A stretch of DNA of 64,000 nucleotides from Kiritimatiellia bacterium (GTDB lineage: Bacteria; Verrucomicrobiota; Kiritimatiellia; RFP12; UBA1067): contig JAFYDR010000194.1 in assembly GCA_017544725.1 (NCBI GenBank), forward strand, positions 8,211 through 72,210. Reading direction: 5' to 3'. A model generated the notes under the pieces. The model saw only the letters and a list, made by a program, of their open reading frames with translations, was not told the origin of the DNA and did not search any database. Of this stretch, positions 1 to 64,000 are shown one piece after another. Each line of letters starts with the position of its first letter. Positions within the stretch are counted from its first letter, which is position 1. A program made the position numbers and the translations under genes.

Positions 1-1060
1 GGTCGGCAACTGCGTGATTGGCACGATCATGGGGCGTTACTACGGCATGGATCGTTCCAAGAACTGGGACATCACCGATCAGGCGTTTCACGTGCTGACG
101 ATGGCTAAGTCGGATCGACGTACGAACGACGTGCTCGCCGCCGTTCAGGAGTCGTATGCCAATGACAAGACGCCGGACGGGACGGAGATGACCGATGAGT
201 ACATTCCTCCCTATATCGTCGGAGATTTCGACGGTATCAAGGACGGCGATAGCGTGATGCATTTCAACTACCGTCAGGACCGTGCCATCCAGTTGACGCA
301 GGCGTTTGTCTGCGATGACTATGCGGGCAAGCGTTTGGTGCGTCCGAAGATTGCCTATCTTGGGTTCACGCGTTACTGGGATGAGTTCGAGGATTATCTG
401 CTGGGCGCGATGGGTGGCGACGGTGGCATGGACAATCTGCTGGGCGAGGTTGTTTCGCGTGCCGGGATCAAGCAGCTGCGCATCGCCGAGACGCAGAAGT
501 TCCGTCATGTCACGAGTTTCTTCAATGGCAAATCCACGAAACCGAGTGAAGGCGAGGAGCAGGTCGATATCAAGAGCCGCTTCGATCCCGCGACGTTCGC
601 AAGCCATCCCGAGATGGAGGCGTACAACGTGACGGAAGCCCTGCTGAAGAAGTTGGGGAACAATCCCTACGGGTTGATCGTGGTGAACTACGCGAACTGC
701 GACATGGTCGGTCACACTGGAGATTACGATGCCGCAAAACGTGCGGTGGAAATCGTCGATGAATGCATCGGGAAACTCCTTCCTCGGTTGATGGAACTGG
801 ACGCGCACGTGTTGATCACCGCTGACCACGGGAACGCGGAGGAGATGTTCGACTACGACACGAAGATGGTGAAAACCAGCCACACGACCTTTGATGTGGA
901 ACTCTTCTACGTCGCGAAGGACGCACCCGGAACGCCGATGCTCAAACTCGGAAAGTTGGCTGACATCGCCCCGACAATCCTCTACCTGCTGGGCATCCCG
1001 CAGCCGAAGGAAATGACTGCAGTCAATCTGATTACTGGCAAACGTCCGTGGAACGATTAA
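1..1060 (+). CDS. gpmI: 2,3-bisphosphoglycerate-independent phosphoglycerate mutase, C-terminal ~350 aa. The 5' end lies upstream of the window.
   Basis: The ORF is open to the window start. The translation carries iPGM C-terminal metalloenzyme-domain motifs (NYANCDMVGHTGD, LITADHGNAEEM) and the typical C-terminus. Family assignment is from established knowledge of iPGM. Confidence 0.85.
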   Translation, partial: VGNCVIGTIMGRYYGMDRSKNWDITDQAFHVLTMAKSDRRTNDVLAAVQESYANDKTPDGTEMTDEYIPPYIVGDFDGIKDGDSVMHFNYRQDRAIQLTQAFVCDDYAGKRLVRPKIAYLGFTRYWDEFEDYLLGAMGGDGGMDNLLGEVVSRAGIKQLRIAETQKFRHVTSFFNGKSTKPSEGEEQVDIKSRFDPATFASHPEMEAYNVTEALLKKLGNNPYGLIVVNYANCDMVGHTGDYDAAKRAVEIVDECIGKLLPRLMELDAHVLITADHGNAEEMFDYDTKMVKTSHTTFDVELFYVAKDAPGTPMLKLGKLADIAPTILYLLGIPQPKEMTAVNLITGKRPWND

Positions 1061-1100
1061 GCGGTTTTGCGCGAGTGCACAGTTCTGAGTAGAAGGTGTG

Positions 1101-1126
1101 GCACGCGGGCATTCTTGCCCGTGTGC
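1101..1126 (+). terminator. Near-perfect GC hairpin (GCACGCGGGCA-TTCT-TGCCCGTGTGC) about 40 nt after the gpmI stop. Candidate intrinsic terminator.
   Basis: Inverted repeat read directly from the sequence. There is no strong U-run, hence low confidence. Confidence 0.3.
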
Positions 1127-1216
1127 AAAGGTGAAATTGTCGCGTCTTTTTCGTTCCTTCACGTTTCATCCTTCCCGCATCTCCGCTTTTCTACGGCATG
1201 AGATGATCATCATCCA

Positions 1217-3370
1217 ATGACACGTATCAAGCAGACTGGTATTGTTGTACTGCAAGTGTTAACCATGATAGCATTTGCTGTTGCAGCAGAACCATCGACG
1301 ATAATTTTCGTCGAGACAGGATCGGCGTTGCCGGTTGTTGAGTTCGGTACATCGGCAACATTGGTGGTGTCGAATTCGCAGGAGCGGTCGGTTGCTTGGA
1401 GAGTAGCGGTACATGGCGAAGATGGTTTTGGACGCTCATTTCGGATTCCTGCGATCACGATAAGCGCGCCCGTTTCGGTCGGGAACATTTGCCGCATTCC
1501 GTTGCCGCCATCTCTGGCGAAGGGCGTGTGGCGGCTTGGCGTCGAGATCCGAAATGTGAACGATGAGGAGATATGTCGGACGGAACGCAGATTTGCAGTT
1601 CTAGATCCGCATCCTGTGACATCCTGTTTGCCGGAAGGCGTATTCCGTTTGGGTATCCACGTTCATTGCGGACGCTATTCGCAAGACGTGAGCGAACGTG
1701 TTGTCGATGCGGTGACACGTGCTGGCGCGAAGCTGGTACGTACGGACTATGCGTTCATGTTTTCAGACGTCTATCCGAACGGTCCAGACTCACCGCAATG
1801 GGGCAGAGCCGACCGTTTGATGGCCGACTTCAAGGCGCACGGACTTTCGCTGGATGCGATTATCTACGGTACACCCACATGGGCGAGGATTCCAGAACTG
1901 GCGACGGCTAAGGGACGCGGCGAGTGGTCTATCCCCACGAAGCCGGGACTTTTCGGAAAGTTCGCTGGTGAGGTGGTCGCACGGTACGGTGCGGACATCG
2001 CCTACTACGAGATCGGCAACGAACTTGACGCCATCGCGAAAGACATGTTGCCGACACGAGAGCTGATGCGTATCCAGCGCGAGGCGTACGAGGCAATCAA
2101 GGCGGTCGCGCCTGACGCGAAAGTGATTCCATGCGGTTGGGCGTGGTTGGGCGCACACGAGGGCGCGGCACCGCTTTGGGGTAATCCCGATCTTGCCCTG
2201 ACGATGATGCGTGACGGTAAAAAATGGTATGACGCATGGCCGGTACATGGTCACGGACCTTGGGAGAAATTTGCTTGGGGTCTTGAACACGATTTCTTCC
2301 CTGATCGAAAGGCAAATGGAGCAGATGCGGTTCCGTGGCTCTGCAATGAAACGGCTCGCTCGTCAGCGATGGGGGACGAGCGAGCGGCTGCGGTCGATGT
2401 TTGGCGGAAGATTCTCTATGCGCGGTCGCGCGGTGCCCGTGACTATATCTGGTACAACCTGAGAGCCGTCAATCGCGATCCCAACAGCAGCGAGGGCGGT
2501 TACGGGATGATGACGATGGACTTTGAGCCGCGCGGGACCTATGCGGCGTTCTCGGCAATTGCCTCGGTATTCAACGGGATGGTGTTCGACCGCGTGGTCG
2601 TAAGCGACGGTCCCAAACAGCTGTTCTTGTATCAAGGTGAGAAGGACGGCGTACCGTGCCGTATCTTGGCGGGATGGTACGGCGGATTTGTGGAGGGAAC
2701 CGATGTGCGTATAAGGACGGATGCTGTTCGTGCCGTTCTTTGCGACCTGATGAACAACCAGCGGGAGGTGCCGATTGTAAACGGTGTCGCAGTATTTCGC
2801 TGGACTGACAATCCGGCGGCACTCGTCTTGGAGCGGTGCGGGAAAACGGTTTGCGAGCCGGAAGACCTTAAAGCTGTCGCACCGTCGCCGCCGCCGAAGA
2901 TCTTGGGCGGAGATCCGAACCGCCCTCGTGATTTCGAACTTTCCGATGCCGACGGTCATGTCGTGAACGTGCATGAGGGAATGCCACATCTGCAACATCG
3001 CCTTTGGCAGGGTTGGCAAGATGTCTTCACTCGCATCTATCTTGACCGTGAAGGAACTGACGGCATACGGGTTAGAGCCAGTGGGCAGGACGATAGACGC
3101 GGGGAAGGGGATGGACTGGAACTGCGCTTTGAAAACCGTAAGGGGGTACGGAAGGTTGTGATGTTAAAGCCGACGAATCGAGTGGGTGTCCAAGACGAAT
3201 ATAACGCATTGCTGAACGCAGGACAGACAGGTTTGTCGGCAGATGATCTCGAAAAGGGGTTCTTGCTCTCCATTCGGTTGTTGGACGATGACGGGGAGGG
3301 GATCGACTGTTGGTTGCAACTCAGCATCGGTGTGGAGCCGCCATTCGTGCCGGTGAGGTTTGGCAAATGA
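1217..3370 (+). CDS. Secreted hypothetical protein with a clan GH-A-like glycoside hydrolase (TIM-barrel) region.
   Basis: 717-aa ORF with an N-terminal signal-peptide-like segment (MTRIKQTGIVVLQVLTMIAFAVAA). It has a YYEIGNELD motif that resembles the GH5/GH39 acid/base NE(P) strand. No closer family could be assigned without a search. Confidence 0.6.
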   Translation: MTRIKQTGIVVLQVLTMIAFAVAAEPSTIIFVETGSALPVVEFGTSATLVVSNSQERSVAWRVAVHGEDGFGRSFRIPAITISAPVSVGNICRIPLPPSLAKGVWRLGVEIRNVNDEEICRTERRFAVLDPHPVTSCLPEGVFRLGIHVHCGRYSQDVSERVVDAVTRAGAKLVRTDYAFMFSDVYPNGPDSPQWGRADRLMADFKAHGLSLDAIIYGTPTWARIPELATAKGRGEWSIPTKPGLFGKFAGEVVARYGADIAYYEIGNELDAIAKDMLPTRELMRIQREAYEAIKAVAPDAKVIPCGWAWLGAHEGAAPLWGNPDLALTMMRDGKKWYDAWPVHGHGPWEKFAWGLEHDFFPDRKANGADAVPWLCNETARSSAMGDERAAAVDVWRKILYARSRGARDYIWYNLRAVNRDPNSSEGGYGMMTMDFEPRGTYAAFSAIASVFNGMVFDRVVVSDGPKQLFLYQGEKDGVPCRILAGWYGGFVEGTDVRIRTDAVRAVLCDLMNNQREVPIVNGVAVFRWTDNPAALVLERCGKTVCEPEDLKAVAPSPPPKILGGDPNRPRDFELSDADGHVVNVHEGMPHLQHRLWQGWQDVFTRIYLDREGTDGIRVRASGQDDRRGEGDGLELRFENRKGVRKVVMLKPTNRVGVQDEYNALLNAGQTGLSADDLEKGFLLSIRLLDDDGEGIDCWLQLSIGVEPPFVPVRFGK

Positions 3371-3509
3371 CATCGCATTTTCGGTTTCAAAATCCCGCTT
3401 GCTCCTCGTCCATGCAATGTGCTACACTTTTTTTCGTTCGGCGATGATAGCCGAACGTGGGATCTTTGTCATACCGGCGGGCATCCGGCCGCCGGACGGT
3501 CGCCACATC

Positions 3510-3533
3510 GGGAGGGGCAACGTCCCCGTTGCC
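3510..3533 (-). repeat. Copy of the 24-nt palindromic element GGCAACGGGGACGTTGCCCCTCCC, in reverse orientation.
   Basis: GGGAGGGGCAACGTCCCCGTTGCC was read here. The same element recurs at 7703, 16092, 46168, 46262 and 50041, with degenerate copies at 33347 and 57764. Confidence 0.7.
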
Positions 3534-3557
3534 TTTATGGGATCGACTATTGGGGCG

Positions 3558-3665
3558 TGGGCGAGTTAGCTCGCACTATAAAGACAAGTTGTTTTCTTGT
3601 AAGTTGTTTCTGTTGCTTTGTTTCAAACGATAGCTGAATTTGTGGCGAAAAACACAGATACGCCC
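3558..3665 (+). repeat. AT-rich conserved element, copy 1. A GC hairpin is followed by a T-rich tract (..GCGAGTTAGCTCGCACTATAAAGACAAGTTGTTTTCTTGTAAGTTGTTTCTGTTGCTTTGTTTCAAA..). Candidate sRNA or leader element.
   Basis: A second copy at 21946-22045 is about 85% identical. Both are on the + strand upstream of + strand genes (rpsO, hisC). The AT-rich composition is an island in a GC-rich genome. Confidence 0.55.
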
Positions 3666-3908
3666 AAGGCAAAGGTAAAACATGCCAAAAAATTGGGCTT
3701 GACGGATGCGGGGAGGGTTTGGTATTGTAGCCGCTCATTTCTGCGACGTGTCTAAGGAGACATTCCCCGTCGCGGGTTTTCTCGGCGAAAGAATCGCTGG
3801 GGCATGGGTCTGTTCGGAAGGTCCGGACGGAACTGCGGCGGGGACGTTCGGCTTTGCCGACCGTCGCAGGAGCGGACACAACAGCGGAAAAGGACCGCGA
3901 GACAGACT

Positions 3909-4172
3909 ATGAGCCAGATTGATAAAGCAGCTATTCGCAAAGAGTTTCAGCGCCATGACCGGGACACCGGTTCCAGCGAAGTTCAGATCGCCACTTTGAC
4001 CAAGCGTATTGAGCATCTTACGCAGCACCTCAAGGCCAACAAGAAGGATCAGAGTTCCCGTTACGGGCTGATCCGTATGGTCAACAACCGTCGCAGCCTT
4101 CTGGAATACCTGAAACGTGAAGATGAAGCTCGTTACCAGGAGGTCATCAAAGCCCTCGGACTCCGCCGTTAA
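3909..4172 (+). CDS. rpsO: 30S ribosomal protein S15
   Basis: 87-aa translation [68 protein letters not shown] is canonical S15. It sits immediately upstream of pnp, the conserved rpsO-pnp arrangement. The ORF-track entry 3804..4172 is the same frame with a spurious upstream extension. Confidence 0.95.
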
Positions 4173-4201
4173 CCGAATGAACAGTAGGAGTAAAGGGTTT
4201 T

Positions 4202-6322
4202 ATGAAAGATACAAAATCCGTCTCGTTTGATGTAGGCGGGAGAACCATGACGATCGAGACGGGGCTTCTCGCCCGTCAGGCCGCTGGCGCGACAACTGTC
4301 CGCTTCGGCGATTCGATGGTTTTCTCGGCCGTGACGAACACCGATAAGCCGCGTGAAGGAATCGATTTCTTCCCCTTGCAGTGTGAGTATCGTGAGAAGT
4401 TCTACGCCTCCGGCAAATTTCCCGGCGGCCATTTCAAGCGGGAGTCCCGTCCTACCACGCGCGAGATCCTCTGCAGCCGTATCACCGACCGCCCGATCCG
4501 TCCGCTCTTTCCGGAGGGCTACTATAACGACGTGCAGATCAACAGCATGGTGATTTCCGCTGACGGCGAGAACGAGACCGACACGTTGGCGGTGAACGCG
4601 GCTTCTGCCGCGTTGACGATTTCTGAGATTCCCTTCATGGGACCGATCGGTGCCGTGCGCATTGGCCGCATCAACGGCGAGTTCGTCATCAACCCCACGC
4701 AAAAACAGCGTCTCGAAAGCGACCTCGATCTTCTCTACGCCGGTACGCACGACCGTTTCCTGATGATGGAAGGAAGCGCGAAGGAAATCACGGAAGAGGA
4801 TTTCCTCGCCGCGATGAAGCGCGCGCACATCGAAGTCGTCAAGATTGTAGAAGCTCAGTTGCAGCTCCGCCGTGATCTCGGCAAACCGGACAAGCATATC
4901 GAGGACGGCAAGCTGGACGAAGAGAAGCTGGCGTTCCTCTACGCGGAAGGCGGGGAGAAACTGAAGGCAGCTCTTCTGGTCGCGGACAAGCTGGACCGCG
5001 AGGCGCAGGTCAAGGCGATTCGCGAGGACCTCTGTGCGAAGATGAAAGAGAAGTGGCCTGAGGAAATCGATGATGTGAAGTTCGTCCATTTCTTCGACGC
5101 GATGGAGATCGCAATCGTCCGTAAGAATGTTCTGGAAGAGGGGAAGCGAATCGACGGTCGTGGTTTCGACGAGATCCGTAAGCTCTATGCCCAGATCGAC
5201 CTGCTCCCGCGTGCGCATGGTTCCGCCCTCTTCGAACGCGGCGAGACATCCGCGATGGGCGTGGTTACGCTCGGTACGCGCAAGGATGCGCAGGATCTCG
5301 ACAACATCGTCGGTGGCGCCTCCTCGCAAAGCTTCCTGCTTCACTACAACTTCCCGCCGTACTGCACGGGCGAAGTTGGCAAGCTCGGTTCGACCGGGCG
5401 TCGCGAGATCGGCCATGGTGCGTTGGCGGAACGTTCGTTGGCGCAGGTACTGCCCGACAACTTCCCGTACACGATCCGCGTGGTTTCGGAAGTCATGGGT
5501 TCGAACGGTTCCTCCTCGATGGCAACCTGTTGCGTCGGCACGTTGGCGCTCCAGGCCGCAGGCGTTCCGATCAAGGCACCTGTCGCGGGTATCTCTATCG
5601 GAATGTTCACCACGCCGGATGAAAGCAAGTGCATTCTCGTCACCGATATTCTCGGCGCTGAGGACCATTGCGGCGACATGGACTTCAAGATTGCCGGAAC
5701 GCGCAAGGGTATCACAGGATTTCAGGTGGACCTCAAGATTCGCGGTCTGACATGGGACATGGTGGAAGAGGCGCTGCGTAAGGCGAAGGTCGCTCGCGGT
5801 CAGATTTTGGACTATATGCAGACCATTCTGCCAGAGTCTCGTGCGGAACTCTCGCCGTATGCCCCGCGCATCACGACGATGGAAATCCCGAAGGACAAGA
5901 TCGGTGCTCTCATCGGTCCGGGTGGCGCGAACATCCGCGGCATCTGCGAACTTTCCGGGGCGCAGATCGACATCGTGGAAGAGGGCGATGTCGGCGTGGT
6001 CCACATCTATGCGAACAACGGCGAATCGATGCGCATCGCGCAGGAGAAGGTCGCCGAAGTCACTGCACAGGCCGAGGAAGGCAAGATCTACGAGGGTACG
6101 GTCACCGGTGTCAAGGAGTTCGGCGCATTCGTCGAAATTCTACCCGGCATCGAGGGGCTGTGCCACATCAGCGAACTCGCCGACCGTCGTATCGCGCGTG
6201 TCGAAGATGTCTGCAAGATGGGTGAGAAGATCACCGTTAAGTGTATCGGCATCAACGACCGTGGTCAGGTTAAGCTCTCTCGCCGCGAGGCGATGCGCGA
6301 CTTGGACGCGAAAAAGCAGTAA
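4202..6322 (+). CDS. pnp: Polyribonucleotide nucleotidyltransferase (PNPase)
   Basis: 706 aa with two RNase PH domains, a KH domain ([11 protein letters not shown]) and a C-terminal S1 domain ([27 protein letters not shown]). An AGGAG Shine-Dalgarno lies 8 nt upstream. Confidence 0.97.
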
Positions 6323-6337
6323 TGCGGTTCAACGACA

Positions 6338-6367
6338 GGGCGTATCGGACTTTCGTTCGGTACGCCC
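6338..6367 (+). terminator. Hairpin GGGCGTATCGGAC-TTTC-GTTCGGTACGCCC followed by a T-rich CCTTGTTCC. Candidate pnp terminator.
   Basis: Inverted repeat read from the sequence, 16 nt after the pnp stop. Confidence 0.4.
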
Positions 6368-6615
6368 TCCTTGTTCCTTCGTCGCTCTCGTGCGACGCGC
6401 AAACGTGAATGGGTTTAGCTTGAATGATTGCTCACAAGTCACAAATACCAATCATCTGCATTGATGGCAATTGTGACATTTGTGAACAATGATAAAATTA
6501 TAAGCAAGCTCGCCGTCCGCGTTCGCACGGGAATGTTCAGGGGGATAATTTGGAAACTACCGCATCTCGTCACTCGTCACTACTTCGCGCAGCGAAGTTA
6601 CAAGAAGGATTCGCA

Positions 6616-7596
6616 ATGGATAATCGACAGATGATCGAGCGTGCCCGTCAGGTGATGGACACGGAAATCGAGGGGCTTCGCCTTTCGAGAGACGCCATGG
6701 GCGATGGGTTCGTCCAGACAGTCCGACTGCTATATGATGCTATCGCAGCGGGCGGCAAAATCATCGTCTCCGGCGTGGGGAAGAATCTTCATATCGCCGA
6801 GAAGTTTTCTGCGACGCTTGCCAGTACCGGGTCGATCAGCGTGGTGATGAACCCGATTCAGGCGATGCACGGCGATCTCGGGATGGTTGCGGAAAACGAC
6901 GTGCTGGTCGCCCTCAGTTTCTCCGGCGAGTCGGACGAGATTATCAAGCTCATCCCTGCCGTGCGGCGGTTAGGCCTGAAGGTCATCGGCATGGTCGGCA
7001 ATGTAGAGAGTACCCTTGCGAAACTCAGCGATGTCGTACTTCCCGTCGTGATCGGTCAAGAGGCTTGCCCCTTCGGCATGGCTCCGACAACCAGCACCAC
7101 CGCCACGCTCGCCGTTGCCGATGCGGTCGCGATGGTTCTCATTGACCTCCATAATTTCCGCAAAGAAAATTTCGCGCGTTTGCATCCGGCGGGCGCGATT
7201 GGACGTGCGCTCATTCTGCGGGCGCGTGACATCATGCGGACTGGTGATCACCTTGCGAAACTTCGCGAGGACGCAACTGTGATGGACGCGATTCTCGCTA
7301 TGACGAAGAGCCAGTCCGGCTCGTCTGTCATTGTCGATGCCGACGGTAAGCTTGTCGGTATCTTTACTGACGGTGATTTCCGCCGCCACATCTCCACGGG
7401 GCTGACCGATCTCCAGACCTCCGTCTCCCAAGTCATGACCCGTAATCCGATCCATGCGAGAGATGACCTCTTCGCGATGGAGATCCTGCGAATCTTCGAG
7501 AAGCGCAAGATCGACGATCTGCCGATTGTCGATGCCGACAACACACTCGTCGGCTGCATTGACATCCAAGACCTCCCCAAAATGAAGGTGCTGTAG
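6616..7596 (+). CDS. kdsD: Arabinose-5-phosphate isomerase (SIS domain plus two CBS domains), KdsD/KpsF/GutQ family.
   Basis: SIS-domain motifs (GKIIVSGVGKN..HIAEKF, LSFSGESDE) followed by tandem CBS domains. The start was chosen at ATG 6616 (MDNRQMIERARQ), which follows an AAGAAGGA site. The longer ORF from 6550 looks like an over-extension. Confidence 0.85.
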   Translation: MDNRQMIERARQVMDTEIEGLRLSRDAMGDGFVQTVRLLYDAIAAGGKIIVSGVGKNLHIAEKFSATLASTGSISVVMNPIQAMHGDLGMVAENDVLVALSFSGESDEIIKLIPAVRRLGLKVIGMVGNVESTLAKLSDVVLPVVIGQEACPFGMAPTTSTTATLAVADAVAMVLIDLHNFRKENFARLHPAGAIGRALILRARDIMRTGDHLAKLREDATVMDAILAMTKSQSGSSVIVDADGKLVGIFTDGDFRRHISTGLTDLQTSVSQVMTRNPIHARDDLFAMEILRIFEKRKIDDLPIVDADNTLVGCIDIQDLPKMKVL

Positions 7597-7702
7597 GGCT
7601 GGGGCTATGCCGCTTATGGCGGCAGTGACGGATGACGAGATACGGCGTGGCTTACGCCTTCAGGCGGTTAGGCATGACAAGCTGGTAAAGCGGGTTAAGC
7701 TA

Positions 7703-7726
7703 GGCAACGAGGACGTTGCCCCTCCC
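7703..7726 (+). repeat. 24-nt palindromic element GGCAACGAGGACGTTGCCCCTCCC. It is embedded in a longer ~50-nt module (AAGCTGGTRAAGCGKGTTAAGCTAGGCAACG..) that is shared with 46146-46191.
   Basis: Exact repeat, read directly. The stem GGCAACG/CGTTGCC has loop AGGA. Confidence 0.75.
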
Positions 7727-7800
7727 AAGGCGGCTGTCGCCAGCCGAGAGGTGGGGAAGGGACATAAAGGACGAAAACGACAAAAGGGACGCCCCGCCCG

Positions 7801-7845
7801 CGCAGCGCACGGGAATATTCATAGGAAATATTTTTCGTTTCGGGC
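7801..7845 (+). repeat. E-module copy (GCCCCGCCCGCGCAGCGCACGGGAATATTCATAGGAAATATTTTT), a variant of the GC-clamp/AAGTTATCCCCATGAA family.
   Basis: It matches copies at 24781(-), 33373(-), 45894(+), 49741(+), 49943(+) and 55215(-). Confidence 0.6.
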
Positions 7846-7983
7846 AGCGGGGACGTTACCCGCGACGGAACGGACTGGCGAGACTGGCAGGAGTAGCGAG
7901 ACCGGCGGCTAACCCCCCGTCCCGATTGTCCTCATTGTCTCCATCATATTCGCCTTTCAGTTGGACGTCAGCCTTGGCCGTCA

Positions 7984-8012
7984 CCACTCTTCCTTGCCAA
8001 GCGGTCGATTAC
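7984..8012 (+). promoter_or_regulatory. Putative sigma70-type promoter TTGCCA-N17-TATCTT upstream of rsmE.
   Basis: Hexamers and spacing read from the sequence. It resembles the TTGCSS-N17/18-TATACT pattern seen upstream of hisC, proB and the sigma-54 activator gene. Confidence 0.3.
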
Positions 8013-8028
8013 TTGGTATCTTGTGCGC

Positions 8029-8772
8029 ATGAACAGAATCCTTTGGGAAGAAAGTGAAATTTTGTCGGATGGAAGCGTCCTTCTCTCGGACAAACGTGCC
8101 GCCCATATCCTGAATGTTCTTCATGGTACGCCGGGACAGGCGATCCAGACGGGCACGATCAACGGACTGGCGGGACGTTCCACGATTGTCGAGACGACCG
8201 CGCAATCGGTGCGTCTCCTTCCGTGTCATGATACGCGTACCGCCGCACCTTGGCTGGACTTGATTCTCGCGTGTCCGCGTCCCAAGGTGTTGAAGCGCCT
8301 TTGGGCGCAACTTGCGGCGTTGGGCGTTCGGAGAATCGCGGTCATCCACGCGGGCAAGGTTGAGAAATTTTATTTTAGTAGTCAATGGCTCTCGCCCGAC
8401 GCCTACCATCCGTTACTTCTAGAGGGGTTACAACAAGCGGGTACGACTGATATGCCGGAGGTATTCGTCCGTCCCTTGTTCAAGCCGTTCTTCGAAGATG
8501 AACTGGACTCCCTGTTTCCAGCCGACACTCGGTTGCTCGCGCATCCTGCGACCATGTCAAGTCAAGCGATTGAACTCCCTTCCGATACGCCTGTTACGCT
8601 CGCCATTGGTCCTGAAGGGGGCTGGACGGACTACGAACTCCGTCTGTTTCAGGAAAAGGGATTCCGCTTCTTTTCGCTCGGTTCTCGCACGTTGCGGACG
8701 GACACGGCTTGTATCGCTTTGATTTCGGTGCTGGATTGGATTCGTTCCCGAAAGAAGGAGGATGGGCAATGA
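8029..8772 (+). CDS. rsmE: 16S rRNA (uracil1498-N3)-methyltransferase, RsmE family.
   Basis: It carries the RsmE signature LAIGPEGGWTDYE and a PUA-like N-terminal region. ATG 8029 was preferred over the GTG at 8023 used by the ORF track. Confidence 0.85.
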   Translation: MNRILWEESEILSDGSVLLSDKRAAHILNVLHGTPGQAIQTGTINGLAGRSTIVETTAQSVRLLPCHDTRTAAPWLDLILACPRPKVLKRLWAQLAALGVRRIAVIHAGKVEKFYFSSQWLSPDAYHPLLLEGLQQAGTTDMPEVFVRPLFKPFFEDELDSLFPADTRLLAHPATMSSQAIELPSDTPVTLAIGPEGGWTDYELRLFQEKGFRFFSLGSRTLRTDTACIALISVLDWIRSRKKEDGQ

Positions 8773-9884
8773 GTAATCCGACTGTTTTTGTCACCCGCTG
8801 CGCTAATTATCAGGAACAGTTCCCCGAAGCATTCCGCAAGCTGATGGATGCGACTGGCTGGATGACCTCAACACTGTTGCGTGGAAAACGTATTTTGATT
8901 AAGCCGAATCTGTTGACGGACCGAACGCCGGAACAGGCGGTCACCACACATCCGGCCGTACTGCGTCATACCATTCGTTTCCTGAAGGAGGCAGGTGCCG
9001 CGCACATCTGCGTGGGGGACAGTCCTGCCAGTACCGCCAATCTGCAAGCCGTACTGGAGTTGTCGGGAATCGGAGCGGTCTGTCGCGAAGAGGAGGTGGA
9101 GATTATCCGCTTCGAGCAAACACCACCCGTCCAACTGGAACGTAATGGATTTTCCTTTGCCCTTTCCCAATCCGTGTTGGACGCTGAGTTGATCGTCAAT
9201 CTCCCCAAGGTGAAAAGCCACTCCCTGACTCTGTTGACAGCCGCCGTCAAAAACCTCTACGGTGCTGTGCCGGGGTACACCAAAACCCATCTCCACCGTT
9301 GCTACCCCAAGCCGAACCTCTTTGGAAAACTTCTTCAGGCAATCTGGGAGGTGCTTCCGCCCGTTCTCTCGATTGTCGATGGCGTGGTCGGTATGGAAGG
9401 GCAGGGACCCGCGAACGGAAAGCCCGTACAGCTTGGATTCCTTGCAGCATCCGCCGATGCATATGCGCTGGATAACTGGCTCTGCGAAACCCTGCACATC
9501 AATCGTTCACGCGTTCCTTATCTGCGCGATTTGAGCGAAGGGCACACCCCAATTGTCAAAGGGGACGAAATACAGGTCAAGTCATTTGAAATTCCCTCTG
9601 GCGCACACTTGCTGAACCTCCTGCCGCAATGGTTCGTTCATTTTGCGGGGAGAATTCTCTGGGTGAACCCCGCATTTGATTCCTCTCGTTGTGTCGCATG
9701 TGGACAGTGCGTAAAAGCCTGTCCCATGAAGGCGTTGACGATTCCCTCTGGACAGAAGATCCCGTATCTCGACAGACATGCCTGCATCGGATGCGCCTGC
9801 TGTCACGAAATCTGTCCACGCGGCGCAATCTATATGACCCAATCCGCCATCCTGCGAATGATGAAAGTATTCAAAGGGCTGTGA
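8769..9884 (+). CDS. DUF362-domain protein with a C-terminal 2x[4Fe-4S] ferredoxin domain.
   Basis: The C-terminus has two CxxCxxCxxxCP motifs (CVACGQCVKACP, CIGCACCHEICP). The N-terminal region fits the DUF362 pattern (ILIKPNL..HP). The start overlaps the rsmE stop (ATGA) and is preceded by AAGGAGG. Confidence 0.8.
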   Translation: MSNPTVFVTRCANYQEQFPEAFRKLMDATGWMTSTLLRGKRILIKPNLLTDRTPEQAVTTHPAVLRHTIRFLKEAGAAHICVGDSPASTANLQAVLELSGIGAVCREEEVEIIRFEQTPPVQLERNGFSFALSQSVLDAELIVNLPKVKSHSLTLLTAAVKNLYGAVPGYTKTHLHRCYPKPNLFGKLLQAIWEVLPPVLSIVDGVVGMEGQGPANGKPVQLGFLAASADAYALDNWLCETLHINRSRVPYLRDLSEGHTPIVKGDEIQVKSFEIPSGAHLLNLLPQWFVHFAGRILWVNPAFDSSRCVACGQCVKACPMKALTIPSGQKIPYLDRHACIGCACCHEICPRGAIYMTQSAILRMMKVFKGL

Positions 9885-10069
9885 GACGACGGGCGCGACG
9901 AGCGCGAGGCGGCTGATGCCGCCTGCGTGTAAAGCAAATTAAACCAGCTAAGCAAGTTAAGCTTGGTAGGAGTGTCGTGTATCACGTGTCGCTCGACAGC
10001 TTTCGATTGCGATCGACCCCGACGACAAGCGCGACCTTTTGCGCTGCGTGAGATTAACTCGCGCCCATC

Positions 10070-10140
10070 TTCTTTCCTACTGCCCCTCTCCTCCTACTTT
10101 CTATTGCCTACTGCCTCCTCCCTATTGCCTCCTTCCCCCA
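10070..10140 (+). repeat. Low-complexity CTACTGCC/CCTATTGCC tract. It is the reverse complement of the AGTAGG/GGCAATAGGGAG module.
   Basis: It shares the units TATTGCCTACTGCC with 40775-40800 and, in reverse complement, with 33221-33250 and 40545-40600. Confidence 0.6.
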
Positions 10141-10222
10141 TTCTCTGCGTGATAGGATTATCGTTGGTACAGCTTCTCTTGGCTTGTCGAAATCGGTACT
10201 ATCGTGTTATTCTATTCCCGAC

Positions 10223-11830
10223 ATGAAACACGAAGCACATTCCATAAGACGGGTTTCCCTCTACGACGCCACTTTGCGTGACGGTATGCAGGGGGCGGGA
10301 ATCAATTTTTCGGAAAGCGGCAAGATGCGTTTTGCCCATTTGCTGGATGAATTCGGGATTGATTTCATTGAGGGCGGGTTTGCAGGTTCCACGCCCGGTA
10401 GCCGTCGTTTTTTCGAACAGGCAAGGCGGGAACATTTCTCCCATTCGAAGATTGTTGCGTTCGGATCCACCCGTCGTGCGCATATTACGGTGGAAGAGGA
10501 TTCGCAGTTGAACGAGCTTCTCCAAGCCGAGACAGAGTATGTCGCGATTTTCGGGAAATCGTCCCTGTTTCATGTGACAGACGTTTTGGGTGTATCTGCG
10601 GAGATGAACCTGCAGATGATTGAGGATTCGATTGCGTTCCTTGTCGGGCATGGACGCAAAGTATTCTTCGATGCGGAGCAGTTTTTTGACGGATACAAGC
10701 AAGACGCGGCGTATGCGATGCAGACGCTGGAGATAGCGCAACGTGCGGGGGTTATCGGATTGGTTCTCTGTGATACGAACGGCGGATGTCTCCCCCATGA
10801 GATTTTCGAGACGGTTCAGACTGTCGTCGCGAAGTTTCCGCAGACTTGTATCGCGATCCATACACACAATGACAGCGGGATGGCCGTGGCTTGTAGTATT
10901 GAAGCTGTCCGCGCAGGCGCATCCCAGGTTCAGGGGTGTGTCAACGGGTACGGAGAGAGAACTGGAAATGCGGATCTGATTAGCATCATCCCGGCATTGG
11001 AGTTGAAGATGGGGCTTCCCTGTATCAGAGATGGGCAGCTCAAGAATCTTCGCGAGATTTCGATTGTTGCGGATGATCTGGCCAATTTGCGACCCGATCC
11101 CTCTGCACCGTATGTCGGACGCGATGCTTTTTGTCATAAGGCTGGAACCCATGCGAACGCGGTGATGAAAAATCCCAAGACCTTCGAACATGTCGCGCCG
11201 GAGTCTGTGGGGAACCAACGGCAATTTGTGCTTTCGGATCAATCGGGGGGTGCTATCGTCCGGCAGAAGGCCAAGGAACTGGGTTTCGATGTTTCGGAAA
11301 GCGACCCGAAACTGATCCGTTCCGTGCTGAAGGAAATCAAACAACGCGAACTGGACGGGTACGCCTACGAGGCTGCCGACGGCTCATTTAAGATCCTTCT
11401 GCAAAAAATGATGAAACAGCACACGCCCGCTTTCGAGTTGGACGGTTTTCGCGTGATCGTCGAAAAACGGGGCAAGGATGAGCCTTGTATTTCTGAAGCC
11501 ACAATCAAAGTCCGGGTGAACGGGAAAGAGGAATTGACGGCGGGTGAGGGACACGGTCCCGTCGATGCCTTGAATGAGGCGATGCGGAAAGCACTCACGC
11601 ATTTCTATCCAGAGATTGAACAAGTACAACTGACTGACTTCCGTGTGCGTATTCTGGATCCGCAAGATGCGACGCGTGCTCAGACACGTGTGGTGATCGA
11701 GTCCAGCGATGGCATGCGTCAGTGGGGAACCGTTGGCGTTTCCGAGAACATCATCGAGGCATCTTGGCAAGCCTTGCTGGATAGCGTGGAGTACAAGTTG
11801 TTGGACGATTTGCATAAGCAGAATCGTTAA
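10223..11830 (+). CDS. cimA: Citramalate synthase / 2-isopropylmalate synthase family protein (HMGL-like TIM barrel plus LeuA-type C-terminal regulatory domain). Likely CimA.
   Basis: The N-terminus VSLYDATLRDGMQ and the HTHND metal site are typical of the LeuA/CimA family. A LeuA dimerisation/regulatory domain is present. Its length (535 aa) and lack of other leu genes nearby make citramalate synthase a plausible call; this is inference. Confidence 0.75.
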   Translation: MKHEAHSIRRVSLYDATLRDGMQGAGINFSESGKMRFAHLLDEFGIDFIEGGFAGSTPGSRRFFEQARREHFSHSKIVAFGSTRRAHITVEEDSQLNELLQAETEYVAIFGKSSLFHVTDVLGVSAEMNLQMIEDSIAFLVGHGRKVFFDAEQFFDGYKQDAAYAMQTLEIAQRAGVIGLVLCDTNGGCLPHEIFETVQTVVAKFPQTCIAIHTHNDSGMAVACSIEAVRAGASQVQGCVNGYGERTGNADLISIIPALELKMGLPCIRDGQLKNLREISIVADDLANLRPDPSAPYVGRDAFCHKAGTHANAVMKNPKTFEHVAPESVGNQRQFVLSDQSGGAIVRQKAKELGFDVSESDPKLIRSVLKEIKQRELDGYAYEAADGSFKILLQKMMKQHTPAFELDGFRVIVEKRGKDEPCISEATIKVRVNGKEELTAGEGHGPVDALNEAMRKALTHFYPEIEQVQLTDFRVRILDPQDATRAQTRVVIESSDGMRQWGTVGVSENIIEASWQALLDSVEYKLLDDLHKQNR

Positions 11831-11983
11831 TCTGTTGCCACAAATACTTAGCTGGTGGTCAGACGGGAACACTTGTCGTCATGTCGTTTTGTCATTGCGC
11901 TTGTCGTATGTCGCATATTCCTCGTTCCTGCGAACTCAGCGAGACGACTGCGGACTCTACGTTCCAAGATCAAGAATCTCCGT

Positions 11984-12553
11984 TCACCCTTTGAAGATGA
12001 AGAACTTTCTGGCTGCGTAATTGATCAAGAGCGCGGAGACGATGTTAGCACCGAAGGCTAGTGTCGTCTGGAGTCCGAAGTGATCGATGAGAACAGTCTG
12101 GATGGTGCTGCCTACGGCCCAGCTGATCCCAGAGGCGGCGAAGAACAACAACAGTTCCACCAGCCAGCGATGACGTCCTGGCTTGAAAACGAACAGTCGG
12201 TTCAACAGATAGCAGAGCAAGTTGGAGATGACGAAACCGATGGCGCTGCAGTAGAGCGCGAAAAGAGCGCGGCGAATCATCGGAAAAATTCCCAAAAGGC
12301 GAACGGGAGCATCCGGATCCACAGCAACGGGGGCTGTCAGATGCAGGAGCTTGACAACCATGTCGTCCTGCGTGAGGCAGGGAAAGAGAAACCATCCAAC
12401 CAGATAGAAGACAAGGATATTCGTTCCTGTTGCGATTCCACCGACGACCGCGTATTTGACGAACTGCACGAACGGAGAGGCATCGTGCGACAACTGTTTT
12501 CTGATGTACTCAAACATGGTGTCTAGCATACCGAAAAAATCAACAGTTTCCAA
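11984..12553 (-). CDS. GtrA-family small polytopic membrane protein (polysaccharide synthesis/flippase accessory).
   Basis: 189 aa with about 4 TM segments. The motif VKYAVVGGIATGTNILVFY and a C-terminal ARKFFIFK are typical of GtrA. The true start may be an internal Met. Confidence 0.65.
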   Translation of the reverse strand: METVDFFGMLDTMFEYIRKQLSHDASPFVQFVKYAVVGGIATGTNILVFYLVGWFLFPCLTQDDMVVKLLHLTAPVAVDPDAPVRLLGIFPMIRRALFALYCSAIGFVISNLLCYLLNRLFVFKPGRHRWLVELLLFFAASGISWAVGSTIQTVLIDHFGLQTTLAFGANIVSALLINYAARKFFIFKG

Positions 12554-12627
12554 GCCCGAACCTTTTGGATGTTTTCAGATAACAATCAGTAGCCATCGAA
12601 TGCATTCGAAAATGGGACACTTTCGTC

Positions 12628-12832
12628 GCTCATCTCTCGTCACTGCCGCCTCTGGCGGCTGGCGGCTTCGCCGCCATTTCATTCGTCATTCCGTCATTCT
12701 TATTTCTTCATTCTTCTCTGCCGCCTTCGGCGGCTCGCCTTTCAGCTTCCCCGCTTCTCAGCTGGCGGCTCCGCCGCCTGTCACTCGTCATTCGTCATTG
12801 CCGCCTTCGGCGGCTGGCGGATCCGCCGCCCG
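12628..12832 (+). repeat. Mosaic repeat block. It contains TCGTCAT direct repeats, UUCG/UCUG-loop GC hairpins (GCCGCCTTCGGCGGC, GCCGCCTCTGGCGGC) and CAGCTGGCGGC units.
   Basis: Modules are shared with 24322-24455, 40681-40840, 46193-46215, 46322-46375, 49838-49925, 50170-50222, 54919-54980 and 57816-57955. Confidence 0.7.
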
Positions 12833-12876
12833 TTTGGACATTGCAGCGACGTGGGGATTGTGGTAAGATACTCGGC

Positions 12877-15177
12877 ATGAAAACTGGTCTGAATTTTGTG
12901 TTGGCGGGAATCATCTGCGGCGGAGTTGTTGCATTTGGTGAAACGGGAACGGAACTGGTATTGGCGGAACGCGGGAAACCGGCGACTTACGCCATTGTTG
13001 TGGCGGACAAGTGCCTATCCCTCACATACGCGGCTGAGGAGTTGCAGCGATACGTGAAGGAGTTGGTCGGTGTAGAGCTTCCGATTCGCGCAGAGACGAA
13101 AGACCCGGCAATCCGTTTGGAATGGACGGATGAATACGGTGCTGACGGTTTTTGCCTCTCCGTTCGCACTACGGATCTGCTGGTACGAGGCGGTGTGCGC
13201 GGATGCCTCTACGGCGCGTACGAACTGTTGGAGACATACGGTGGTATCGGTTGGTTCGCTTCGTGGCACACGGTTGTTCCCAAGTCGGACAAGTTTGCGG
13301 TCCCAGCCCACCTCCATGACATCCAACGTCCCGCGTTTCGGATGCGTATGACGAGTTGGTTGGACGCGACGAGAGGCGACTTCGCCGCGCGCCTTCGTCT
13401 CAACGGTTTCCGCGCCTCCCTGACGGAGCGTCATGGCGGACCGGTCTGCCGTTTCGGTAAGCACATGGGTAGCTGCCACACCTTCAACTTCTTGCTGCCG
13501 CCGAAGGTCTATTTCAAGGATCATCCCGAATACTACGCGATGCGTGACGGCAAGCGTGCGTTGGCGGAGAACAGTGCGCGTTGGGGTTATACACAACCCT
13601 GCCTGACGAATCCGGATGTGTTGCGGATCATCACTTCCAATGTGCTGGAGGCGATCAAGGCTGATCCCGATGCGGGGTTGTACGGAGTAAGCCAGAATGA
13701 CAACCGCCTCTACTGCCAGTGCCCGACCTGCACGGCGGTTGATGAGGAAGAGGAAAGCCACGCAGGTACCGTTGTTCGATTCGTGAATGCGGTTGCAGAG
13801 GAGGTGGAGAAGCATTATCCGAATGTAATCATCGAGACGCTCGCCTACCAGTATTCGCGCAATCCACCGAAAAAGACACGTCTCCGTCACAATGTGATGC
13901 CTTGCCTTTGCTCGATCGAATGCGACTTCCACAAACCGTTGGACGTGAGCGGGTATCCGAGCAATATCAAGTTCGTGGAGGACATCAAGGGGTGGACACG
14001 CCAGACGGAGATGCTCTATCTCTGGGATTACACCACCAATTTCCGAAACTATATGCACGCCTTCCCCAACTTCTACGCCTTGCAGGGAAACTTGAAATTC
14101 TTCCGCGACAACCATGTCAAGTATATGTTCGAGCAGGGAGACTCGTGGGGACTTCACGCCGACTTCGCCGAACTCCGCGCCTGGTTGCTCGCGAAGTGGA
14201 TGTGGAATCCGGACCAGCCAATGGAACCCTTGCTAGATCGTTTTTTCAAGGGATACTACGGTGCGGCTGCACCTCATGTCAGGAGATACTTCGACGAACT
14301 TCACGCGTTGCCTCGCGATTCAGTCACGCAGCATCTTTCCATCTATGAGCCCGTCGCCAGCACCAATATGCCGACCGCATTCTTTGAACGCGCGGAAGGA
14401 TATTGGCAAGCCGCAACGGAAGCCGTGAAGAACGATCCCGTCTGCGCGAAGCACGTTGAGGCGGGGGCGCTCTCCGTCGCTTTCACACTCTTTGAACGAA
14501 TGTCTGAACGGAAAACCGTCTGGGTGACGAGGCATCCAGAAAAATTCACTTCCGCAACCCGGTGCCGTACTTACGCAAAACGTCTGCTGGACGCGCGTGT
14601 CCCGATGAACCTCCGTTTCTCGGAGAGTGGAGATCGTGAAAAACAATTCCGCAAGAATCTGGAAGACTGCCTCGCATACGGAGTTCCGACAGGAATCGCA
14701 GACCGCGTGGAGGTTCCGGCATCGCGACTGCGCCTGGCACAACCGGGCGTTCGTGGTGACTACGTGAAGGATCGCGAAACATTGGACGGCACGGCGATCA
14801 AGTTGTTCAACACGCACTACGAGTGGTCGGTGCGCTTGGATATGGCGTCGGTCGCGTACGATCCGGAGACAAAGTATAAAATCCGTGCCCGTATTCGAGT
14901 CGAGAAAGAACCTGACTCGAAAGGCGAGGCATTCTGGGCGGGTGTCTATGACACGCCCGCGAAGAAAGGTTGCGGCTCCATTTTCGTCAAGACGGAAAAG
15001 TGCGGGGATGGTTATCTCTGGTACGACGTCTGCACGTGGATGCCCAAAGACGGCCAGTACTTCTGGTTTGCCCCCGGGCGCTTTGACAAAAAAGGCGGCG
15101 GCACCTCCGCCATCAAGTCCGTATGGCTCGATCGCATCGAAATCTCGCGCGTGGAAACGGGAGAGGGAACGAAATGA
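12877..15177 (+). CDS. DUF4838-domain protein (GH20-like putative glycan hydrolase), secreted.
   Basis: Signal-peptide-like N-terminus (MKTGLNFVLAGIICGGVVAFG). The long conserved region (WFASWHTV, DIQRPAFRMRM, CQCPTC, ETLAYQYSRNPP) matches the DUF4838 architecture as I recall it. No search was possible. Confidence 0.7.
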   Translation: MKTGLNFVLAGIICGGVVAFGETGTELVLAERGKPATYAIVVADKCLSLTYAAEELQRYVKELVGVELPIRAETKDPAIRLEWTDEYGADGFCLSVRTTDLLVRGGVRGCLYGAYELLETYGGIGWFASWHTVVPKSDKFAVPAHLHDIQRPAFRMRMTSWLDATRGDFAARLRLNGFRASLTERHGGPVCRFGKHMGSCHTFNFLLPPKVYFKDHPEYYAMRDGKRALAENSARWGYTQPCLTNPDVLRIITSNVLEAIKADPDAGLYGVSQNDNRLYCQCPTCTAVDEEEESHAGTVVRFVNAVAEEVEKHYPNVIIETLAYQYSRNPPKKTRLRHNVMPCLCSIECDFHKPLDVSGYPSNIKFVEDIKGWTRQTEMLYLWDYTTNFRNYMHAFPNFYALQGNLKFFRDNHVKYMFEQGDSWGLHADFAELRAWLLAKWMWNPDQPMEPLLDRFFKGYYGAAAPHVRRYFDELHALPRDSVTQHLSIYEPVASTNMPTAFFERAEGYWQAATEAVKNDPVCAKHVEAGALSVAFTLFERMSERKTVWVTRHPEKFTSATRCRTYAKRLLDARVPMNLRFSESGDREKQFRKNLEDCLAYGVPTGIADRVEVPASRLRLAQPGVRGDYVKDRETLDGTAIKLFNTHYEWSVRLDMASVAYDPETKYKIRARIRVEKEPDSKGEAFWAGVYDTPAKKGCGSIFVKTEKCGDGYLWYDVCTWMPKDGQYFWFAPGRFDKKGGGTSAIKSVWLDRIEISRVETGEGTK

Positions 15178-16082
15178 GGAGAAGAGAGTTTTTGGCGGCA
15201 ACGGCGATGACGGGGACGGTCGCGTTGACGGGTATCTGCAAAGAACAAACGGTGAAGGCAGAACGCATTCCCTACGGACCGACAATTGGGGATCGTCTGT
15301 GGATGTGGGGACACCATGCCATGTCATTCGCTTCCATGAAGGGATCGAACGAGGGATACAACCTTCCTTACGATCGGCGGATCGACATGGCGGCGGCTTG
15401 TAAATCGATGAATATACCTGGCTGTTTCGTGGTTCGCTGGCGCAACCTGCCGACCAAGGCGGAGTTGCCGGAATACATGAAGCAGTTTGCGGAGACGAAA
15501 CGCATCGGTTTCTCAATCACCGACAGTGCGAAGGAAAGCTTTGACGAAAAGGTACGCCTCGGTCTCGAATATGCGGACAAGATGCCGAACTTGACCACAC
15601 TGATTATGGATGACTACTGGTCGAATGCCGCATACCGGCAGGAGCAAGATCGTCTTCTGAAGGTGAAGCGTGAACTCGCCGTGCGCGGACTCAAGTTAGG
15701 TGTCGTTCTCTACGCCGACGCAAACGGAGTGAAGCCGGAATTCAAAGAGGTACTGGAACTCTGTGATGAGATCACCTTTTGGTTCTGGAACGGGAAGAAC
15801 GTGTCGGGAATCGAAGAGCAGGTCGGCAAACTCCGAGCTGTTGTGGGACCGGAGAAATCGGTTTTGCTGGGCCAGTACATGTGGGACTTCGGTGGAAAGC
15901 AACCGATGTCCGCCGAACGGATGGAGAACCAGCTGGCGCAGGCATCACGGCTACTGACAAGCAAGGCCATCTCCGGTGTCATCTTCCACTGTACCCCGCT
16001 CGTCGATATGAACCTCGACGCGGTGAATATCTCCCGCCGTTGGATTCAGGAGAATAGGGCGCTTCGCATTTGTGACGATTGA
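15174..16082 (+). CDS. TAT-signal hypothetical exported protein, co-transcribed with the DUF4838 gene.
   Basis: Twin-arginine motif MRRREFLAATAMTG at the N-terminus. The start overlaps the upstream stop by ATGA. Confidence 0.7.
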   Translation: MRRREFLAATAMTGTVALTGICKEQTVKAERIPYGPTIGDRLWMWGHHAMSFASMKGSNEGYNLPYDRRIDMAAACKSMNIPGCFVVRWRNLPTKAELPEYMKQFAETKRIGFSITDSAKESFDEKVRLGLEYADKMPNLTTLIMDDYWSNAAYRQEQDRLLKVKRELAVRGLKLGVVLYADANGVKPEFKEVLELCDEITFWFWNGKNVSGIEEQVGKLRAVVGPEKSVLLGQYMWDFGGKQPMSAERMENQLAQASRLLTSKAISGVIFHCTPLVDMNLDAVNISRRWIQENRALRICDD

Positions 16083-16091
16083 GGGCGCCCT

Positions 16092-16115
16092 GGGAGGGGC
16101 AACGTCCTCATTGCC
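16092..16115 (-). repeat. Copy of the 24-nt palindromic element in reverse orientation (GGGAGGGGCAACGTCCTCATTGCC), sitting between convergent genes.
   Basis: Read directly. It differs by 1 mismatch from the consensus. Its position is consistent with a bidirectional terminator role. Confidence 0.65.
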
Positions 16116-16121
16116 CGCACC

Positions 16122-18116
16122 CTATTGCCGATAGAACTCGCGGGCAAGTTCACGCGTCGCCTCGATCATCTCCGGATGCGGATTGTCAGTGACGTCCATC
16201 ACACCGTTGCCGTAGTCTTCGCCGTCCATCCAACCGGTCAGCGGCATATCATGCCAGTAGAACCAGTGGACACCGACGAGATTTTCGTCCTTGATAGCGT
16301 GGCGTACATACGCCTTGTACTTCTCAATGCGGTCCTTCATGTCACGGCAGGGTACGAGACCGGTGTGCAACGAACCGCGATCAAGCGAACCGAAGTGGAA
16401 CTCGCCGATGATCGTAGGCTTGTCAATTACGCCGTCCAATGGGCGTGGTGTGCTTGGAAGTTCGGCATAACTATTGTAACTCACTACATCGCAGTGCCGG
16501 GTGGCAGCTCGGATCGCATCCGGATAGCTGTTGCAGAAGCGACAGCCGAGGTAGAGGCGTCCGGGGGCAACCGTTTCGACCACTCGCTTGACCGTTGAGA
16601 AGTAGCGTTCCGCAATTTCCGCCTCGAACGCGCGAATATCCTCTGCGGTGGCGCTCTTGAAATCGGCGTCCTCGCCGTGCGCGATCTTGAGGCGACGGAG
16701 GTATTCGATTCGGGCGGGTTGTTCCTTCGGCGAATCGATGACGGCCTTCACGATATCCCCATTGCCACCCATATTGCCGGTCGCCCAGTGGAGTTCGTTC
16801 TCGACAAACCAGCCGATACACCACGGGTCGGTACGTGATTTCGCGATGCGCGTCTTGTAGGCACATTTCAATACGTTCTCGGCGAAATCTGCTGCGAAGA
16901 CATCCGGGAATTTGCGCCAAGCACCTTTCTTGTCCCCTTCGATCTTACGTACGCCGTCAAGGTTGAAGTTATCGACGTACGGTGTGCGACTGACTTCCAT
17001 TACCTCCGGGGCTGACCAGTTACCCATCGAAGTGAACCCCCACGCACGCATGCGGCGGTGCTGACGATCAATGAACTTCGCCTTCCAGTCTGCGCCGTAG
17101 ATTCGCTTCTGATTCGCCTGTGCGAAATCAAATTGTGACACATCACCCTTGTCGCGGTAGAAACACTTGTTCAACCATTGGTGTCGTCCCATGTACCAGC
17201 AATCGCCAAAGATCGGATCTTTCTTGTCCGGTAACCACGAGAAGAAACGTTCGCGCGCTGTGATCGGTGTCTTGCCTTGAAGCCGCACGTAATTGCAGCC
17301 GAGCGAGAAGAAAATGTGCCCGTCCGGATCAACGAGCCACCAGCGTCCGTTCCACTTTTCGGTGCGGAACTTTCCTGTCGCCTTCAGTTGCGGCCCCTCC
17401 CCCCAACCACCGAATCGATCGGCTCCGGGAATAGGCGACTCTGGATGCGCGGCGAGTGCTGCTTCCTCCGCTTTCGCCGCTGCCTTCAGTTCGTCGATCG
17501 AGTGAACCTTCCCCGGCCATTCCGCATGGGCATACTGCCCGAATTCATCGACAAACGGGAAGAAGGCATCGTCGATCTTCAGCGACTTGTCCGATTGTTC
17601 GCCTTCGACCCAAACACGCTTGACATCAAATTGTGCAGGCGATTCTTGAAGGGTACAGAAGACAATGACGGAGATGATGTTTCCGGTGCGATCAATCGAG
17701 TCGGGACGATACTTGCGGTCGTAACCCATCATACCGGGGAGTCCGTCGCCGTCCGTAATCATCGTGTAACTCTTGCAGCAGCAAGGTACCATGACGACCT
17801 TACTCTGTTTTGGACCAAGACAGAATTTCGCCTTCGCAAATCGGCTGGGTGTACCCTTGGCGATACCGTGTAAGATCATGTCTAACGTGCGGTCGGTACG
17901 GTTGGACACTTCCATTCCAAGATCCTGATATCGATTCAACGCAAACGGTTTCGGAAAGACGAAGTTCACGCCGCAGAATTTATGGTTCGGCGCGACGTCG
18001 ACAACCGCCGCAACCTCCTCCACTCGCACATGCGCGCCATCAAACGGTTCCGGTTTCGTATCTGCCGCAGGAAAAAGTGTCTGCGCGGCAAGCAGCGTCA
18101 TCATTGCACAGTTCAT
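16122..18116 (-). CDS. Secreted glycoside-hydrolase-like protein (TIM-barrel GH-A-like motifs).
   Basis: 664 aa with a signal-like N-terminus (MNCAMMTLLAAQTLFPA). It has WFVENELHW, which resembles an NE(P) acid/base strand, and GEFHFGSL, which resembles a nucleophile strand. It is convergent with the DUF4838 operon. Confidence 0.6.
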   Translation of the reverse strand: MNCAMMTLLAAQTLFPAADTKPEPFDGAHVRVEEVAAVVDVAPNHKFCGVNFVFPKPFALNRYQDLGMEVSNRTDRTLDMILHGIAKGTPSRFAKAKFCLGPKQSKVVMVPCCCKSYTMITDGDGLPGMMGYDRKYRPDSIDRTGNIISVIVFCTLQESPAQFDVKRVWVEGEQSDKSLKIDDAFFPFVDEFGQYAHAEWPGKVHSIDELKAAAKAEEAALAAHPESPIPGADRFGGWGEGPQLKATGKFRTEKWNGRWWLVDPDGHIFFSLGCNYVRLQGKTPITARERFFSWLPDKKDPIFGDCWYMGRHQWLNKCFYRDKGDVSQFDFAQANQKRIYGADWKAKFIDRQHRRMRAWGFTSMGNWSAPEVMEVSRTPYVDNFNLDGVRKIEGDKKGAWRKFPDVFAADFAENVLKCAYKTRIAKSRTDPWCIGWFVENELHWATGNMGGNGDIVKAVIDSPKEQPARIEYLRRLKIAHGEDADFKSATAEDIRAFEAEIAERYFSTVKRVVETVAPGRLYLGCRFCNSYPDAIRAATRHCDVVSYNSYAELPSTPRPLDGVIDKPTIIGEFHFGSLDRGSLHTGLVPCRDMKDRIEKYKAYVRHAIKDENLVGVHWFYWHDMPLTGWMDGEDYGNGVMDVTDNPHPEMIEATRELAREFYRQ

Positions 18117-18450
18117 TTCGCTTCAAAGCCATTCAAGTTCCTCATCCGCAAGGCGGTCAAGGCAAGCCGCCCGACTCACTGACACCCACCACCTACGTCG
18201 CAGAGAAATCAAACAATGACATTGTATCACCTCCGAACAATTTTCTCAATGCGGATTTGGAGATGGGCGGTAAAGCCGCCAGCTGTTGCTTTTGCATTCT
18301 GTTCGCGGGCATATTATGTCCGTGCCCCTGCGACTTCAAACGCATATCCTTAAAAATTGCGAACCCCAGCGAACGATTTGACACGGTTCTCTGCCTTTTG
18401 CTAGAATGTAACCGTTTTTGTTTGCGAATGTCATTTGGAACAGTCATCTT

Positions 18451-21400
18451 ATGCAAAAGCGTATTTTCATTTTTTGTCTCGTATTGGCCCAAGTAACCTG
18501 TTGCCGGGCTGAAACCATTCTGGATGTCGCGAAACGCGACGGTAAAGGAATGATGGTCTATGCCTACGGGAGTGACTGGAGCGAGTCCGGGCGAACTGTC
18601 CATAAGCTCTTTCGTTCCGCCGCTTTCCAAAACGCAGTTTCATCTCGCTATGTGCTGGGCGAGGTTGATGTCCGTGACGTGCCGACACGAGAGAGCGAGG
18701 CGACCAATCGCTGGGCAGCACCGGGGAATCTGGAGTCTTTCCGGTTGCCAGCGTTGTTCCTTTGCGGAAAAGACGGGCGCGGGTTTCTTGCTTTGGAAAA
18801 TATTCCGATCACGGCAACCGCACCTTGGCTTCTCTCTCAAGTGGCGAAGGCGGAACGTATCAAGGGCGAGGCGGACAAGTTGATCGCACGCGCCAATCAA
18901 GCACAAGGTGTGGAAGCAGCAGAGAGGATTGGTGAGGCACTTTCGTTGTTGGAACCGTTGTTGGTTGATACAGACCGACTTCTTGGCAAAAAATGTCAAG
19001 GTACTCTCTTCGATCAGCTGAAGGCGCTCGATCCGAAGGACGCCACAGGATGGCAACGGCGTTTCACGATGGGGAATGGTGTTGGGCTGATTGCCGAGGT
19101 GAATGCGGCACGGGAGAAAAAGGATTTCAAAGGAGGCGAAAAAATCCTCGCAAGAGAGGCTGCCAAATGTGATCGACACCTGACGCTCAACCAGCGGCAA
19201 GCGGTCGCAATGCTTCCATTCTCTCTCTACCGAAAAGATGAGAAGCGTAAAAAGGAAAACATTCGACTGTTGGATCGTGTGGCCGCGATGGGGAGTGAGA
19301 CGTTGTGGGGTATGGCGGCTGTGGGATTCCTGCGTAGCCTGCAGGCACCGGAGGCGGAACGGTACATGAAGCCTATGCCCAAGCGGCAGATTTTACGAAC
19401 ACCGCGCATGACGGAAGACGCTTTTGGGGAACGAGGGATTGACCGTACTTTAGAGCATTACCTCAAAGTTCTAGATTGGGTGACTACGGAGGACTTGCCA
19501 CATCTATCTAAGACACAGCGCAAAGCACTTGTCTGTACATACATCCTGCTTTCGGCGGGAAAAGAGTCGATCAGTCGAATCAGTAAACGCGAGGGCGGGA
19601 AACAGTTTCTCAACGCGTTCCTTCAAGATATTTCTTGGATGGAGTCGTTCGCGGGTTCAGGGCCGTGGCATTATGGGGCGGCATCTGCACTGGATGCACT
19701 AGATCTCTTGGCGTGGAATGAGCCAGGCGTGTACACGAACGGATTCCAGAGGAAGGCGGCAACTGCGTTCTCCTTGAACTTCCCGATTGGAACAAACGAC
19801 GTATCCCCCGTACGGACGCAAGAGCGGTTGGCCAATCAGGCGAAAAAGAATGTCGGTACGGAGGTCTCGAACGAGGAGGCGATTGTTCGCACGCTTCAGA
19901 TTTTCACCGAGTTGTCGAAGGCGGGGCGGTTGCACGACAAGGTGTACGGACTCGACACCTACGAGTGGCGGTATCTCCTTTTCCCGTGGGACCGGAACGA
20001 TCCCGAGGATCTTTTGGCTCTGAATGCCTTTTGCAACACCTCTTACGACAAGACATTCCGGCTGGGGTGGAAAGTCCCGTATCGCCTGCGCAACTGTTTC
20101 GGGGAGTCGGTTCATCGACCTGAATACTACCAGCCGTGGATACACGCAAAAAGCCGTTATCTGGTGGGAACGGAAATCGGCGGCGTCTGCAACCTGATCT
20201 CCTCGTTCGCCGTGACGCTCGGTCATGCGCACGGTCTCATGGCGGTCACGGCGGGGCAACCGTATCACTGTGCGTTCGTTACCCGTCCAGAACGGGGCGG
20301 CGCGAAACAATGGCAGATCCGCTATTATATCCAGCCCTACACGATGGGACGCTGGGGCGTGTTCAAGTGGGGGCGTTACCAGAATCTTCTCGCGGCGGAA
20401 GATCTCTACGAGGGAACAACGTTGGCGGATCGCGAATACCCGCGCTGGCTTGCGGACGTGCGGCGTTTCCAGTCATCCGACGGTACGGGGGAAAAGTATC
20501 GGGAGGATATTGCGAACCTCTACCGGATCGCGATGGTGAAAGCGCACGGGAACTGGCCTGCCGGTCACGACTGGCAGGAGTACCTGCGGGCGAGTAAAGC
20601 ACCGGCAGAAGCGTGGAATGCATACGCCGACACCGTGCTGGAGACCACCTTTGATCGAATTCCGATCGTAAGCGAACTTCTGAAACCCTATCACGATACC
20701 TTGGCCGCCAGAGGAGATGAAAAGGCGTTGGACGAAGCGTTCAAGAAAATGTTTCGGACAATCCGTCTGAACGGGCGCAAGTTCCCGGAGATGCCGGATT
20801 ACCGGTACGTACTCAATCCGCTCGTTGAACGTTTCGGCAAAAAAGATCCGCACAGATTGTTCCGCCTGTTCGGGGAGGCACTGGCGGCGCACGACTCGAT
20901 GGAGGACGAGTTTTTCCAGCAGACACTCGCGTGGGGAGCGACACGTTACCTCCGCAGCAAGGAGTGGGAGACGCCTTTCATCAATCTCGTTTTGGCAACA
21001 TTAGAGCGGATGGATAGGGCCTCGTCAAAAGGAGGAAAACCGTCCGATGCAGGCAAATCGGTGTGGCGCAAGCAGATTACGGCGGCGGAGGAAGCAGGGG
21101 CGATGGAACGACGTGATAAGCTGCTGTCATTGTTCCGCCGCTTATACCCGCCGTCCCCGATTCCAAAAGCTCCGTCCTATCCGACGGAAGATTTCGGAGG
21201 AACGCTCATCTCGTCAAACGCCTGCGTTCAGCTTTCGAAGGTCGGCAGACTGGACTGTGCCGAAAGGCATTTGGAATTCTGCGACGCTTCGCCGTCGCGG
21301 GCTGATAAGGAGGGACCGCCCGTTAGCGCGGAAGTGGAAAAAGGAACACGCGGTGTCGTGTGGATCCGATTGCAGCTGGGAGGCGTTTCGGAGGTCTCCG

Positions 21401-21648
21401 GCATTCTGCTGGTCAACGCAAAAAAAACGAAACAGCGCAAGGGACAGTTGCCGTTGCGCGTGGAAGTGTCGGAGAACGGTTCGGATTGGAAGACAGTCGC
21501 CACGATTACGAAAGATGCCAATAGCTGGCGGGTTCCGCTCAGTCCGACAGAAAGTCGGGTGAAGTTCGTCCGCGCCGTGCGCGGGGGCGAAGGCGACGAA
21601 CCGTTACGCCTTCTGAAAATGCTGATCTATGGACGCAAGCTCTATTAA
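18451..21648 (+). CDS. Large secreted protein with a transglutaminase-like cysteine-protease core and a C-terminal F5/8 type C (discoidin) domain.
   Basis: Signal peptide MQKRIFIFCLVLAQVTCCRA. GGVCNLISSFAVTLGHAHGLMAVTAG fits the transglutaminase-like core pattern GxCxxxAxxFxxLxRxxG. The C-terminal roughly 150 aa resembles a discoidin/galactose-binding fold. Confidence 0.55.
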   Translation: MQKRIFIFCLVLAQVTCCRAETILDVAKRDGKGMMVYAYGSDWSESGRTVHKLFRSAAFQNAVSSRYVLGEVDVRDVPTRESEATNRWAAPGNLESFRLPALFLCGKDGRGFLALENIPITATAPWLLSQVAKAERIKGEADKLIARANQAQGVEAAERIGEALSLLEPLLVDTDRLLGKKCQGTLFDQLKALDPKDATGWQRRFTMGNGVGLIAEVNAAREKKDFKGGEKILAREAAKCDRHLTLNQRQAVAMLPFSLYRKDEKRKKENIRLLDRVAAMGSETLWGMAAVGFLRSLQAPEAERYMKPMPKRQILRTPRMTEDAFGERGIDRTLEHYLKVLDWVTTEDLPHLSKTQRKALVCTYILLSAGKESISRISKREGGKQFLNAFLQDISWMESFAGSGPWHYGAASALDALDLLAWNEPGVYTNGFQRKAATAFSLNFPIGTNDVSPVRTQERLANQAKKNVGTEVSNEEAIVRTLQIFTELSKAGRLHDKVYGLDTYEWRYLLFPWDRNDPEDLLALNAFCNTSYDKTFRLGWKVPYRLRNCFGESVHRPEYYQPWIHAKSRYLVGTEIGGVCNLISSFAVTLGHAHGLMAVTAGQPYHCAFVTRPERGGAKQWQIRYYIQPYTMGRWGVFKWGRYQNLLAAEDLYEGTTLADREYPRWLADVRRFQSSDGTGEKYREDIANLYRIAMVKAHGNWPAGHDWQEYLRASKAPAEAWNAYADTVLETTFDRIPIVSELLKPYHDTLAARGDEKALDEAFKKMFRTIRLNGRKFPEMPDYRYVLNPLVERFGKKDPHRLFRLFGEALAAHDSMEDEFFQQTLAWGATRYLRSKEWETPFINLVLATLERMDRASSKGGKPSDAGKSVWRKQITAAEEAGAMERRDKLLSLFRRLYPPSPIPKAPSYPTEDFGGTLISSNACVQLSKVGRLDCAERHLEFCDASPSRADKEGPPVSAEVEKGTRGVVWIRLQLGGVSEVSGILLVNAKKTKQRKGQLPLRVEVSENGSDWKTVATITKDANSWRVPLSPTESRVKFVRAVRGGEGDEPLRLLKMLIYGRKLY

Positions 21649-21660
21649 GCGCGGTGCTAT

Positions 21661-21700
21661 GCCGCCAATGAGAAATGACGAATGACGAGTGAAGCGGGTA
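21661..21700 (+). repeat. TCGTCAT-module copy in reverse orientation (ATGACGAATGACGAGTGAAG).
   Basis: It is the reverse complement of the CTTCACTCGTCATTCGTCAT units seen at 12640, 46322 and 57816. Confidence 0.6.
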
Positions 21701-21945
21701 CGACGACACGTACCTGTGCAACCCCCTGAATTATCCCGCTAGGTCACATCTCCAAATCTGGGGTGTTGTACTAGCAGTCCGAGGGGCGCATCTGCGTAAT
21801 TCACCTATTCCGTACGCACGAGAGGATTTTGGAAACAACCAGAACAACTTGAAGACAACATTTGAAAGAAGTGCGCGGACCAACCGGTCCGCGCAGTCTC
21901 TCCTTTGCCTGTAACTTGCCGCTATGGAGAGCCGCCGTGTGCTAC

Positions 21946-22045
21946 GCGGGCGAGTTAGCCCGCACTCTAAAGACAAGTTGTTTTTGTAAGTTGTTTCTGT
22001 TGTTTTCATTTCAAAAGACGACGGTGAAATACGCAGATGTGCCCC
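21946..22045 (+). repeat. AT-rich conserved element, copy 2 (GCGGGCGAGTTAGCCCGCACTCTAAAGACAAGTTGTTTTTGTAAGTTGTTTCTGTTGTTTTCATTTCAAAAGACG..).
   Basis: About 85% identical to 3558-3665. It begins with a perfect hairpin GCGGGC-GAGTTA-GCCCGC. It lies about 80 nt upstream of the hisC promoter. Confidence 0.55.
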
Positions 22046-22071
22046 AGTCCGAGCTAAAAGCCATTCAATCA

Positions 22072-22100
22072 TTGCGGATGGGTATTGACTTTGCTATACT
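22072..22100 (+). promoter_or_regulatory. Putative sigma70-type promoter TTGCGG-N17-TATACT for hisC.
   Basis: The hexamers are 21 nt upstream of the hisC ATG, with a GGAG site in between. The same architecture appears at 55559-55588 and 59836-59865. Confidence 0.4.
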
Positions 22101-22121
22101 GTCTGCATTTGGAGATTCCTT

Positions 22122-23165
22122 ATGCCGATTTGCAGAAATGTCGAGGCTCTCGCCGGTTATGTTCCAGGAGAGCAGCCAAAAGAAAGCGGGATTATCAAAC
22201 TTAACACAAACGAGAATCCTTACCCGCCTTCCCCATTAGTGGGAGAGGCGTTGCGTGACTTCGACTATCGGAAGTTACGGCTTTATTCCGACCCCGTTTA
22301 TGTTGCCTGCCGCCAACGGATCGCAGAGATCAACGGTTGCCGTCCCGAAAACGTGTTTGTCGGGAATGGATCCGACGAAGTGCTCGCTCTCTTCACCCGT
22401 GCGTTCGTCGAAACTCCGGACGGCACAATCGGGTTCTTCGATCCCACCTACAGTCTTTACTCCGTACTGGCAGACATCCGCGACTGTCAGAAACGCGCGA
22501 TTCCCTTGCCCGACGATTTCTCTTGGGTTGCGCCGCCGCCCGATTTCGAGGCGTCCGCATTCCTGCTCACGAATCCCAATGCGCCGACCAGCGTACAGTA
22601 TCCGCACGAAGAGGTTCGCGCGTTCTGTCGCCGCTTTCCGGGAATTGTCCTGATCGACGAGGCGTATGCCGATTTTGCGGAGACGAACTGCATGGACATC
22701 GCCACAGATTCCGAGAACACCAACACGCTGGTGATGCGGACGCTCTCCAAATCCTTCTCGCTGGCAGGGCTTCGTTTCGGGTACTGTGTCGGACCGGAAC
22801 GTCTGATTGACGCACTGTTTAAGATCAAGGATTCATACAACATGGACTGGTTCTCCCAGACCTTGGGGCTTGCAGCACTGAACGATCTCCCGTCCATGCG
22901 GGCAAACGTACAGAAGATCCATGCGACCCGTTCGCGCATCACGGATGCGCTGCGTCAGCGCGGATGGAAGGTCCTTGATTCGCAGACGAATTTTCTTTTT
23001 GCCGCGCCGCCGTGTGACGCGAAGACACTCTTCGAGTACCTCAAAGCAAACAAGATTTTCGTCCGTTATTTTCCCGGACCGCGCACGGGGAAATTCCTGC
23101 GGATTACCATGGGGACGGATGACCAGATGGATCGTTTCCTGGCCGTTCTCGACAGTCGGGAATAA
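22122..23165 (+). CDS. hisC: Histidinol-phosphate aminotransferase
   Basis: Class-II aminotransferase with the PLP-lysine region (TLSKSFSLAGLRFGY) and a length and N-terminus (LNTNENPYPPSP) typical of HisC. Confidence 0.9.
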   Translation: MPICRNVEALAGYVPGEQPKESGIIKLNTNENPYPPSPLVGEALRDFDYRKLRLYSDPVYVACRQRIAEINGCRPENVFVGNGSDEVLALFTRAFVETPDGTIGFFDPTYSLYSVLADIRDCQKRAIPLPDDFSWVAPPPDFEASAFLLTNPNAPTSVQYPHEEVRAFCRRFPGIVLIDEAYADFAETNCMDIATDSENTNTLVMRTLSKSFSLAGLRFGYCVGPERLIDALFKIKDSYNMDWFSQTLGLAALNDLPSMRANVQKIHATRSRITDALRQRGWKVLDSQTNFLFAAPPCDAKTLFEYLKANKIFVRYFPGPRTGKFLRITMGTDDQMDRFLAVLDSRE

Positions 23166-23214
23166 CAGGGAACGAAACTGAATGTGCCCTGTTCCGCAAG
23201 GAGATGATGGAACT

Positions 23215-24321
23215 ATGAGACTCCAATTCTTTGAAAATTGCAGAGGATCAGTTGCAATCGTGGCTCTGTTGCTGATCGGCGTGAGTGGAGTTGCCACCGC
23301 ACAGTCTCCCAATGCGACTGCGGAATGCAAGCCAATTCATCGAATCATTCGACAGGAGCAGGAGTGGCAACCCATTGCTCGAGAGGAAACCGGAATTGAT
23401 CCCAAGGCCTTTGACGCAATACCCGATCTCATCACGAAACGCAAGATGGGAACAACGGGGTTGATGATCATCGTTCACGGAGGCGTGGCCTATCAGTATG
23501 GCGATGTGAAGGAGGTCTCGTATATTGCCTCGTGCCGCAAAAGCATTCTCTCCTTGATGTACGGAAATTTTGTGGAGAACGGACAAATCGATCTCAAGAA
23601 GACGGTCGGCGACTTGAAGATAACCGATGTCGGCGGTCTGCTTCCGATTGAGACGACGGCAACCGTGCTGGACCTGATCACGGCTAGGTCGGGTGTTTAT
23701 CACCCGGCATCAAACCCTGGCGGCATCAAAGAGGGTATGGAACCAGTACGAGGAAAAACGAAACCCGGTACGAAGTTCCTCTACAACAACTGGGACTTCA
23801 ATGTCGCGGGAACAGTTTTTGAATTGATGACGCATCAAAACATCTACGATGTTTTTGACGCCTGTTACGCAAAACCGTTGATGTTTCAGGACTGGGATCG
23901 AAGCCGGCACAAGAAGAGCGGGGATATGCAGAAGTCCAGCCACCTTGCGTACCATTTCTATTTCTCGACGCGGGATATGGCGAAGATCGGGGAACTGATG
24001 CTTCGCAAAGGAAAATGGAACGGACAACAGCTTGTTCCAGAGAAATGGGTGGAGGAGTCCACGCGCCCATTTACCGTGTTTGGTAAAGACGCCGGTGGCT
24101 ATGGTTACATGTGGTGGTACGAGAAATTCGGGCGGGATTTGCCGGGACTGGAAGGTTCCTATACGGCGAGTGGGCAATACGGACAGTACATTACAGTCTT
24201 ACCGAAACTGGATATGGTCATCGCCCACAAGTCCGCGCGCAACGCCGCGCACCGTACCTCAAAAGAACACTATTCAGAATTACTTCACCTAATCTGCTCC
24301 GGTGCCAGACTCTACCTCTAA
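23215..24321 (+). CDS. Beta-lactamase-family serine hydrolase (class C/PBP-like), secreted.
   Basis: Signal peptide followed by a conserved beta-lactamase-fold C-terminal region (YGYMWW..). The family assignment is moderate confidence. Confidence 0.65.
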   Translation: MRLQFFENCRGSVAIVALLLIGVSGVATAQSPNATAECKPIHRIIRQEQEWQPIAREETGIDPKAFDAIPDLITKRKMGTTGLMIIVHGGVAYQYGDVKEVSYIASCRKSILSLMYGNFVENGQIDLKKTVGDLKITDVGGLLPIETTATVLDLITARSGVYHPASNPGGIKEGMEPVRGKTKPGTKFLYNNWDFNVAGTVFELMTHQNIYDVFDACYAKPLMFQDWDRSRHKKSGDMQKSSHLAYHFYFSTRDMAKIGELMLRKGKWNGQQLVPEKWVEESTRPFTVFGKDAGGYGYMWWYEKFGRDLPGLEGSYTASGQYGQYITVLPKLDMVIAHKSARNAAHRTSKEHYSELLHLICSGARLYL

Positions 24322-24455
24322 CTTCGCTTCGCGAAGCAATGACGAATGACGAGTGACGAATGACAGGCGGCGGAGCCGCCAGCTGAGAAGCGGGAAAGCG
24401 AGCCGCCATAGGCGGTAATGAAAAATGAAGAGAGAAGAATGAAAAATGAAGGGCG
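24322..24455 (+). repeat. Mosaic repeat block. It contains the GCTTCGCGAAGC palindrome, TGACGAATGACGAG units, GGCGGAGCCGCC and GCCGCCATAGGCGG hairpins, and an AATGAAG array.
   Basis: Shares modules with 12628-12832 and others. It sits in a 510-bp gap between convergent genes. Confidence 0.7.
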
Positions 24456-24472
24456 GTGTGTCGCATGTCATC

Positions 24473-24488
24473 GATAGCTATCGATTGC
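24473..24488. repeat. Perfect 16-bp palindrome ATCGATAGCTATCGAT, within a TCGATTGCGATCGA-like module.
   Basis: Self-complementary, read from the sequence. Related CGATTGCGATCGA motifs are at 9990-10010 and 54880-54906. Confidence 0.6.
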
Positions 24489-24565
24489 GATCGAATGCAA
24501 TCGGACGGGGGGGATTTAATTTTGTGGAACTTGAAATCGTGGCGAGTGGAAAAGCCCTGAAAGGG

Positions 24566-24604
24566 CGTTAACTATACAGACGGGGGTGAGCGAAGCGTGA
24601 CCCC
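24566..24604 (+). repeat. Hairpin module CAGACGGGGGTGAGCGAAGCGTGACCCCCG (GGGGGT/ACCCCC stem).
   Basis: A near-identical copy is at 55001-55032. Confidence 0.6.
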
Positions 24605-24780
24605 CGACGGTGTCATAAACATCGACCAAGCCCTGAAGGGGCGGCAGAACAATCTACCGTAGATCATCGAGAGACGCGCCTTCTGTCGCCCTTTCAGGGC
24701 TAGTGTGCTTTTGCTTGATTCCGGGGGCTGTGCTACGCTTGTCCCCGTCTGTGTACTGTCGCCCCTTCGGGGCTTGACGA

Positions 24781-24820
24781 AAGTTATCTCCATGAATATT
24801 TCCGTGAGCAGCGCGGGCGG
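24781..24820 (-). repeat. E-module copy in reverse orientation (AAGTTATCTCCATGAATATTTCCGTGAGCAGCGCGGGCGG). It is preceded by the GCCCCTTCGGGGC UUCG hairpin.
   Basis: It matches the 55215-55258 copy, including the flanking GCCCCTTTGGGGC. Confidence 0.65.
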
Positions 24821-24831
24821 ATAACTTGTCG

Positions 24832-27054
24832 TTACGTCAGCATTCCCTTGGGCGAGTTTTCGGAGTCGTCCCACCATGCGGGCTTCTTCGTGGCGACACG
24901 GGCGATGTCCTTTGTCGTCATCTGGTTGCCGCGCGCACTGACGCCTTTCACGCCGACCTCGCTGGGCGTGAACTGCTGCTGGTGGATTCGCTGGGACTTG
25001 GCGGGCTTGTACTTGACGAAGACCGTTTCAGGCGTTCCCTCGACGAAGAGAGTAACCTTGCTCTTTTCTTGGGCGAGCCGGTATTCCTTGTTCTGGATCG
25101 CGCCGCCAAAGGCGAAACGCTTGATGTAGGAGAAGCCGTAATTCGGTTCGGTGTAGATGCAGGTGAACTGCTTGTCGCGGTTGTAGATGCCAACGTAAAT
25201 CAGGTTCTTATCGACGAAGAACTTGTCCGGAGGTGGAATCATCTTCCATCTCCCGTCCGCCCAAACGAGGATCAACTTGTCCAACGAGGAACACTTCAGC
25301 ACTTCGTCCCCGCCGCGAAGCGCGGAGCCGATGTAGTTGTTCTCGCGATCCCACTTGATGGAAAGTTCGCTGGCGGTGATCGCCCGCACATCAACTTGCT
25401 TGAACGGGGTCGTGCGGATTTCCGTGTGGCGCGGATACCGTTTCGCGTACTCCTTGATCAGTCCCTTAAGGTATTTCACGACGAATGCGCGGAGATGCAC
25501 AAGGTTATCACGCACCTGTTTCTCTTCTTTCAGGACATCCGCAATCTCCTGCCGGTTCTTGTCGATGTCGAACTGCGAGATGCGGCGGATCTGGAGTTTG
25601 AGGAGTCGTTCGATATCATCATCGACAATCGGGCGGCGCAGTTCCTTCAGGAAGGGCTGGAATCCCGTGATGATTGCGGTCTTCACGCCTTCCATCGTCT
25701 TCTCCGTTTCGATGCGCTTGTAGATACGTTCCTCGATGAAGATTCGGTCGAGCGTACGCGCGTGGAAGAGATCGTCCAGTTCTCCGAGCCGAATCTCCAG
25801 TTCGCGCTTGGTTAGTTCCGTTAGCCGGTCCACATTCTTGCGCAGAATCTCCGAGATCGTCATTTGACGGGGGCGTCCATCGTCGAGGACGATTGGACGC
25901 GACGAGAGTGACTTTTCGCAGGTCGTGAACGCATAGAGTGCGGTGATTGCCTTCTCTGGATTTTCTCCGGGGGCGAGTTCCAGCTCGATGTGCACCTGGT
26001 CGCTTGTCAGGTCATGCAACTTCCGAACCGGCACCTTCTTTTTCTTGATCGCGTCTTCGATGGATTCCGCGATGGAGTCGGTTGTCTCGCCCCACGGCAA
26101 TTCCGTGATGATGAGCTTGTTCTTCTCACCCTTTTCGATTTTCGCGCGAATCTTGACTTTTCCGAGACCGTCCTGATACTCGCTCACGTCCATGGTTCCA
26201 CCGAGCTGGAAATCGGGATAGAGCGCAAACGGTTTCTTCTGGAGGATGGCGATCTCGGCTTCCAGAAGCTCGATGAAGTTGTGCGGCAGGATCGCTGTCG
26301 AAAGACCGACCGCGATTCCGTCTGCGCCGAGCATGAGCAACAACGGGATTTTGGAGGGAAGGTAAACAGGCTCTTCCTTGCGTCCGTCGTAGTTCGGTAC
26401 GTATGTCGTCGTTTTCCGGTTGAAGACCTCTTTCTTGGCAAGAGCCGTGAGGCGGCATTCGATGTAACGGACTGCGGCGTGCGGCATTCCCGTGAGGAGC
26501 GACCCGTAGTTTCCCTGACCGTCGATCAGGTATCCCATTCCCTTACCCCAGAGCTTGTTTGCCAGCACGACAATCGCGTCGCCGATGGAGGCATCACCGT
26601 GGGGATGATACTGCATCGTCTGACCGACGATGTTCGCGACCTTCGTGTATCGTCCGTCGTCTTGCTCGTAGAGCGCGTGCATGATACGCCGCTGCACGGG
26701 TTTCAAGCCGTCTTCCAGGGCGGGAATCGCACGAGAGCAGATGACGTATGCCGAATACTGGCGGAAGTTGAAATCGTAGAGGTCGCGCATCGGACCGACA
26801 CCCGTCATGTCGCTCGGCGGGTCGGGCGGAGGAACTACGGGATTCGGGGCCTTCGGCAACTTCGGTTTCTCCCAGTCATCCAGTTCGTCAGGGGCATCTG
26901 GCGTTTCCGGTGCGTTCTGCTCTTGCGGCACTTCCGTTTTCGCTGCGGTTTCTTGCGTTTCCATTGACTGCTTCGTCTGCGTTACGGCGGCGAAGAGGTC
27001 AAGATCGTCAAAGAGGCTGGGGGGCGTTGGTGTGGTGTCTTTTTTCTTGGGCAT
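24832..27054 (-). CDS. parC: DNA topoisomerase IV subunit A (type IIA topoisomerase, GyrA/ParC family).
   Basis: Active-site region AIPALEDGLKPVQRRI..YHPHGD. Its length (740 aa) and pairing with a roughly 615-aa B subunit favour topo IV over gyrase. It has an acidic, low-complexity N-terminal extension. Confidence 0.8.
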   Translation of the reverse strand: MPKKKDTTPTPPSLFDDLDLFAAVTQTKQSMETQETAAKTEVPQEQNAPETPDAPDELDDWEKPKLPKAPNPVVPPPDPPSDMTGVGPMRDLYDFNFRQYSAYVICSRAIPALEDGLKPVQRRIMHALYEQDDGRYTKVANIVGQTMQYHPHGDASIGDAIVVLANKLWGKGMGYLIDGQGNYGSLLTGMPHAAVRYIECRLTALAKKEVFNRKTTTYVPNYDGRKEEPVYLPSKIPLLLMLGADGIAVGLSTAILPHNFIELLEAEIAILQKKPFALYPDFQLGGTMDVSEYQDGLGKVKIRAKIEKGEKNKLIITELPWGETTDSIAESIEDAIKKKKVPVRKLHDLTSDQVHIELELAPGENPEKAITALYAFTTCEKSLSSRPIVLDDGRPRQMTISEILRKNVDRLTELTKRELEIRLGELDDLFHARTLDRIFIEERIYKRIETEKTMEGVKTAIITGFQPFLKELRRPIVDDDIERLLKLQIRRISQFDIDKNRQEIADVLKEEKQVRDNLVHLRAFVVKYLKGLIKEYAKRYPRHTEIRTTPFKQVDVRAITASELSIKWDRENNYIGSALRGGDEVLKCSSLDKLILVWADGRWKMIPPPDKFFVDKNLIYVGIYNRDKQFTCIYTEPNYGFSYIKRFAFGGAIQNKEYRLAQEKSKVTLFVEGTPETVFVKYKPAKSQRIHQQQFTPSEVGVKGVSARGNQMTTKDIARVATKKPAWWDDSENSPKGMLT

Positions 27055-27057
27055 GGC

Positions 27058-28905
27058 TTAAAACTCGCTTGAGTCACAGACGAGGGACTTCATGATGTAC
27101 TCTTTGCGTTCCGGGCTGTTGGCACCCATGTAGAACTTGATGGTCTTTTCCACGTCGATGTCTTCGGAACACGTCACGGGGGTCAGGCGCATCTTGTCGC
27201 CGATAAATCCCTTGAAGTCATCTTTATCGATTTCCCCGAGTCCCTTGAATCGCGTGATCTCACATCCTTTGCCGCACTTCTTGATTGCGGCCTCACGTTC
27301 CGCGTCGGTGTAGCAGAAGAAGTGCTCCTTTTTGTTGCGGACGCGGAAGAGCGGTGTTTCGAGAATGAAGACGCGTCCGTCGAGGATGAGTTGTCGGAAG
27401 AAACGCATGAAGAAGGTCGTCAACAACATACGGATGTGAAGACCGTCCACATCGGCATCGGTCGCGAAGATGATTTTCGAGTAACGGAGATGCTCCAGCG
27501 TGTCTTCGATGTCGAGCGTCTTGATAAGATTGAAAAACTCTTCGTTCTTGTACAGCACGTCTTTCGCGAGTCCGCATGTGTTGAGGCACTTGCCGCGCAG
27601 GAAAAAGACCGCCTGCTTCATCGCGTCGCGGGCTCCGCCAAGGGTGCCGCCGGCAGACTGTCCCTCCGTCAGGAAGATCATCGTGTCGTCACCCTCCGGA
27701 AGTCCGGTTTTCTTGTCGATTTTGTCGAGCCGCAGGTGTTGCTTGCAGTCCTTGAGTTGCGGAACGCGCACGCTCACCGCCTGTGACCGTTCGCGGGCTT
27801 GCTTCTTGATCGTGTTCAGCTGCGAACGCAACTTGCTGGTTTCGTCGATCTTGCCGATCAGCTTGTTCGCCTCCGCTTCGTTGCGGTGCAGCATCTCCAG
27901 AATCACCTTCCGGATTTCCGCCACCAGCTCTGCGCGAATCTCCTGGTTGCCCAGCTTGTTCTTCGTTTGCGACTCAAAGATCGGGTCTTTCAGACGAATC
28001 GAGATTGCACCGATGACACCTTCGCGTACATCGTCGCCGTCGTACTTCTTGTTGCTGAATTCGTTGACCGCCTTCAACAGGCCTTCCTTAAAGGCGGAGA
28101 GATGCGTACCGCCGTCGTGGATGAACTGTCCGTTGACGAAGGAATAATAAGTTTCGTTGAAACGGCCGGTGTGCGTGAACACCAACTCCAGCATCTTCGA
28201 ACGATAGTAGAAAGGCTGATAGACCTTCTCGAAACGAGCCTCGTCATTGATAAGGTCTTGCAACCCGTTTTCAGAGACGATCTTCTTACCGTTGAGGATC
28301 AGGGCGAGCCCAGCGTTGAGGTAGGCGTACATCCTGAGTCGGCGTTCGATATGGTCCTCGCGGAACTGGAACTTCTTGAAGATCTGGTCGTCCGGTGTGA
28401 ACCGCACCAGCGTTCCGTTCCGTTCTCCAGGATCGCACTTGGTTCTCTTCTGCGATTTCAAATTACCGAACTCGAACGAGGCGGAGGAGACTTCGCCGTC
28501 GCGGAAAGACTTGACCTCGAACCGTTTCGAGAGGGCATTCACGGCCTTGGTGCCGACACCGTTCATACCGACGGAAAACTGGAAGACATCGTCGTTGAAC
28601 TTGCCGCCCGTGTTGATCTGCGAAACGCAATCCACGACCTTGCCGAGCGGGATGCCTCGCCCGAAGTCACGAATGGAGACCTCGCCCGTGTCGTAGTTGA
28701 TACTGATTTCGACACGTTTGCCGTATCCCATGATGAACTCATCGACCGCGTTGTCGATGACCTCCTTCACGAGGATGTAAATACCATCTTCATATTGGGA
28801 ACCGTCACCCGTGCGCCCAATGTACATTCCGGTACGCTTGCGGATGTGCTCAAGAGAGGAAAGAGTCTGGATGTGGGAATCGTCGTATTTCGGAGTCGTT
28901 GCCAT
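27058..28905 (-). CDS. parE: DNA topoisomerase IV subunit B (GyrB/ParE family).
   Basis: GHKL ATPase motifs (VIDNAVDE, GRGIP), a TOPRIM domain (EGDSAGG) and 615 aa. Its stop lies 3 nt before the parC start. Confidence 0.88.
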   Translation of the reverse strand: MATTPKYDDSHIQTLSSLEHIRKRTGMYIGRTGDGSQYEDGIYILVKEVIDNAVDEFIMGYGKRVEISINYDTGEVSIRDFGRGIPLGKVVDCVSQINTGGKFNDDVFQFSVGMNGVGTKAVNALSKRFEVKSFRDGEVSSASFEFGNLKSQKRTKCDPGERNGTLVRFTPDDQIFKKFQFREDHIERRLRMYAYLNAGLALILNGKKIVSENGLQDLINDEARFEKVYQPFYYRSKMLELVFTHTGRFNETYYSFVNGQFIHDGGTHLSAFKEGLLKAVNEFSNKKYDGDDVREGVIGAISIRLKDPIFESQTKNKLGNQEIRAELVAEIRKVILEMLHRNEAEANKLIGKIDETSKLRSQLNTIKKQARERSQAVSVRVPQLKDCKQHLRLDKIDKKTGLPEGDDTMIFLTEGQSAGGTLGGARDAMKQAVFFLRGKCLNTCGLAKDVLYKNEEFFNLIKTLDIEDTLEHLRYSKIIFATDADVDGLHIRMLLTTFFMRFFRQLILDGRVFILETPLFRVRNKKEHFFCYTDAEREAAIKKCGKGCEITRFKGLGEIDKDDFKGFIGDKMRLTPVTCSEDIDVEKTIKFYMGANSPERKEYIMKSLVCDSSEF

Positions 28906-28975
28906 AACTGTCGAGAAAAAAGAAACCGTGAACCGTGCGCATCGGCGACGGTTTCACGGCCAAAATGAAAAAGGG

Positions 28976-29578
28976 TTACTTCTGAGGCGCTTCCGCTTGG
29001 GGAATGCGGCGGATCGAACGGATCACGACCGGCTCGACCGGAACGTTCTGGTGCGGCAGATAGTCGCCAGTACGAACCTTTGCGATCGCATCCACCACAT
29101 CCATGCCTTCGACGACCCGACCGAACACGCAATAGCCGAACTCTCGGTCATTCGCCGCACGGAAGTCCAGATAGGGATTGTCCACCAGATTGATGAAGAA
29201 TTGGCTTGTCGCACTATCGACAATACTCGTGCGCGCCATCGCCAGTGTTCCGCGCTTGTTGGAGAGGCCGTTCTGCGCCTCGTTCCGTACGGGGGCTTTT
29301 GTACGCTTCTGCGTCATCGTCTGCGTGAATCCCCCGCCCTGAATCATAAACCCGTCAATCACACGGTGAAAAATCGTTTCGTCGTAGAACTTCTCATCTA
29401 CATACGACAGGAAATTCTTGACCGTCAAAGGAGCCTTCTCCTCGTCCAGCTCCACGACAATCTTTCCTTTACTCGTCTCAATCGCAACTCGTTGCATCGT
29501 CTTCAACTCCTTTGCTGCCGGCGCGGGCCCATACGCGAAACCAGCCAATACAGCCAAAGCGGCCAAACATTTGAACAT
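28976..29578 (-). CDS. Peptidyl-prolyl cis-trans isomerase, cyclophilin type, secreted.
   Basis: Cyclophilin motifs [21 protein letters not shown] and QFFINL. The start was chosen at [15 protein letters not shown] (signal peptide). The longer ORF-track start looks like an over-extension. Confidence 0.85.
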
Positions 29579-29759
29579 GTACGTCCTCCCCTTGCGTAAA
29601 TGAACAAATAAAATACCGATTTTCCCCGCAAAAATCCAGCTCAAAATTTTTGTTCTGCCGATTTTTTCACGCGAAAGTAAGGTAGTAGGGAACGCCACGA
29701 GCATACTATGCCCGCGCACAGAACAACCAAGCGGTAACAATGGGCGAACTAACCAAAAT

Positions 29760-29801
29760 CAAAAGCAAGAAAAGTCAACCGCGACGGAGGTCACGGTTGA
29801 C
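29760..29801 (-). terminator. Rho-independent terminator for rplS.
   Basis: Perfect 8-bp stem GTCAACCG/CGGTTGAC. On the minus strand it is followed by TTTTCTTGCTTTTGATTTTGG. It lies about 35 nt downstream of the rplS stop. Confidence 0.6.
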
Positions 29802-29835
29802 CGGAACAAAATCAAGACTCTGAAAAGCACCGAGT

Positions 29836-30261
29836 TTACTTCTCAGCCTTCACCGACTTGGAAGACTTCATCGCGGCGGCCTTGGCGGCCTGCTCTTCAT
29901 CCGTCAGGGGGATCGTGCGCAGACGAGCCTTCTTACCCGTCAGCTTGCGCAGATAGTAGAGCTTGGCGCGACGAACGCGAGAGTGGTTGACCAGCTCGAT
30001 GTGGTCGATATAGGGGGAATACAACGGAAAGACCTTTTCCACACCAATACCGAGCGCAAAACGGCGCACCGTAAACGTGGCGGAAAGGCCCTTTCCACCG
30101 TTCATAGCGATCACGGTTCCGTTGAATGCCTGACGGCGTTCCTTTTCGCCTTCCTTGATTCGCACGAACACCTTCACCACATCGCCAACGCGGATCGGGG
30201 CATGCTTCTGCGCCTTCTCGATTTGCTCGGCGTTAATTTTGTCGATCAATTTCGCGATCAT
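29836..30261 (-). CDS. rplS: 50S ribosomal protein L19 (with a short Lys/Ala-rich C-terminal tail).
   Basis: Core sequence [44 protein letters not shown] is typical L19. Confidence 0.9.
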
Positions 30262-30977
30262 TTTCGCTTCTCCTTCCCGGGGGCGTCAACTTCCCCCTCT
30301 AACAAATCCGGTCGCCTTCGCGCCGTTCTGTCCAACATCTGATTCCTGTGCCAGGCCGCCACCTTCGCGTGATCGCCGCCCAAGAGAACCTCGGGCACCT
30401 GCATCCCGCGAAAGACAGCCGGGCGCGTGTACTGCGGATATTCCAACAGAGGTTGAGAAAAAGACTCATCCTCCGTCGCGATCTCGCCGCCGCCCAGCGT
30501 ACCGGGCAACAGGCGGACGACCGCATCCATCACAACGGCCGCCGGGAGTGCTCCGTTGGTTAACACATAGTCGCCGATCGACAACTCGTCCGTCACCAAC
30601 CTCTGCCGCACACGCTCGTCAACCCCCTCATAATGTCCACAGACAAACACGAGGTGGGTCATTCCCGCCAGCCTTCTCGCCTCCGCCTGGCGGAACGTTC
30701 TTCCGGAAGGGGTCATCAGGATAACCCTAGACTCCGGCGTTCGTACCGCCTCAATCGCGTCAGTCCACGGCTCCGGCTTCTGAATCATGCCGGGGCCGCC
30801 ACCGAACGGGCGATCGTCCGTCGTCTTTCGCGCATCCTGCCCGAAATCCTTCAGGTCAACCACCCGGAACCTGACCGCCCCGCGCTCCACCGCCAACTTC
30901 ATCATGCTCGTTTCGAGAAACCCCTGAAGCATGTCGGGTATGACGGTGATCACGTCTATGCGGAGCGGCGAGTTCAT
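30258..30977 (-). CDS. trmD: tRNA (guanine37-N1)-methyltransferase
   Basis: SPOUT-fold TrmD motifs ([26 protein letters not shown]). It overlaps rplS by 4 nt. Confidence 0.9.
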
Positions 30978-30993
30978 CGCGCGTCACGCGGCG

Positions 30994-31332
30994 TTAGGCC
31001 GCGCCACCCTCTTTTTTCTGAGCGGCGGCGGCTTTCTTCGCCTTCATGCGGCGTGCGCGCTTCGCGTTCTTGGCCTCGTTCGTGGTGGTCGTCTTTCCCT
31101 TGCGGGCGAGACGCACCAGGCTCGCGGCCTGTTCCGTCATCTGCGCACCGTGGCTCACCCAGTGATCCACGCGCTCCAGATCAACCTTGAAGTTGTTTTC
31201 GACTTCTTTGGGCGAATACCAGCCCAAAATCTCCAAAAACTTGCCATCGCGAGGCGAGCGGGCATCCGCCGCCACGATGCGCCAAGCGGCCGAATTCGTA
31301 CGACCTGTTCTGCGTAGTCTGATTTTGACCAT
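30994..31332 (-). CDS. rpsP: 30S ribosomal protein S16 (with a basic Ala/Lys-rich C-terminal tail).
   Basis: The N-terminus MVKIRLRRTGRTNSAAWRIVAADARSPRDGKFLEILGWY is canonical S16. ATG 31332 was chosen. The ORF-track extension to 31386 is upstream padding. Confidence 0.9.
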   Translation of the reverse strand: MVKIRLRRTGRTNSAAWRIVAADARSPRDGKFLEILGWYSPKEVENNFKVDLERVDHWVSHGAQMTEQAASLVRLARKGKTTTTNEAKNAKRARRMKAKKAAAAQKKEGGAA

Positions 31333-31463
31333 GTTTTTCTCCAAATGAAAGAGCGTACTATACCAAATTCCAAGGCAGAAAGGCAAGACGAAAATTTTCA
31401 GGATTTTTCAAATTTTTGTGCGTTGAGAAATGCTTGTTCCGATAGGTGGTTTTTGGTATAGTG

Positions 31464-32681
31464 ATGCGCATGGTTCGGAACATCGTGATTTTAGGGAGTA
31501 CGGGGTCGATTGGGGAGAGTACGTTGCAAGTCGCGTGCGCGTTGCCCGATCAGATCCGCGTAGTCGGACTCGCCGCGCGAAAGAATGTGGCGAAATTGGT
31601 GGAACAGGCAATTCGCTTCCACGTGCGGACAATCGCCGTGGAGGATGAGAGCCGTTGGGAGGAGGCGCGCGCGTTGGCACGTCCGCACGGGATCAACGTG
31701 CTGTCGGGACGAGAGAGCCTGTGCGAGATCGCCTCGCTCTCGGAGGCGGACACCGTTGTCTGTGCGGTGGTCGGGCTCGCCGGATTGCGTCCCGTCCTTG
31801 CTGCGATTGAGTCGGGTAAGGATGTGGCGCTGGCGACCAAGGAGGTGCTGGTTTCCTCGGGCGATCTGGTGATGCGACGCCGCGCGGAGGCGGGCGTACG
31901 GATTCTGCCGATCGACAGCGAACACAGTGCGTTATTTCAGTGCCTGCAGTCCGGTGCCTGGATGCCCGCTTGCGTACGGGAGGCGGCAGCTCCGGCGGAG
32001 ATCATGGCGGAGAATCGGATCGCACGATTGATACTGACCGCGTCAGGCGGTCCGTTCCGCAATCGATCCGATCTCGATTTGGACAGCGTGACGCCGGAAC
32101 AGGCACTCTGTCATCCGAACTGGCGGATGGGAAAAAAGGTGACGATCGATTCCGCAACCATGATGAACAAGGGATTGGAAATTCTAGAGGCGCACGAACT
32201 GTTCAATATTCCCGTCTCCCGAATCGGCGTACTAGTCCATCCGCAAAGCATCGTCCACTCATTGGTTGAATTCCGGGACGGGAATTTGCTTGCGCAACTT
32301 TCCCAGCCCGATATGCGTTTCCCCATCCAATTTGCGTTGACCTGGCCGGAACGCCACGAGGTCGCCATGCCGAAGTTGAATCTGGCGGAGGTGGGGCAAC
32401 TCTCTTTCTCGGAACCGGACGAATCACGTTTCCCCTGCCTGAGGCTGGCGCGAGAGGCGATGGTTACGGGCGGTACCCTGCCCGCCGTCATGAACGCGGC
32501 GGACGAAATCGCCGTCGATGCTTTTTTGCAGGGACGTATCCGTTTCACCGGAATTGGACGCCTGATCGAAACGGTTCTCTCCAGACACGAGGTTCTTCCG
32601 TGCGATTCCTTCGATGCGGTATTTGCGGCAGATGCGTGGGCAAGGCGCGAGGCGGTACGGAGTCTGTTAATGATTTCCTAA
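31464..32681 (+). CDS. dxr: 1-deoxy-D-xylulose 5-phosphate reductoisomerase
   Basis: N-terminal NADPH-binding ILGSTGSIG, plus DSEHSA and NKGLE motifs, and 400 aa. The exact start codon is uncertain among three Met in MRMVRN. Confidence 0.9.
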   Translation: MRMVRNIVILGSTGSIGESTLQVACALPDQIRVVGLAARKNVAKLVEQAIRFHVRTIAVEDESRWEEARALARPHGINVLSGRESLCEIASLSEADTVVCAVVGLAGLRPVLAAIESGKDVALATKEVLVSSGDLVMRRRAEAGVRILPIDSEHSALFQCLQSGAWMPACVREAAAPAEIMAENRIARLILTASGGPFRNRSDLDLDSVTPEQALCHPNWRMGKKVTIDSATMMNKGLEILEAHELFNIPVSRIGVLVHPQSIVHSLVEFRDGNLLAQLSQPDMRFPIQFALTWPERHEVAMPKLNLAEVGQLSFSEPDESRFPCLRLAREAMVTGGTLPAVMNAADEIAVDAFLQGRIRFTGIGRLIETVLSRHEVLPCDSFDAVFAADAWARREAVRSLLMIS

Positions 32682-32699
32682 GAGGAAACGCAGAGGGAT

Positions 32700-33194
32700 A
32701 TGAGCACACCATTGCACGTCGTCTTGGTCCATCCGGAAATCCCGCACAATACCGGCGCAATCGGTCGCCTATGCGTCGGGCTCGATTGCCAGTTGCACTT
32801 GATTCGTCCGCTTGGTTTCCACCTCTCCGACCGCTATATTCAGCGGGCCGGACTAGATTACTGGGAGCATTTGCACCTTACGGTACACGAGTCGTGGGAA
32901 GCCTTTCTACAAACGGTCGCGCCGTCCCGTCTCGCCTTCCTGAGCACGAAAGGAACGCGTTCGCTTTACGATTGCCGTTTTCAGCCGGGCGATTGTCTGG
33001 TCTTTGGAAGTGAGGGGAGTGGATTGCCCAAGGAACTGTATGACCAGTATCGCGATCAGCTTTTCCGAATTCCGATGCCCGGACTGTACGCGCGCAGTAT
33101 CAACCTCGCCAACTCCGTCGCAATCGCGCTCTACGAAGCCTATCGTCAAGTAGGGGGTGGCAGGGGCGGCGAAGCTGCCAGCAATGAAAAATGA
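32700..33194 (+). CDS. trmL: tRNA (cytidine/uridine-2'-O)-methyltransferase, SpoU/TrmL family.
   Basis: Small SPOUT methyltransferase with HPEIPHNTGAIGR, VFGSEGSGL and NLANSVAIALYE. Confidence 0.8.
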   Translation: MSTPLHVVLVHPEIPHNTGAIGRLCVGLDCQLHLIRPLGFHLSDRYIQRAGLDYWEHLHLTVHESWEAFLQTVAPSRLAFLSTKGTRSLYDCRFQPGDCLVFGSEGSGLPKELYDQYRDQLFRIPMPGLYARSINLANSVAIALYEAYRQVGGGRGGEAASNEK

Positions 33195-33256
33195 AGAGAG
33201 AAAAATGAAGAATGATAGAGAAGGCAGTAGGCAATAGGGAGTAGGCAGTAGCGGCG
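33184..33256 (+). repeat. AATGAAG array plus AGTAGGCAATAGGGAG module (low-complexity repeat).
   Basis: It matches 24420-24450 and, in reverse complement, 40775-40835 and 10070-10140. It overlaps the last codons of trmL. Confidence 0.6.
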
Positions 33257-33346
33257 GCAGGTGCTTCGCATCAGATGGGAAGCGGGGATGACGGAGACGG
33301 GTGTTTAGCCGCCAGTCTCGCTAGTCTTGCCAGTCTCGCCCGTCCG

Positions 33347-33413
33347 TTCCGTCGTAGGCAATGTCCCCGTTGCCCGAAACCCAAGTTATCCCCATGAATA
33401 TTCCCGCACCCGG
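33347..33413 (-). repeat. Composite of a degenerate 24-nt hairpin element (GGCAATGTCCCCGTTGCC) plus an E-module (AAGTTATCCCCATGAATATTCCCGCACCCGGTGGGGCGGGG), both in reverse orientation.
   Basis: The same two-module juxtaposition is seen at 7703-7845 and 45894-46191, but with different spacing. Confidence 0.6.
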
Positions 33414-33544
33414 TGGGGCGGGGTACTAACCACCCAACTACCCAACCACCTAACCACCTAACTGTCGCACCGTTTCGCGAAGCGAAAGGAATTTTCAGAA
33501 TCGGCTTGCCACTCGTTCCGGAATACCTTAAACTACCCCTATCT

Positions 33545-34087
33545 ATGAATGACACGGAACAGATGACGATGGAACGGCTCGCGTCGGAATTCATGAAGAT
33601 CCGTAGCGAGATGATTGCGTCTGCGGAAGGCGCAATGAGCATGGCGCTGAAGAAGATCGTTACTCCTTCAGAGGTGGTTCAGGAGGCTTACCTGGCGGCC
33701 GCCAAACGGTTGGCCGATTTTTCGGTGACTTCTTTCCCTCAAAAGTTCAAGGAACTCCTGGAAGAGACGATCTTGGCAGACGAGAACAAGCACTGTCCGG
33801 GCGCGGCGGAAGCGGAGCGTCATGTGGACATTGACATGACGGGGTTCAACGAGAAGAGCCACATCCGCATGGCTCAAGCCGATCCCTTCGCCTCGCTCCA
33901 CAAGCTCATGGAAGAGTTGCCTCCGGACGAACGGGAGATTCTCAACCTGCGGCATTTCCAGAGCCTGAATATCGCGGCGGCAGCGAAGGAGATGCACATT
34001 TCCACTGCACGAGCGAAGGCGCTCTACGCGCGGGCACTCATGGATCTGAAGGCCAAGATGGGTCCTGGCTCCAGACTTGGGCTATGA
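33545..34087 (+). CDS. RNA polymerase sigma factor, sigma-70 family (ECF-like, regions 2 and 4).
   Basis: 180 aa. The C-terminal HTH LNIAAAAKEMHISTARAKALYARAL is typical of sigma region 4. The stop overlaps the start of the downstream helicase gene (ATGA). Confidence 0.6.
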   Translation: MNDTEQMTMERLASEFMKIRSEMIASAEGAMSMALKKIVTPSEVVQEAYLAAAKRLADFSVTSFPQKFKELLEETILADENKHCPGAAEAERHVDIDMTGFNEKSHIRMAQADPFASLHKLMEELPPDEREILNLRHFQSLNIAAAAKEMHISTARAKALYARALMDLKAKMGPGSRLGL

Positions 34088-36018
34088 CCGATTACGCGAA
34101 ACTGTTGAACTCCGAGCAGTGTGAGGCTGCCACCGCCGGGGACGGGCCGATTCTGGTGCTTGCTGCGGCGGGCACCGGAAAGACCAGAACATTGGTTTAC
34201 CGCGTTGCTTACTTGATGGAACAGGGCGTCGATCCCGAAAACATTCTTCTGCTGACATTCACGAATCGCGCCGCCCGCGAAATGTTGGAACGCGCGAAAC
34301 TCCAAGTCGGCGAGTCCATCGGCACACTCTGGAGCGGTACCTTCCACCACATCTGCAACCGTTTCCTCCGCCACTTTGCACCTCGCCTCTCGTTCGAGAA
34401 CGGCTTTACCATTTTAGACCAGGACGATTCCCGCAGTTTGATTAACCAGTGTATCGGTGCCTGTGTCAAGAACAAGAAGGATTTCCCGAAGAAGGAGGTT
34501 GTTGCCTCCCTCATCAGCAAGGCTGCGAACCGCTCTTGTACCGTCCGCGACGTCTTGGAGGATTCGCCGGAGGAGGAACAGCTTTTCGAGGATCAGCTCT
34601 GTCAGGTCGCGGACCTGTACCGAGACCGCAAGCTCGCAATCGGCGCGATGGACTTCGATGACCTGCTGGTGAACGGCTTGCGCCTGCTTGTCGAGCACGA
34701 GGATGTGCGCGAGTTCTACCAGCGCAAGTTCCGTTACATTTTGGTCGATGAATATCAGGATACGAATCGGCTACAGGCAGAGATGGTGGACCTTTTGGCG
34801 GCGAAAAACCGTAATCTGATGGTCGTTGGGGATGACTTCCAGTGTATCTACTCGTGGCGCGGCGCGAACTTCAAAAACATCATGGAGTTCCCCAAACGTT
34901 GGCCGGATTGTAAGATCGTGAAGTTGGAGCAGAATTACCGCAGTGTGCCGGAGGTGCTGGAAGTGGCCAATGCCTGTATCCGAGGAAATCCGGAACAGTT
35001 CCAGAAGGTGTTGCGTCCCACGAGACGTCCTCGGAGAAAGCCGCATCTCTTCAACCTGCGCGATGGTACCGAGCAGAGCTGGGCGGTCATCCGGTTGATC
35101 CGCCAATACCAGCAGCAAGGTTACACGTTCAACGACATGGCGGTTCTCTACCGTGCCCACTTCCATTCCATCGAGTTGCAGATGGGCCTGACGAGAGAAA
35201 AACTTCCGTTCCGAATCACGTCGGGCGTGGGCGTCTATGAACAGGCGCACACGAAGGATGTGGTTTCCTTCTTACGGGTCTGCGAGGGGGCGCGCGATCG
35301 CATGGCGTTCGAGCGTCTGTTGTCGCTACTGGACGGTGTCGGCGCGAAAAGCATCGAGCGGTTCTGGACGAAACTCGGCGGTACGTTCGACTCCGCCAGC
35401 CAGGCACAGCGTCAAACCCTCTCCGAACTTCTGCGTCCTGCCGCGCGAGGTCAAATGGAACCGCTGCTGCGTTTGATGGACGATTACCACAAGGAGGGTA
35501 TGGGAAGCCGGGGCGGTGAGGTCGTGCAGCGTTTCTGCGACGAGTTCTACTCCGGTTATCTCCGGCGCACCTATGACAATGCGATGGAACGTGAGGAGGA
35601 CATCCGTGAATTGGGGCGGCAGCTCTCCCGCTATGAAAACGGTGTGCCCGGTTTCCTGCAGGAGGTCTCTCTGCTGACAAACGTCGATGCCGAATACGAC
35701 CAGATGCAGGAAGACGTTCCGCGAATCCACCTTTCGACGGTGCATCAGGCGAAGGGATTGGAATGGCCGATCGTTTTTATCATTTGGGCGAGCGAGGGAA
35801 TGTTCCCTGCCTCGAAAGTGTTGGAAAGCGGAGATGACACGGAGGAACGACGCCTTTTCTACGTGGCGGTGACACGCGCCAAGGACGAGCTGGTGATCTG
35901 CACGCCCGGTAGCCGTATCTCGCGCGATGGCAGTGTCTTTTTCTGCAAGCCGTCTCGCTTCCTCCGCGAACTGCCAAAGGGGTTGCTCCAGCAGCACTAC
36001 GGCTGTTCCCGTTACTGA
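34084..36018 (+). CDS. UvrD/PcrA/Rep-family ATP-dependent DNA helicase (short form, 644 aa).
   Basis: Walker A AAAGTGKT, motif II DEYQDTN, and the later motifs (VGDDFQCIYSWRGA, the 5' end of the gene aside, and VTRAK). It is shorter than canonical UvrD. Confidence 0.85.
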   Translation: MTDYAKLLNSEQCEAATAGDGPILVLAAAGTGKTRTLVYRVAYLMEQGVDPENILLLTFTNRAAREMLERAKLQVGESIGTLWSGTFHHICNRFLRHFAPRLSFENGFTILDQDDSRSLINQCIGACVKNKKDFPKKEVVASLISKAANRSCTVRDVLEDSPEEEQLFEDQLCQVADLYRDRKLAIGAMDFDDLLVNGLRLLVEHEDVREFYQRKFRYILVDEYQDTNRLQAEMVDLLAAKNRNLMVVGDDFQCIYSWRGANFKNIMEFPKRWPDCKIVKLEQNYRSVPEVLEVANACIRGNPEQFQKVLRPTRRPRRKPHLFNLRDGTEQSWAVIRLIRQYQQQGYTFNDMAVLYRAHFHSIELQMGLTREKLPFRITSGVGVYEQAHTKDVVSFLRVCEGARDRMAFERLLSLLDGVGAKSIERFWTKLGGTFDSASQAQRQTLSELLRPAARGQMEPLLRLMDDYHKEGMGSRGGEVVQRFCDEFYSGYLRRTYDNAMEREEDIRELGRQLSRYENGVPGFLQEVSLLTNVDAEYDQMQEDVPRIHLSTVHQAKGLEWPIVFIIWASEGMFPASKVLESGDDTEERRLFYVAVTRAKDELVICTPGSRISRDGSVFFCKPSRFLRELPKGLLQQHYGCSRY

Positions 36019-36072
36019 ACGTGATTTGACCCCCGAACGCATTCGGGGAAACCGACAAAAAGGAGAGAAAAC

Positions 36073-37143
36073 ATGGCGATTGTGACAATTATCGGATCTG
36101 GCATGATGGGAAGTGCACTGGCATTCCCCGCCCGAGAAAACGGAAACGAAGTTCGGCTCGTGGGTACGCATCTGGACCGTGAGATCATCGATACCTGCCG
36201 TGCGACGAACCGTCATCCGAAATTTGAAAAGCATTTCCCGAAAGGGGTTCCGCCATTCCCCGCTGGCTGCAAGTTCTATCAGATTGAAAAGATGATGGAT
36301 GCCGTTCAAGGAGCCGACTTGATTATCGGGGGCGTTTCCAGTTTCGGCGTCGATTGGTTCGGCGAGGAAGTCCTGCCAAAGATCCCGGTCGAGATTCCCG
36401 TTCTCTCCGTCACCAAGGGATTGCTGGATACGGATGACGGAAAACTCCTGACCTACCCCGCAGTCTGGGAGTCGCGTCTTGCTGCCAAGGGCATGAAGCG
36501 CGACATTTGTGCGATCGGCGGTCCCTGCACAAGCTACGAGTTGGTGGCTCACGACCAAACGGAAGTCGCGTTTTGTGGCAAGGATTTGGAGACGCTCCGC
36601 CGCATCAAGGCGATTATGGCGACGGACTACTACCACATCTCGCTTTCGACCGACGTGACCGGCATCGAGAGCGCCGTGGCATTGAAGAACGGGTACGCGC
36701 TCGGTATCGCCCTGACGATTGGACTGAACCAGAAGGCGTTCGGTCAGGATAGCGAATTGCACTTCAATTCACAGGCTGCCGTGTTCGGTCAGGCGGTGAA
36801 AGAGATGAGCAAGTTGCTCGACTTGCAGGGAGCCGGTACGCTGGAAAACCTGTGCGTAGGCGCGGGCGACCTGTATGTGACGGTGTATGGTGGACGGACC
36901 CGCTTGGTGGGAATCCTGCTTGGGCGCGGACTGAACATCGATGAGGCTCGGGAAGAGCTGAAAGGCGTTACGCTGGAATCGCTGGTGGTCGCGGTACGCG
37001 TCGCACGTGCGGTGAAGAAACTCGTGGCAAACGGCAAACTGGATGCCGCCGACTTCCCGATGCTGATGCACACGGACGAAATCCTTACGGAGAAAAAGCC
37101 CGTCTGCATCCCGTGGGAATCCTTCACCTTCGAACGCGCGTAG
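36073..37143 (+). CDS. gpsA: NAD(P)H-dependent glycerol-3-phosphate dehydrogenase-like protein
   Basis: The N-terminal Rossmann IIGSGMMGSALA and the overall GpsA-like layout support the call. It is divergent from typical GpsA, hence moderate confidence. Confidence 0.7.
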   Translation: MAIVTIIGSGMMGSALAFPARENGNEVRLVGTHLDREIIDTCRATNRHPKFEKHFPKGVPPFPAGCKFYQIEKMMDAVQGADLIIGGVSSFGVDWFGEEVLPKIPVEIPVLSVTKGLLDTDDGKLLTYPAVWESRLAAKGMKRDICAIGGPCTSYELVAHDQTEVAFCGKDLETLRRIKAIMATDYYHISLSTDVTGIESAVALKNGYALGIALTIGLNQKAFGQDSELHFNSQAAVFGQAVKEMSKLLDLQGAGTLENLCVGAGDLYVTVYGGRTRLVGILLGRGLNIDEAREELKGVTLESLVVAVRVARAVKKLVANGKLDAADFPMLMHTDEILTEKKPVCIPWESFTFERA

Positions 37144-37376
37144 TTGGTAGTTTTTCAGCGAAGTAGTAGCGGCAGGGCCGGACATGGTATGTCCGCGAAC
37201 AGAATGCGGTGCTTCTTTCGCCCTTCAGCTGGCGGCTTTCAGCCGCCAGCTCGTTCTTTTTCGCCGGTCTCGCCAGTCCTTGCGCGGCGGATGTGCAGAT
37301 GCTGCCCGTCCTTTGTCATTGGTACTTCTGTCGCCCCAGTGTTCTGTTCGTGGGTTGCGAGCTAGAAGCTAAACCC

Positions 37377-40300
37377 TTATAGCTTGCGCAGACGTTCGAT
37401 GGCGCGGGCGAGTTTTTCGCGGTGCGATTCCATCGGCTCTGGATCGGTGGTGAAGTTGGTCATGTTTTTGGAAACGGATTCCGGCACGATCAACAGATCT
37501 TCCAGATTCTGCGCGTCGCGCGGAGCGAGCTTGCTTTTCTTCTCCGCGAGCAGTTTCTTTAACATCACGAAATATTCGTAATCCTCGATGCCGTCGCGCA
37601 GAAGCTCCAAGCGGAAGCTATCTACTGGCTCGTCCAGTACAGTCGCCTCCTGCGCTCCGTCGGCTGCCGCCACGGGAGGATAGAGGAAACGCCCGTCGCC
37701 ATTTCCCCACGGATTCTTCGTGCCGGGAGCCAGCCGTCCGTCCGCAACCCAGCTCATCGCGTCTAGGTACGGGTTCTGCGGATGTCCCTTTTCGGGATAG
37801 GCTTGTGGACTCGTCCACCAGACCGTCTCCCAGATCAGGATTCCGGTGACGTTGTGCTGCCATGTCTGCCAGAGCCACAGGCGCATCTCCGTGCCGGGAT
37901 GATCGATGAACTCCGTGACGTATGGTGCGTGCGGTCCACAGCAGACATACCACCAGAATTGGTCACCCGCCTCGCGACATTTGGGTGTGTCGGGACGCTC
38001 CAGATTCGGCGTCAGCGGGCACCAAAGATTGACGAGACCCAAGAACTCCGGTTCGACCTGTACGGTCATGAACCGACGCAGACCGGGCGCGTGCTTCTTC
38101 AGTTTCTTCATCCCGTTTGCCACGTAGTCATAGACGCCGCGTTGCGGTTCGTCATACCAATAGACGTAAGCCTTTTCCAGCCACCCTTTCTCCTTCAGGT
38201 GAGCCTCGATCTGTTTGGCGTACTTGCCCCACAGTGCCTCGTACTCTGGCTCGTCGTCCAAATAACCGAGGAACTTCGCCTGCGGTCCCTTGCCGCTCCA
38301 GTCACCCCATCCCAAACCATCTACGCGGATGACAAAGGAGTTGAAATGCCAACGGGCGAAAGCGGACTCCATCGCCTCATCCCACGCTTTCCAGTTGAAG
38401 ATCGGTACGCACGCATCCGTATTCAGTTTCTCCTTCGCGTCCTTCTCGTCTTCCTTTCCTTTCCAAGGCTTCCCGTCCTTCTGCCAGGTGACGCTCCAGT
38501 TCGCCAGAGGGGTAGGGTTGTACGGCGAGATGTGGTGATCCGACAGATGCGTCAGGTATGCCTCGGTAATCTGTTTCTTCTCTTCTGCGGTTTTCGCCTT
38601 TTGGTATTCGAAGGTACGCCAGGGACTGAATCCGAAGGAGGTTTCGCACGTCATCTGGTCCGGCAGGTCGAAATCGAAGACCTGCACGTTCAACACGGTG
38701 TCGGCGCGAATTCCGCCATCCGCCGTAATCGTGACGCGACCGCGATAAATTCCCGCTGGGGTTCCTTTCGCTGGCTTCACGCGAATCCAGAACGGCTGGT
38801 TCTCGCCCGCCTTCGCGACGATTCCTGCGGCAGTTTGAGGCAGAAGCGGATCTGGCCAGTCCGCCACCACGCCGAGATTGTCAGTTGTCTTTTGAATCGG
38901 AACGTACCCGACCGCCAGAATCGTGATTTGCGAGGCGGGAATCTTTGCTCCGACACCCAACAGATCTCCTACGCTCACCTTCAAGTTCTGCAGCGTCCGA
39001 TTCGGCGTAACGACCAGCTGCAGAGCCTCTGCCTCATTCGCCGCTGTGCGCAACGTCAACTGCTTGGCGATTGTCTTTGGCAGATTGCGATGACGCGGAA
39101 TCTTCCAGCCGGACGAAGCGCGCCAGAGGTTGAACTCGGGACGGTTCACCGGCAACAACTCGCCGTAAGTGTCGTCATAGAAGGGCGAGACACTGACCGC
39201 TGTCGAGAAGCGGTTTGACACACCTAGTTCAACCGTCATTTTCCAAAGACCGACACCCGGCATCACATACGGAATACGAATGTCGAACGCACCCGTACCG
39301 GGAAGTTCGATCGGCATCTGGTTGGTCACGCTGGCAACGTCCGGTTTCGAGAAGATCACCAACCCCATGAGGTTGGTCGCCACGCCGGTGTTGTTGTCCA
39401 CGTGCATGGAAATCTCGTTATTCACTCCGGGGGTTGTCTCGCCTAGGTCGTCCACGCGAACGAGCAGTTTTGCGTCCTCGCTCTCATTACGCAGGAACTT
39501 CGTTCTGCCGACGCTCCGTGCCAGCGGTTCTCCGTCGATCTTCGCGTCTAGCGCTAGCTCATGAATTTGGAGACCGCATCCAGCTGGCGCACCATGCATT
39601 CGTACGAAAAACACTTCTGCCGGACAGGCGTTAGTCGGCACGTCGAATTTGAACGAACCCGTCTTGTCGATCTCGCCAAGAACCGTCCACTCCTTTGCGT
39701 CTTTTGAAAACTCCGCCAACAGCTTGCCGTCCGAGTAATATCCGCACGAGAACTTTGTTGTCGCCGATAGGAACTTGCGTCCGGGCAACTGGAATTTGTA
39801 CACGACCTCCTTGTTCGCGCTGAAGCACCAGCGATCCGAGTTCAAGTTCGCCGTGTAACCCGCCAATGTCCGGCTGTAGTTTTTCGATATTTTGCCTAGC
39901 TGAGTTTTGAAACTGTAATCGTTTCCTTCGACGATCTCGCCTACGCCCAGAGACAGACCGGCAACGGAAGAATGGATCGGGGTGGTGCGATACAACTCGG
40001 GGTTGCGGAAAAAGGCAGTTCCGTTCATCGTCCATTGTCCTAGATGGATCCGTTCCGCCTCCTTCCCGTCCGGTGTGCAGAACGCGAACTCGCGGCGGGA
40101 CCACTTGCCTTCCGAGAAACCCTCGTCGTTGTTGACACAGTCCGCACCGACGACCACGCATCCGCCACCCGCACCGCTCGTCAACAGTTCAAACGAAAAC
40201 CAATAGCACTCTCCCGGTTTCACGGGAACATCCGCAGAGAGCCACCGCCACGACTCCTTCCCGTCGCCCGAAATCGCGAGAACGCCATCATCCTTCGACC

Positions 40301-40433
40301 ATTCGCCGTTCCCCTGCAATGTCCATCCGTCCGGCTGTTTTCCCTTCCCTTCGCGAAATGCCGAATTCACAAGCAGATTCTGATCCGCAAACGCCATTCC
40401 GGCACACAATACGACTGTCCAATAGATCTTCAT
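37377..40433 (-). CDS. Very large (1018 aa) secreted hypothetical protein with a C-terminal glycoside-hydrolase-like (DUF4091-like) region.
   Basis: Signal peptide MKIYWTVVLCAGMAFA. The aromatic-rich C-terminal third (WYDEPQ, WLWQTWQ, ILIWETVWW) resembles GH-like DUF4091 proteins. The functional call is tentative. Confidence 0.55.
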   Translation of the reverse strand: MKIYWTVVLCAGMAFADQNLLVNSAFREGKGKQPDGWTLQGNGEWSKDDGVLAISGDGKESWRWLSADVPVKPGECYWFSFELLTSGAGGGCVVVGADCVNNDEGFSEGKWSRREFAFCTPDGKEAERIHLGQWTMNGTAFFRNPELYRTTPIHSSVAGLSLGVGEIVEGNDYSFKTQLGKISKNYSRTLAGYTANLNSDRWCFSANKEVVYKFQLPGRKFLSATTKFSCGYYSDGKLLAEFSKDAKEWTVLGEIDKTGSFKFDVPTNACPAEVFFVRMHGAPAGCGLQIHELALDAKIDGEPLARSVGRTKFLRNESEDAKLLVRVDDLGETTPGVNNEISMHVDNNTGVATNLMGLVIFSKPDVASVTNQMPIELPGTGAFDIRIPYVMPGVGLWKMTVELGVSNRFSTAVSVSPFYDDTYGELLPVNRPEFNLWRASSGWKIPRHRNLPKTIAKQLTLRTAANEAEALQLVVTPNRTLQNLKVSVGDLLGVGAKIPASQITILAVGYVPIQKTTDNLGVVADWPDPLLPQTAAGIVAKAGENQPFWIRVKPAKGTPAGIYRGRVTITADGGIRADTVLNVQVFDFDLPDQMTCETSFGFSPWRTFEYQKAKTAEEKKQITEAYLTHLSDHHISPYNPTPLANWSVTWQKDGKPWKGKEDEKDAKEKLNTDACVPIFNWKAWDEAMESAFARWHFNSFVIRVDGLGWGDWSGKGPQAKFLGYLDDEPEYEALWGKYAKQIEAHLKEKGWLEKAYVYWYDEPQRGVYDYVANGMKKLKKHAPGLRRFMTVQVEPEFLGLVNLWCPLTPNLERPDTPKCREAGDQFWWYVCCGPHAPYVTEFIDHPGTEMRLWLWQTWQHNVTGILIWETVWWTSPQAYPEKGHPQNPYLDAMSWVADGRLAPGTKNPWGNGDGRFLYPPVAAADGAQEATVLDEPVDSFRLELLRDGIEDYEYFVMLKKLLAEKKSKLAPRDAQNLEDLLIVPESVSKNMTNFTTDPEPMESHREKLARAIERLRKL

Positions 40434-40508
40434 CGTTTCCCCCTTTCAAATAGAAACTGGGATTAGCGTACCAAGATTCCCCCATTCCGTCAATTCTGGA
40501 AAAAGGGG

Positions 40509-40615
40509 GGAGGCTGAGAAGCGGGGAGACTGAGAAGCTAGGGAAGAAGGCAGTAGGCAGTAGGGAATAGGGAGTAGGGAATTAGGGAGTAGAGAGTAGG
40601 GGGTGACGAGAGAAG
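40509..40615 (-). repeat. GCTGAGAAGC units plus an AGTAGGGAATAGGGAG tandem array, in reverse orientation.
   Basis: It is the reverse complement of modules found in the + orientation at 40740-40800. It lies upstream of the 37377-40433 gene. Confidence 0.65.
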
Positions 40616-40680
40616 GATGGATCATGGGAGCATTACCGTTGCCTAAACTTAACTCGCTTGCCCGGTCTAACACGCTTTAC

Positions 40681-40840
40681 CAGCTGGCGGCTCTGCCGCC
40701 CTTCATTCGTCACTGCCGCCTTAGCGGCTTGCCTCTCAGCTTCTCTGCTTCTCAGCTGGCGGCGTAGTCGCCCCTACTCCCTATTGCCTACTGCCTTCTT
40801 TTCATTCTTCATTTTTCTCTCTTCATTTTTCTCATCACTG
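40681..40840 (+). repeat. Mosaic repeat block (CAGCTGGCGGC, TTCATTCGTCACTGCCGCC, CTCAGCTTCTC, CCTATTGCCTACTGCC, CTTCATTTTTCTC array).
   Basis: Modules are shared with 12628-12832, 57816-57955 and 33184-33256 (in reverse complement). Confidence 0.7.
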
Positions 40841-40842
40841 CT

Positions 40843-42216
40843 TCAATGTGAGCGGGGAAGGTTCGAGAGAAAGCTTCGGGTTCGAACGAACCACATGGCG
40901 TGAGGGCCTGCGGAATTCGTGAGTGAGAAGATCAGGAAAACCACGGTTCCGACGAGTCGGAGGTAGGCCATTGGCGTGTCGTTCATCCCGGTGGGTAACG
41001 CAAAGACACAAAGCCAACAGAGGATGTACCACTCCGCTTGATACCGTCGTGCCACCTTGCGAAGGAGTAGCAGGAACGGAAGGGTTAAGAAGACATACTC
41101 GGCGGGTTGAACGACCGGACGGAGGAATACCATTGCGGGGAGTATCATCGGTGCCGCGTTGCGGAAGATGCCGACCCCATCCTTGCGGTTTTTCCAGACC
41201 TCCTTGCGTACCGCCACCACCACGTTGGCGACCAGCAACGCGAGAATCGCGAGCTTACATAGCACGATCAGCAGAACGGTGTTTCCCCAGTAGGCGGAGG
41301 TGAACCAGCGGACGCAGCTCTCGACAGAGCAGTTTGCATAGCAGACACCGCCTTGCGTACATTCCACAGGTAGCTTGCGCACAAAGCAGGAGAACCAACT
41401 GCCGTGGCGGATGAGGGAGAGGATGATCATGGAAAGCGCGATTCCGCCTGCCCAGTACACGTAGAGGCGCAACCATTTCTTTTCGCGAATCCACAGAACG
41501 GGAATCAGGAGGATTTGTGCCGTCACCTGAAAGCACAACGTGAGTGCGAGCGGAATCGGCGCGAACACGTGTTTTGCCTTGGGATAACGCAACAGAAAAA
41601 GTAAGACGAGATCGAGGGCGACGATGTTTTCGGATGACGAGCGGATACAGGCTGCCAGCGGTTCATTGAGCGCGATGAAAAGAAACGCGAAAACGGCGGA
41701 GATAAATTCGCCTTGCCAATATTGGTCGAGTACCTCCGAGAGAATGAAGAAGAGAGCCATGACGGCAACGATGACCAAGAACCACTGCAGACAGGGAGTC
41801 CAGAGTGCTTCCTGTGTGGCACACAGCAGGAAATCGGAGGGGCGAAAGACAACGGCGCAGAGTGAGAGAAAGGCCATCGGATAGGTGAAACAATACTTGT
41901 TGCGATTCCCGCGACGCCGCATCCGATAGCAGATGATACCAGCCGCCCCCCACAAGGTGACGCACGGAAGATACACGGAGAAGAGTGCGTGGCGCGACAG
42001 GAAACCATCGGGAAGGAAAGGTAGCCACTGGTGTATTTTGCCCAACCAGGCTATCACACCGACCGCAAGAGCTGCCACCAGGAGCGCAATGGTGATACCG
42101 AACCACCAAAACCAAACGATGTCCCAGCGGTCATCCAACGCATCCGAACGGCGCGTCGATTCAATCCGCTGTTGGCGTTGGGCTCTCTTTTGTTTCTTCG
42201 ACAACAAGTTATTCAC
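40843..42216 (-). CDS. Polytopic integral membrane protein (about 11-13 TM), possibly a glycosyltransferase or mannosyltransferase-like protein.
   Basis: 457 aa, overwhelmingly hydrophobic, with a basic N-terminal cytoplasmic tail. No soluble domain is present. The function is not assignable from the sequence. Confidence 0.55.
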   Translation of the reverse strand: MNNLLSKKQKRAQRQQRIESTRRSDALDDRWDIVWFWWFGITIALLVAALAVGVIAWLGKIHQWLPFLPDGFLSRHALFSVYLPCVTLWGAAGIICYRMRRRGNRNKYCFTYPMAFLSLCAVVFRPSDFLLCATQEALWTPCLQWFLVIVAVMALFFILSEVLDQYWQGEFISAVFAFLFIALNEPLAACIRSSSENIVALDLVLLFLLRYPKAKHVFAPIPLALTLCFQVTAQILLIPVLWIREKKWLRLYVYWAGGIALSMIILSLIRHGSWFSCFVRKLPVECTQGGVCYANCSVESCVRWFTSAYWGNTVLLIVLCKLAILALLVANVVVAVRKEVWKNRKDGVGIFRNAAPMILPAMVFLRPVVQPAEYVFLTLPFLLLLRKVARRYQAEWYILCWLCVFALPTGMNDTPMAYLRLVGTVVFLIFSLTNSAGPHAMWFVRTRSFLSNLPRSH

Positions 42217-42446
42217 CTATGGTTAAGCGTGTTAGGTTTTGCGTGATGGGAAGGTGGCTGACGCCGTCAAGGCTGAGAAGCAGACAACGGGGATAGAAAA
42301 GTGTGGAAACAACCAACAAAGAACTGCACATCTGGGTTCTGCGACGGACATTCTTGTCCGCATTCTTTGCGGCTCCGTGTAAGGGAATGGCGGTGCTGTA
42401 CGGATGTGCGGGCTGGCAGGTTGTTCATGTCGCCTCGTTCAGCGGC

Positions 42447-43463
42447 CTACTTCACCTGATCCAGAAAACGGACATCGTTTTCATAGAGCCAGCGGATGTC
42501 GGGAATGCCGTACTTGATCATGGCGATTCGTTCCACGCCCATGCCGAAGGCAAAACCCCAGACCTGATCGGGATCGTATCCGACAAAGCGATAGACGCGG
42601 GGATCGACCAGCCCTGCTCCTGCCACCTCAATCCAGCCGCTATTCTTGCAGACACGACATCCCTTGCCGCCGCAAACATGGCACTGGAAATCGACCTCCA
42701 CGCTCGGTTCCGTGAAGGGGAAGAAGTGGGGACGGAAACGGATCGCCTTGCAGCGGGGCCCCATCATCTCCTGCGCATAGTAGGTCAACGTCGATTTCAA
42801 ATCCGCCAATGAAACGGGCTTGACATCCACGTACAGCCCTTCGATCTGGTGGAAGTTCGCGCTGTGCGTCGCGTCTGTGGTGTCGCGGCGATAAGTACGT
42901 CCAGGCGTGATAATCCGGACGGGCGGCTTGTTGGCCGTCATGGTACGGATCTGCACGGGAGAGGTCTGCGTGCGGAGCAACAGTTCGTCCGTCAACCAGA
43001 GCGTGTCCGTCGGATCCATCGAGGGATGGTGTGCGGGCGTGTTGAGAGCCGTGAAGTTGTTGAACTTCGTCTCGATATCTGGACCGTCCGCCACGCTGAA
43101 TCCCAGTCGCGAGAAAATCGCGGCAGTTTCTTCCATCACGCGGGAGATAGGGTTCTTGGAACCGGGAACGAACCAGCGACCGGGAAGCGAGGGGTCGAAC
43201 GCAGGACCGGTTGCAGCGGTGTCACCATCAGCCTTCTTACCTGCCAACGCGGCCTCCAGCTCTTGACGCCACTGGTTGGTGATCTTGCCGAATGCGGGAC
43301 GATCTTCCTTCGGCACGTCCTTAAACCCCTTGACGATCGCGGGGAGCAACCCGTTCCTGCCGAGATACTTGATGCGAACCTGTTCGACTTCTTCCGGCGT
43401 CTGGGCGGCTGCCGCCTCTTGCAACGCTTCGTCTTTCTTGGCAATCAATTCTGCGATCGTCAT
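42447..43463 (-). CDS. pheS: Phenylalanine--tRNA ligase alpha subunit
   Basis: Class II aaRS motifs (FRPHFFPFTEPS, GAGLVDP) and the N-terminal coiled-coil region of PheS. Confidence 0.95.
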   Translation of the reverse strand: MTIAELIAKKDEALQEAAAAQTPEEVEQVRIKYLGRNGLLPAIVKGFKDVPKEDRPAFGKITNQWRQELEAALAGKKADGDTAATGPAFDPSLPGRWFVPGSKNPISRVMEETAAIFSRLGFSVADGPDIETKFNNFTALNTPAHHPSMDPTDTLWLTDELLLRTQTSPVQIRTMTANKPPVRIITPGRTYRRDTTDATHSANFHQIEGLYVDVKPVSLADLKSTLTYYAQEMMGPRCKAIRFRPHFFPFTEPSVEVDFQCHVCGGKGCRVCKNSGWIEVAGAGLVDPRVYRFVGYDPDQVWGFAFGMGVERIAMIKYGIPDIRWLYENDVRFLDQVK

Positions 43464-43539
43464 AGTCTGTTTCTCCTCTGGAGCTGCTAGCTTTTAGCTG
43501 TCAGCTCCTAGATTCCTCTTTTCCTAACCTCTCAGCTCA

Positions 43540-43600
43540 ATCAGCTTACCCAACCTAACACGCTTACCCGGCTTAACACGCTTAACTGGCTTAACACGCT
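43540..43600. repeat. Tandem CTTAACACGC/CCTAACACGCTTACC units.
   Basis: GGCTTAACACGCTTAACTGGCTTAACACGCTC was read here. Related units are at 40650-40680 and 59700-59765. Confidence 0.55.
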
Positions 43601-45685
43601 CTACCGCACCTTGCCTTCCTTCTTCCGCTTCTCGATGATCTTCTCGGTGAGTTCGAACGGAACACCCTCATAGTGGGCGAAGATCATCGTGTAGGTGCCG
43701 CGTCCCTGCGTGAGCGTACGGATCGTGTTGGAATAACCGAACATCTCGCTCAGCGGAACCATGCCGTGGACGAGCTTCGAGCCCCCCTTGTCCTCCATGC
43801 CCTCAACGCGACCGCGACGCTGGCAGAGAGAACCGGTTGCGGCACCCATCTGGTCCGGCGGAACGGAGACTTCCACGTTCATCATCGGCTCCAGCAACTG
43901 CGGATTGCCGCGCAGGAAGAGCTGCTTGAAACACTGCCGCGCACATTCGATGAAGGCGAACTCGTTGGAGTCCACTTCGTGATACGATCCGAAGTAAACC
44001 GTCACCTTCACATCGACCACCGGGTATCCAGCGTAAGGACCAGACTCCATCGCGCGGATGACGCCCTTCTCGACTGCGGGAATGTACTCGTTGGGAATTA
44101 CACCGCCCTTGACCTCGTTGACAAAGGAGAATCCCATGCCCGGATCCTGCGGTTCCAAACGCAAACAGACGTGCGCATACTGTCCGCGACCACCCGTCTG
44201 CTTGACATGCTTGTACTCGCCCTCCGACTTCATGCGGATAGTCTCGCGGTAGGCGACTTCCGGCGCACCGACCGTACAGGCAACGTTAAACTCGCGCTTC
44301 AGACGATCTACAATAATCTGTAGGTGCAACTCGCCCATTCCGGAAATGACAGTCTCGCTGGTCTCTTGATCGAACTTGACGACGAACGTCGGGTCTTCTT
44401 GCGCCAATGCGTAGAGAGCGTTGCCCAACTTCTCATTCTCGCCGCGAGATTCCGGTTTGATCGAGACGGAGATGACGGGCGCAGGGAAGTCGATCGACTC
44501 CAGCGTAATCGGATGGGCACGGTCGCAAAGCGTATCACCCGTGCGGGTGCGCGTCAGACCGACGACCGCCACAATGTCGCCCGCGTATGCCTCTTCCAGC
44601 GCTTCCTGCCGGTTCGCATGCATCCGGAAGAGACGCCCGATACGGGCGGACTGCTTCATGGTGCTGTTGTACACTTCCTCGCCGAGCTTCAACACGCCTG
44701 AATAGACGCGGACATAGGTGAGTTTGCCCATGTGCTTGTCGGAAACGATCTTGAACGCGAGACCGCAGAACGGCTCATTGTCATCCGGCTTGCGAATCTT
44801 ATCGGGATCGTCCGCCGAAACCACGTCACCGATGTCCAACGGCGACGGCAGGTAGTCGCAAACCGCGTCGAGCATCGGCTGGATGCCCTTGTCCTTGAAT
44901 GCCGAACCACAGTAGGCAGGCACGAGCTTACGTGCGATTGTTCCCTTGCGGATCGCGCCCTTGATTTCCTCAATCGTCAGTTCCTCGCCGCCGAGATACT
45001 TCTCCAACAAGGCGTCGTCCTGCTCGGCAGCCTTCTCCACCAACTCGTGGCGCAACTGCTTGCACTTTTCACGAAGGTGTTCGGGAATTTCCTCCATGAT
45101 CTCGGTCTTGCCGAGTGTCTTCATGTCGAACTTGATCGCCTTCATCGTCAGCAGATCGACGATTCCTTCGAAATTCTCCTCCGCACCGATCGGGCAAACC
45201 ATCGCTACCGGGTTGCCGCCCAACACGTTCTTGATGCCTTCCAGCACGGCAAAGAAGTCTGCGCCGATACGGTCCATCTTGTTGACCATCGCAATCTTCG
45301 GCACGTTGTACTTCTCGGACTGGCGCCAAACCTGTTCGGACTGCGGCTGTACGCCACCCACTGCGCAGAACAACGCCACAGCACCGTCCAACACACGCAA
45401 GGAACGCTCCACCTCCGCCGTGAAGTCCACGTGTCCCGGGGTGTCGATCAAGCTGATTCGGTACGATTTCCAATCGACGGTTGTCGCGGCGGACATGATG
45501 GTGATGCCACGTTCCTGTTCCTGCACCATGGAGTCCATCGTGGCCGCGCCGTCATGGACCTCGCCAATTTTGTGGATTTTTCCGCTATAAAAGAGAATGC
45601 GCTCACTCGTGGTCGTCTTTCCCGCGTCAATGTGCGCCATAATACCGATATTACGGACTTTTTCCAGAGCAACTGTTCTGGGCAT
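43601..45685 (-). CDS. fusA: Elongation factor G
   Basis: G-domain motifs [17 protein letters not shown] and NKMD, all five EF-G domains, and 694 aa. Confidence 0.95.
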
Positions 45686-45893
45686 AATCGGACTCCTTCA
45701 ATTACTTTTCGATTCCCTTCCGGCACAAGCCGACAGGGTACACTCCTATCGTGAGGTGAAAAAAGACTCAATAGTATGTACTTTTTAAATAGGTAATTCA
45801 AGAGCAAAATAAGGAAAATTGCAAAAGTGAAGAAAATGGGAGCGCGTAGGGGTAGCTAAGTAGCCAACGAAATGATGTGTGACGATAACAAAA

Positions 45894-45938
45894 CAGCCCC
45901 TCGCGCCGTGCACGGAAATATTCATGGGGATAACTTTC
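45894..45938 (+). repeat. E-module copy (CAGCCCCTCGCGCCGTGCACGGAAATATTCATGGGGATAACTTTC).
   Basis: Matches the 49741 and 49943 copies. Confidence 0.65.
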
Positions 45939-46145
45939 AAAGCAATTGCATCCCCCTGATATATCTCGCACAAAGTTCACGAAGTTCCGCTTTAAAAATT
46001 TCTTTGCAGACCTTATGTGGGACAGACAAGCAGGTTTTGCAACAGGCTCTTTCGACAAGCCCCCAAGGGGCGAAAGTTAATGCTTATTTAGGGCTTCCAT
46101 AACTTTGCAATCGCAAATCCTGTCGGTTTCGCCGTCAGCCAGTTA

Positions 46146-46191
46146 GGCATGATAAGCTGGTGAAGCGTGTTAAGCTAGGCAACGGGGACGT
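46146..46191 (+). repeat. About 50-nt module ending in the 24-nt hairpin element GGCAACGGGGACGTTGCCCCTCCC.
   Basis: GCTGGTGAAGCGTGTTAAGCTAGGCAACGG.. matches 7681-7726. Confidence 0.7.
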
Positions 46192-46261
46192 TGCCCCTCC
46201 CGTTTTCATTCGTCATTGCCGCCACAAGGCTGTGCATCATTCTTTATTCCGAACAAAGTGA

Positions 46262-46285
46262 GGCAACGAGGACGTTGCCCCTCCC
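46262..46285 (+). repeat. 24-nt hairpin element GGCAACGAGGACGTTGCCCCTCCC (a second copy in the same gap).
   Basis: Exact match to the 7703 and 50041 copies. Confidence 0.75.
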
Positions 46286-46321
46286 CATTCTCTGCGGTCT
46301 CATGCGAACCTCTGCGCCTCT

Positions 46322-46375
46322 GCGTGAAATTTCTCTCGTCATTCGTCATTGCTTCGCAAAGCGAAGTTATAGGCC
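46322..46375 (+). repeat. TCTCGTCATTCGTCATTG module plus the GCTTCGCAAAGCGAAG hairpin plus the GTTATAGGCC (D) module.
   Basis: Shares units with 50170-50222, 54919-54945 and 57940-57955. Confidence 0.6.
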
Positions 46376-46437
46376 AAGAACTCTGCTTTTCTTCTTTCCC
46401 GTTTTTTGTTATAATTTTCCTTTCTGGGACGGATGGT

Positions 46438-49400
46438 ATGAATCGTATTTGTTTTCTGGTTTCGTGGATCGTATGCTTGGTGGCAGGGGCGGGAATCTGT
46501 GAAGAGGTTTCCGCTGACTTGGCGTGTCTTGCGGCGAGCAACTGGCTGGATACGGATGCCAGTCCGTTGCCTCATTCTGTATCCCAAAGGGAGATTGCGG
46601 CAGTTCACCCGATTTCCGATGAAACAGGAGAGATCTTGTTTTACGCGCTGGATTTGACCGGTGGCGGTTTTCTCGTTGTGTCGGCGGATACCTCGATTAC
46701 ACCGATTATGGCTTGTTCTGACACTGGCGCATGGGATACCGATGGGGAGAATCCGTTGTGCGTATTCCTCACAGCGGACCTCACATCTCGGCGGGATGCA
46801 ATTCGCCGAAAACAGATTCTTTCTTACGGTATTTGCAGCGAATCGAGCTTGTCCAGCGGCAGAAGTGCGGAAGAGAAATGGGAAGCGTTGTTGCAGACTC
46901 CCGCCGCCGCAATTCGGAAACGTTCGATACCGGAGAGTATGTCGCTTGTCGATATCCGTGTTCCTCCGTTGATCCAGTCGCGCTGGGGACAGAGCAACTG
47001 GCGCGATCCGAACACGCAACAACTCCGTCCGACATTCAACTACTACACGCCGAACCGGTACCTGTGCGGTTGTGTCGCAACTGCGTTTGCACAGGTGATG
47101 CGATATTGGTGTGAACCGAAACGTACGGTCGTCCCTGGCTCTTACTTCTGCTGGGTGGATGGTGTCTTGACGAAAAAGACGATGATTGGAGGTCGGTACG
47201 ATTGGGAAAAGATGCCGCTGACACGAGTGGAATGTACAGACGAGGAACAGCGTGAAGCAATCGGGAAATTATTGTTCGATCTGGGAGTCGCAAGCCGGAT
47301 GCAATGGACGAAACGCGAGTCGATCACCTATTCCCGCAAGGCTGGAATCTCTCTGCGCAACCGTTTCGGGTACGCCTCTGCCTGTATGTTTTACTCTGGA
47401 ATTCGTATGCAGAATCTTGCAGGGGTCTGTCGTGACGCCATCCTTGCCAGTCTCGACGCGGGGATGCCCGTTGTGATCGGTATTCAGCGCGGGGCTGTTG
47501 GTCACGCGGTGGTTGTGGATGGATACGGATACAACGGTAGCGATACGATTTATTGCCACATCAATTTCGGTTATTCGGGAACTTCAGACGCATGGTACAA
47601 CCTCGTCGGGGAAAATGTGACATCGGAGAACTACACGCAAATCTCCGATGTTATTTACAACATCCATCCGTCGCTTGCCGGGGATGTCTTCTCCGGTCGT
47701 GTGCTCAACTCCTTTGGGGAACCAGTCGCGGATGCGGAAGTGCGTCTGGTTCCCCCCTCTGGCGCGGTGATGTCCACGCGCTCCAACGAAAACGGAATCT
47801 ATGCGTTTCACGTGACGAAGACCGGAGACTACACGATCTCCGCCGTCAGTGGAGCGCTGTCGTCGGGCGGACAACGAATTTCCTTTCCCGCCCGTAGCAC
47901 CAACTCGACGTTACAGGAAACAGACACGACGATTGACGCGGGGGGAAGTCCCGGAAGTGTCGCCAATCGATGGGGAATCGATCTGACGTTGCGCGCCTCA
48001 CAGGTCACGTTGCAAAAGGCATTAGGTGCGAGCGGTCTGGTATTCTCCAGCGGCGGAAACGCCGCATGGTCAGGAATTGTTGCCGACACGCGAACGGGAC
48101 GGACCGCCGCGCAGAGTGGTGCCGTCGCCAATAATCAATCCTCTTGGTTGCGTACCACGGTGGTCGGTCCCGGCGTTCTCTCCTTCCGTTGGCGCATTTC
48201 CTCCGAAAAGAAGTACGACAAGTTGACATTCAAGGTGGACAACCAAACGATTGCGACGATTTCGGGTGACACGGAATGGACGACGGTTTCTAGATACATC
48301 CCGCCCGGTGTCCACACGGTACAGTGGACATACGCAAAGGACAAGAGCCTCGGTTTGGAAAAGGATTGCGCGTGGATTGAAAGTCTTGCGTGGAAAGAAA
48401 CGCTTCCTGCGACGCCTGGATCATTCCGGTTCGTGTCCAGGGGAGGCTCCGGAACGGTTTCCGTTTCCGAGAATTCCGGCACACGCTGGCGGGTGACATC
48501 CGCGACCGAGTGGATTGTACCTCAAACAACGGGAGGGACAGGAAGCGGAACGTTTGTGGTCAAAGTGGCGAAAAACGACACGGACACAACGCGAACCGGG
48601 CAACTCCGTGTTGCGGCGACAACAGAACGTGGGGAGAAGGAAACGACGATTTCCATCACGCAGATTCCTGTACCTCAACTTGTCGTCTCCAATACATCCG
48701 TTTCCATATCCGCGAAAAACGGAAGGTATGAAACCACAGTCGAGGCAAATCAATCGTGGTCGGCTTCCGCAGATGTTCCGTGGATCACGTTGGCGAGGAG
48801 TTCGGGGAAAGAGGACGAACATGACCTCGTTTATCAGGTGGAGGCCAATCGGATGCCATCTGTGCGAGAGGGACGGATCACCGTGACGATCGGATGTGCC
48901 TCGGAGACATTGCGTAAAACTGTGGTTGTTCGGCAACGCGGCGCGTCGAAAGCGGATGGATTGTGGCTACCGACGGGTGCGCTCCGTCCAAAGAAAACAA
49001 CCGAATGGCATGGTAAAATTTTCAACGGCGATACAACGATCGCGCTTCTGCAAGTTCGTGCGAAGAAGACTAATGCGAAAGGACTCGTAACGATTTCCGC
49101 GAAGGCTACGCGCTCGGACGGCAAGAAATTTCTCGCGAAGGCGATTTCGGTGAAGGCAACGGACTCGCCTCGCCTCATCCAGTTAACGCTTAAAAAATGG
49201 GGAACAATCGTCCTGTACCTCGGGGCTAATGGCATGGTCGGGACGTTTGGAAACGATTGGGTGGAATCCGCAAAGAGAGGCGGTTCACTCCGCCGTACCC
49301 CTGCCACTTTCACGGCTGGTAGGGTGACGACGCTAAACGGAATTCCTCCGTTGATCGACTGCCTTCCGGATGGCGCGACGATACGAACCAGCGGTACTCG

Positions 49401-49704
49401 CTGGACATTCGAGAAAAACGCCTCGATCAAATACAAGAAGATCAAGGAGAAAGGAAGCTCCGCCATTCGCTACGAGCTACAAGGAATCAATGACCCCTCG
49501 CATCCGAACGTGACTTGCCTCAAGCTGAGCTACCAATCAAAATACGGTACATTCAGCGGGAGCTTCAAACTTTACACCGTGGAGAAGAACCTCCTAAAAC
49601 GTTGGACTTTCCGGGTCACGGGTGTCGTTGCCGACGGCATAGGTTCAGGCGTGGCCACCTGCAAGAACTCCTCCCCCAATAAAATTGCCGTGCGCATCGA
49701 ATAG
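46438..49704 (+). CDS. Large (1088 aa) secreted C10-family (streptopain/SpeB-like) cysteine peptidase with a carboxypeptidase-regulatory-like domain and multiple BACON/Ig-like repeats.
   Basis: Signal peptide MNRICFLVSWIVCLVAGAG. YLCGCVATAFAQVMRYW matches the SpeB catalytic-Cys motif CVATAxAQxMxY. GHAVVVDGYGY is the catalytic His strand. FSGRVLNSFGEPVADAEVRLV is a CarbopepD_reg-like domain. There are repeated ..RVAATT..ITQ and ..RITVTIG.. BACON-like units. Confidence 0.8.
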   Translation: MNRICFLVSWIVCLVAGAGICEEVSADLACLAASNWLDTDASPLPHSVSQREIAAVHPISDETGEILFYALDLTGGGFLVVSADTSITPIMACSDTGAWDTDGENPLCVFLTADLTSRRDAIRRKQILSYGICSESSLSSGRSAEEKWEALLQTPAAAIRKRSIPESMSLVDIRVPPLIQSRWGQSNWRDPNTQQLRPTFNYYTPNRYLCGCVATAFAQVMRYWCEPKRTVVPGSYFCWVDGVLTKKTMIGGRYDWEKMPLTRVECTDEEQREAIGKLLFDLGVASRMQWTKRESITYSRKAGISLRNRFGYASACMFYSGIRMQNLAGVCRDAILASLDAGMPVVIGIQRGAVGHAVVVDGYGYNGSDTIYCHINFGYSGTSDAWYNLVGENVTSENYTQISDVIYNIHPSLAGDVFSGRVLNSFGEPVADAEVRLVPPSGAVMSTRSNENGIYAFHVTKTGDYTISAVSGALSSGGQRISFPARSTNSTLQETDTTIDAGGSPGSVANRWGIDLTLRASQVTLQKALGASGLVFSSGGNAAWSGIVADTRTGRTAAQSGAVANNQSSWLRTTVVGPGVLSFRWRISSEKKYDKLTFKVDNQTIATISGDTEWTTVSRYIPPGVHTVQWTYAKDKSLGLEKDCAWIESLAWKETLPATPGSFRFVSRGGSGTVSVSENSGTRWRVTSATEWIVPQTTGGTGSGTFVVKVAKNDTDTTRTGQLRVAATTERGEKETTISITQIPVPQLVVSNTSVSISAKNGRYETTVEANQSWSASADVPWITLARSSGKEDEHDLVYQVEANRMPSVREGRITVTIGCASETLRKTVVVRQRGASKADGLWLPTGALRPKKTTEWHGKIFNGDTTIALLQVRAKKTNAKGLVTISAKATRSDGKKFLAKAISVKATDSPRLIQLTLKKWGTIVLYLGANGMVGTFGNDWVESAKRGGSLRRTPATFTAGRVTTLNGIPPLIDCLPDGATIRTSGTRWTFEKNASIKYKKIKEKGSSAIRYELQGINDPSHPNVTCLKLSYQSKYGTFSGSFKLYTVEKNLLKRWTFRVTGVVADGIGSGVATCKNSSPNKIAVRIE

Positions 49705-49707
49705 CGG

Positions 49708-49732
49708 TATAACTTCGCGCGGCGAAGTTATA
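49708..49732. terminator. Perfect palindrome TATAACTTCGC-GCG-GCGAAGTTATA four nt after the peptidase stop. It is part of the GAAGTTATAGGCAAG (D) module.
   Basis: Self-complementary, read from the sequence. A D-module with the E-module follows at 49724-49786 and again at 49926-49987. Confidence 0.45.
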
Positions 49733-49740
49733 GGCAAGCG

Positions 49741-49786
49741 CCTCGCCCGCGCCGCGCGCGGGAACGTTCATGGGGAATAACTTTCA
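49741..49786 (+). repeat. E-module copy (CCTCGCCCGCGCCGCGCGCGGGAACGTTCATGGGGAATAACTTTC).
   Basis: There is a tandem second copy at 49943-49987 with 200-bp periodicity. The intervening 49838-49925 block is a TCGTCAT/CTCAGC/GC-hairpin module. Confidence 0.7.
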
Positions 49787-50040
49787 GTTTCGACGACGAG
49801 GACATCGGCGTTACGCAGCGGACGCGACGGAGCGCGTCTCTCCCATCCGTCACTGCAACCTCTGGTTGCTTACTTCTCAGCCTCTCAGCTTCCCCGCTTT
49901 TCAGCAGGGCGGCTTCGCCGCCCTGCGAAGTTATAGGCAAGCGCCCCGCCCGCGCCGCGCGCGGGAACGTTCATAGGAATAACTTTCGACAAGCCCCGAA
50001 GGACTAAACGGTCACGACAAGCGCACCCCTCCCCATTTCA

Positions 50041-50064
50041 GGCAACGAGGACGTTGCCCCTCCC
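50041..50064 (+). repeat. 24-nt hairpin element GGCAACGAGGACGTTGCCCCTCCC.
   Basis: Exact copy. Confidence 0.75.
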
Positions 50065-50330
50065 GTTCGTGGGTAAGTGCCGCTAGGTGGTTAAGTGTCC
50101 CTGCGGGACTAAGGGGTGATGCCCCACTTAGAGCCGAAGGCTCACTTAGGGCGAAGCCCACTTAATTCCATCTCTCGTCACTCGTCATTGCCGCCATCGG
50201 CGGCATCTTCATTCATCATTTTCCTTGCGTGGGGCGTTTATGCCACACTATAATCTTTCCGTTCTTGAGGGCGTGTGCCATTGAGATGATGTGTCGCAAA
50301 AGGGGTTGCAATTGTTACCAAGGTGAGTCT

Positions 50331-52637
50331 ATGAAGATGATGAAACGAATCGCGTTGTCGCTGGTTGCAATGCTATCGATATGGATTGTCGGTTGCATCG
50401 GACCGGGCGGCAACGTTGCGCTAGACACGGCGAAGCCGTTGCGCGTGGCGGTGTTCGTGGGTGACGGCGCGCGTAACATTGGCGTATTCCGTTGGGTCGA
50501 GATCGCGACGATGGCGGAGAACGTCGTCGCTACGCCTGTAGATGGCGCGGCAGTGAGAGCGGGTGCGCTGGATACGATGGACGTCCTTATCATGCCGGGC
50601 GGGAGTGGACACGATGAAGGAGTGAACCTCGGAGCAGATGGGCGCGAACGCGTCAAGTCATTCGTGCGTGGAGGCGGCGGCTATATCGGCACATGCGCTG
50701 GATTCTACCTTGTCACGGAACCGATTCCCACGAATCCGAAGCGCAAGGACTACCTCGGACTTATCCCGTTCAAGGACACGATCGATGGCGGAAACGGCAG
50801 GGCAGAGGTCAATTTCGAGTTCAACGAAAAGGCGGAGAAGCTGGCCGGGATCAAGAAGGGCAAACACAAGATTCAATACAGCCACGGTCCTGTTGCGATC
50901 CGCTCGCAGAAAGCGGTGGAGGGGACTCGAGCAGAGGTGCTTGCGACGTATGCATGTGATTATAACCCGAGTCGTTTTCTGCGACCCTCGAAGGCGGGGC
51001 ATGTCGCTGTTGTCGCCGCTGAGTGCGGGAAGGGGAGAGTGTTCGCGTTCACCTGCCATCCCGAAAGTGATGTCGATGACCACACGTGCATCGAGGGCGC
51101 GTTCCGCTATGTGACGGGCAGGGAGATCCGCTGGCGTTATCCGCAGCGGAAGCGTGGGCAACTCGCCATCGGGTTCTTGTGCGACGACTCGTTCGGGGTT
51201 GAGACCGCACGCCTCGTTCAGCGTCTTCTCCGCGAACACGAGTTTGACATCGTGCCGATGAACACGGGACTCATAAGCGAAGGTGCGCTCCAGCATCTCG
51301 ATGCGGTTCTCGCTCCTGCAAACGAAGGCAAGGCGGATTCCAAGATTGGACTGTACGGTGAGAACGAGGAGCGGACAAAGGCGTTCCTCGCTCGTGGTGG
51401 ACGTGTTGTCGCGTGGGGTAATGCAGCAGAACGAGTGAAGGTTCGCGGATTGGATGGTGCAGTTTGCGTGGCGGATGCGGATGCTGCGCTTGCGAATCTT
51501 CGGGCATTCGCCGCAGAGTCGGTTCTGTTGGACAAGCAGAAGCTTGTTCCTCCCCAAAAAGTTGAAAGCCCTGTGAAAATTGCGGTTTTCGCGGGCGATG
51601 GTTGCGCGATGGGAAACATTCCGCAACTGCTTGAGTTCTCGCCTGAATACATGGTTGACATAGTTGGCGCGGATGGGGTCGCGTCGGGAGTACTCAAGGG
51701 TTACGACGCGATCTACATGCCCGGCGGCTATTCTGCGATTGCCTATCAGACGCTTGGTGAGGGCGGTCGCAAGGCACTCGTCGATTACATCCGTGGAGGC
51801 GGCAAGTACTACGGCGTATGCGGCGGTTCCTTCCTCGTCTCGCAAACGAAGATGACGCCTGGCAAGGCAGGGCAGGTTCCCGGCGACACTCCGTTCCTGA
51901 GCCTTGTTCCCTATAAAAATGACAATCCGCAACATTACCGTGGTAAAGCCCCCGTGCGCATACGTCTGACGGACGAAGGAAAGGCGATCTTTCCCGAATC
52001 CCACACGAATCGCGTGGTGTGGTACGCCGGCGGTCCCGTGTTCGTTGGTGCGAACAAAGTGGATGATTCCGACATCAAGGTGTTCGCGGAATACAACAGC
52101 CATGTTATCAGTACGCTCGACCCCAAATCGACGCCGGACATGATCGGCAAGGCGGCGATTGTAGGCGGACGCGTCGGCAAGGGCAAGCTGTTCGCTCAAT
52201 GCCCGCATCCGGAACGCCACGAGTGTACGTTCGACATGGTGCGTGACGCCTTTAAATGGCTTGCGGGTGCGCGTCCCACGGGAACGCTTCCGACGCGCAT
52301 ACGCGGGGCCAAGTCCGTCTTTGTCAAGATGGGATACAGGCAGGGCATAGATGTCGCCGTTCCGTTCGTCCTCAAGACGCTTCTTCACGATCGACGTTTC
52401 GACTGTCGTATTAGCAATGTCATGGACAACAACGAGCTGGCGCATTCGGATGCCGTCATCCTGTGCCTGTTCGATAAGAACAGTTGGACTCCGCAACTGA
52501 AGGAATTCGCTGCGAATGGAGGTCAGGTCATCTGTGTGGCCGAAACCGAGGACAAGCGGAAGATTGCCGAGAAGTTCGACGGTGCGACCGTTGTCGATTC
52601 CTACAACCATGTAATCGAGGAGATGCTGAAGAAATGA
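50331..52637 (+). CDS. Lipoprotein with two class-I glutamine-amidotransferase-like (GATase1/ThuA/BPL_N-like) domains. Paralog 1.
   Basis: Lipobox LSIWIVGC. Each half has a GxCAG nucleophile-elbow motif (YIGTCAGFYL, YYGVCGGSFL) and an HPE motif (FTCHPESD, QCPHPERHE), the Cys-His-Glu signature of class I GATases. Each domain is followed by a roughly 150-aa Rossmann-like segment. Confidence 0.75.
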   Translation: MKMMKRIALSLVAMLSIWIVGCIGPGGNVALDTAKPLRVAVFVGDGARNIGVFRWVEIATMAENVVATPVDGAAVRAGALDTMDVLIMPGGSGHDEGVNLGADGRERVKSFVRGGGGYIGTCAGFYLVTEPIPTNPKRKDYLGLIPFKDTIDGGNGRAEVNFEFNEKAEKLAGIKKGKHKIQYSHGPVAIRSQKAVEGTRAEVLATYACDYNPSRFLRPSKAGHVAVVAAECGKGRVFAFTCHPESDVDDHTCIEGAFRYVTGREIRWRYPQRKRGQLAIGFLCDDSFGVETARLVQRLLREHEFDIVPMNTGLISEGALQHLDAVLAPANEGKADSKIGLYGENEERTKAFLARGGRVVAWGNAAERVKVRGLDGAVCVADADAALANLRAFAAESVLLDKQKLVPPQKVESPVKIAVFAGDGCAMGNIPQLLEFSPEYMVDIVGADGVASGVLKGYDAIYMPGGYSAIAYQTLGEGGRKALVDYIRGGGKYYGVCGGSFLVSQTKMTPGKAGQVPGDTPFLSLVPYKNDNPQHYRGKAPVRIRLTDEGKAIFPESHTNRVVWYAGGPVFVGANKVDDSDIKVFAEYNSHVISTLDPKSTPDMIGKAAIVGGRVGKGKLFAQCPHPERHECTFDMVRDAFKWLAGARPTGTLPTRIRGAKSVFVKMGYRQGIDVAVPFVLKTLLHDRRFDCRISNVMDNNELAHSDAVILCLFDKNSWTPQLKEFAANGGQVICVAETEDKRKIAEKFDGATVVDSYNHVIEEMLKK

Positions 52638-54859
52638 AAAAAGCTGTCATTGTTGTCGCGATGTTTCCGCTGTTTATTGGAACCGTCGCAACTGGCGTGG
52701 AGAAATCTGTATCGGCGGAAGCAGAGAAGCCGCTACGGATAGCGGTTTACGTGGATAAGGGTGCCCGCAACATGGGCGTGTTCCGCTGGATTGAACTGAC
52801 GACATTGGCTGGAGGCGCGAAGTCCTTGCCGGTGGATGGTGCGGCGATACGGGCAGGTGCGCTGGATACGGCGGACATCCTTGTCATGCCGGGCGGATCG
52901 TCTGTCGATGAGGCAAAGTCGCTCGGGGCAGAGGGACGTGAGAAAATCCGCGCGTTTGTGAAGGGGGGCGGTGGCTACATCGGTACATGCGCGGGGTGTT
53001 GCCTCCTCATGCAACCGTCAAAGGGACATCCGGATATGATCCACATGATCCCGTTCCGGTTCGGTGTGGGCGGAGGGAGGGCGGATCTCTCAATCGCGTT
53101 TAATCGTCGTGCGACGGAACTCGCGGGAATCCGGAAGGGTACGGCGACGATTCGCTATTCGCACGGACCGGTACCGATTCCGTCGCTTCCGGTAAAAGAT
53201 GCGGAAGTGGAGGTCGTGGCGACTTACAACAGCGACATCAACACGACTAGCGGTAAGGATCGTACGTCTATGGCTGGACAAGCTGCCGCCATCGCGGGGA
53301 CTTACGGGAAGGGACGGCTCTTTGTTTTCGCGGTACATCCCGAAAGCGACAAGGCTGATCACCACATTCTGAAAGGCGCGTTCCGTTACGTGTCGGGACG
53401 TTCGCTCGACTGGGATTTCCCGCAACGGAAACGTGGACAACTCACCGTTGGTGTCATGTGCGATGATTCGTTCGGCGTGAGAACCGCACGGCTTCTTCAA
53501 CGGCTGATCACGGATGGTGAATTTGACGTTGTGCCGCTGAACGCGGCGGCGATCGAAGAAGGTGCTCTGCGGCATATCGATGCGATTCTCGCTCCGGGCG
53601 ATGCAGAGGCGGTAGATTTGAGAAAGGGGTTCTACGGCGAAAATGTCCAACGCACGAAGGAGTTTCTTGTGCGTGGCGGACGGGTTTTCGCATGGGGATA
53701 TGCGGCGGATGCGGCGGAAAAGCGTGAAATGGGATTTTCGCGTGTGGCGGACGGCGAGGCTGCGATTGCGGCGTTGCGTACGTTCGTTGCGGAACCGCCG
53801 TCCAAACCGATTCCAGTACCGCAAAAAGTTGCGAAGCCGATTCGCGTGGGCGTGTATCTGGACAAAGGCGGCAGCAACCTCTCGATCGCGCGAGCACTGA
53901 AGCTCTCGCCCGAATACGAAGTGACGTTCTTGAACGCGGCAGACTATGCAAACGGTGGACTGGACGGTCTCGATGTAATCCTCCAGCCTGGCGGTAGCTG
54001 TAAGGCACAGTATGAAATGATGGGACCGAATGGTGTGGAAGCACTTAGGAGATTCGTGCTGGACGGTGGCAAGTACTACGGCGTTTGCGCGGGGGCATTC
54101 ATGGCACTCCAGATTTCGCGTAACGACTGGCCGCGATTGGGGCTTATCCCGTTCAAGGGGGACGATCCCAGCCACTACCGTGGTGGTGCGCCGATCAAGA
54201 TCGCGCTTACGGATGAAGGGAAGAAGGTGTTTGAAGGATCTCCGAAAGAACGTATCGTTCTCTATTTCGGCGGACCTGCGGCCATTCCGGGAACCCCCGT
54301 GGAGGATACGGATGTGAAAGTCCTTGCTCACTATGCCGGACGCATCATCAACGCATGCCAGCCTGATCCTGTCGAAGAGATGGTGGGCAAGGCCGCGTTC
54401 TTGGGTGGCAGGGTCGGGAAGGGAAAGGTGTTTGTTTCCTGTCCGCATCCAGAGACGGAAGAGGCGACTTTCGATCTCGTGAGAAGCGGGATCAAGTTCC
54501 TGACAGGCGTTGCGCCTACACCAGTGTACCTCGACAGAGTGCGCGGTGCGGTGACGATCCGGTATCGGGTGTCGGACAAAAAGTCGGCACAGTTCCAGAT
54601 TGACACACTCATCTGGGACAGGCGCATCGATCTCTGTCCGGGCAAGGACTGGATTGATTTGTCGCACATTGACGCGATTGTGCAGACGGGTGAGGTGACC
54701 GATGCGGACGCGCAGATGCTGAACCGTTTTGTCGGAAAGGGCGGCAGGGTTGTCGCGTTGTGTGATACGGAGGAGAAACGCCAAGCGGCCGCAAAGCTAA
54801 AGGGGACCATCGTGGTGGAAAAATACGCCGACATCATCGACGCGATTGTTCGCAAATAA
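52634..54859 (+). CDS. Lipoprotein with two class-I glutamine-amidotransferase-like domains. Paralog 2; the gene is a tandem duplicate.
   Basis: About 55-65% identical to paralog 1 along its whole length (KPLRIAVYVDKGARNMGVFRWIEL.., GGGYIGTCAGCCL, AVHPESDK, YYGVCAGAFM, SCPHPETEE). Its ATG overlaps the upstream TGA (ATGA). Confidence 0.75.
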   Translation: MKKAVIVVAMFPLFIGTVATGVEKSVSAEAEKPLRIAVYVDKGARNMGVFRWIELTTLAGGAKSLPVDGAAIRAGALDTADILVMPGGSSVDEAKSLGAEGREKIRAFVKGGGGYIGTCAGCCLLMQPSKGHPDMIHMIPFRFGVGGGRADLSIAFNRRATELAGIRKGTATIRYSHGPVPIPSLPVKDAEVEVVATYNSDINTTSGKDRTSMAGQAAAIAGTYGKGRLFVFAVHPESDKADHHILKGAFRYVSGRSLDWDFPQRKRGQLTVGVMCDDSFGVRTARLLQRLITDGEFDVVPLNAAAIEEGALRHIDAILAPGDAEAVDLRKGFYGENVQRTKEFLVRGGRVFAWGYAADAAEKREMGFSRVADGEAAIAALRTFVAEPPSKPIPVPQKVAKPIRVGVYLDKGGSNLSIARALKLSPEYEVTFLNAADYANGGLDGLDVILQPGGSCKAQYEMMGPNGVEALRRFVLDGGKYYGVCAGAFMALQISRNDWPRLGLIPFKGDDPSHYRGGAPIKIALTDEGKKVFEGSPKERIVLYFGGPAAIPGTPVEDTDVKVLAHYAGRIINACQPDPVEEMVGKAAFLGGRVGKGKVFVSCPHPETEEATFDLVRSGIKFLTGVAPTPVYLDRVRGAVTIRYRVSDKKSAQFQIDTLIWDRRIDLCPGKDWIDLSHIDAIVQTGEVTDADAQMLNRFVGKGGRVVALCDTEEKRQAAAKLKGTIVVEKYADIIDAIVRK

Positions 54860-54918
54860 TGCTGGCGATACCTCGTGTCATTCGATCGCAATCGATAGCC
54901 ATCGGTATAGGCGATATG

Positions 54919-55080
54919 CGCTTGCCTATAACTTCGGGCCGCCAGAGGCGGCAGTGACGAGTAACGAATGACGAATAGCCGCATAGCGGCGATACAGAAA
55001 CAGACGGGGGTGAACGAAGTGTAACCCCCGGTAACGCCACCCCATGCGAAATAGCCGCGTAGCGGCGACACAATGTTCGA
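54919..55080 (+). repeat. Mosaic block: D-module in reverse orientation (CTTGCCTATAACTTCG), a GCCGCCAGAGGCGGC hairpin, a GTGACGAGTAACGAATGACGAAT unit, and a CAGACGGGGGTGAACGAAGTGTAACCCCCG hairpin.
   Basis: Modules match 24322-24604, 49724 and 57940. Confidence 0.65.
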
Positions 55081-55214
55081 TGACAAGAGCGTTGTGGCAC
55101 CGATGTCTTCGCAGTCAAAAATTTGTGGCGCCGCTATGCGGCTTGATGTGTTGTGATCCATAATGCGGGGGTTGCACCCCTGCCTATACCTATGTCGCCC
55201 CTTTGGGGCTTCTA

Positions 55215-55258
55215 GAAAGTTATCCCCATGAACACTCCCGTGCGCGGCGCGGGCGGGG
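55215..55258 (-). repeat. E-module copy in reverse orientation (GAAAGTTATCCCCATGAACACTCCCGTGCGCGGCGCGGGCGGGG), preceded by the GCCCCTTTGGGGC hairpin.
   Basis: Matches 24740-24820. Confidence 0.65.
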
Positions 55259-55558
55259 CACTTGCCTCTTTTTCCCTCACGCAAAGTTCACGAAGTCCGC
55301 TAGGTGGTTTGAGATTGCTTGAGATGTGTGTGACACACTCTCTTCTCCTTTACGGACTCTGCGAACTTTGTGTGAGCCATATTCAGGGGCAATTCCCTCA
55401 AACGATTGTCGCGGTAAAGGCAAAGGAGAGACGATGCGCGGACCGGATAGTCCGCACACCTCTTTCAGTTGTTGTAGTCAGGCTGTTCGTGTTGTTCCCA
55501 AAATCTCCCGTGCGCATGAGATGGGTGAATTACGCAGATGCGCCGCTGGAACACGCGT

Positions 55559-55588
55559 CTTGCCGAATGCGCTGGAGAATGCTATACT
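55559..55588 (+). promoter_or_regulatory. Putative sigma70-type promoter TTGCCG-N18-TATACT for proB.
   Basis: The -10 hexamer is 33 nt upstream of the proB ATG, with an AAGG site in between. The region 55520-55545 also carries an AATTACGCAGATGCGCC segment that resembles the 3' part of the AT-rich element (22025-22042). Confidence 0.4.
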
Positions 55589-55621
55589 GATGCACATCCT
55601 TTTGAATGAGCAAGGTAGCAC

Positions 55622-56428
55622 ATGAAAATCGAAGATCGTTATCGTGAGTTTCTGCCGGAGGCCCGGCGTATTGTTGTGAAGGTTGGATCCCGCGTGATCG
55701 AGCAGAAGACGGGGAAGCCTGATGCGGCGTCGTTGAGAAGACTGGTATCCCAGATTTCTAAACTGCATCATCAGGGCTATGAGATCATACTCGTCTCTTC
55801 CGGTGCGGTCGGTGCCGGTATGGACGCGCTGGGACTGAAGACTCGACCTTCGCTCGTAACGGATCAGCAGATGTGCGCGGCGGTCGGTCAGGCGCGTCTG
55901 ATGGCACAGTATCAGGGGCTTTTCGGAAAAGAAGGCATCACTATCGGTCAGCTTTTGTTGACGCACATGGATTTCCAGCATCGTCTTCGCCTCTCGAATG
56001 CGAAACGGACGTTGGAACATTTGATCCGGAATAACGTGATCCCCATTATCAACGAGAACGACGTGGTGGCCGACGAGGAGGTGAAGGCGATTTCCTCTTT
56101 CGGTGACAACGACTACCTGGCCTCGCTGGTGGTGAAGGTGACGCGCGCTGATGTGCTGGTAATCCTCTCTACCGTCGATGGTGTTCTGGATGCGCAGGAG
56201 AAGCGTGTTCCTCTGATTGAGGATTTGAAGGAGGCGTTCCGCCTAGTCAATCCGGCACTCTCGAACGGCGGACTCTCGAAGGGAGGCATGGATTCGAAAC
56301 TGAAGGCGGCGCAAAATGCGGTGAAGGCAGGGTGTTCTACCGTCATCGCGTGTGGGCGGTCGCCGCATGTTCTGACGGATATTCTGGCCGGCAAGGATGT
56401 CGGCACCTTGATTCTCGGCGCATTTTGA
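55622..56428 (+). CDS. proB: Glutamate 5-kinase (short form without a PUA domain).
   Basis: Amino-acid kinase fold with VVKVGSRVI, LVSSGAVGAG and NENDVV. It is directly upstream of proA. Confidence 0.9.
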   Translation: MKIEDRYREFLPEARRIVVKVGSRVIEQKTGKPDAASLRRLVSQISKLHHQGYEIILVSSGAVGAGMDALGLKTRPSLVTDQQMCAAVGQARLMAQYQGLFGKEGITIGQLLLTHMDFQHRLRLSNAKRTLEHLIRNNVIPIINENDVVADEEVKAISSFGDNDYLASLVVKVTRADVLVILSTVDGVLDAQEKRVPLIEDLKEAFRLVNPALSNGGLSKGGMDSKLKAAQNAVKAGCSTVIACGRSPHVLTDILAGKDVGTLILGAF

Positions 56429-56458
56429 GGTGTTATGAAAGGGAAGGAGTGATAGACA

Positions 56459-57715
56459 ATGGATATTCAGGCTTACATTCGAGGTTTTGGAACAAGGGCT
56501 TTGGCGGCATCTCGCAAGTTGGCGGTGCTTTCGAAAAAAGAACGCATCGCGATTGTGCAGGCGATGGCGGACGAACTGGTCGCGCAACATGATGCAATCG
56601 TTGCCGCGAATCAGTTGGATGTCGCGGATGCACAAGCAGCGGGAATGGCGCCCGCGCTCGTGGATCGTCTGACCTTGACGGAGAAACGGTTTCAGGCGAT
56701 GGTGGACGGTGTCCGGACGGTTGCCAAACTGACGGATCCTGTGGGCAGGGTGATGAAACGGATTCGTCGTCCAAATGGTTTGCGGATTGAGAAGATCCGT
56801 GTTCCTTTGGGTGTGATCGCCATCATTTTCGAGTCGCGTCCGAATGTGACGGCAGATGTTGCCTCGCTTTGCGTGAAGACCGCCAACGCCGTGATTCTGC
56901 GTGGCGGCAAAGAGGCGTTGCGTTCGAACCTCGCCATCGCTCAGGCATTGAAGGCGGGTGGCGTTAGCAAGGGAATGCCCGAAGATGCGGTGCAACTGAT
57001 CGACATCACGGACCATGCGGCGGTGAAGGAACTGGTACAGTTGACCGGACTGGTCGATGTGGTGATTCCGCGTGGCGGCGAGCGCCTTGTGCGCGCCGTT
57101 GTCGAGAATGCCCGTATTCCGGTGCTGAAGCATTACAAGGGTGTCTGTCACGTCTATGTCGAAGCGACAGCGGACTTGAGCAAGGCTATCACCGTTTTGG
57201 ATAATGCCAAGTGCCAGCGTCCCAGCGCCTGCAATGCGGCGGAGACGTTGCTGGTGGATCGAAGCATCGCCAAGAAGTTCCTGCCCAAAGTCGGCAAGTG
57301 GGCGAAGAAGGCGGGTGTGGAGTTGCGGGGTGACGAAGAGACCTGCGCGATCCTGCCTGGAATCGCCAAGGCGACGGATGCGGATTGGGAGGAGGAGTAC
57401 CTCTCCCTGATTCTTTCTGTCCGCGTTGTGGACGGAATTGATCAAGCAATCGACCACATCAACACCTACGGAACGCATCATTCGGATGCGATTCTGTCGG
57501 GCGACATTTTTGTGGTGCAGCGTTTCATGAACGAAGTTGATTCTGCCGCCGTCTATGCCAACGCCTCTACGCGATTCACCGATGGCGGTGAGTTCGGGAT
57601 GGGCGCGGAAATGGGAATCAGCACGGACAAGTTCCATGCGCGTGGCCCGATGGGGTTGGAGGAACTGACCTCGTACAAGTGGCTCGTGTACGGTGAGGGG
57701 CATATCCGTAGCTAA
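56459..57715 (+). CDS. proA: Gamma-glutamyl phosphate reductase (glutamate-5-semialdehyde dehydrogenase).
   Basis: ALDH-superfamily protein of 418 aa with the catalytic Cys region (PSACNAAETLLV) and ProA-typical motifs (RGGKEALRSN, TRFTDGGEFG). Confidence 0.92.
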   Translation: MDIQAYIRGFGTRALAASRKLAVLSKKERIAIVQAMADELVAQHDAIVAANQLDVADAQAAGMAPALVDRLTLTEKRFQAMVDGVRTVAKLTDPVGRVMKRIRRPNGLRIEKIRVPLGVIAIIFESRPNVTADVASLCVKTANAVILRGGKEALRSNLAIAQALKAGGVSKGMPEDAVQLIDITDHAAVKELVQLTGLVDVVIPRGGERLVRAVVENARIPVLKHYKGVCHVYVEATADLSKAITVLDNAKCQRPSACNAAETLLVDRSIAKKFLPKVGKWAKKAGVELRGDEETCAILPGIAKATDADWEEEYLSLILSVRVVDGIDQAIDHINTYGTHHSDAILSGDIFVVQRFMNEVDSAAVYANASTRFTDGGEFGMGAEMGISTDKFHARGPMGLEELTSYKWLVYGEGHIRS

Positions 57716-57763
57716 CGGTGGCAACTGTTGGTAAGCTGGTTGGGCGGGAAGCTGGTTAAGTTG

Positions 57764-57786
57764 GGCAACGGGGATGTTGTCCAATC
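57764..57786 (+). repeat. Degenerate 24-nt hairpin element (GGCAACGGGGATGTTGTCCAATCC).
   Basis: It is preceded by the AAGCTGGTTAAGTTGG module, as at 7681 and 46146. Confidence 0.5.
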
Positions 57787-57815
57787 CGTTATGCGACGCA
57801 CGACATTTGACAAGC

Positions 57816-57955
57816 ACTCGTCATTCGTCATTATGCGAGACATCTCTCTTTTCAGCCTCTCGGCTTTCCCGCTTCTCAGCTGGCGGCTTCGCCGCCTGTC
57901 ATTCGTCACTCTTCACTCGTCACTGCCGCCTCTGGCGGCCCGAAGTTATAGGCAA
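57816..57955 (+). repeat. Mosaic block: CTCGTCATTCGTCAT, CTCTCAGCC/CGCTTCTCAGC, CTGGCGGCTTCGCCGCC, GCCGCCTCTGGCGGC, and the CGAAGTTATAGGCAAG (D) module.
   Basis: Same module set as 12628-12832 and 40681-40760. Confidence 0.7.
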
Positions 57956-57968
57956 GGATGGGGAAACT

Positions 57969-58811
57969 ATGGTTATCGGAATCATCGGACTGGGATTGAT
58001 CGGCGGGTCTTTCGCGAAAGACCTGCGCGGTGAGCCGTGGACGGACCGGATCATCGGAGTCGACAACAATTCCGACCACGCGAAACGTGCTCGGGAGTTG
58101 GGACTGGTCGATGAGTTGGTGGAACTCCCGCAACTGATGTCGGAGGCAGAGGTCATCCTGTTGGCAATTCCTGTGGACGGTATCGTCGCCCTGCTGCCGT
58201 CGCTGCTGGATCGGGTTTCGGAAAAGCAGACGGTGATCGACCTTGGATCGACCAAGCGTGCGGTGGTCGAGGCCGTGCGGGGACATGCCCGCCGCAGTCG
58301 CTATGTCGCCGCGCATCCGATGGCGGGTACCGAAAATTCGGGACCGGACGCCGCACTCTCAGGACTTTTCAAGGGCAAGGTGGTACTGCTCTGCAACTTG
58401 GAAGACAGTGCCCCCGATGCCTGCCGGATGGCGTTGCAGATTTTCCACTCGGTCGGGCTTCGCTTCGAGTTCATGCCGGCGGAACAGCATGATCGCCATG
58501 CGGCGTATGTTTCCCACCTCTCGCATGTTGTCTCCTACGCACTTTCGCTCGCCGTGCAGACCGAGGAGAAGGCAGGATACGCGGTTCCCCGACTGGCGGG
58601 CGGCGGATTCGCATCTACCGTGCGTCTGGCAAAGAGCCAGCCCGAAATGTGGGTGCCGATCTTTCTGCTCAATGCCGACGAGGTGCTGCCGGCAATCGAT
58701 TCGTTCCTGATGGAAATGCACCGATTCCGGGACGCGCTCGCTGCGCAAGATCCGGCGGGAATCCGCAACCTGATCGCCACAGCCAACCAGATTCGTGAGT
58801 TATTGAAATGA
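57969..58811 (+). CDS. tyrA: Prephenate dehydrogenase
   Basis: N-terminal Rossmann IGIIGLGLIGGS, the AHPMAG motif and the C-terminal dimerisation domain typical of TyrA. Confidence 0.8.
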   Translation: MVIGIIGLGLIGGSFAKDLRGEPWTDRIIGVDNNSDHAKRARELGLVDELVELPQLMSEAEVILLAIPVDGIVALLPSLLDRVSEKQTVIDLGSTKRAVVEAVRGHARRSRYVAAHPMAGTENSGPDAALSGLFKGKVVLLCNLEDSAPDACRMALQIFHSVGLRFEFMPAEQHDRHAAYVSHLSHVVSYALSLAVQTEEKAGYAVPRLAGGGFASTVRLAKSQPEMWVPIFLLNADEVLPAIDSFLMEMHRFRDALAAQDPAGIRNLIATANQIRELLK

Positions 58812-59656
58812 TGACTGACTTGGATACGTATTTGAAGACTAGAAAGGAATGGATTGAGCAAACACTCTTCTCCTTGCTCCCCATACCTGAGACACGTCCG
58901 GAAGGATTGGCGGAAGCTATGGCGTATGCGGTACGATCTGGCGGCAAACGACTTCGCCCGATCTTCTGCCTCGCCTCTTCAGAGGTGGCGGGGGGGCGTG
59001 CGGAAGACGCATTGCTCCCCGCATGTGCTATCGAGTGTTTACACACATACACGTTGGTTCATGACGATCTGCCCTGCATGGACAACGATACCTTGCGGCG
59101 GGGGCAACCGACAGTCTGGGCAAAATACGGGGAGACGATGGCGGTTCTAGTCGGCGATGCGTTACAGGCGTTCGCGTTCGATCTCGTTGCCCGCACGGGA
59201 AACGCACGATTGGTGGCGGAACTCGCGCAAGCTGCTGGTCCTGCGGGAGTCATTGCAGGTCAAGTCGAGGACATCCGATTTGCGGGCGGCGCGTCGCGCG
59301 AGCAGGTGGAGTACATCTTCCAGCACAAGACCGCCGACCTCTTCCGATGTGCTTGCCGCATGGGCGCAATCGCCGCAGGTGCTGAAGACTGCGCGGTACA
59401 GGCGGTGACAGAGTTCGCGAATCATTTGGGATTCGCCTTCCAGATTGAAGACGATCTGCTCGACGCGCAACAGGCGAAGGCGGACGACGCGAAGCCCGAA
59501 CTTTCCTGTCTCGACATCTTGACTCCGGAAGAAGCCCGCGAATGGTGTCGGGAAGAGACGGATGCCGCCATCCGCGCACTTGCCGCCCCAGTCCTAACAG
59601 GATCTCGCGAGGCCCTCACTTCGCTGGCTTACCGGCTCGTCAATCGCCGTGTCTAG
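58808..59656 (+). CDS. Polyprenyl synthetase family protein (farnesyl/geranylgeranyl diphosphate synthase-like).
   Basis: First Asp-rich motif LVHDDLPCMDNDTLRRG and second motif FQIEDDLLD. It overlaps the tyrA stop (ATGA). Confidence 0.8.
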   Translation: MMTDLDTYLKTRKEWIEQTLFSLLPIPETRPEGLAEAMAYAVRSGGKRLRPIFCLASSEVAGGRAEDALLPACAIECLHTYTLVHDDLPCMDNDTLRRGQPTVWAKYGETMAVLVGDALQAFAFDLVARTGNARLVAELAQAAGPAGVIAGQVEDIRFAGGASREQVEYIFQHKTADLFRCACRMGAIAAGAEDCAVQAVTEFANHLGFAFQIEDDLLDAQQAKADDAKPELSCLDILTPEEAREWCREETDAAIRALAAPVLTGSREALTSLAYRLVNRRV

Positions 59657-59815
59657 GGACGCTTCGCTATTCTCGTTGCCCACGATACGCGACATGTTTA
59701 CCCAGTTTACCCCGCTTACCCAGCCTAACACGCTTATCCCTCTCACCCCGCCTAACCCGCTTAACAGCTAGGGGGAATAGTCACGGGGTTTTCTCGTCGA
59801 TTTTGTCTCGATTTT

Positions 59816-59833
59816 CCTTTTTTCGAAAAAAGG
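59816..59833. promoter_or_regulatory. Perfect 18-bp palindrome CCTTTTTTCGAAAAAAGG, flanked by TCGATTTTG direct repeats. It lies just upstream of the -35 of the sigma-54 activator gene.
   Basis: Self-complementary, read from the sequence. Its AT-rich composition and its position make it a candidate operator or UP element. Confidence 0.35.
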
Positions 59834-59835
59834 AA

Positions 59836-59865
59836 TTGCGCACCACTGTACACATGCGTTATACT
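59836..59865 (+). promoter_or_regulatory. Putative sigma70-type promoter TTGCGC-N18-TATACT. It predicts a leaderless or near-leaderless transcript starting at about 59872.
   Basis: Same architecture as the hisC and proB upstream regions. The first in-frame ATG downstream of the predicted transcription start is at 59875. Confidence 0.4.
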
Positions 59866-59874
59866 GTGCGCATC

Positions 59875-61263
59875 ATGACAGAAAATAAAACAAGCAATGT
59901 ACAGTCGGGAACTCTCGTGCTCAATGACGGTTCGTCGCAGGACGGCCTGCTTCGGGTTCGCAAAACCAAGCTGCTGGTAATCAGCGGCGCGTTGCAGGGA
60001 CGTGAGTTTATCGTCAATCAAGACACGTTCACGATCGGGTCGAGCGACCACAACGATCTGGTGATCAAGGACTCCACCGTGTCGAAACGGCACTGCGAGA
60101 TTCTGGTGGAGGAGAGCGGATATTTGATCCGCGACCTGAATAGTACCAACGGCACGTTCGTGCAGGGAATCCGTGTTTCCTCCGCGCATCTGGTTCCGGG
60201 CGCGGAGATCCAGCTGGGTAAGTCCCGTATTGTCTTCTGCCCGTTGCAGGATGCCAACGACATTCCGCTTTCCGCTAACGAGTCCTTCGGGAAGATGCTC
60301 GGCAAGTCCGTTCCAATGCGCCGTATCTTCTATCTTGCGGAAACTTATTCGCCGTCGGACGCCACCGTGATGATCACGGGCGAGACGGGCACGGGCAAGG
60401 AGGTGCTGGCGGAGGAAATCCACAAGCATTCCCCTCGCAAGGACAAGCCGTTCATCGTGATTGACTGCGCCGCGATTTCCAAGGAATTGATCGAGTCCGA
60501 GTTGTTCGGTCACGTGAAGGGGGCGTTTACCGGCGCGAACATGGATCGTCAGGGTGCGTTTGAACTGGCGGACGGCGGCACGGTCTTCTTGGACGAGATC
60601 GGCGACCTTTCCCCGGTTCTTCAGCCCAAGCTATTGCGCGTGTTGGAAAAGCGTGAGATCCGTCGCGTTGGGTCGAACACCGTGCGGAAGATCGACGTGC
60701 GTATCATTTCCGCGACGAACCGGAATCTCGCCAACGAGGTCAATGAAGGGAACTTCCGCGAGGATCTGTACTACCGTCTTTCCGTCGTGCATTTGGAGTT
60801 GCCGCCGCTGCGCCGTCGGCGCGAGGACATCCCGCTGTTGGTCAAACGCTTCCTGACGGACATGAAGGGGGCGGATGCGATCGACGAGTGTGCCGACTTC
60901 ACGCGGACGATGGACATCTTAAAACGACACGAGTGGCCGGGGAACGTTCGTGAGCTGCGCAATCTGATCGAATTGGCGTTCTACAGCGAACGGCGGCCTG
61001 TGGATTTGAGCGCGTTCCTGAGTCTATCCTCCCTCCGGACGATGCCGGACGAGAAGGGGGGCGATCAGGAGGGCATCGTGTTCGAGACGGGCAAGCCGTT
61101 CAAGGACGCAAAGAACGAGTTGATCGAGCGATTCGAGCAGGCGTATCTGAATGATCTGCTGGCACGGAACAAACAGAACATCTCCCGCTCCGCACGTGAG
61201 GCAGGGATTGAGCGCGCATATTTGCAGCGCTTAATCCGGAAATACGGGATGCGTGACGAGTAA
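59875..61263 (+). CDS. Sigma-54-dependent transcriptional activator with an N-terminal FHA domain (FHA-AAA+-HTH).
   Basis: FHA motifs (TIGSSDHNDLVIKDSTVSKRHCEI, GSTNGTFV). AAA+ sigma-54 interaction domain with GETGTGKE, the GAFTGA loop, and RED..YYRLSV. C-terminal Fis-type HTH. The upstream ATG at 59854 was rejected because it lies inside the predicted promoter spacer. Confidence 0.8.
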   Translation: MTENKTSNVQSGTLVLNDGSSQDGLLRVRKTKLLVISGALQGREFIVNQDTFTIGSSDHNDLVIKDSTVSKRHCEILVEESGYLIRDLNSTNGTFVQGIRVSSAHLVPGAEIQLGKSRIVFCPLQDANDIPLSANESFGKMLGKSVPMRRIFYLAETYSPSDATVMITGETGTGKEVLAEEIHKHSPRKDKPFIVIDCAAISKELIESELFGHVKGAFTGANMDRQGAFELADGGTVFLDEIGDLSPVLQPKLLRVLEKREIRRVGSNTVRKIDVRIISATNRNLANEVNEGNFREDLYYRLSVVHLELPPLRRRREDIPLLVKRFLTDMKGADAIDECADFTRTMDILKRHEWPGNVRELRNLIELAFYSERRPVDLSAFLSLSSLRTMPDEKGGDQEGIVFETGKPFKDAKNELIERFEQAYLNDLLARNKQNISRSAREAGIERAYLQRLIRKYGMRDE

Positions 61264-61317
61264 CGGGTGCGGAGAATCGTCTCCGTCTCCGCAACCGATA
61301 GGGGAGGCTGGTCCGAC

Positions 61318-62661
61318 ATGAGATGGTGGATTTATCAGGCGTTGTTTGCCGTTGTGTACGTGGCGCTCCTGCCCCGTTTCCTTCTCCGCATGTGCCGGCG
61401 CGGCGGGTATGTGAACCGCTTTGCCGATCGTTTCGGACATTATCCGCGCGAGGTGTCGGAGAAGTTGATGGAGTTGCGTGGAAAGGCGGTGTGGATTCAC
61501 GCCGTCAGCGTGGGCGAGGTGTATGTTGCCGCCCAAATGATGGCCGCGCTACGGGAACAGATGCCCGACATCCGTTTCGTGTTCAGTACCACCAGTTCGA
61601 CTGGCTGGACGGAGGCGAGCCAGCGCGTGTCGGAACGGGACGTGCTGATTTACTGCCCGCTGGATTTTCCGCCTTGCGTGAAGCGCGCGTTGGACGCCGT
61701 GCAGCCGCGAGCGTTTATTCTGACGGAAACGGAGATTTGGCCCAACCTGATTCGGAGTTGCCACCGTCGCGGCATTCCGCTCTTCCTGATCAATGCGCGC
61801 GTTTCCGACCGTTCCGCGCCGGGGTATCGTCGTCTCCGCTACTGGTTCGGTCCGGTGTTGCAGATGTTCACGCGGATTTTCGCCCAGTCGGAGCAGGATC
61901 GGGATCGGCTCACGGACGCGGGTGCGAATCCGGAGACCGTGGAGGTGACCGGATCGTTCAAATTCGACACCGCGCGTCGTGCGCCGGAAAAGGAAGCGTC
62001 TGTTCGCGCTTTTCTCGCTCAGTATGGTTGCGGTGGGGACAGGCGTGTTCTGCTCGGTGGATCGACTTGGCCGGGCGAGGACGAGATTCTCGTTACCATC
62101 TACCAGAAACTCCGTTCCTCTTTTCCTCGTCTGCGTCTCGTACTGGTGCCGCGCCACTTTGAAAAGGCCGATGCCGTGCAGGCCACGGTGGAACGTGCGG
62201 GATTCGTTTGCGTGCGCAAAAGCAAGTTGGGAGCAATGCCAGACATCCTCCTGCAACAGGCGATGGATCGCGGCGATGGCGTGATTGTTGCGGACACGAC
62301 CGGTGAGCTGATGGGGTTCTACGGCAATGCGCGGATCGCCTTTGTCGGCAAAACGATGTGCGAGAAGGAACGCGGCGGGCAGAACATGATCGAGCCGTGC
62401 CTCTGCGGGTGTGCGACGATTACAGGACCGCACACGGAGAACTTCCGTCCCGTCATGGCGGACTTGCTGGCATCCGATGCGGTGTTGCAGGTTTCCGGAC
62501 GCGAGAAACTGACGGCGCAGATTTGGCAGTTGCTTTCCGATGATCAAAAATGCGAAACGCTCGGTGCGAGGGCGGTCGCGGCCGTGGAGAAACGGCGTGG
62601 CGTGGTTTCGAAATGCGCGCGCGAGATGATAGCCTTGCTGGAAGAAAGGAAACAAGCATGA
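61318..62661 (+). CDS. waaA: 3-deoxy-D-manno-octulosonic-acid (Kdo) transferase
   Basis: GT30-family motifs (WIHAVSVGE, LTETEIWPNL, LVPRHFEK) and an N-terminal membrane anchor. A GGGGAGG site lies upstream of ATG 61318. Confidence 0.85.
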   Translation: MRWWIYQALFAVVYVALLPRFLLRMCRRGGYVNRFADRFGHYPREVSEKLMELRGKAVWIHAVSVGEVYVAAQMMAALREQMPDIRFVFSTTSSTGWTEASQRVSERDVLIYCPLDFPPCVKRALDAVQPRAFILTETEIWPNLIRSCHRRGIPLFLINARVSDRSAPGYRRLRYWFGPVLQMFTRIFAQSEQDRDRLTDAGANPETVEVTGSFKFDTARRAPEKEASVRAFLAQYGCGGDRRVLLGGSTWPGEDEILVTIYQKLRSSFPRLRLVLVPRHFEKADAVQATVERAGFVCVRKSKLGAMPDILLQQAMDRGDGVIVADTTGELMGFYGNARIAFVGKTMCEKERGGQNMIEPCLCGCATITGPHTENFRPVMADLLASDAVLQVSGREKLTAQIWQLLSDDQKCETLGARAVAAVEKRRGVVSKCAREMIALLEERKQA

Positions 62662-64000
62662 GATATGATGATCCCCTGCGTCGGGGTGGGATTCCCTTTG
62701 TCGGCTGTCTGCTGATCGGCCAGCTCCTCTCTGTTTGGGCGACGGCTTTGGACGGAGTGACTGGACGAATCACGCTGTCGCGCCTCTTCTTCTGCGCGAT
62801 TGTCGTGGGGTGCTGGGTACTCGGTGTCGCGGTGATTCGGTGGGGGAGTCGTCGTCTGGTACATCCAAGCCGATGGTGCGCACCGATTCTGCTCGCTTGT
62901 TCCTTCTATGCATTGCTATTGCTGTTGCGTGCCGGGGCTGTGGAACATTCCTGGCAACGGTTGCTGGTCGATTACCACCGCACATCAACCGGTTTTCTCT
63001 CCCAACTCTTCACCACATCTTTCTTCTTCTTCGCCATTCCTTCTTTCTTGGCGGGAATGCTGGTGCAGTTGACGGTAGTCTCAATCCTGCACACGCCGGA
63101 ACGGCAGCGTGGCGTGGCGACAGGTCTGCTCTTCTTGATCGGCGTGTTGCCCGGACTAGCAGGCATTTGGATATTGGGCGGACTCGCGCGTCCGTGGGGC
63201 GTGTTGAACGCCACGAGACTCCTGATTCTGGGGTTTGGCGCATTGTCCGTGGTGGCGGCGATCCTCTACGGGGAACGTTCGCACCGTCGCTGGATCGAAG
63301 CGAGTGTCTGCTTCGTGCTTACGTTGGCAGCAGGGTTCGGTTCCTACCGCACGACAGCTGCCGCCGCATTGCAAAGCGCGGGTGTTTTTCCGCGTTTGAT
63401 TTGCCGCGATTCCGGATTCGCACGTGGAAATGCGGAATGGGAGAAACGGACGCAGGATCACACCTTCTCCTTTTTCACGGACAAGGATTACGGGTTCGTG
63501 CTGGCGCAGGACGGTTGCCCGCGCATTCTGAAAAACCGTTTTCACACGGTGCGCACGGTCTCTGGTTACCTCCCGCTGTTGCTGAATCCGGATGCTAGTC
63601 GCGTGGCGGTTCTAGGTGACAATGCTGGTTACGTGATTCCCTTTATTCTGCGAGGCGGCATCCAACAAGTTGACTATTCGGCATGTTCCTCGGAACAGGT
63701 GCGTATCGCAGTGACGGTCGATGACATGGTGGTTCGCGGACTCGCCAAGCCGTCGGCAGACCAGCCGTTGCTGAAGCGTGCCAAGGACAAGGTGCGGTTC
63801 GGGGAGAGTGAGTTTTACGATCTCGTCTATCTCGAACCGGAGCCGGTTTGGATGAGGGGAACATCGGGCAATTACGGGGTGAGCCTTTTCTCTCGTTGCC
63901 ACAGGATCGTGGGGGAACACGGACTGGTCTCCCTGCACCTCGACACCCGCGCGATGTCCACGCGCCGCTTTATCTCGGTGGCGCGTGCCTTTTTGAGCGT
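62658..64000 (+). CDS. Fused polytopic membrane domain plus spermidine-synthase-like (class I SAM-MTase fold) protein. Its 3' end lies beyond the window.
   Basis: The frame is open from ATG 62658 to the window end. That is why it is absent from the ORF track, which lists only a shorter out-of-frame ORF at 62735-63598. N-terminal TM helices are followed by VAVLGDNAGYVIP..YDLVYLEPEP, which resembles the spermidine synthase family. It overlaps the waaA stop (ATGA). Confidence 0.6.
   Translation, partial: MRYDDPLRRGGIPFVGCLLIGQLLSVWATALDGVTGRITLSRLFFCAIVVGCWVLGVAVIRWGSRRLVHPSRWCAPILLACSFYALLLLLRAGAVEHSWQRLLVDYHRTSTGFLSQLFTTSFFFFAIPSFLAGMLVQLTVVSILHTPERQRGVATGLLFLIGVLPGLAGIWILGGLARPWGVLNATRLLILGFGALSVVAAILYGERSHRRWIEASVCFVLTLAAGFGSYRTTAAAALQSAGVFPRLICRDSGFARGNAEWEKRTQDHTFSFFTDKDYGFVLAQDGCPRILKNRFHTVRTVSGYLPLLLNPDASRVAVLGDNAGYVIPFILRGGIQQVDYSACSSEQVRIAVTVDDMVVRGLAKPSADQPLLKRAKDKVRFGESEFYDLVYLEPEPVWMRGTSGNYGVSLFSRCHRIVGEHGLVSLHLDTRAMSTRRFISVARAFLS

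Follow-up and report, generated by a model that had tools for sequence, protein, structure and literature searches.

Intergenic gaps of a Kiritimatiellae chromosome probably hold a lineage-specific population of REP/BIME-type repeats

Introduction

The Kiritimatiellae abound in gut and rumen, most of them have yet to be cultured, and, to our knowledge, their non-coding DNA has so far been undescribed. In a stretch of housekeeping chromosome from a Kiritimatiellae metagenome-assembled genome (hereafter the window, that is, the entire 64 kb analyzed), the gaps between genes carry recurrent short modules, which raises the question of what these modules are and how they came to lie where they do. 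A sequence-only reading had listed 11 such gaps and preferred a REP/BIME-like repeat system over conserved regulatory sites. The analysis below agrees with this preference: in our judgment, the extragenic repeats found in the gaps are probably a REP/BIME-type population specific to the lineage.

Results

The shared modules are genuine and intergenic

The claim that all 11 listed gaps share modules is borne out by self-BLAST, 11-mer sharing and pattern search. BLASTN of the window against itself, a check that had been proposed, produced 94 non-self matches, and the merged pairs are intergenic with a single exception (50562/52856), a pair of paralogous genes. With 11-mers compared on either strand, every listed gap matches 6-10 of the ten other listed gaps; 45 of the 55 gap pairs have an 11-mer in common, and the shared 11-mers total 638, compared to a mean of 4.9 gap pairs (maximum 11) and 7 shared 11-mers (maximum 19) in 200 dinucleotide shuffles. 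These shuffles are the sole null for 11-mer sharing; a coding-segment control was dropped because the sampled segments could overlap, which made it unreliable. All of the named modules, namely, the 24-nt hairpin, the E module, the D module (AAGTTATAGGCAAG), TCGTCAT arrays, GCCGCC/GGCGGC hairpins, CAGCTGGCGGC, CTTCTCAGC units, AATGAAG arrays and AGTAGGS arrays, were recovered by pattern search, at a density 8-90x higher between genes than within them. Tandem Repeats Finder located predominantly period-7 and period-9 arrays, again in the gaps. Long copies are present in both orientations (24336-24399 and 57863-57926, 94% identity over 64 nt; 54921-54976 and 57901-57956, 95% over 56 nt).

Identical blocks occupy identical places in L067 and L069, two ENA contigs assembled independently from this species (~98.7% identical), which rules out an assembly artefact; no shift of module position was detected between these strains. 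The direct test of the proposed genome-wide distribution covered the 64 kb and the two strain contigs. As regards the gap list itself, the repeats stand but several gap ends do not, running into real or over-extended ORFs. The segment 30978-31445 is not a gap, being occupied by the gene for ribosomal protein S16. The gene calls of one assembly include a 141-aa ORF that consists solely of repeats. An exact sequence look-up of the PNPase of the window returned no record, and a metagenome scan with the 457-aa protein adjoining gap 40434-40842 returned no confirmed relatives. The revised gaps and the features are as follows (positions within the window).

Corrected gap ends: 7597-8022, 9885-10183, 12554-12840, 33195 to ~33412+, 45686 to ~46400, 49705-50228, 57716 to ~57966
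Additional module-bearing gaps: 3371-3803, 6323-6615, 16083-16121, 18117-18417, 37144-37376, 42217-42446, 43464-43600, 59657 to ~59800
3510..3534, minus strand: hairpin module copy (plus strand GGGAGGGGCAACGTCCCCGTTGCC)
6495-6549, plus: D+E element with ends AAATTAT...ATAATTT, within 6495..6597, upstream of the KpsF ATG at 6616
6566-6581, plus: heptamer array between the D+E element and the next hairpin, 5' of KpsF
6583-6597, plus: CTTCGC/GCGAAG hairpin, 5' of the KpsF ATG at 6616
7609..7637, plus: GC palindrome GCCGCTTATGGCGGC, 13 nt past the KpsF stop codon
Within 7609..7637, after GCCGCTTATGGCGGC, plus: heptamer words AGTGACG GATGACG (CGTC tag on the opposite strand)
7647..7726, plus: 80-nt block, 88% identical to 46122-46201, containing 9-nt words (AAGCTGGTAAAGCGGGTTAAGC)
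7703-7726, plus: hairpin module GGCAACG-AGGA-CGTTGCC + CCTCCC, inside the 80-nt block
7790..7834, plus: E module core (CGCCCCGCCCGCGCAGCGCACGGGAATATTCATAGGAAATATTTT), one of 8 copies in the window
7828..7921, plus: 94-nt block, inverted copy (84%) of 33296-33389
7843-7860, plus: decayed hairpin copy, inside the 94-nt block
7873-7907, plus: 9-nt array GACTGGCGA, inside the 94-nt block
7994..8022, plus: candidate sigma-70-like promoter TTGCCA-17-TATCTT (consensus match), with the repeats on one side and the RsmE start codon on the other
9885-9899 and 10021-10035, plus: decayed hairpins of the GGTCGCGAC class
9907-9924, plus: GC hairpin, followed by purine-rich words
10075-10140, plus: pyrimidine-rich CCTACTG arrays after the purine-rich words, at the end of 9885..10140
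12622..12830, minus: hairpins of two types in alternation (GCCGCC-N3-GGCGGC, GGCGGC-N3-GCCGCC), along with CGTCATT arrays and CTTCTCAGC units
12745-12799, within 12622..12830, minus: 95% complementary to 24345-24399
16086..16115, minus: hairpin module copy, occupying the 39-nt gap of two convergent genes
21674-21694, plus: heptamer array AATGACG, in 21674..22045
21783-21805 and 22023-22045, plus: 23-nt inverted ends of the 263-nt element
21777-21902: inverted copy of 55428-55552
24322..24451, plus: from the stop codon of the upstream gene, hairpin, (AATGACG)x4, hairpin, GCTGAGAAG, hairpin, (AATGAAR)x5
24549..24831, plus: ~300-nt composite (second copy at 54973-55270), with a long hairpin, TGTC-tagged GCCCY hairpins and an inverted E core (24783-24804)
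33183-33251, plus: AATGAAR and AGTAGGS arrays, in 33183..33406
33296-33389, plus: inverted copy of 7828-7921, with a decayed hairpin copy at 33357-33374
33385-33406, plus: inverted E core
40503-40601, no strand assigned: GCTGAGAAG and TAGGGAG arrays (8.7 copies), left part of 40503..40831
40649-40831, no strand assigned: the same words inverted, with hairpins, right part of 40503..40831; the left and right halves pair (RNA fold z = -4.1)
43515..43601, minus: 9-nt arrays GCGTGTTAA / GGGTAAGC, starting at the EF-G stop codon
45893-45937, plus: E core, in 45893..46377
46122-46201, plus: 80-nt block with hairpin copy; further hairpin copy at 46262-46285
46332-46377, plus: heptamers, hairpin and D module
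49713-49785 and 49908-49986, plus: hairpin + D + E, present twice (93% identity over 59 nt)
In 49713..50205, plus: CTCAGC units and a hairpin module copy (50041-50064)
50171-50205, plus: heptamers and GC hairpin
54921-54976, plus: inverted D module, hairpin and heptamers, 95% complementary to 57901-57956
54973-55270, plus: second copy of the ~300-nt composite
57749-57787, plus: 9-nt words and decayed hairpin copy, in 57749..57956
57855-57956, plus: 100-nt mosaic, left 64 nt similar to 24336-24399, right 56 nt similar to 54921-54976
59685..59766, minus: 9-nt arrays of the GCGGGTTAA / GGGTAAAC type, 6.6 copies

A family of tagged hairpins

The 24-nt hairpin combines a 7-8 bp stem and a 4-nt purine loop with a fixed GGGAGG/CCTCCC tag. 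The window contains 5 exact and ~4 decayed copies. The hairpin is enriched 25-38x between genes, and the pattern recurs in >66 contigs, nearly all of them Kiritimatiellae metagenome-assembled genomes from ruminant guts; the viral contigs scanned gave 0 matches. A general scan for hairpins with CTCCC yielded 141 intergenic vs 12 coding matches. There are at least five stem classes (GGGCAACG, GGGCAGCG, GGTCGCG, GGACGCG and GGCGCGTG), with the loops AGGA, GGGA or ACGGGG, and the tag is constant over the five; in several Kiritimatiellae species the stems differ while loop and tag are kept. Related loci contain 17 inverted, REPIN-like doublets, mostly at 36-39 nt spacing, and 4 in the opposite arrangement; in the 64-kb window no REPIN-type doublets were found, the hairpin copies being single. 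One contig (L001) harbors tandem 120-nt arrays with two such hairpins per unit; a CRISPR-like reading of these was rejected because the would-be spacers are identical, the entire unit being repeated. Between co-directional genes, the hairpin lies 30 times in the sense and 23 times in the antisense orientation. Judged by its sequence anatomy, the 24-nt hairpin is a REP-type element.

Association with REP-associated tyrosine transposases

Within the 64-kb window, neither a REP-associated tyrosine transposase (RAYT) nor any other transposase was found. Sequences of E. coli RAYT and IS200 TnpA were used solely as tblastn probes, and the resulting lead was confirmed with NCBIfam. Contig L073 encodes a 189-aa ORF that scores above the cut-off of the NCBIfam model REP_Tyr_transpos (NF047646; 84 vs 80 bits) and contains both the HUH motif and the catalytic tyrosine. 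This gene is bordered on both sides by inverted doublets (CGGAGGGACGTGC-TTCC-GCACGTCCC ... GGGACGTGC-GGAA-GCACGTCCCTCCG), and a RAYT in L072 is flanked in the same manner; both are Verrucomicrobia-type contigs, and the best 120 relatives of the full-length RAYT, where named, come from Opitutae/Verrucomicrobiota, none being named Kiritimatiellae. The window's own hairpin, in five tandem copies, adjoins a C-terminal RAYT remnant (E = 1.9e-10) in L020, and five tagged hairpins plus one inverted copy adjoin a similar remnant in L074; of these two contigs, one is a rumen genome bin and the other an unclassified metagenome scaffold, and both remnants lack the HUH motif. Among close strains, whose proteins fall into a single 90%-identity cluster, the length of the hairpin array varies. 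With the GGGAGG-tagged hairpins, the REP-RAYT association would extend to a new tag; these hairpins also suggest a lineage in which the transposase has decayed but the repeats persist, which bears on element survival.

Word arrays, longer elements and their lineage specificity

The hairpins are separated by arrays of 7- and 9-nt words (CGTCATT, AGTAGGS, AATGAAR, GCTGAGAAG, GCGTGTTAA). Most GCCGCC-N3-GGCGGC hairpins have a CGTCAYT tag on their 5' side, GCCCY hairpins have a TGTC tag there, and the heptamer arrays iterate words containing CGTC/TGTC-like tags; it is only through this resemblance of tags that the heptamer and nonamer arrays would be tied to any transposase. Longer elements are few: the 65-nt D+E, a 263-nt element with inverted ends and the ~300-nt composite. 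The inverted ends of D+E are 7 nt long, AAGTTAT/ATAACTT, with a matching variant, AAATTAT/ATAATTT, in one copy, and both ends are present in 4 of the 9 E copies. Target-site duplications, another suggested check, were not seen on reading the flanks of the D+E element. Covariation in the E module is almost nil (7 pairs predicted, 1 compensatory change), and its reading as a structured RNA was rejected. The E-core 16-mer TTCATGGGGATAACTT had 120 matches in metagenomes, none with E context, and these are therefore chance matches.

In 415 kb of other species, hardly any heptamers, D and E modules or GCCGCC hairpins occur; of all the modules, other genomes yielded just the hairpin and the GCTGAGAAG unit. 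The PNPase and KpsF genes, separated in the window by a 293-nt repeat-filled spacer, overlap in L068 and L070 (76-78% protein identity).

A purine-then-pyrimidine layout of the gaps

Independent of gene orientation, purines predominate in the word arrays of the left half of a gap and pyrimidines in those of the right half: the ratio of purine-rich to pyrimidine-rich is 27:7 for left halves and 6:17 for right halves (Fisher p = 1e-4). A word-independent test of this layout gave p = 0.005 in the window, where the rule is based on ~15 gaps, and the layout is weak in other species (p = 0.06). The description of the modules as freely shuffled and bidirectional is not supported: the word arrays follow the layout rule. 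Whatever the gap type, purines dominate the strand that runs outward from a gene, and the strand that runs inward is C/U-rich and G-poor. All five word families carry a stop codon when read outward (TGA in AATGACG, AATGAAG and GCTGAGAAG; TAG in AGTAGGS; TAA in GTGTTAAGC).

Comparison with known repeat systems

Intergenic direct repeats of heptamers are known in cyanobacteria as STRR. The arrays described here resemble STRR, the TAACTGA repeats of Beggiatoaceae (PMC4679880) and the heptanucleotide elements of Geobacter (PMC2700814) in being intergenic tandem 7-nt words, in 2-9 copies, that are lineage-specific; unlike the known heptamer repeats, they are interleaved with hairpins, with several word families side by side. 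The TAACTGA repeats lie a few nucleotides upstream of start codons (PMC4679880), whereas the present arrays lie after stop codons or upstream of promoters.

REPs have terminal tags, lie downstream of genes and are known from the PVC superphylum, Opitutus included; they can also give rise to mosaics between genes (PMC3733652). With REP/REPIN-RAYT systems (Nunvar 2010; Bertels and Rainey 2011, PMC3116915; PMC3733652), the tagged hairpins share the short extragenic palindrome with a fixed unpaired tag beside the stem, the many copies, several stem classes per genome and, in related genomes, the inverted doublets of fixed spacing and a RAYT gene flanked by hairpins of the same design. They differ in the tag (GGGAGG here vs GTAG, as in the classical families, or CGTC), in the single copies of the window and the truncation of the RAYTs beside the window's hairpin type, and in forming tandem arrays with 27-, 48- and 120-nt periods. 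Like E. coli BIMEs and the dRS3/Correia regions of Neisseria (PMC3733652), the gaps contain permuted palindromic units and short conserved motifs after or between genes; the sequence, however, is unrelated, 7- and 9-nt words in tandem serve as linkers, and the purine-then-pyrimidine layout of the arrays is undescribed for BIMEs. The terminal CGTC tag (with TGTC and CCTC variants) beside a small stem-loop is shared with the CGTC-tagged REP super-family, for which no dedicated transposase is known (Di Nocera 2013, PMC3733652). In the published CGTC families, the stems have 8-9 bp and start with A-T pairs, the loops have 4-5 nt and there is a CCA tail (PMC3733652), in contrast to the G-C-only stems of 5-7 bp, the 3-nt loops and the tandemly repeated tag word seen here.

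The ~300-nt composite includes, as a sub-module, a motif that resembles Acido-Lenti-1 RNA (RF01687; Weinberg 2010, PMC2864571), described in Lentisphaerae, a phylum related to Kiritimatiellae: two hairpins, a CUA..UAUGUCG linker and a second hairpin ending in CCUUCGG. The scores, 25.4 and 19.2 bits, are below the gathering threshold of 37. The statement that the modules match no named family is softened by these sub-threshold matches and by the resemblance of the hairpins to tagged REP super-families (PMC3733652).

Discussion

Could the modules be fixed cis-acting signals (terminators, RNA 3'-end stabilizers or insulators) that arose in place or by local duplication, independently of a transposase? 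GC hairpins that start 0-24 nt past several stop codons, the 39-nt convergent gap filled by one hairpin copy, a layout rule that holds regardless of gene orientation, candidate promoters between repeats and start codons, and blocks that are constant across strains would all fit. Nevertheless, we consider this unlikely, given the 94-95% identical copies at distant loci, in both orientations and with mosaic breakpoints, a repertoire that varies by species (the PNPase-KpsF spacer is missing in relatives) and the hairpins of the same design that flank RAYT genes. Terminator-like and promoter-like sites are not above shuffles, and a hairpin with a U-rich tract predicts the opposite layout after stop codons; on these grounds, hairpin plus word array was rejected as an intrinsic terminator. 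That the blocks encode small structured RNAs, either a CsrB-like protein sponge with GGA loops or relatives of Acido-Lenti-1, appears improbable: neither the window nor 141 kb of related loci gave an Rfam match at gathering score (apart from tRNAs in the latter), the covariation of the E module is almost nil, and the focal gap 7597-8028 folds only marginally better than shuffles (z = -1.95). The absence of an orientation preference relative to transcription (30 sense vs 23 antisense) weighs against structured RNAs in general, and because of it, the CsrA sponge was rejected as the main reading. On the other side stand the GGA within the loops AGGA and GGGA, the L001 tandem arrays with two such hairpins per 120-nt unit, the sub-threshold Acido-Lenti-1 matches at 24721-24774 (25.4 bits) and 55165-55210 (19.2 bits), the concerted compensatory changes in long-range pairs between the two copies of the ~300-nt composite, and the fold of gap 24322-24831 (z = -7.1).

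Inverted ends, 7 nt long in the D+E element, including the one matching variant, and 23 nt long in the 263-nt element, are what one would expect of MITEs derived from ordinary insertion sequences with terminal inverted repeats rather than from a tyrosine transposase. However, both ends occur in only 4 of the 9 E copies, no target-site duplications were seen, the window lacks an insertion-sequence transposase, and most modules, that is, the hairpins and word arrays, have no inverted ends, so that an origin of the blocks as MITEs seems very improbable.

The REP/BIME reading draws on the REP anatomy of the hairpins, their extragenic location, their presence in several species, the hairpins of the same design flanking RAYT and the lineage-specific repertoire. 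On this reading, the gap repeats are a new local version of the REP/BIME elements known from other bacteria and not a new kind of system. The basic units are short, GC-rich palindromes that each carry an invariant unpaired tag, and the tagged hairpins could have spread, as is established for REP/RAYT and IS200/IS605 elements, as single-stranded DNA, with RAYT acting in trans. The arrays may have grown through slippage or unequal exchange of the tag-bearing flank, and the mosaics may have arisen by recombination or gene conversion between common modules. The host would retain only insertions in a tolerated orientation, and such selective retention would give the purine-then-pyrimidine layout. 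We infer the mobility of most modules; in the window species, hairpins occur as single copies, some of them decayed, and the repeat system may be an old one that is no longer active. Lying between a stop codon and the next promoter, the blocks would probably serve as buffers rich in hairpins, for RNA 3'-end protection or transcriptional insulation.

Conceivably, although we regard this as a long shot, the arrays go beyond repeat debris and form a built-in two-sided insulator, in which the tag words of this class's REP elements have been turned into polar arrays. Such arrays would block stray translation on its way out of a gene and stray transcription on its way in, for example, via Rho loading. 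If true, polar insulator arrays would be a new use of repeat elements, and the layout, if genome-wide, would be a testable clue to the role of intergenic repeats in the host. A catalogue of the modules would keep gene callers from predicting false proteins and would yield strain-typing markers.

Modular repeats in the gaps between ordinary chromosomal genes

By gene content, the window is ordinary chromosome, with a G+C content of about 56%; no tRNAs and no Rfam families at threshold were found in it. The encoded proteins include:
PNPase, KpsF, RsmE, LeuA and gyrase or topoisomerase subunits
ribosomal proteins S15, S16 and L19, TrmD, Dxr, UvrD, PheS and EF-G
several glycoside-hydrolase-type proteins

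The sequence-only reading held that the larger gaps between these genes are built from the same short modules, and the analysis confirms this: 45 of the 55 pairs of the gaps that it named have a common 11-mer (dinucleotide-shuffle mean, 4.9), self-versus-self BLAST matches are almost exclusively intergenic, and a pattern search re-found every named module, at an intergenic density 8-90 times that inside genes. Arrays with 7-nt and 9-nt periods dominate the tandem-repeat list. Far-apart gaps have stretches of 55-94 nt in common, with 84-95% identity and in either orientation, and the 100 nt at 57855-57956 are a true mosaic, the left part matching locus 24336 and the right part locus 54921. Mis-assembly as the source of the repeats is excluded because the same blocks are present in two contigs that come from different samples and match the window at 98.6-98.8% identity. 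The sole coding self-match comes from the adjacent paralogous genes 50229-52637 and 52484-54859, which encode BPL_N/glutamine amidotransferase-like domains and contain internal repeats (50534/52828 and 50667/51792/52961).

The gap 7597-8022 contains the following features:
7609-7637, GC palindrome, starting 13 nt after the KpsF stop codon, then two heptamers
7647-7726, 80-nt block in common with 46122-46201, with the hairpin module at its end
7790-7834, core of the E module
7828-7921, 94-nt inverted copy of 33296-33389
directly before RsmE, promoter-like site TTGCCA-17-TATCTT

As RNA, this gap folds only slightly better than its shuffles (z = -1.95); gaps 40434-40842 (z = -4.1) and 24322-24831 (z = -7.1) fold far better.

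A REP-type hairpin family of Kiritimatiellae

The 24-nt hairpin module, which combines a 7-8 bp stem, a purine loop and a fixed GGGAGG/CCTCCC tag, is a REP-type element. Among the species-representative genomes searched, its exact pattern, GGCAACGRGGACGTTGCCCCTCCC, was matched on more than 66 contigs, nearly all of them Kiritimatiellae bins, from the guts of goat, sheep, yak, deer and cattle. A general scan of 0.49 Mb for a perfect hairpin followed by CTCCC produced 141 intergenic versus 12 coding matches, with the stem classes GGGCAACG, GGGCAGCG, GGTCGCG, GGACGCG and GGCGCGTG; the purine-rich loops (AGGA, GGGA, ACGGGG) and the tag are unchanged across these classes. Further stems of the same design lie upstream of rpsO in a relative with 78% KpsF identity. 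Exact matches on four short contigs binned as Bacteroidales, Muribaculaceae, Eubacteriales and Saccharibacteria (L039, L058, L060 and L066) probably represent mis-binned Kiritimatiellae contigs.

In Kiritimatiellae RGIG3447, the hairpins form five near-identical 120-nt tandem units (L001 3480-4002), each with two tagged hairpins (GGACGCGAC... and GGCAACG...) at a spacing that is the same in three other fetched loci (L013, L016 and L044), and intergenic regions of 1-1.5 kb (L053 1840-2860 and 5620-7090) consist nearly entirely of hairpins and word arrays, that is, tandem 7- or 9-nt words. The fetched related loci, which had been chosen for a hairpin, are about 21% intergenic, a high value for bacteria.

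Credible connection of the hairpins to RAYT

The hairpin family has a credible connection to the REP-associated tyrosine transposase (RAYT). A tblastn probe led to L020, where the hairpin type of the window is present in five tandem copies (27-nt period) next to a 180-nt match to the C-terminal third of the NCBIfam family 'REP-associated tyrosine transposase' (E = 1.9e-10). Another RAYT remnant lies in L074, after five hairpins with the GGGAGG tag (48-nt period) plus an inverted one. These two loci, in a rumen genome bin and an unclassified metagenome scaffold, are:
L020 1-312, RAYT C-terminal remnant without the HUH motif, adjoined by a tandem array of tagged hairpins
L074 4001-4474, the same

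Gene callers take both arrays for the N-terminus of a protein of 80-157 aa. Homologues of the L020 fragment are short ORFs, several of them named RayT by JGI, and two were fetched. In one of these Verrucomicrobia-type contigs, L073, an in-frame ORF of 189 aa scores 84 bits against a family cut-off of 80, contains HUH (PDHLHLF) and tyrosine (WEYVRNNPV) motifs, and is flanked on both sides by an inverted pair, CGGAGGGACGTGC-TTCC-GCACGTCCC, about 30 nt and GGGACGTGC-GGAA-GCACGTCCCTCCG; the arrangement in L072 is the same. Inverted doublets outnumber the opposite arrangement 17:4 in the related loci, with a spacing of mostly 36-39 nt. Next to the RAYT remnants, the number of hairpin units differs among members of one 90%-identity cluster (one vs five), and the arrays are therefore unstable.

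Where named, the full-length RAYT clade comes mainly from Opitutae/Verrucomicrobiota; no intact RAYT named as Kiritimatiellae was found among its best 120 relatives, and none in the 64-kb window. A 348-aa ORF of RGIG3447 (L006 5026-6072), preceded by GCCAAACGGG word arrays, contains an HUH motif and is weakly similar, below the cut-offs, to both REP_Tyr_transpos (E = 6.5e-7) and the Y1_Tnp family (E = 0.004). In this most hairpin-rich species, the ORF may encode a tyrosine transposase of divergent sequence.

Longer elements and lineage-specific modules

Longer elements are also present:
24549-24831 and 54973-55270, composite of about 300 nt, two copies, 75% identical
21783-22045, 263-nt element with 23-nt inverted ends (91%)

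In the second composite copy, GCCGCATAGCGGC-type sites stand in place of all three GCCCTGAAAGGGC-type sites of the first, with the long-range pairing kept, and the 3' part of the composite yields sub-threshold matches to Acido-Lenti-1 (RF01687; 24721-24774 and 55165-55210). The segment 21777-21902 is found again, in inverted orientation, at 55428-55552. The inner AAGACAAGTTGTTTT block of the 263-nt element is found again upstream of rpsO (3555-3615), and 21783-22045, 3555-3665 and 55428-55552 all lie directly upstream of promoter-like sites. Of the nine copies of the D+E element, 4 have inverted ends of 7 nt; covariation in this element is low.

Other species share the hairpin and the GCTGAGAAG unit. 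Their sequence (415 kb, 87 kb of it intergenic) has almost no copies of the heptamers, D, E or GCCGCC hairpins and contains different words, for example GGTTGAG arrays. The stop codon of PNPase overlaps the KpsF start in two relatives (TAATG; L068 ~10001 and L070 1928); in the window, a repeat-filled spacer of 293 nt (6323-6615) lies between these genes. Strains of the species show clustered differences solely in the D+E copy at 6495-6545 (against 1885-1935 of L067, about 98.8% identical to the window; about 10 in 45 nt, by reading), the rest of that gap being identical; these differences may reflect gene conversion from another copy.

Layout of the word arrays

The modules had been described as shuffled and bidirectional. 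This description misses a layout rule of the word arrays. The hairpin module, by contrast, is about as frequent in either orientation where the neighbouring genes are co-directional (30 vs 23). Word arrays lie, for example, at:
24338-24451
33183-33251
40539-40601
43515-43601

In the window, the sense strand of the arrays is purine-rich near stop codons (22 vs 4) and pyrimidine-rich near start codons (19 vs 3); other loci show the same direction (24:8 and 35:10, respectively). This bias reduces to gap geometry: whichever of the four kinds of gene boundary is considered, the top strand is purine-rich in the left half of the gap and pyrimidine-rich in the right (27:7 vs 6:17 when counted by gap halves, p = 1e-4). 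A word-independent test gave p = 0.005 in the window and only p = 0.06 elsewhere. Because the counts come from few gaps and from gene calls made in this analysis, we take the rule as a lead. As read from the sequences, a stop codon (TGA, TAG or TAA) is present in each of the five word families in the purine orientation, and heptamer arrays therefore give stops in all three frames; in the pyrimidine orientation, solely the TTAA-containing 9-mer does. An 8-nt array, AACCACCC (4.4 copies, 33428-33462), falls within the sigma-factor ORF 33413-34087, at its predicted 5' end; translation of this ORF probably begins further downstream.

Relation to published REP families

REPs have been divided into GTAG- and CGTC-tagged super-families with TGTC/CCTC variants; the same study reported them from the PVC superphylum, from positions downstream of genes and, for Neisseria, from intergenic regions of mosaic structure (Di Nocera et al., PMC3733652). 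In the window, CGTCAYT precedes GCCGCC-N3-GGCGGC hairpins and TGTC precedes GCCCY hairpins. The heptamer words contain published tags (CGTC in CGTCATT, GTAG in AGTAGGS). The hairpin stems and loops are unlike those of the published CGTC families; the modules resemble these families but do not belong to them. Heptamer arrays between genes have also been described in other bacteria, without consensus on their role (PMC4679880, PMC2700814).

The original reading is supported in part: the gaps hold a REP/BIME-like repeat population, new for this class, with the RAYT connection residing in the hairpin family. By inference, the non-hairpin modules may be mobile, the system may be active in the species of the window, and the repeats may serve a function in the host.

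Follow-up and report, generated by a model that had tools for sequence, protein, structure and literature searches.

The gene at positions 46438–49704 encodes an ordinary C10 (streptopain-family) cysteine protease zymogen of a gut Kiritimatiellae bacterium, and the sole new feature of the protein is its C-terminal domain (CTD). At the sequence level, the CTD belongs to an undescribed family, which matched none of the databases searched and is the last domain of hundreds of proteins of adhesin or protease type in the lineage. We hold with high confidence that the protein is a C10 zymogen and that its gene was inherited vertically. The account as a whole, in which a secreted, vertically inherited chromosomal C10 zymogen is held at the cell surface via the CTD, we consider probable.

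In the window (the whole stretch of 64,000 nucleotides that was analysed), the reading frame spans 46216–49704 on the + strand, and its first ATG, at 46438, gives a protein of 1088 aa; the stop codon lies at 49702–49704 (+). The product is 100% identical to GenBank entry MBR4171527.1, named "C10 family peptidase [Kiritimatiellae bacterium]". Thus, the open reading frame proposed in an earlier, sequence-only reading of this DNA holds and has an exact GenBank counterpart, and the PVC-like genome proposed in the same reading is, by this match, that of a member of Kiritimatiellae. That reading had also called the peptidase giant, but a multi-domain C10 protein of 1088 aa is not unusual: more than 1100 relatives, many of them 600–1900 aa long and some labelled Kiritimatiellae or Planctomycetota, share a common I69–C10–CarboxypepD_reg core, and the C10 protein is a direct member of this family.

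The domain order is signal peptide, I69/Spi pro-domain, C10 domain, CarboxypepD_reg, a ~120-aa beta module, two BACON domains, and the 254-aa CTD. The predicted Sec signal peptide (46438–46515, +; approximately residues 1–26) was read by eye from the translation and consists of MNR, a hydrophobic core, and VSA|D. Since its lipobox is atypical (AGIC), processing by signal peptidase I appears more likely, and relatives carry clear A-x-A type signals. The signal peptide is followed by an Inhibitor_I69 (Spi-type) pro-domain (46504–46755, +; residues 23–106; Pfam PF13734, 35.8 bits, cut-off 25), which also aligns weakly to the pro-region of the SpeB zymogen. This predicted pro-domain, which the earlier reading had overlooked, makes the protein a zymogen.

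Behind the catalytic domain, a CarboxypepD_reg domain, a prealbumin-like beta-sandwich recorded in nearly all family members, was found at 47692–47868 (+; residues 419–477) with a marginal score (PF13620, 33.2 bits, cut-off 32.3). The ~120-aa beta-rich module (48025–48402, +; residues 530–655) is family-specific and was defined by alignment of relatives, in most of which it comes after CarboxypepD_reg and in some of which it is present in 2–4 copies. Trp, His, and Gly positions of the module are nearly invariant; it has no Pfam model of its own, its only Pfam matches being weak ones to Big_7, CE2_N, and Laminin_G_3, and the sole match in a profile search of the PDB was VesC (E = 0.024). The two BACON domains (PF13004, cut-off 25) occupy 48403–48672 (+; residues 656–745; 38.9 bits) and 48673–48939 (+; residues 746–834; 33.3 bits); BACON domains are reportedly, from work on BoGH5A, perhaps spacers and not binding modules. 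The CarboxypepD_reg and BACON assignments made from the sequence thus stand above the Pfam cut-offs. The ~650 aa behind the catalytic domain, earlier taken for beta-sandwich repeats, are not repeats throughout: they hold four beta-sandwich modules (one CarboxypepD_reg domain, one ~120-aa module, and two BACON domains), a 49-aa linker, and the distinct 254-aa CTD. Tails vary within the family and include Flg_new, LRR, CARDB, PPC, FN3, extra 120-aa modules, and a short LLLL[D/E/N] end. The same CTD ends 23 of the 120 best matches of the C10 protein, and among these 120 the arrangement of two BACON domains and then the CTD is found at full length only in the closest relatives, P0001 and P0002.

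The CTD is a basic, all-beta domain of 254 aa (48940–49701, +; residues 835–1088) with a pI of 10.3 and a net charge of about +26. Residues 835–1088 gave no Pfam or NCBIfam match at E ≤ 1 and no PDB sequence match. The AlphaFold2 model of the domain (pLDDT 91.6) contains 18 strands, and no match at E ≤ 1e-3 was found for it with Foldseek against the PDB. Foldseek showed a weak resemblance to the Slam cargo proteins HphA and TbpB and to small up-and-down barrels (probability 0.3–0.77, TM 0.2–0.47); for HphA and TbpB by themselves, the hits were weak (probability 0.16–0.38, TM 0.21–0.27). The family comprises 875 cluster representatives (E ≤ 1e-3), typically of ~240 aa with a net charge of +15, and the median pI of the CTD is 9.7 as opposed to 4.6 for the N-terminal remainder of the proteins. 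The CTD was at the extreme C-terminus in 152 of 154 proteins examined, with a tail consensus of W-x-V-T-V-[E/K/R]; two proteins carry it close to the N-terminus, and the P0159 family consists of a signal peptide and the CTD alone. The family, with at least 5–7 copies per genome, is nearly confined to gut MAGs of Kiritimatiellia, Lentisphaerae, and 'Verrucomicrobia'. The partners among 72 CTD proteins were BspA-LRR (28), Flg_new (24), LRR_8 (12), M12 metalloprotease (10), and C10 (4).

Two candidate identities for the CTD were rejected. For a T9SS (Por) C-terminal sorting domain, there was no profile match in Pfam or NCBIfam at E ≤ 1, and the host is a member of Kiritimatiellae; we know of no T9SS in PVC bacteria. 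For an autotransporter or intimin/invasin barrel, EspP and invasin reached TM scores of only 0.11–0.16 with an rmsd above 20 Å in Foldseek, no Pfam autotransporter match was obtained, the net charge is +15, and the last residue is E, K, or R.

A surface-attached protease, as proposed earlier, stays the best reading of the C10 protein, now on the ground of the CTD and the architecture in which it is found. Since the CTD proteins carry classical N-terminal signal peptides without a lipobox, any anchoring must be C-terminal, and a role of the CTD in surface retention or sorting is suggested by two things, the architecture and the charge. For surface retention through the CTD we put the chances at about even. 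The strongly cationic domain would hold the protein at the cell surface, either by binding an anionic polymer of the envelope (LPS, or an exopolysaccharide that is acidic or sulfated) or through a sorting step specific to the lineage. LPS is an expected product of the organism, since a Kdo transferase is encoded in the window, and cultured Kiritimatiellae are described as producing sulfated glycosaminoglycan-like exopolymers (PMC7356697). The Ig-like modules would form a stalk pushing the catalytic head outward, and the substrates of the enzyme at the surface would be (glyco)proteins of the host, the diet, or microbes. More broadly, and somewhat more tentatively than retention of this one protein, we propose that in gut Kiritimatiellia and Lentisphaerae the CTD is an undescribed, lineage-specific domain for surface display or sorting, acting by polymer-binding retention or by marking cargo for an unrecognised secretion route.

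The slot of the CTD would be that filled by T9SS C-terminal domains, LPXTG/sortase signals, and GW modules on comparable adhesins and proteases (BspA-LRR, Flg_new, and protease proteins) of other phyla. In outline it would work like these, as a C-terminal module on many unrelated surface adhesins and proteases, in one lineage and in many copies per genome. In contrast, it has no sequence similarity and no confident fold similarity to any of them. T9SS C-terminal domains measure ~70–100 aa, whereas the CTD, with ~240 aa, is about three times as long, highly cationic, and found in PVC bacteria.

The possibility exists that the CTD is not a passive anchor but an outer-membrane translocation signal for a dedicated lineage-specific secretion machine, perhaps removed after export; it would then be analogous to the T9SS C-terminal domain or to the C-terminal beta-barrel of Slam/T11SS cargo. 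The almost exclusive position at the extreme C-terminus with its conserved terminal motif, the attachment of many copies in each genome to N-terminal parts that are unrelated, and the narrow lineage range would all agree with this, as would the weak Foldseek likeness to HphA, TbpB, and small up-and-down barrels. However, these fold matches are not significant, and known sorting domains are far smaller and less charged than this one (~240 aa, +15). Moreover, in 44 loci no conserved neighbouring transporter was found, the recurrent neighbours being polysaccharide-synthesis genes only. The two near-N-terminal CTDs and the signal-peptide–CTD family also suit a binding domain that works by itself better than a sorting signal strictly bound to the C-terminus. 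We thus regard a translocation signal as unlikely.

Slightly less likely still is a lectin-like, substrate-targeting CTD for anionic or sulfated glycans (mucin, glycosaminoglycans), by which a freely secreted protease and adhesins would be brought to host or dietary glycoproteins and not to the cell's own surface. The strongly basic character of the CTD, its position next to BACON domains, and the stand-alone signal-peptide-plus-CTD protein are consistent with this, and glycoside hydrolases (GH123, DUF4838, and GH127) are plentiful in the window and its relatives. Degradation of sulfated polysaccharides is reported for cultured members of the class (PMC6388578). Against substrate targeting, none of the 72 CTD proteins has a glycoside hydrolase, sulfatase, or lyase domain, the enzymes that carbohydrate-binding modules usually accompany. 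The CTD is also confined to protein ends, a restriction not normally seen with such modules, and it showed no sequence likeness to the Pfam carbohydrate-binding families. Surface retention of the C10 protein through its CTD is the reading that we prefer.

The gene itself lies between two intergenic gaps, whose measured lengths of 752 and 626 bp agree with the 750 and 625 bp given previously. The upstream gap (45686–46437) separates the C10 gene from the divergent EF-G gene on the opposite strand and contains short genome-wide repeats; only its last ~68 bp (46370–46437) are conserved, the homology to the relative loci L001, L002, and L048 beginning at 46370–46384. The downstream gap (49705–50330, with the ATG at 50331 taken as the start of the next gene) holds a hairpin, TATAACTTCGCGCGGCGAAGTTATA, immediately 3' of the stop codon, two ~60-bp direct repeat copies (49716–49774 and 49919–49977), and further dispersed motifs. 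The next gene encodes a 768-aa BPL_N-like lipoprotein on the same strand. Because EF-G is divergent and this gene is 626 bp away, an operon partner is unlikely, as had been stated. The gaps are not, as had been suggested, repeat-saturated, since only 19% (upstream) and 23% (downstream) of their bases fall in 12-mers with at least three copies in the window. Nor are they the two longest repeat fields: the window contains longer gaps of 1010, 831, and 762 bp, and the gap at 40434–40842 is denser in repeats (35%), with 145 repeat bases compared with 140 and 144 in the gaps flanking the C10 gene.

The repeat-bounded setting had been taken to suggest horizontal acquisition, and some features of the locus could be read as marks of a recently acquired island with repeat fields as its borders. 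L001 ceases to be homologous to the window within ~70 bp of either end of the gene, the C10 gene of L001 has other neighbours (GH127, followed by PDH and polyprenyl synthase genes in inverted orientation), an inverted repeat is present on both sides of the L001 copy, and C10 genes of Bacteroides fragilis are known on mobile elements (PMC2873492). The other evidence, however, speaks for vertical inheritance. In a comparison with 34 neighbouring genes, the C10 gene could not be distinguished by GC (z = −0.9), GC3 (z = −1.1), or codon usage (chi-square z = +0.5); indistinguishable codon usage was among the grounds that the earlier reading had itself named for rejecting acquisition. Copies of the flanking repeat motifs are also present in no fewer than 12 further gaps of the window; these motifs are genome-wide intergenic elements, not island borders. 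The context is one of core chromosomal genes; a scan of the window detected no tRNA, and no integrase or transposase was present among the 21 window proteins scanned. L048, which is more distant than L001, keeps the order from the C10 gene (82% nt identity) to the BPL_N-like gene (77% nt and 79% aa identity). The divergence of the C10 gene is about equal to that of its housekeeping neighbours, with 92.4% identity to L001 as compared with 90.9% for the PDH/polyprenyl genes. Because the PDH and polyprenyl synthase genes of L001 are still less than 10 kb from the C10 gene, that locus has either been rearranged locally or suffers from a break in the assembly at repeats. Thus, the island reading is wrong in our view: acquisition is very improbable and close to refuted.

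The assignment to the C10 family with a SpeB-type Cys/His pair was borne out. The catalytic domain (47032–47598, +; residues 199–387), predicted to be papain-like, matches Pfam PF01640 with 133.2 bits (cut-off 26) over profile positions 6–194 of 194. The motif CGCVATAFAQVMRYW begins at residue 210 and the motif GHAVVVDGYGY at residue 355, and they contain the putative catalytic residues Cys212 (codon 47071–47073, +) and His356 (codon 47503–47505, +), both aligned to SpeB. The chains of SpeB and interpain A match the domain with E~1e-12, a low sequence identity, with Cys and His in register: CGCVATAFAQ aligns with TGCVATATAQ of SpeB, and VGHAVVVDG with GGHAFVIDG. C212 and H356 are invariant in 121 of 121 C10 family sequences. 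A catalytically dead pseudo-protease serving as an adhesin only is hardly credible: the long, adhesin-like non-catalytic part and the change of the SpeB Trp-x-Trp segment NWGWGG to NFGYSG would favour it, but both catalytic residues are intact and, like many positions near the active site, do not vary within the family, and the retained inhibitory pro-domain would be pointless for an inactive enzyme.

SpeB of Streptococcus pyogenes and interpain A of Prevotella intermedia (MEROPS C10) share with the C10 protein the catalytic domain, the aligned GCVATA-motif Cys and GHA-V-DG-motif His, and the N-terminal I69-type pro-region, which implies zymogen activation; both are secreted, as is predicted for the C10 protein. 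They differ in being ~40-kDa zymogens that stop at, or soon after, the end of the catalytic domain, where the C10 protein adds ~680 residues, and in having pathogens as hosts and not a PVC gut commensal. By the SpeB/interpain paradigm, the C10 protein would be exported via Sec as an inactive zymogen, and the pro-domain would block the active site until cut off near residues 165–175, either autocatalytically or by a different protease. The Bacteroides proteases Bfp1–4 and BtpA/B/C/Z are likewise C10 proteases of gut commensals and are predicted to be exported (PMC2873492, PMC3462683). Of the Bfp genes, two share a transcript with a small gene for a staphostatin-like inhibitor, and two are on mobile elements (PMC2873492). 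Unlike in the Bfp/Bfi systems, the C10 gene has no adjacent small gene and no sign of mobility, and inhibition is predicted to occur in cis. It was correctly noted before that no staphostatin-like gene adjoins it: the neighbours encode EF-G and the BPL_N-like lipoprotein, and no small inhibitor gene is contiguous with the C10 gene, the gaps holding only repeat-laden short ORFs. This is not an anomaly, since the protein's own I69/Spi-type pro-domain would act in cis, so that a separate inhibitor gene is not needed; the lack of such a gene is thus accounted for.

The protease by itself adds little, as many C10 peptidases of PVC bacteria have long Ig-like tails and the GenBank name was already right. 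The CTD could be of more importance. Kiritimatiellae and Lentisphaerae are abundant, mostly uncultured glycan degraders of the rumen and gut, and to our knowledge almost nothing is known about surface protein display in them. A basic CTD shared by BspA-like adhesins and by M12 and C10 proteases would offer a sequence handle for the prediction of their surface proteome. It would also provide a defined domain to assay against envelope polymers and a starting point for finding dedicated sorting machinery, if any. If the proposed role is true, the CTD would represent either a new, electrostatic mode of protein retention on a diderm surface or the tag of an unrecognised PVC secretion route.

The open reading frame at 46216–49704 of the window (+ strand) has its first ATG at 46438 and from there encodes a protein of 1088 aa that starts with MNRICFLVSWIVCLVAGAGIC. 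Upstream, the EF-G gene (43601–45685) lies on the opposite strand across a gap of 752 bp, and 626 bp separate the C10 gene from the downstream gene, whose most plausible start is the ATG at 50331 (MKMMKRIALSLVAMLSIWIVGC, a lipoprotein-type signal). The coordinates, protein size and gap lengths in the sequence-only reading were thus correct, and both motifs that it had cited were found, CGCVATAFAQVMRYW beginning at residue 210 and GHAVVVDGYGY at residue 355. A scan for promoters and terminators found no signal that exceeded shuffled expectation. The protein is identical (100% over 1088 residues) to GenBank MBR4171527.1, encoded on a contig of 73.7 kb, and since this entry was deposited under the name 'MAG: C10 family peptidase [Kiritimatiellae bacterium]', the protease call was already public.

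Judged by its sequence, the product of 46438–49704 is a C10 peptidase. A PDB sequence search matched SpeB and interpain A (E approximately 1e-12), with the cysteine of GCVATA aligned to the catalytic cysteine of SpeB and GHAVVVDG to GGHAFVIDG. When the catalytic domain of the query was aligned with those of its 120 best relatives, C212 and H356 were invariant in 121/121 sequences, as were G211, W183, D361-G362-Y363-G364, H374 and W386. The C10 assignment of the sequence-only reading was borne out.

The domain order, obtained from Pfam and follow-up searches, begins with Inhibitor_I69 (Spi protease inhibitor; residues 23–106, 35.8 bits, cut-off 25), followed by Peptidase_C10 (residues 199–387, 133 bits) and CarboxypepD_reg (residues 419–477, 33.2 bits, cut-off 32.3). 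Behind these lie a module of about 120 aa without a Pfam model (residues 530–655, window 48025–48402), two BACON domains, each above the cut-off by itself (residues 656–745, 38.9 bits; residues 746–834, 33.3 bits), and a C-terminal domain (CTD; residues 835–1088, 254 aa) without a Pfam or NCBIfam match. The CarboxypepD_reg and BACON calls of the sequence-only reading hence stand. Because the I69 pro-domain is present, the protein is predicted to be a SpeB-type zymogen. The earlier remark that a neighbouring gene for a staphostatin-like inhibitor is lacking was right as far as it went, but this is no anomaly, since the inhibitor is part of the same protein. Of the four C10 genes in Bacteroides fragilis, two share a transcript with a gene for a staphostatin-like inhibitor and two sit on mobile elements (PMC2873492); neither holds for the C10 gene of the window.

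Most relatives have the module of about 120 aa behind CarboxypepD_reg, and it shows Trp, His and Gly positions that hardly vary. Some relatives repeat it two to four times (e.g. P0003 and P0021), with up to four copies in tandem, and it was also noted in P0022, P0023, P0026 and P0087. Outside the family we found weak likeness only, to Big_7, CE2_N and Laminin_G_3 (E approximately 0.006–0.008) and to the C-terminal domain of the Vibrio protease VesC (E = 0.024). The module is probably a further beta-sandwich.

The architecture of the protein is not very unusual. A homologue search returned at least 1100 proteins at E≤1e-5; among the best 120, most share I69, C10 and CarboxypepD_reg at lengths of 600–1900 aa, and the tails vary (Flg_new, BspA-type LRR, CARDB, PPC, FN3 or BACON). 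A few are labelled 'C10 family peptidase', from Kiritimatiellae and Planctomycetota. Scanning with the whole protein gave no match in genome contigs and a single distant relative (23% identity) in metagenome contigs. As a C10 peptidase, the protein thus adds one more member to a known, already annotated group. In many relatives of 600–690 aa, a short hydrophobic tail ..LLLL[D/E/N] stands right behind the 120-aa module (P0029, P0038, P0040, P0044, P0051, P0061, P0068, P0071, P0076, P0078, P0089, P0091, P0100, P0115), and it looks like a C-terminal sorting signal other than the CTD.

The sequence-only reading had proposed that the gene was acquired horizontally, had placed it between the two longest repeat fields, and had suggested comparing its GC content and codon usage with those of its neighbours. 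The comparison was unremarkable: GC, GC3 and codon chi-square per degree of freedom were 0.546, 0.604 and 1.94, against means of 0.565, 0.668 and 1.66 for the 34 other window genes (z-scores of -0.9, -1.1 and +0.5). Nor are the flanking gaps exceptional, as three window gaps exceed both in length. Coverage by 12-mers with at least three copies was 19% and 23% in the flanking gaps and reached 21%, 27% and 35% in others; over the whole window, such 12-mers covered 10.7% of intergenic and 0.8% of coding bases. The repeat motifs of the flanking gaps also occur elsewhere in the window: GGCAACGAGGACGTTGCCCCTCCC has six copies (3510, 7703, 16092, 46178, 46262, 50041), TCTCGTCATTCGTCATTGC nine copies spread over the window, and the GCGAAGTTATAGGC...GGGAACGTTCATGGGGATAACTTTC unit further copies near 54917 and 55215.

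Several short-repeat families (19–60 bp, partly palindromic) were seen in most intergenic gaps, with sites at 3510, 6565, 7622, 7703, 12783, 16092, 21672, 24336, 33181, 46178–46352, 49713–50191, 54917, 55215 and 57816. The matching gaps in relatives are unalignable and made of other short repeats, and at least one synteny breakpoint is located in repeat-bearing gaps.

By gene content, the window is core chromosome (PNPase, LeuA-like, topoisomerase subunits, UvrD, PheS, EF-G, proB/proA-like genes, prephenate dehydrogenase (PDH), polyprenyl synthase, a Kdo transferase and a sigma-54 activator), and the glycoside hydrolases GH123 and DUF4838 are interspersed among these genes. No integrase or transposase was found among the 21 window proteins scanned, a tRNA scan of the window detected none, and an Rfam scan gave no matches. 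In L048, a related locus at 82% nt identity, the same BPL_N-like lipoprotein gene lies downstream (79% aa, 77% nt identity). L001, a closer relative (92.4% nt), matches the window from 46370 to 49708 only; there, a GH127 gene comes after the C10 gene, and PDH and polyprenyl synthase come next in inverted orientation (90.9% nt). Since C10 and PDH are still less than 10 kb apart, either the locus was rearranged locally, with breakpoints in the gaps that bear repeats, or the assembly broke at repeats. In L001, GGTATTTCCACATTTCCACAATTTCACA... and its reverse complement form an inverted repeat on the two sides of the C10 gene (1–40 and about 3930–3985), and the contig terminates exactly inside one copy; this coincidence suggests that the assembly broke at the repeat. 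In both L001 and L048, the divergence of the C10 gene is about that of its housekeeping neighbours or slightly lower. Thus, since the composition lies within the neighbours' range, the repeats are shared, the context is core, synteny is kept in L048 and the divergence is ordinary, the evidence speaks against horizontal acquisition. The observations that the sequence-only reading had itself named as refuting an acquired island, codon usage like that of other genes and syntenic homologues, were both made.

The downstream gene (50331–52637) and the next one (52484–54859), both on the + strand, are tandem paralogues of about 770–790 aa with several BPL_N/class-I glutamine-amidotransferase-like (ThuA/DJ-1-like) segments; the first has the lipoprotein-type signal and is the one kept behind the C10 orthologue in L048. 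Four large window ORFs had no Pfam match at the thresholds used: 1217–3370 (+, 717 aa), 16122–18116 (-, 664 aa), 18418–21648 (+, 1076 aa) and 40843–42216 (-, 457 aa).

With the C-terminal 304 aa as query, a word-indexed homologue search returned no match, missing even the 94%-identical P0001, and with a 9-sequence profile it found two proteins only. These misses reflect a limit of the index, because an exhaustive HMMER search with residues 835–1088 gave 875 cluster representatives at E≤1e-3 (365 at E≤1e-10). Among the 120 closest C10 relatives, 23 end in the CTD, and in 152/154 well-aligned cases it ends within 12 residues of the protein C-terminus, with the tail consensus W-x-V-T-V-[E/K/R]. 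It is strongly basic (median pI 9.7, median net charge +15; pI 10.3 in the C10 protein), and the N-terminal remainder has a median pI of 4.6. The N-terminal parts of 72 carriers included BspA-type LRR (28), Flg_new (24), LRR_8 (12), reprolysin-like M12 metalloproteases (10) and C10 peptidases (4), plus GLUG, MBG and CARDB, with no glycoside hydrolase among them; the N-termini of CTD proteins are signal peptides of the ordinary kind that lack a lipobox. When one genome per species was scanned with sequence patterns, 44 CTD loci came up, nearly all in Kiritimatiellia/Kiritimatiellae, Lentisphaerae or 'Verrucomicrobia' MAGs from rumen, goat, yak, cattle and horse gut, and some genomes hold at least 5–7. 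A CTD fragment (query residues 140–254, 36% identity) lies at 6001–6306 of CAVGIZ010000081.1 (L039), in an 'Anaerovoracaceae bacterium' bin that bears the label of a Firmicutes family; either the bin is contaminated or the domain was transferred out of the PVC group. We found no account in the literature of the CTD, nor of C10 peptidases in Kiritimatiellae.

From its position, charge, copy number and partner repertoire, we read the CTD as a putative lineage-specific surface-retention or sorting module. LPS is expected, since the window encodes a Kdo transferase, and sulfated glycosaminoglycan-like exopolymers are made by cultured Kiritimatiellae (PMC7356697); both polymers fit a reading of the CTD as an electrostatic anchor. 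The alternative of a strict C-terminal signal agrees with the usual terminal position. Two proteins carry the CTD near the N-terminus (P0143, residues 29–270 of 499; P0208, 34–285 of 516) and one family consists of a signal peptide and the CTD alone, which favours a self-sufficient binding domain over such a signal. The region behind the CTD in P0143 looks similar, by eye, to the Fibrobacter succinogenes major paralogous domain.

AlphaFold2 reached a pLDDT of 45 with a 3-sequence alignment, and an 18-sequence alignment gave a confident all-beta model of 18 strands (pLDDT 91.6, pTM 0.84) in two halves, the N-terminal one being duplicated in some proteins. A PDB sequence search gave no match, and Foldseek against PDB gave none at E≤1e-3. 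Mildly suggestive partial matches came only from small soluble up-and-down barrels and the 'handle plus barrel' proteins HphA and TbpB (probability 0.16–0.77, TM 0.2–0.47). Membrane barrels headed the Foldseek list without superposing (TM 0.11–0.16), and an autotransporter barrel is ruled out by this, by the charge and by the C-terminal residue. A fused staphostatin-like (lipocalin-type) inhibitor is likewise ruled out, because the same CTD ends LRR and Flg_new adhesins and metalloproteases.

No conserved transporter neighbour was found at the 44 CTD loci. The only recurrent neighbours, at no fewer than five of them, were polysaccharide-synthesis genes (Bac_transf, ABC-2 exporter, GDP-mannose dehydratase, RmlD); the CTD may be tied to surface polysaccharide, or this may be mere orthologous synteny. 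Behind the CTD gene, at least five genomes encode a HEAT-repeat protein, an initiating sugar transferase (Bac_transf), a component of an ABC-2 exporter or nucleotide-sugar enzymes (L004 6796–9913; L008 6720–9758; L045 335–2591 and 6842–7609; L007 7872–10467; L009 2838–5430; L018 11527–12384).

The sequence itself shows which domains the protein contains, that its dyad is intact and that it has a pro-domain. Following the C10 paradigm, the protein would be exported by Sec and then fold as an inactive zymogen, and the pro-domain would be cut off near residues 165–175 by the enzyme itself or another protease. The architecture suggests that the basic CTD would keep the protein on the cell envelope or engage a sorting step, that CarboxypepD_reg, the 120-aa module and the two BACON domains would form a stalk of roughly 400 residues, and that the protease head would act, at the cell surface, on (glyco)proteins of host, dietary or microbial origin. 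The C10 gene retains some value in having led to an undescribed, widespread C-terminal domain, which could, though we lean slightly against it, define a new surface-display or sorting module of gut PVC bacteria.

Follow-up and report, generated by a model that had tools for sequence, protein, structure and literature searches.

Two adjacent open reading frames on the forward strand, here called genes A and B, lie in the 64,000-nucleotide stretch of DNA that was analysed (the window), which comes from an uncultured ruminant-gut Kiritimatiellae bacterium. Gene A (50331..52637, + strand) has a conserved ATG start and encodes a 768-aa lipoprotein precursor; it exactly matches NCBI record MBR4171528.1 (IKR48_07740), which is named "hypothetical protein". 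Gene B (52634..54859, + strand) also has a conserved ATG start and encodes a 741-aa exported protein (MBR4171529.1, IKR48_07745). A first-pass annotation had given lengths of roughly 770–790 aa, the upper figure being a mechanical reading frame that begins at an upstream TTG and overlaps gene A. It had also described an overlap of the two genes, and this is present: the ATGA at 52634-52637 is common to the stop of gene A and the start of gene B, and within the junction (52618..52637, + strand) it follows a Shine-Dalgarno-like GAGGAG after about 10-11 nt. The overlap is conserved in related loci L079-L081. Overlapping stop and start codons together with the GAGGAG imply, on sequence grounds, that the genes are co-transcribed, and make translational coupling likely. 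Two long minus-strand reading frames (50658-52610 and 53090-54784) run antisense to genes A and B; they were rejected as shadow ORFs in view of the hundreds of homologs, and the low dN/dS, of the genes on the plus strand. Both genes are under purifying selection (dN/dS of 0.10 for gene A against its ortholog in L079, and 0.12 for gene B).

The two proteins share a four-domain plan. In protein A, a first class-I glutamine amidotransferase-like (GATase1) domain (aa 35-272; 50433..51146, + strand) carries Cys122, His243 and Glu245, with a PGG oxyanion-type motif at 89-91, and is followed by R1 (aa 273-400; 51147..51530, + strand), which profile comparison (hhalign) identifies as a degenerate half-GATase1 or flavodoxin-like domain with W362-G363 at the nucleophile position. 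A second GATase1 domain (aa 412-655; 51564..52295, + strand) is recognised both in the AlphaFold2 (AF2) model and as a BPL_N match, with Cys497, His626 and Glu628, and is followed by a second degenerate half-domain found by hhalign, R2 (aa 656-768; 52296..52634, + strand). Gene B has the corresponding triads Cys119/His235/Glu237 and Cys485/His605/Glu607. Two GATase1-like repeats per protein had been proposed, and alignment of the two halves of A (26% identity over 361 aa, E 1e-29) bears this out. An alpha/beta segment also follows each catalytic domain as described, although it spans about 110-130 aa instead of about 150. These segments are related to each other (R1 versus R2: hhalign probability 97.8%, E 1e-12) and to the catalytic domains (R1: probability about 90%), so that each protein contains, among its four domains, two copies of the fold in which the nucleophile is absent. 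Searches with Pfam and NCBIfam profiles found no other domain types in A or B.

Conservation singles out the putative catalytic residues. In a set of 82 homologs that are only 45-50% identical overall, C122, H243 and E245 never vary. C497, H626 and E628 occur in 79-81 sequences, and W362 and G363 of R1 in 81. In each of the four domains an H-P-E motif, 96-100% conserved, comes after the final core strand, and all four G-x-C-[AG]-G/H-P-E sets that had been reported in A and B are present. Relatives that consist of a single unit, or of a fusion, keep the triad too. The AF2 model (pLDDT 92.4, pTM 0.91) places each cysteine at a nucleophile elbow: strand 117-121, Cys122 and helix 123-127 in the first domain, and strand 492-496, Cys497 and helix 498-502 in the second. 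The catalytic domains have a genuine class-I GATase fold.

Both proteins appear to be exported. Gene A begins with a signal peptide and an I-V-G-C lipobox ending at Cys22 (50331..50396, + strand; MKMMKRIALSLVAMLSIWIVGC), which fits the bacterial-lipoprotein pattern of a signal peptide ending in [LVI][ASTVI][GAS]C. Gene B does not fit it: its N-terminus resembles a signal peptide and its first 40 residues contain no cysteine, and the same is true of the N-terminus of its 91%-identical ortholog P0075. The suggestion that both proteins are lipoproteins thus holds for A and fails for B. Export signals run throughout the family. A loose lipobox-like motif occurs in 65 of 82 homologs (a few of these are unlikely to be true lipoboxes), and some members combine a Tat motif with a lipobox. 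Protein A would be lipid-anchored. Protein B would be either soluble or signal-anchored, perhaps in association with A.

The first-pass annotation could not place the pair in a described family and suggested a ThuA- or DJ-1-like amidase or hydrolase function. By profile score, A and B are members of Pfam BPL_N (PF09825)/COG4285, one of the families it had proposed checking: against a gathering threshold of 24.2 bits, A scores 98.5 bits (E 4e-28, three stretches, the strongest at 436-632) and B scores 105 bits (E 4e-30, four stretches). The ThuA profile (PF06283, threshold 33.4 bits) gives 28.1 for A and 24.7 for B, both proteins fall below the DJ-1/PfpI threshold (PF01965, 26.6 bits), and Peptidase S51 (threshold 23.9 bits) gives 11.3 for B and no match for A, with a cysteine where S51 has its serine nucleophile. 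The next-best Pfam matches after BPL_N are the triad GATases GATase_3 and SNO; SNO (cut-off 27) scores 21.3 for A and 32.4 for B, with only about 55 of 188 profile positions matched. The Peptidase_C26 and GATase Pfam models gave no sequence-level match in either protein. Relatives are named "glutamine amidotransferase-like uncharacterized protein" by JGI, and PGAP uses "BPL-N domain-containing protein" for distant relatives with one unit, found in Parabacteroides, Neorhizobium and Deinococcus plasmids. The bacterial BPL_N proteins in the literature lack the BirA ligase domain and are single domains of about 250 aa (PMC3641634). In A and B, by contrast, a catalytic domain and a degenerate half-domain together form the unit, which occurs twice in each chain; they also differ in being exported, with a lipobox in A. 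Our literature search found no functional study of bacterial BPL_N, COG4285 or cd03144 proteins, or of periplasmic GATase-like lipoproteins.

Comparison with better-known members of the fold points to glutaminases. Searching the PDB with a single sequence returned spurious or marginal matches and a profile search was needed; the family profile matched PdxT (E 5e-6), with the family GGgYiGtCaG aligned on GKPMFGTCAG and the family PGGs on PGGES of PdxT. These alignments end before the His-Pro-Glu motif. No conserved family residue lies opposite the PdxT segment ERNAYGRQ, which we take to be the part that binds the glutamine carboxylate, so the substrate may be something other than free L-glutamine. 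PdxT (Pdx2, of the SNO family), the glutaminase subunit of PLP synthase, is a cytoplasmic protein of about 190 aa that works only when docked on PdxS, whereas A and B have no PdxS-like partner and score far below the PdxT cut-off (TIGR03800: 19.5 bits for A and 31.3 for B against 105.55). Gamma-glutamyl hydrolases and peptidases (the C26, GGP1 and PuuD/SpuA type) are single-domain enzymes, unlike A and B, and match the family structurally less well than do PdxT, HisH and PurQ. ThuA-like modules and the middle domain of GH42, both from glycan-active proteins, are not known to carry the Cys-His-Glu triad. Several GATase1-like domains of proteins that are exported or act on glycans have no catalytic role (the GH42 middle domain and the ThuA-like, PelA and Agd3 domains), which counts against catalysis here.

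Gene neighbourhoods are variable and place no constraint on the substrate of A and B. No conserved partner gene was found near family members in about 78 loci. A synthase was likewise missing from the neighbours in about 70 loci and is not fused to A or B, as the first-pass annotation had noted for the pair. On the same strand, the neighbours that recurred most were transporters of small molecules (AbgT 5, YitT 2, SDF 1 and MFS 1 of 54) and L-serine dehydratase (4 of 54). Four loci share an operon in the order family member, L-serine dehydratase, family member, AbgT transporter, and in L002 an SDF symporter gene overlaps the family gene; these associations are real but confined to a small number of related loci.

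The glutaminase domains of class-I GATases are textbook cytoplasmic modules that stay inactive until docked on a synthase. Given the GATase fold, the conserved triad residues, the export signals and the lack of a synthase, an extracytoplasmic hydrolase, as first suggested, is the most reasonable reading, and A and B are probably periplasmic or surface amide hydrolases. More specifically, we favour, at a probability of about 55%, a pair of co-transcribed exported cysteine amidohydrolases of the glutaminase or gamma-glutamyl-amidase type. We infer the catalytic activity and the type of bond attacked as follows. Each polypeptide would contain two independent class-I GATase active sites, each followed by a truncated copy of the fold that has no nucleophile. 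With the His-x-Glu pair activating it, the elbow cysteine would attack a carboxamide in a substrate outside the cytoplasm, at a C-N bond of the glutamine-like or gamma-glutamyl-like kind. This would give a thioester as ammonia or an amine leaves, and water would then free the acid. Because there is no synthase partner or ammonia channel, the net reaction would be hydrolysis and not amide transfer. Physiologically, the enzymes would probably free nutrients at the envelope of a gut bacterium that forages on glycans and proteins, and transporters would take up the products.

A more elaborate version is tentative and, on balance, doubtful: the unit of triad domain and degenerate half-domain would define an unstudied extracytoplasmic amidase family, essentially of gut PVC bacteria (Kiritimatiellae and Lentisphaerae, judged by the named matches), in which A, through its lipid anchor, tethers B, which lacks such an anchor, in an envelope complex with four active sites. 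The complex would liberate glutamate, ammonia or amines from amide-bearing compounds of the host or the diet; these could include gamma-glutamyl conjugates, folyl-polyglutamates, iso-glutamine muropeptides or amidated glycans.

An unlikely alternative is that the Cys-His-Glu machinery cuts peptide or isopeptide bonds (for example in gamma-D-Glu-containing murein peptides, glycopeptides or dipeptides) and so feeds amino-acid uptake. Peptidase genes do adjoin family members (C10 upstream in the window, C69 downstream in a 90%-identical relative), NamZ, annotated as an exo-muramidase, adjoins P0007, and an M14 carboxypeptidase is fused to the family unit in L067 and L068; the four serine dehydratase/AbgT operons and the SDF overlap could be read in the same way. 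These associations occur in a minority of loci, however, and the four operons are probably orthologous and hence not independent. DJ-1/PfpI and S51, the Cys/Ser peptidases of the GATase1 fold, both scored below threshold, and the best structural matches are glutaminases. Quite unlikely, in our view, is a glycan deacylase or esterase whose thiol nucleophile strips N-acyl, O-acyl or amide-linked groups from host or dietary glycans alongside glycoside hydrolases. Family members often lie among CAZyme-type genes (GH109-like, GH31, PL8, GH10/GH43 and F5/8 type C proteins), GH123 is encoded within the window, a GH42-like barrel is part of the L067 and L068 fusions, and the presence of several diverged paralogs in one genome is typical of families that process glycans. 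Against this, no specific CAZyme neighbour recurs across the surveyed loci, Kiritimatiellae genomes are dense in CAZymes anyway, and we know of no triad GATase that acts on sugars. It is very improbable that the GATase1-like domains are non-catalytic modules for binding, scaffolding or oligomerisation: there are precedents (the GH42 middle domain, ThuA-like proteins, the IFT52/GldG N-domain and the N-domain of eukaryotic biotin-protein ligase, the BPL_N namesake, which is not regarded as a working glutaminase; PMC3641634) and the nucleophile is clearly lost in two of four domains per protein. Yet Cys, His and Glu never vary in the first domain and show 96-99% conservation in the second at such low overall identity, and single-unit and fusion relatives keep them as well, which is hard to explain without catalysis; the degenerate domains show what functional loss looks like in this family.

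If the amidohydrolase reading is right, the GATase fold has been repurposed as a free-standing envelope hydrolase, with a full triad, no synthase, export, internal duplication and several paralogs per genome. Should the tethered complex also prove real, glutamine-amidotransferase glutaminase domains would for the first time be seen to form an enzyme system at the surface or in the periplasm of a bacterium. The identity of the substrate could reveal a route of nitrogen or amino-acid scavenging in rumen and hindgut Kiritimatiellae, a lineage that is abundant but uncultured in the ruminant gut and for which our search of the rumen and mucin literature found only community surveys. It would also provide a first function for bacterial BPL_N/COG4285 proteins; until the substrate is identified, the practical significance of A and B is modest.

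The history of the pair differs from the tandem duplication of a whole gene that had been proposed. A and B are 46% identical over their full length (the earlier estimate was 55-65%) and sit in two old subclades, each with orthologs elsewhere, which rules out a recent tandem duplication. The family is small, with about 270 clusters at 50% identity (E <= 1e-30); the named matches noted were all from gut Kiritimatiellae or Lentisphaerae, with several copies per genome.

The pair is flanked by repeat-containing gaps of very nearly the reported 625 and 760 bp. The upstream intergenic region (49705..50330, 626 bp) has short dispersed repeats, including a direct repeat at 49716-49774 and 49919-49977, and the downstream one (54860..55621, 762 bp) also has dispersed repeats, among them an inverted copy at 55200-55267 of 49935-50002 (68 nt, 87%). 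The idea that these gaps bound an accessory island does not survive: pieces of the flanking repeats turn up in at least nine further intergenic regions across the window and so mark no island boundary, GC content at the locus is unremarkable, no DNA match to plasmids was found, and the window contains no tRNA gene that could serve as an island marker. In the 90%-identical relative, nevertheless, the shared part is limited to the two-gene block, and another gene lies downstream. An Rfam search of 49000-56000 found nothing and a promoter scan stayed at background level, while terminator-like hairpins, some of them inside repeats, came to about twice background (12 against 6.0 expected, sd 2.2).

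Genes A and B, an adjacent plus-strand pair, encode proteins that belong by score to Pfam BPL_N (PF09825; COG4285): each matches the family twice, with 98.5 bits for A and 105 bits for B against a cut-off of 24.2, which overturns the first-pass annotation's view that they fit no described family. Weaker Pfam matches (GATase_3, SNO, ThuA, DJ-1/PfpI and S51) all centre on the nucleophile-elbow region, and the only NCBIfam matches (PdxT, CobB and PurQ) are sub-threshold. Fold and nucleophile place both proteins in the class-I GATase superfamily. They differ from amidotransferases, for which a partner synthase is the defining functional feature, in having none, and by curated thresholds they fall outside PdxT, ThuA, DJ-1/PfpI and S51. 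The searchable literature yielded no work on what bacterial BPL_N proteins do. What is new, though not categorically so, is the exported, internally duplicated build, which includes a pair of degenerate half-domains and has expanded in gut PVC bacteria. Homologs back an ATG at 50331 as the start of A (MKMMKRIAL..., 768 aa, ending at 52637) and one at 52634 as the start of B (MKKAVIVV..., 741 aa, ending at 54859), downstream of the mechanical ORF starts at 50229 (GTG) and 52484 (TTG). Antisense ORFs at 50658-52610 (650 aa) and 53090-54784 (564 aa) on the minus strand cover nearly all of A and B; they look like the shadow ORFs of GC-rich coding DNA.

The N-terminal and C-terminal halves of A align over 361 aa at 26% identity (E 1e-29), so A and B are each an internal duplication. 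A confident AlphaFold2 model of A, made from an alignment of 82 sequences (pLDDT 92.4, pTM 0.91), has four alpha/beta domains: a first catalytic GATase1 domain (aa 35-272), a degenerate half-domain R1 (aa 273-400), a second catalytic domain (aa 412-655) and a second half-domain R2 (aa 656-768). The half-domains are the segments that had already been noticed as "Rossmann-like", and profile-profile comparison identifies them: R1 and R2 are homologous to each other (probability 98%) and to the first half of the catalytic domain (about 90%), and are thus decayed half-copies of the same GATase1 fold, in which a conserved W-G holds the position of the nucleophile Cys. In the catalytic domains, C122, H243 and E245 (A numbering) are invariant across 82 homologs whose identity otherwise ranges over 45-92%, and C497, H626 and E628 are kept in 79-81 of the 82. 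The model places C122 between strand 117-121 and helix 123-127 and C497 between strand 492-496 and helix 498-502, each site being, as modelled, a classic nucleophile elbow. A search of the PDB with the family profile found PdxT (E 5e-6), and the alignment pairs GGgYiGtCaG of the family with GKPMFGTCAG, and PGGs with PGGES. Opposite the PdxT segment ERNAYGRQ, which binds the glutamine carboxylate, the family has no conserved residue, which hints at a substrate other than simple free glutamine.

Export is predicted to be a family trait, given the lipobox-like, Tat and signal-like N-termini found across the homologs. The description of the pair as lipoproteins holds for A, which has a lipobox (I-V-G-C22), but not for B, whose hydrophobic, signal-like N-terminus lacks a Cys, as does that of its ortholog at 91% identity (P0075). 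A loose lipobox-like motif is present in 65 of 82 aligned homologs (a few are unlikely to be genuine lipoboxes), and in four (P0002, P0081, P0099 and P0106) a Tat-type SRRMFLK (MTSRRMFLKG...) precedes it, which predicts export in the folded state for some members; most have Sec-type signals. Export signals together with the lack of a synthase predict net hydrolysis as the reaction of A and B. If A and B act like every other enzyme with this kind of triad that has been characterised, the scissile bond is most likely a carboxamide or gamma-glutamyl-type amide, and cleavage would proceed through a thioester. Less likely, rival readings are a peptidase or isopeptidase, a glycan deacylase and a non-catalytic module. 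The last of these is at odds with the near-absolute conservation of two full Cys / His-Pro-Glu sets, as against the decayed sister domains of the same proteins, a pattern that argues for activity of both catalytic domains. It is unusual for a triad glutaminase fold to be exported, and the case is clean and testable.

The ATGA at 52634-52637 is common to the A stop and the B start, with GAGGAG 11 nt upstream. This coupling of one paralog with an anchor to one without, an arrangement kept in a close relative, suggests a possible A-B complex. Both genes are under purifying selection: compared with the orthologous pair at locus L079, dN/dS is 0.10 for A and 0.12 for B, with no indels. Over their full length the two proteins are 46% identical, below the 55-65% first estimated, and the whole-gene tandem duplication proposed for them is not a recent one. 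Among 80 aligned homologs, 22 are clearly nearer A (up to 92%) and 40 are nearer B (mean 62%); the other 18 are as close to one as to the other. A-type genes also occur without a neighbouring B (L007, L009, L010 and L082).

In NCBI, A and B have exact matches labelled "hypothetical protein" in a Kiritimatiellae MAG (MBR4171528.1 / IKR48_07740 and MBR4171529.1 / IKR48_07745), and the locus tag of homolog P0092 (IKR48_12170) places a third paralog in that MAG. Close homologs number more than 200, all named ones from Kiritimatiellae MAGs, and are labelled "glutamine amidotransferase-like uncharacterized protein" by JGI. A scan of species-representative genomes gave 72 loci, often 3-5 per MAG, nearly all in MAGs of Kiritimatiellae, "Verrucomicrobia" or "Lentisphaerae"; the gut of goat, sheep, yak, buffalo or deer is the source of most. 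When 1.84 billion cluster representatives were searched exhaustively with an HMM, 270 proteins passed E <= 1e-30, 1,601 passed E <= 1e-10 and 4,569 passed E <= 1e-3. Among the matches listed, roughly 25-30 are full-length double-unit forms and many others are single units of 360-395 aa (one catalytic domain plus half-domain), the named ones from Lentisphaeria gut MAGs. Fusions also occur: proteins of about 1,360-1,400 aa at L067 (4717-8805) and L068 (3517-7707) join an M14 zinc carboxypeptidase, one triad-bearing unit and a GH42-like TIM barrel, and P0117 joins an N-terminal Exo_endo_phos domain to a family member. GGY[IV]GTCAG and HPE are retained in single-unit and fusion forms. The fusions also include two longer proteins, P0011 (1,132 aa) and P0079 (1,202 aa), with four BPL_N-matching stretches. 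More distant relatives (27% identity), annotated "BPL-N domain-containing protein", lie on Parabacteroides, Neorhizobium and Deinococcus plasmids.

No neighbouring gene is conserved across about 70 family loci. The commonest same-strand adjacent genes encode AbgT transporters (5/54) and L-serine dehydratase (SdaA, 4/54), followed by YitT (2), SDF (1) and MFS (1); at L002 the family gene overlaps at its start with an SDF symporter gene. SdaA always lies within the order family member - SdaA - family member - AbgT, which at L011, L014 (1323-13285), L020 and L022 follows a large PATR-repeat surface protein in a recurrent operon. CAZyme and peptidase genes are frequent near family loci, without specificity.

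The gaps flanking the pair (49705-50330, 626 bp, upstream; 54860-55621, 762 bp, downstream) are mosaics of dispersed 20-130-nt repeats in either orientation, including a 68-nt inverted pair (49935-50002 / 55200-55267) that flanks both genes. They had been read as the borders of an accessory island, but GC content at the pair is ordinary and copies of their pieces turn up between genes in at least nine more places of the window (about 3509-3534, 7702-7827, 12636-12814, 16092-16115, 21785-21910, 24472-24820, 45902-45938, 46177-46285 and 57852-57956), so they look like genome-wide REP/MITE-like elements instead. Some contain hairpin and T-run motifs (e.g., 55251-55267). A 90%-identical relative on three independent metagenome contigs (L079-L081) matches the window over 50215-54857 only, and its downstream gene is a Peptidase_C69 where the window has proB; the two genes are thus kept as a block amid differing surroundings. 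All three contigs begin 170-230 nt before gene A, where the repeats probably broke the assembly. In the window, proB/proA lie on the other side of the pair from a large, exported C10 (streptopain-like) cysteine peptidase (46216-49704, plus strand) directly upstream; fusA, pheS and a 1,018-aa GH123-family glycoside hydrolase (37377-40433, minus strand) lie further upstream, and 59542-61263 (plus strand) encodes a sigma-54 activator whose N-terminal domain is FHA / YscD-like. The C10 peptidase has a Spi-inhibitor prodomain, a CarboxypepD_reg domain and two BACON domains, and its translation probably begins not at the TTG but further downstream, near MNRICFLV.
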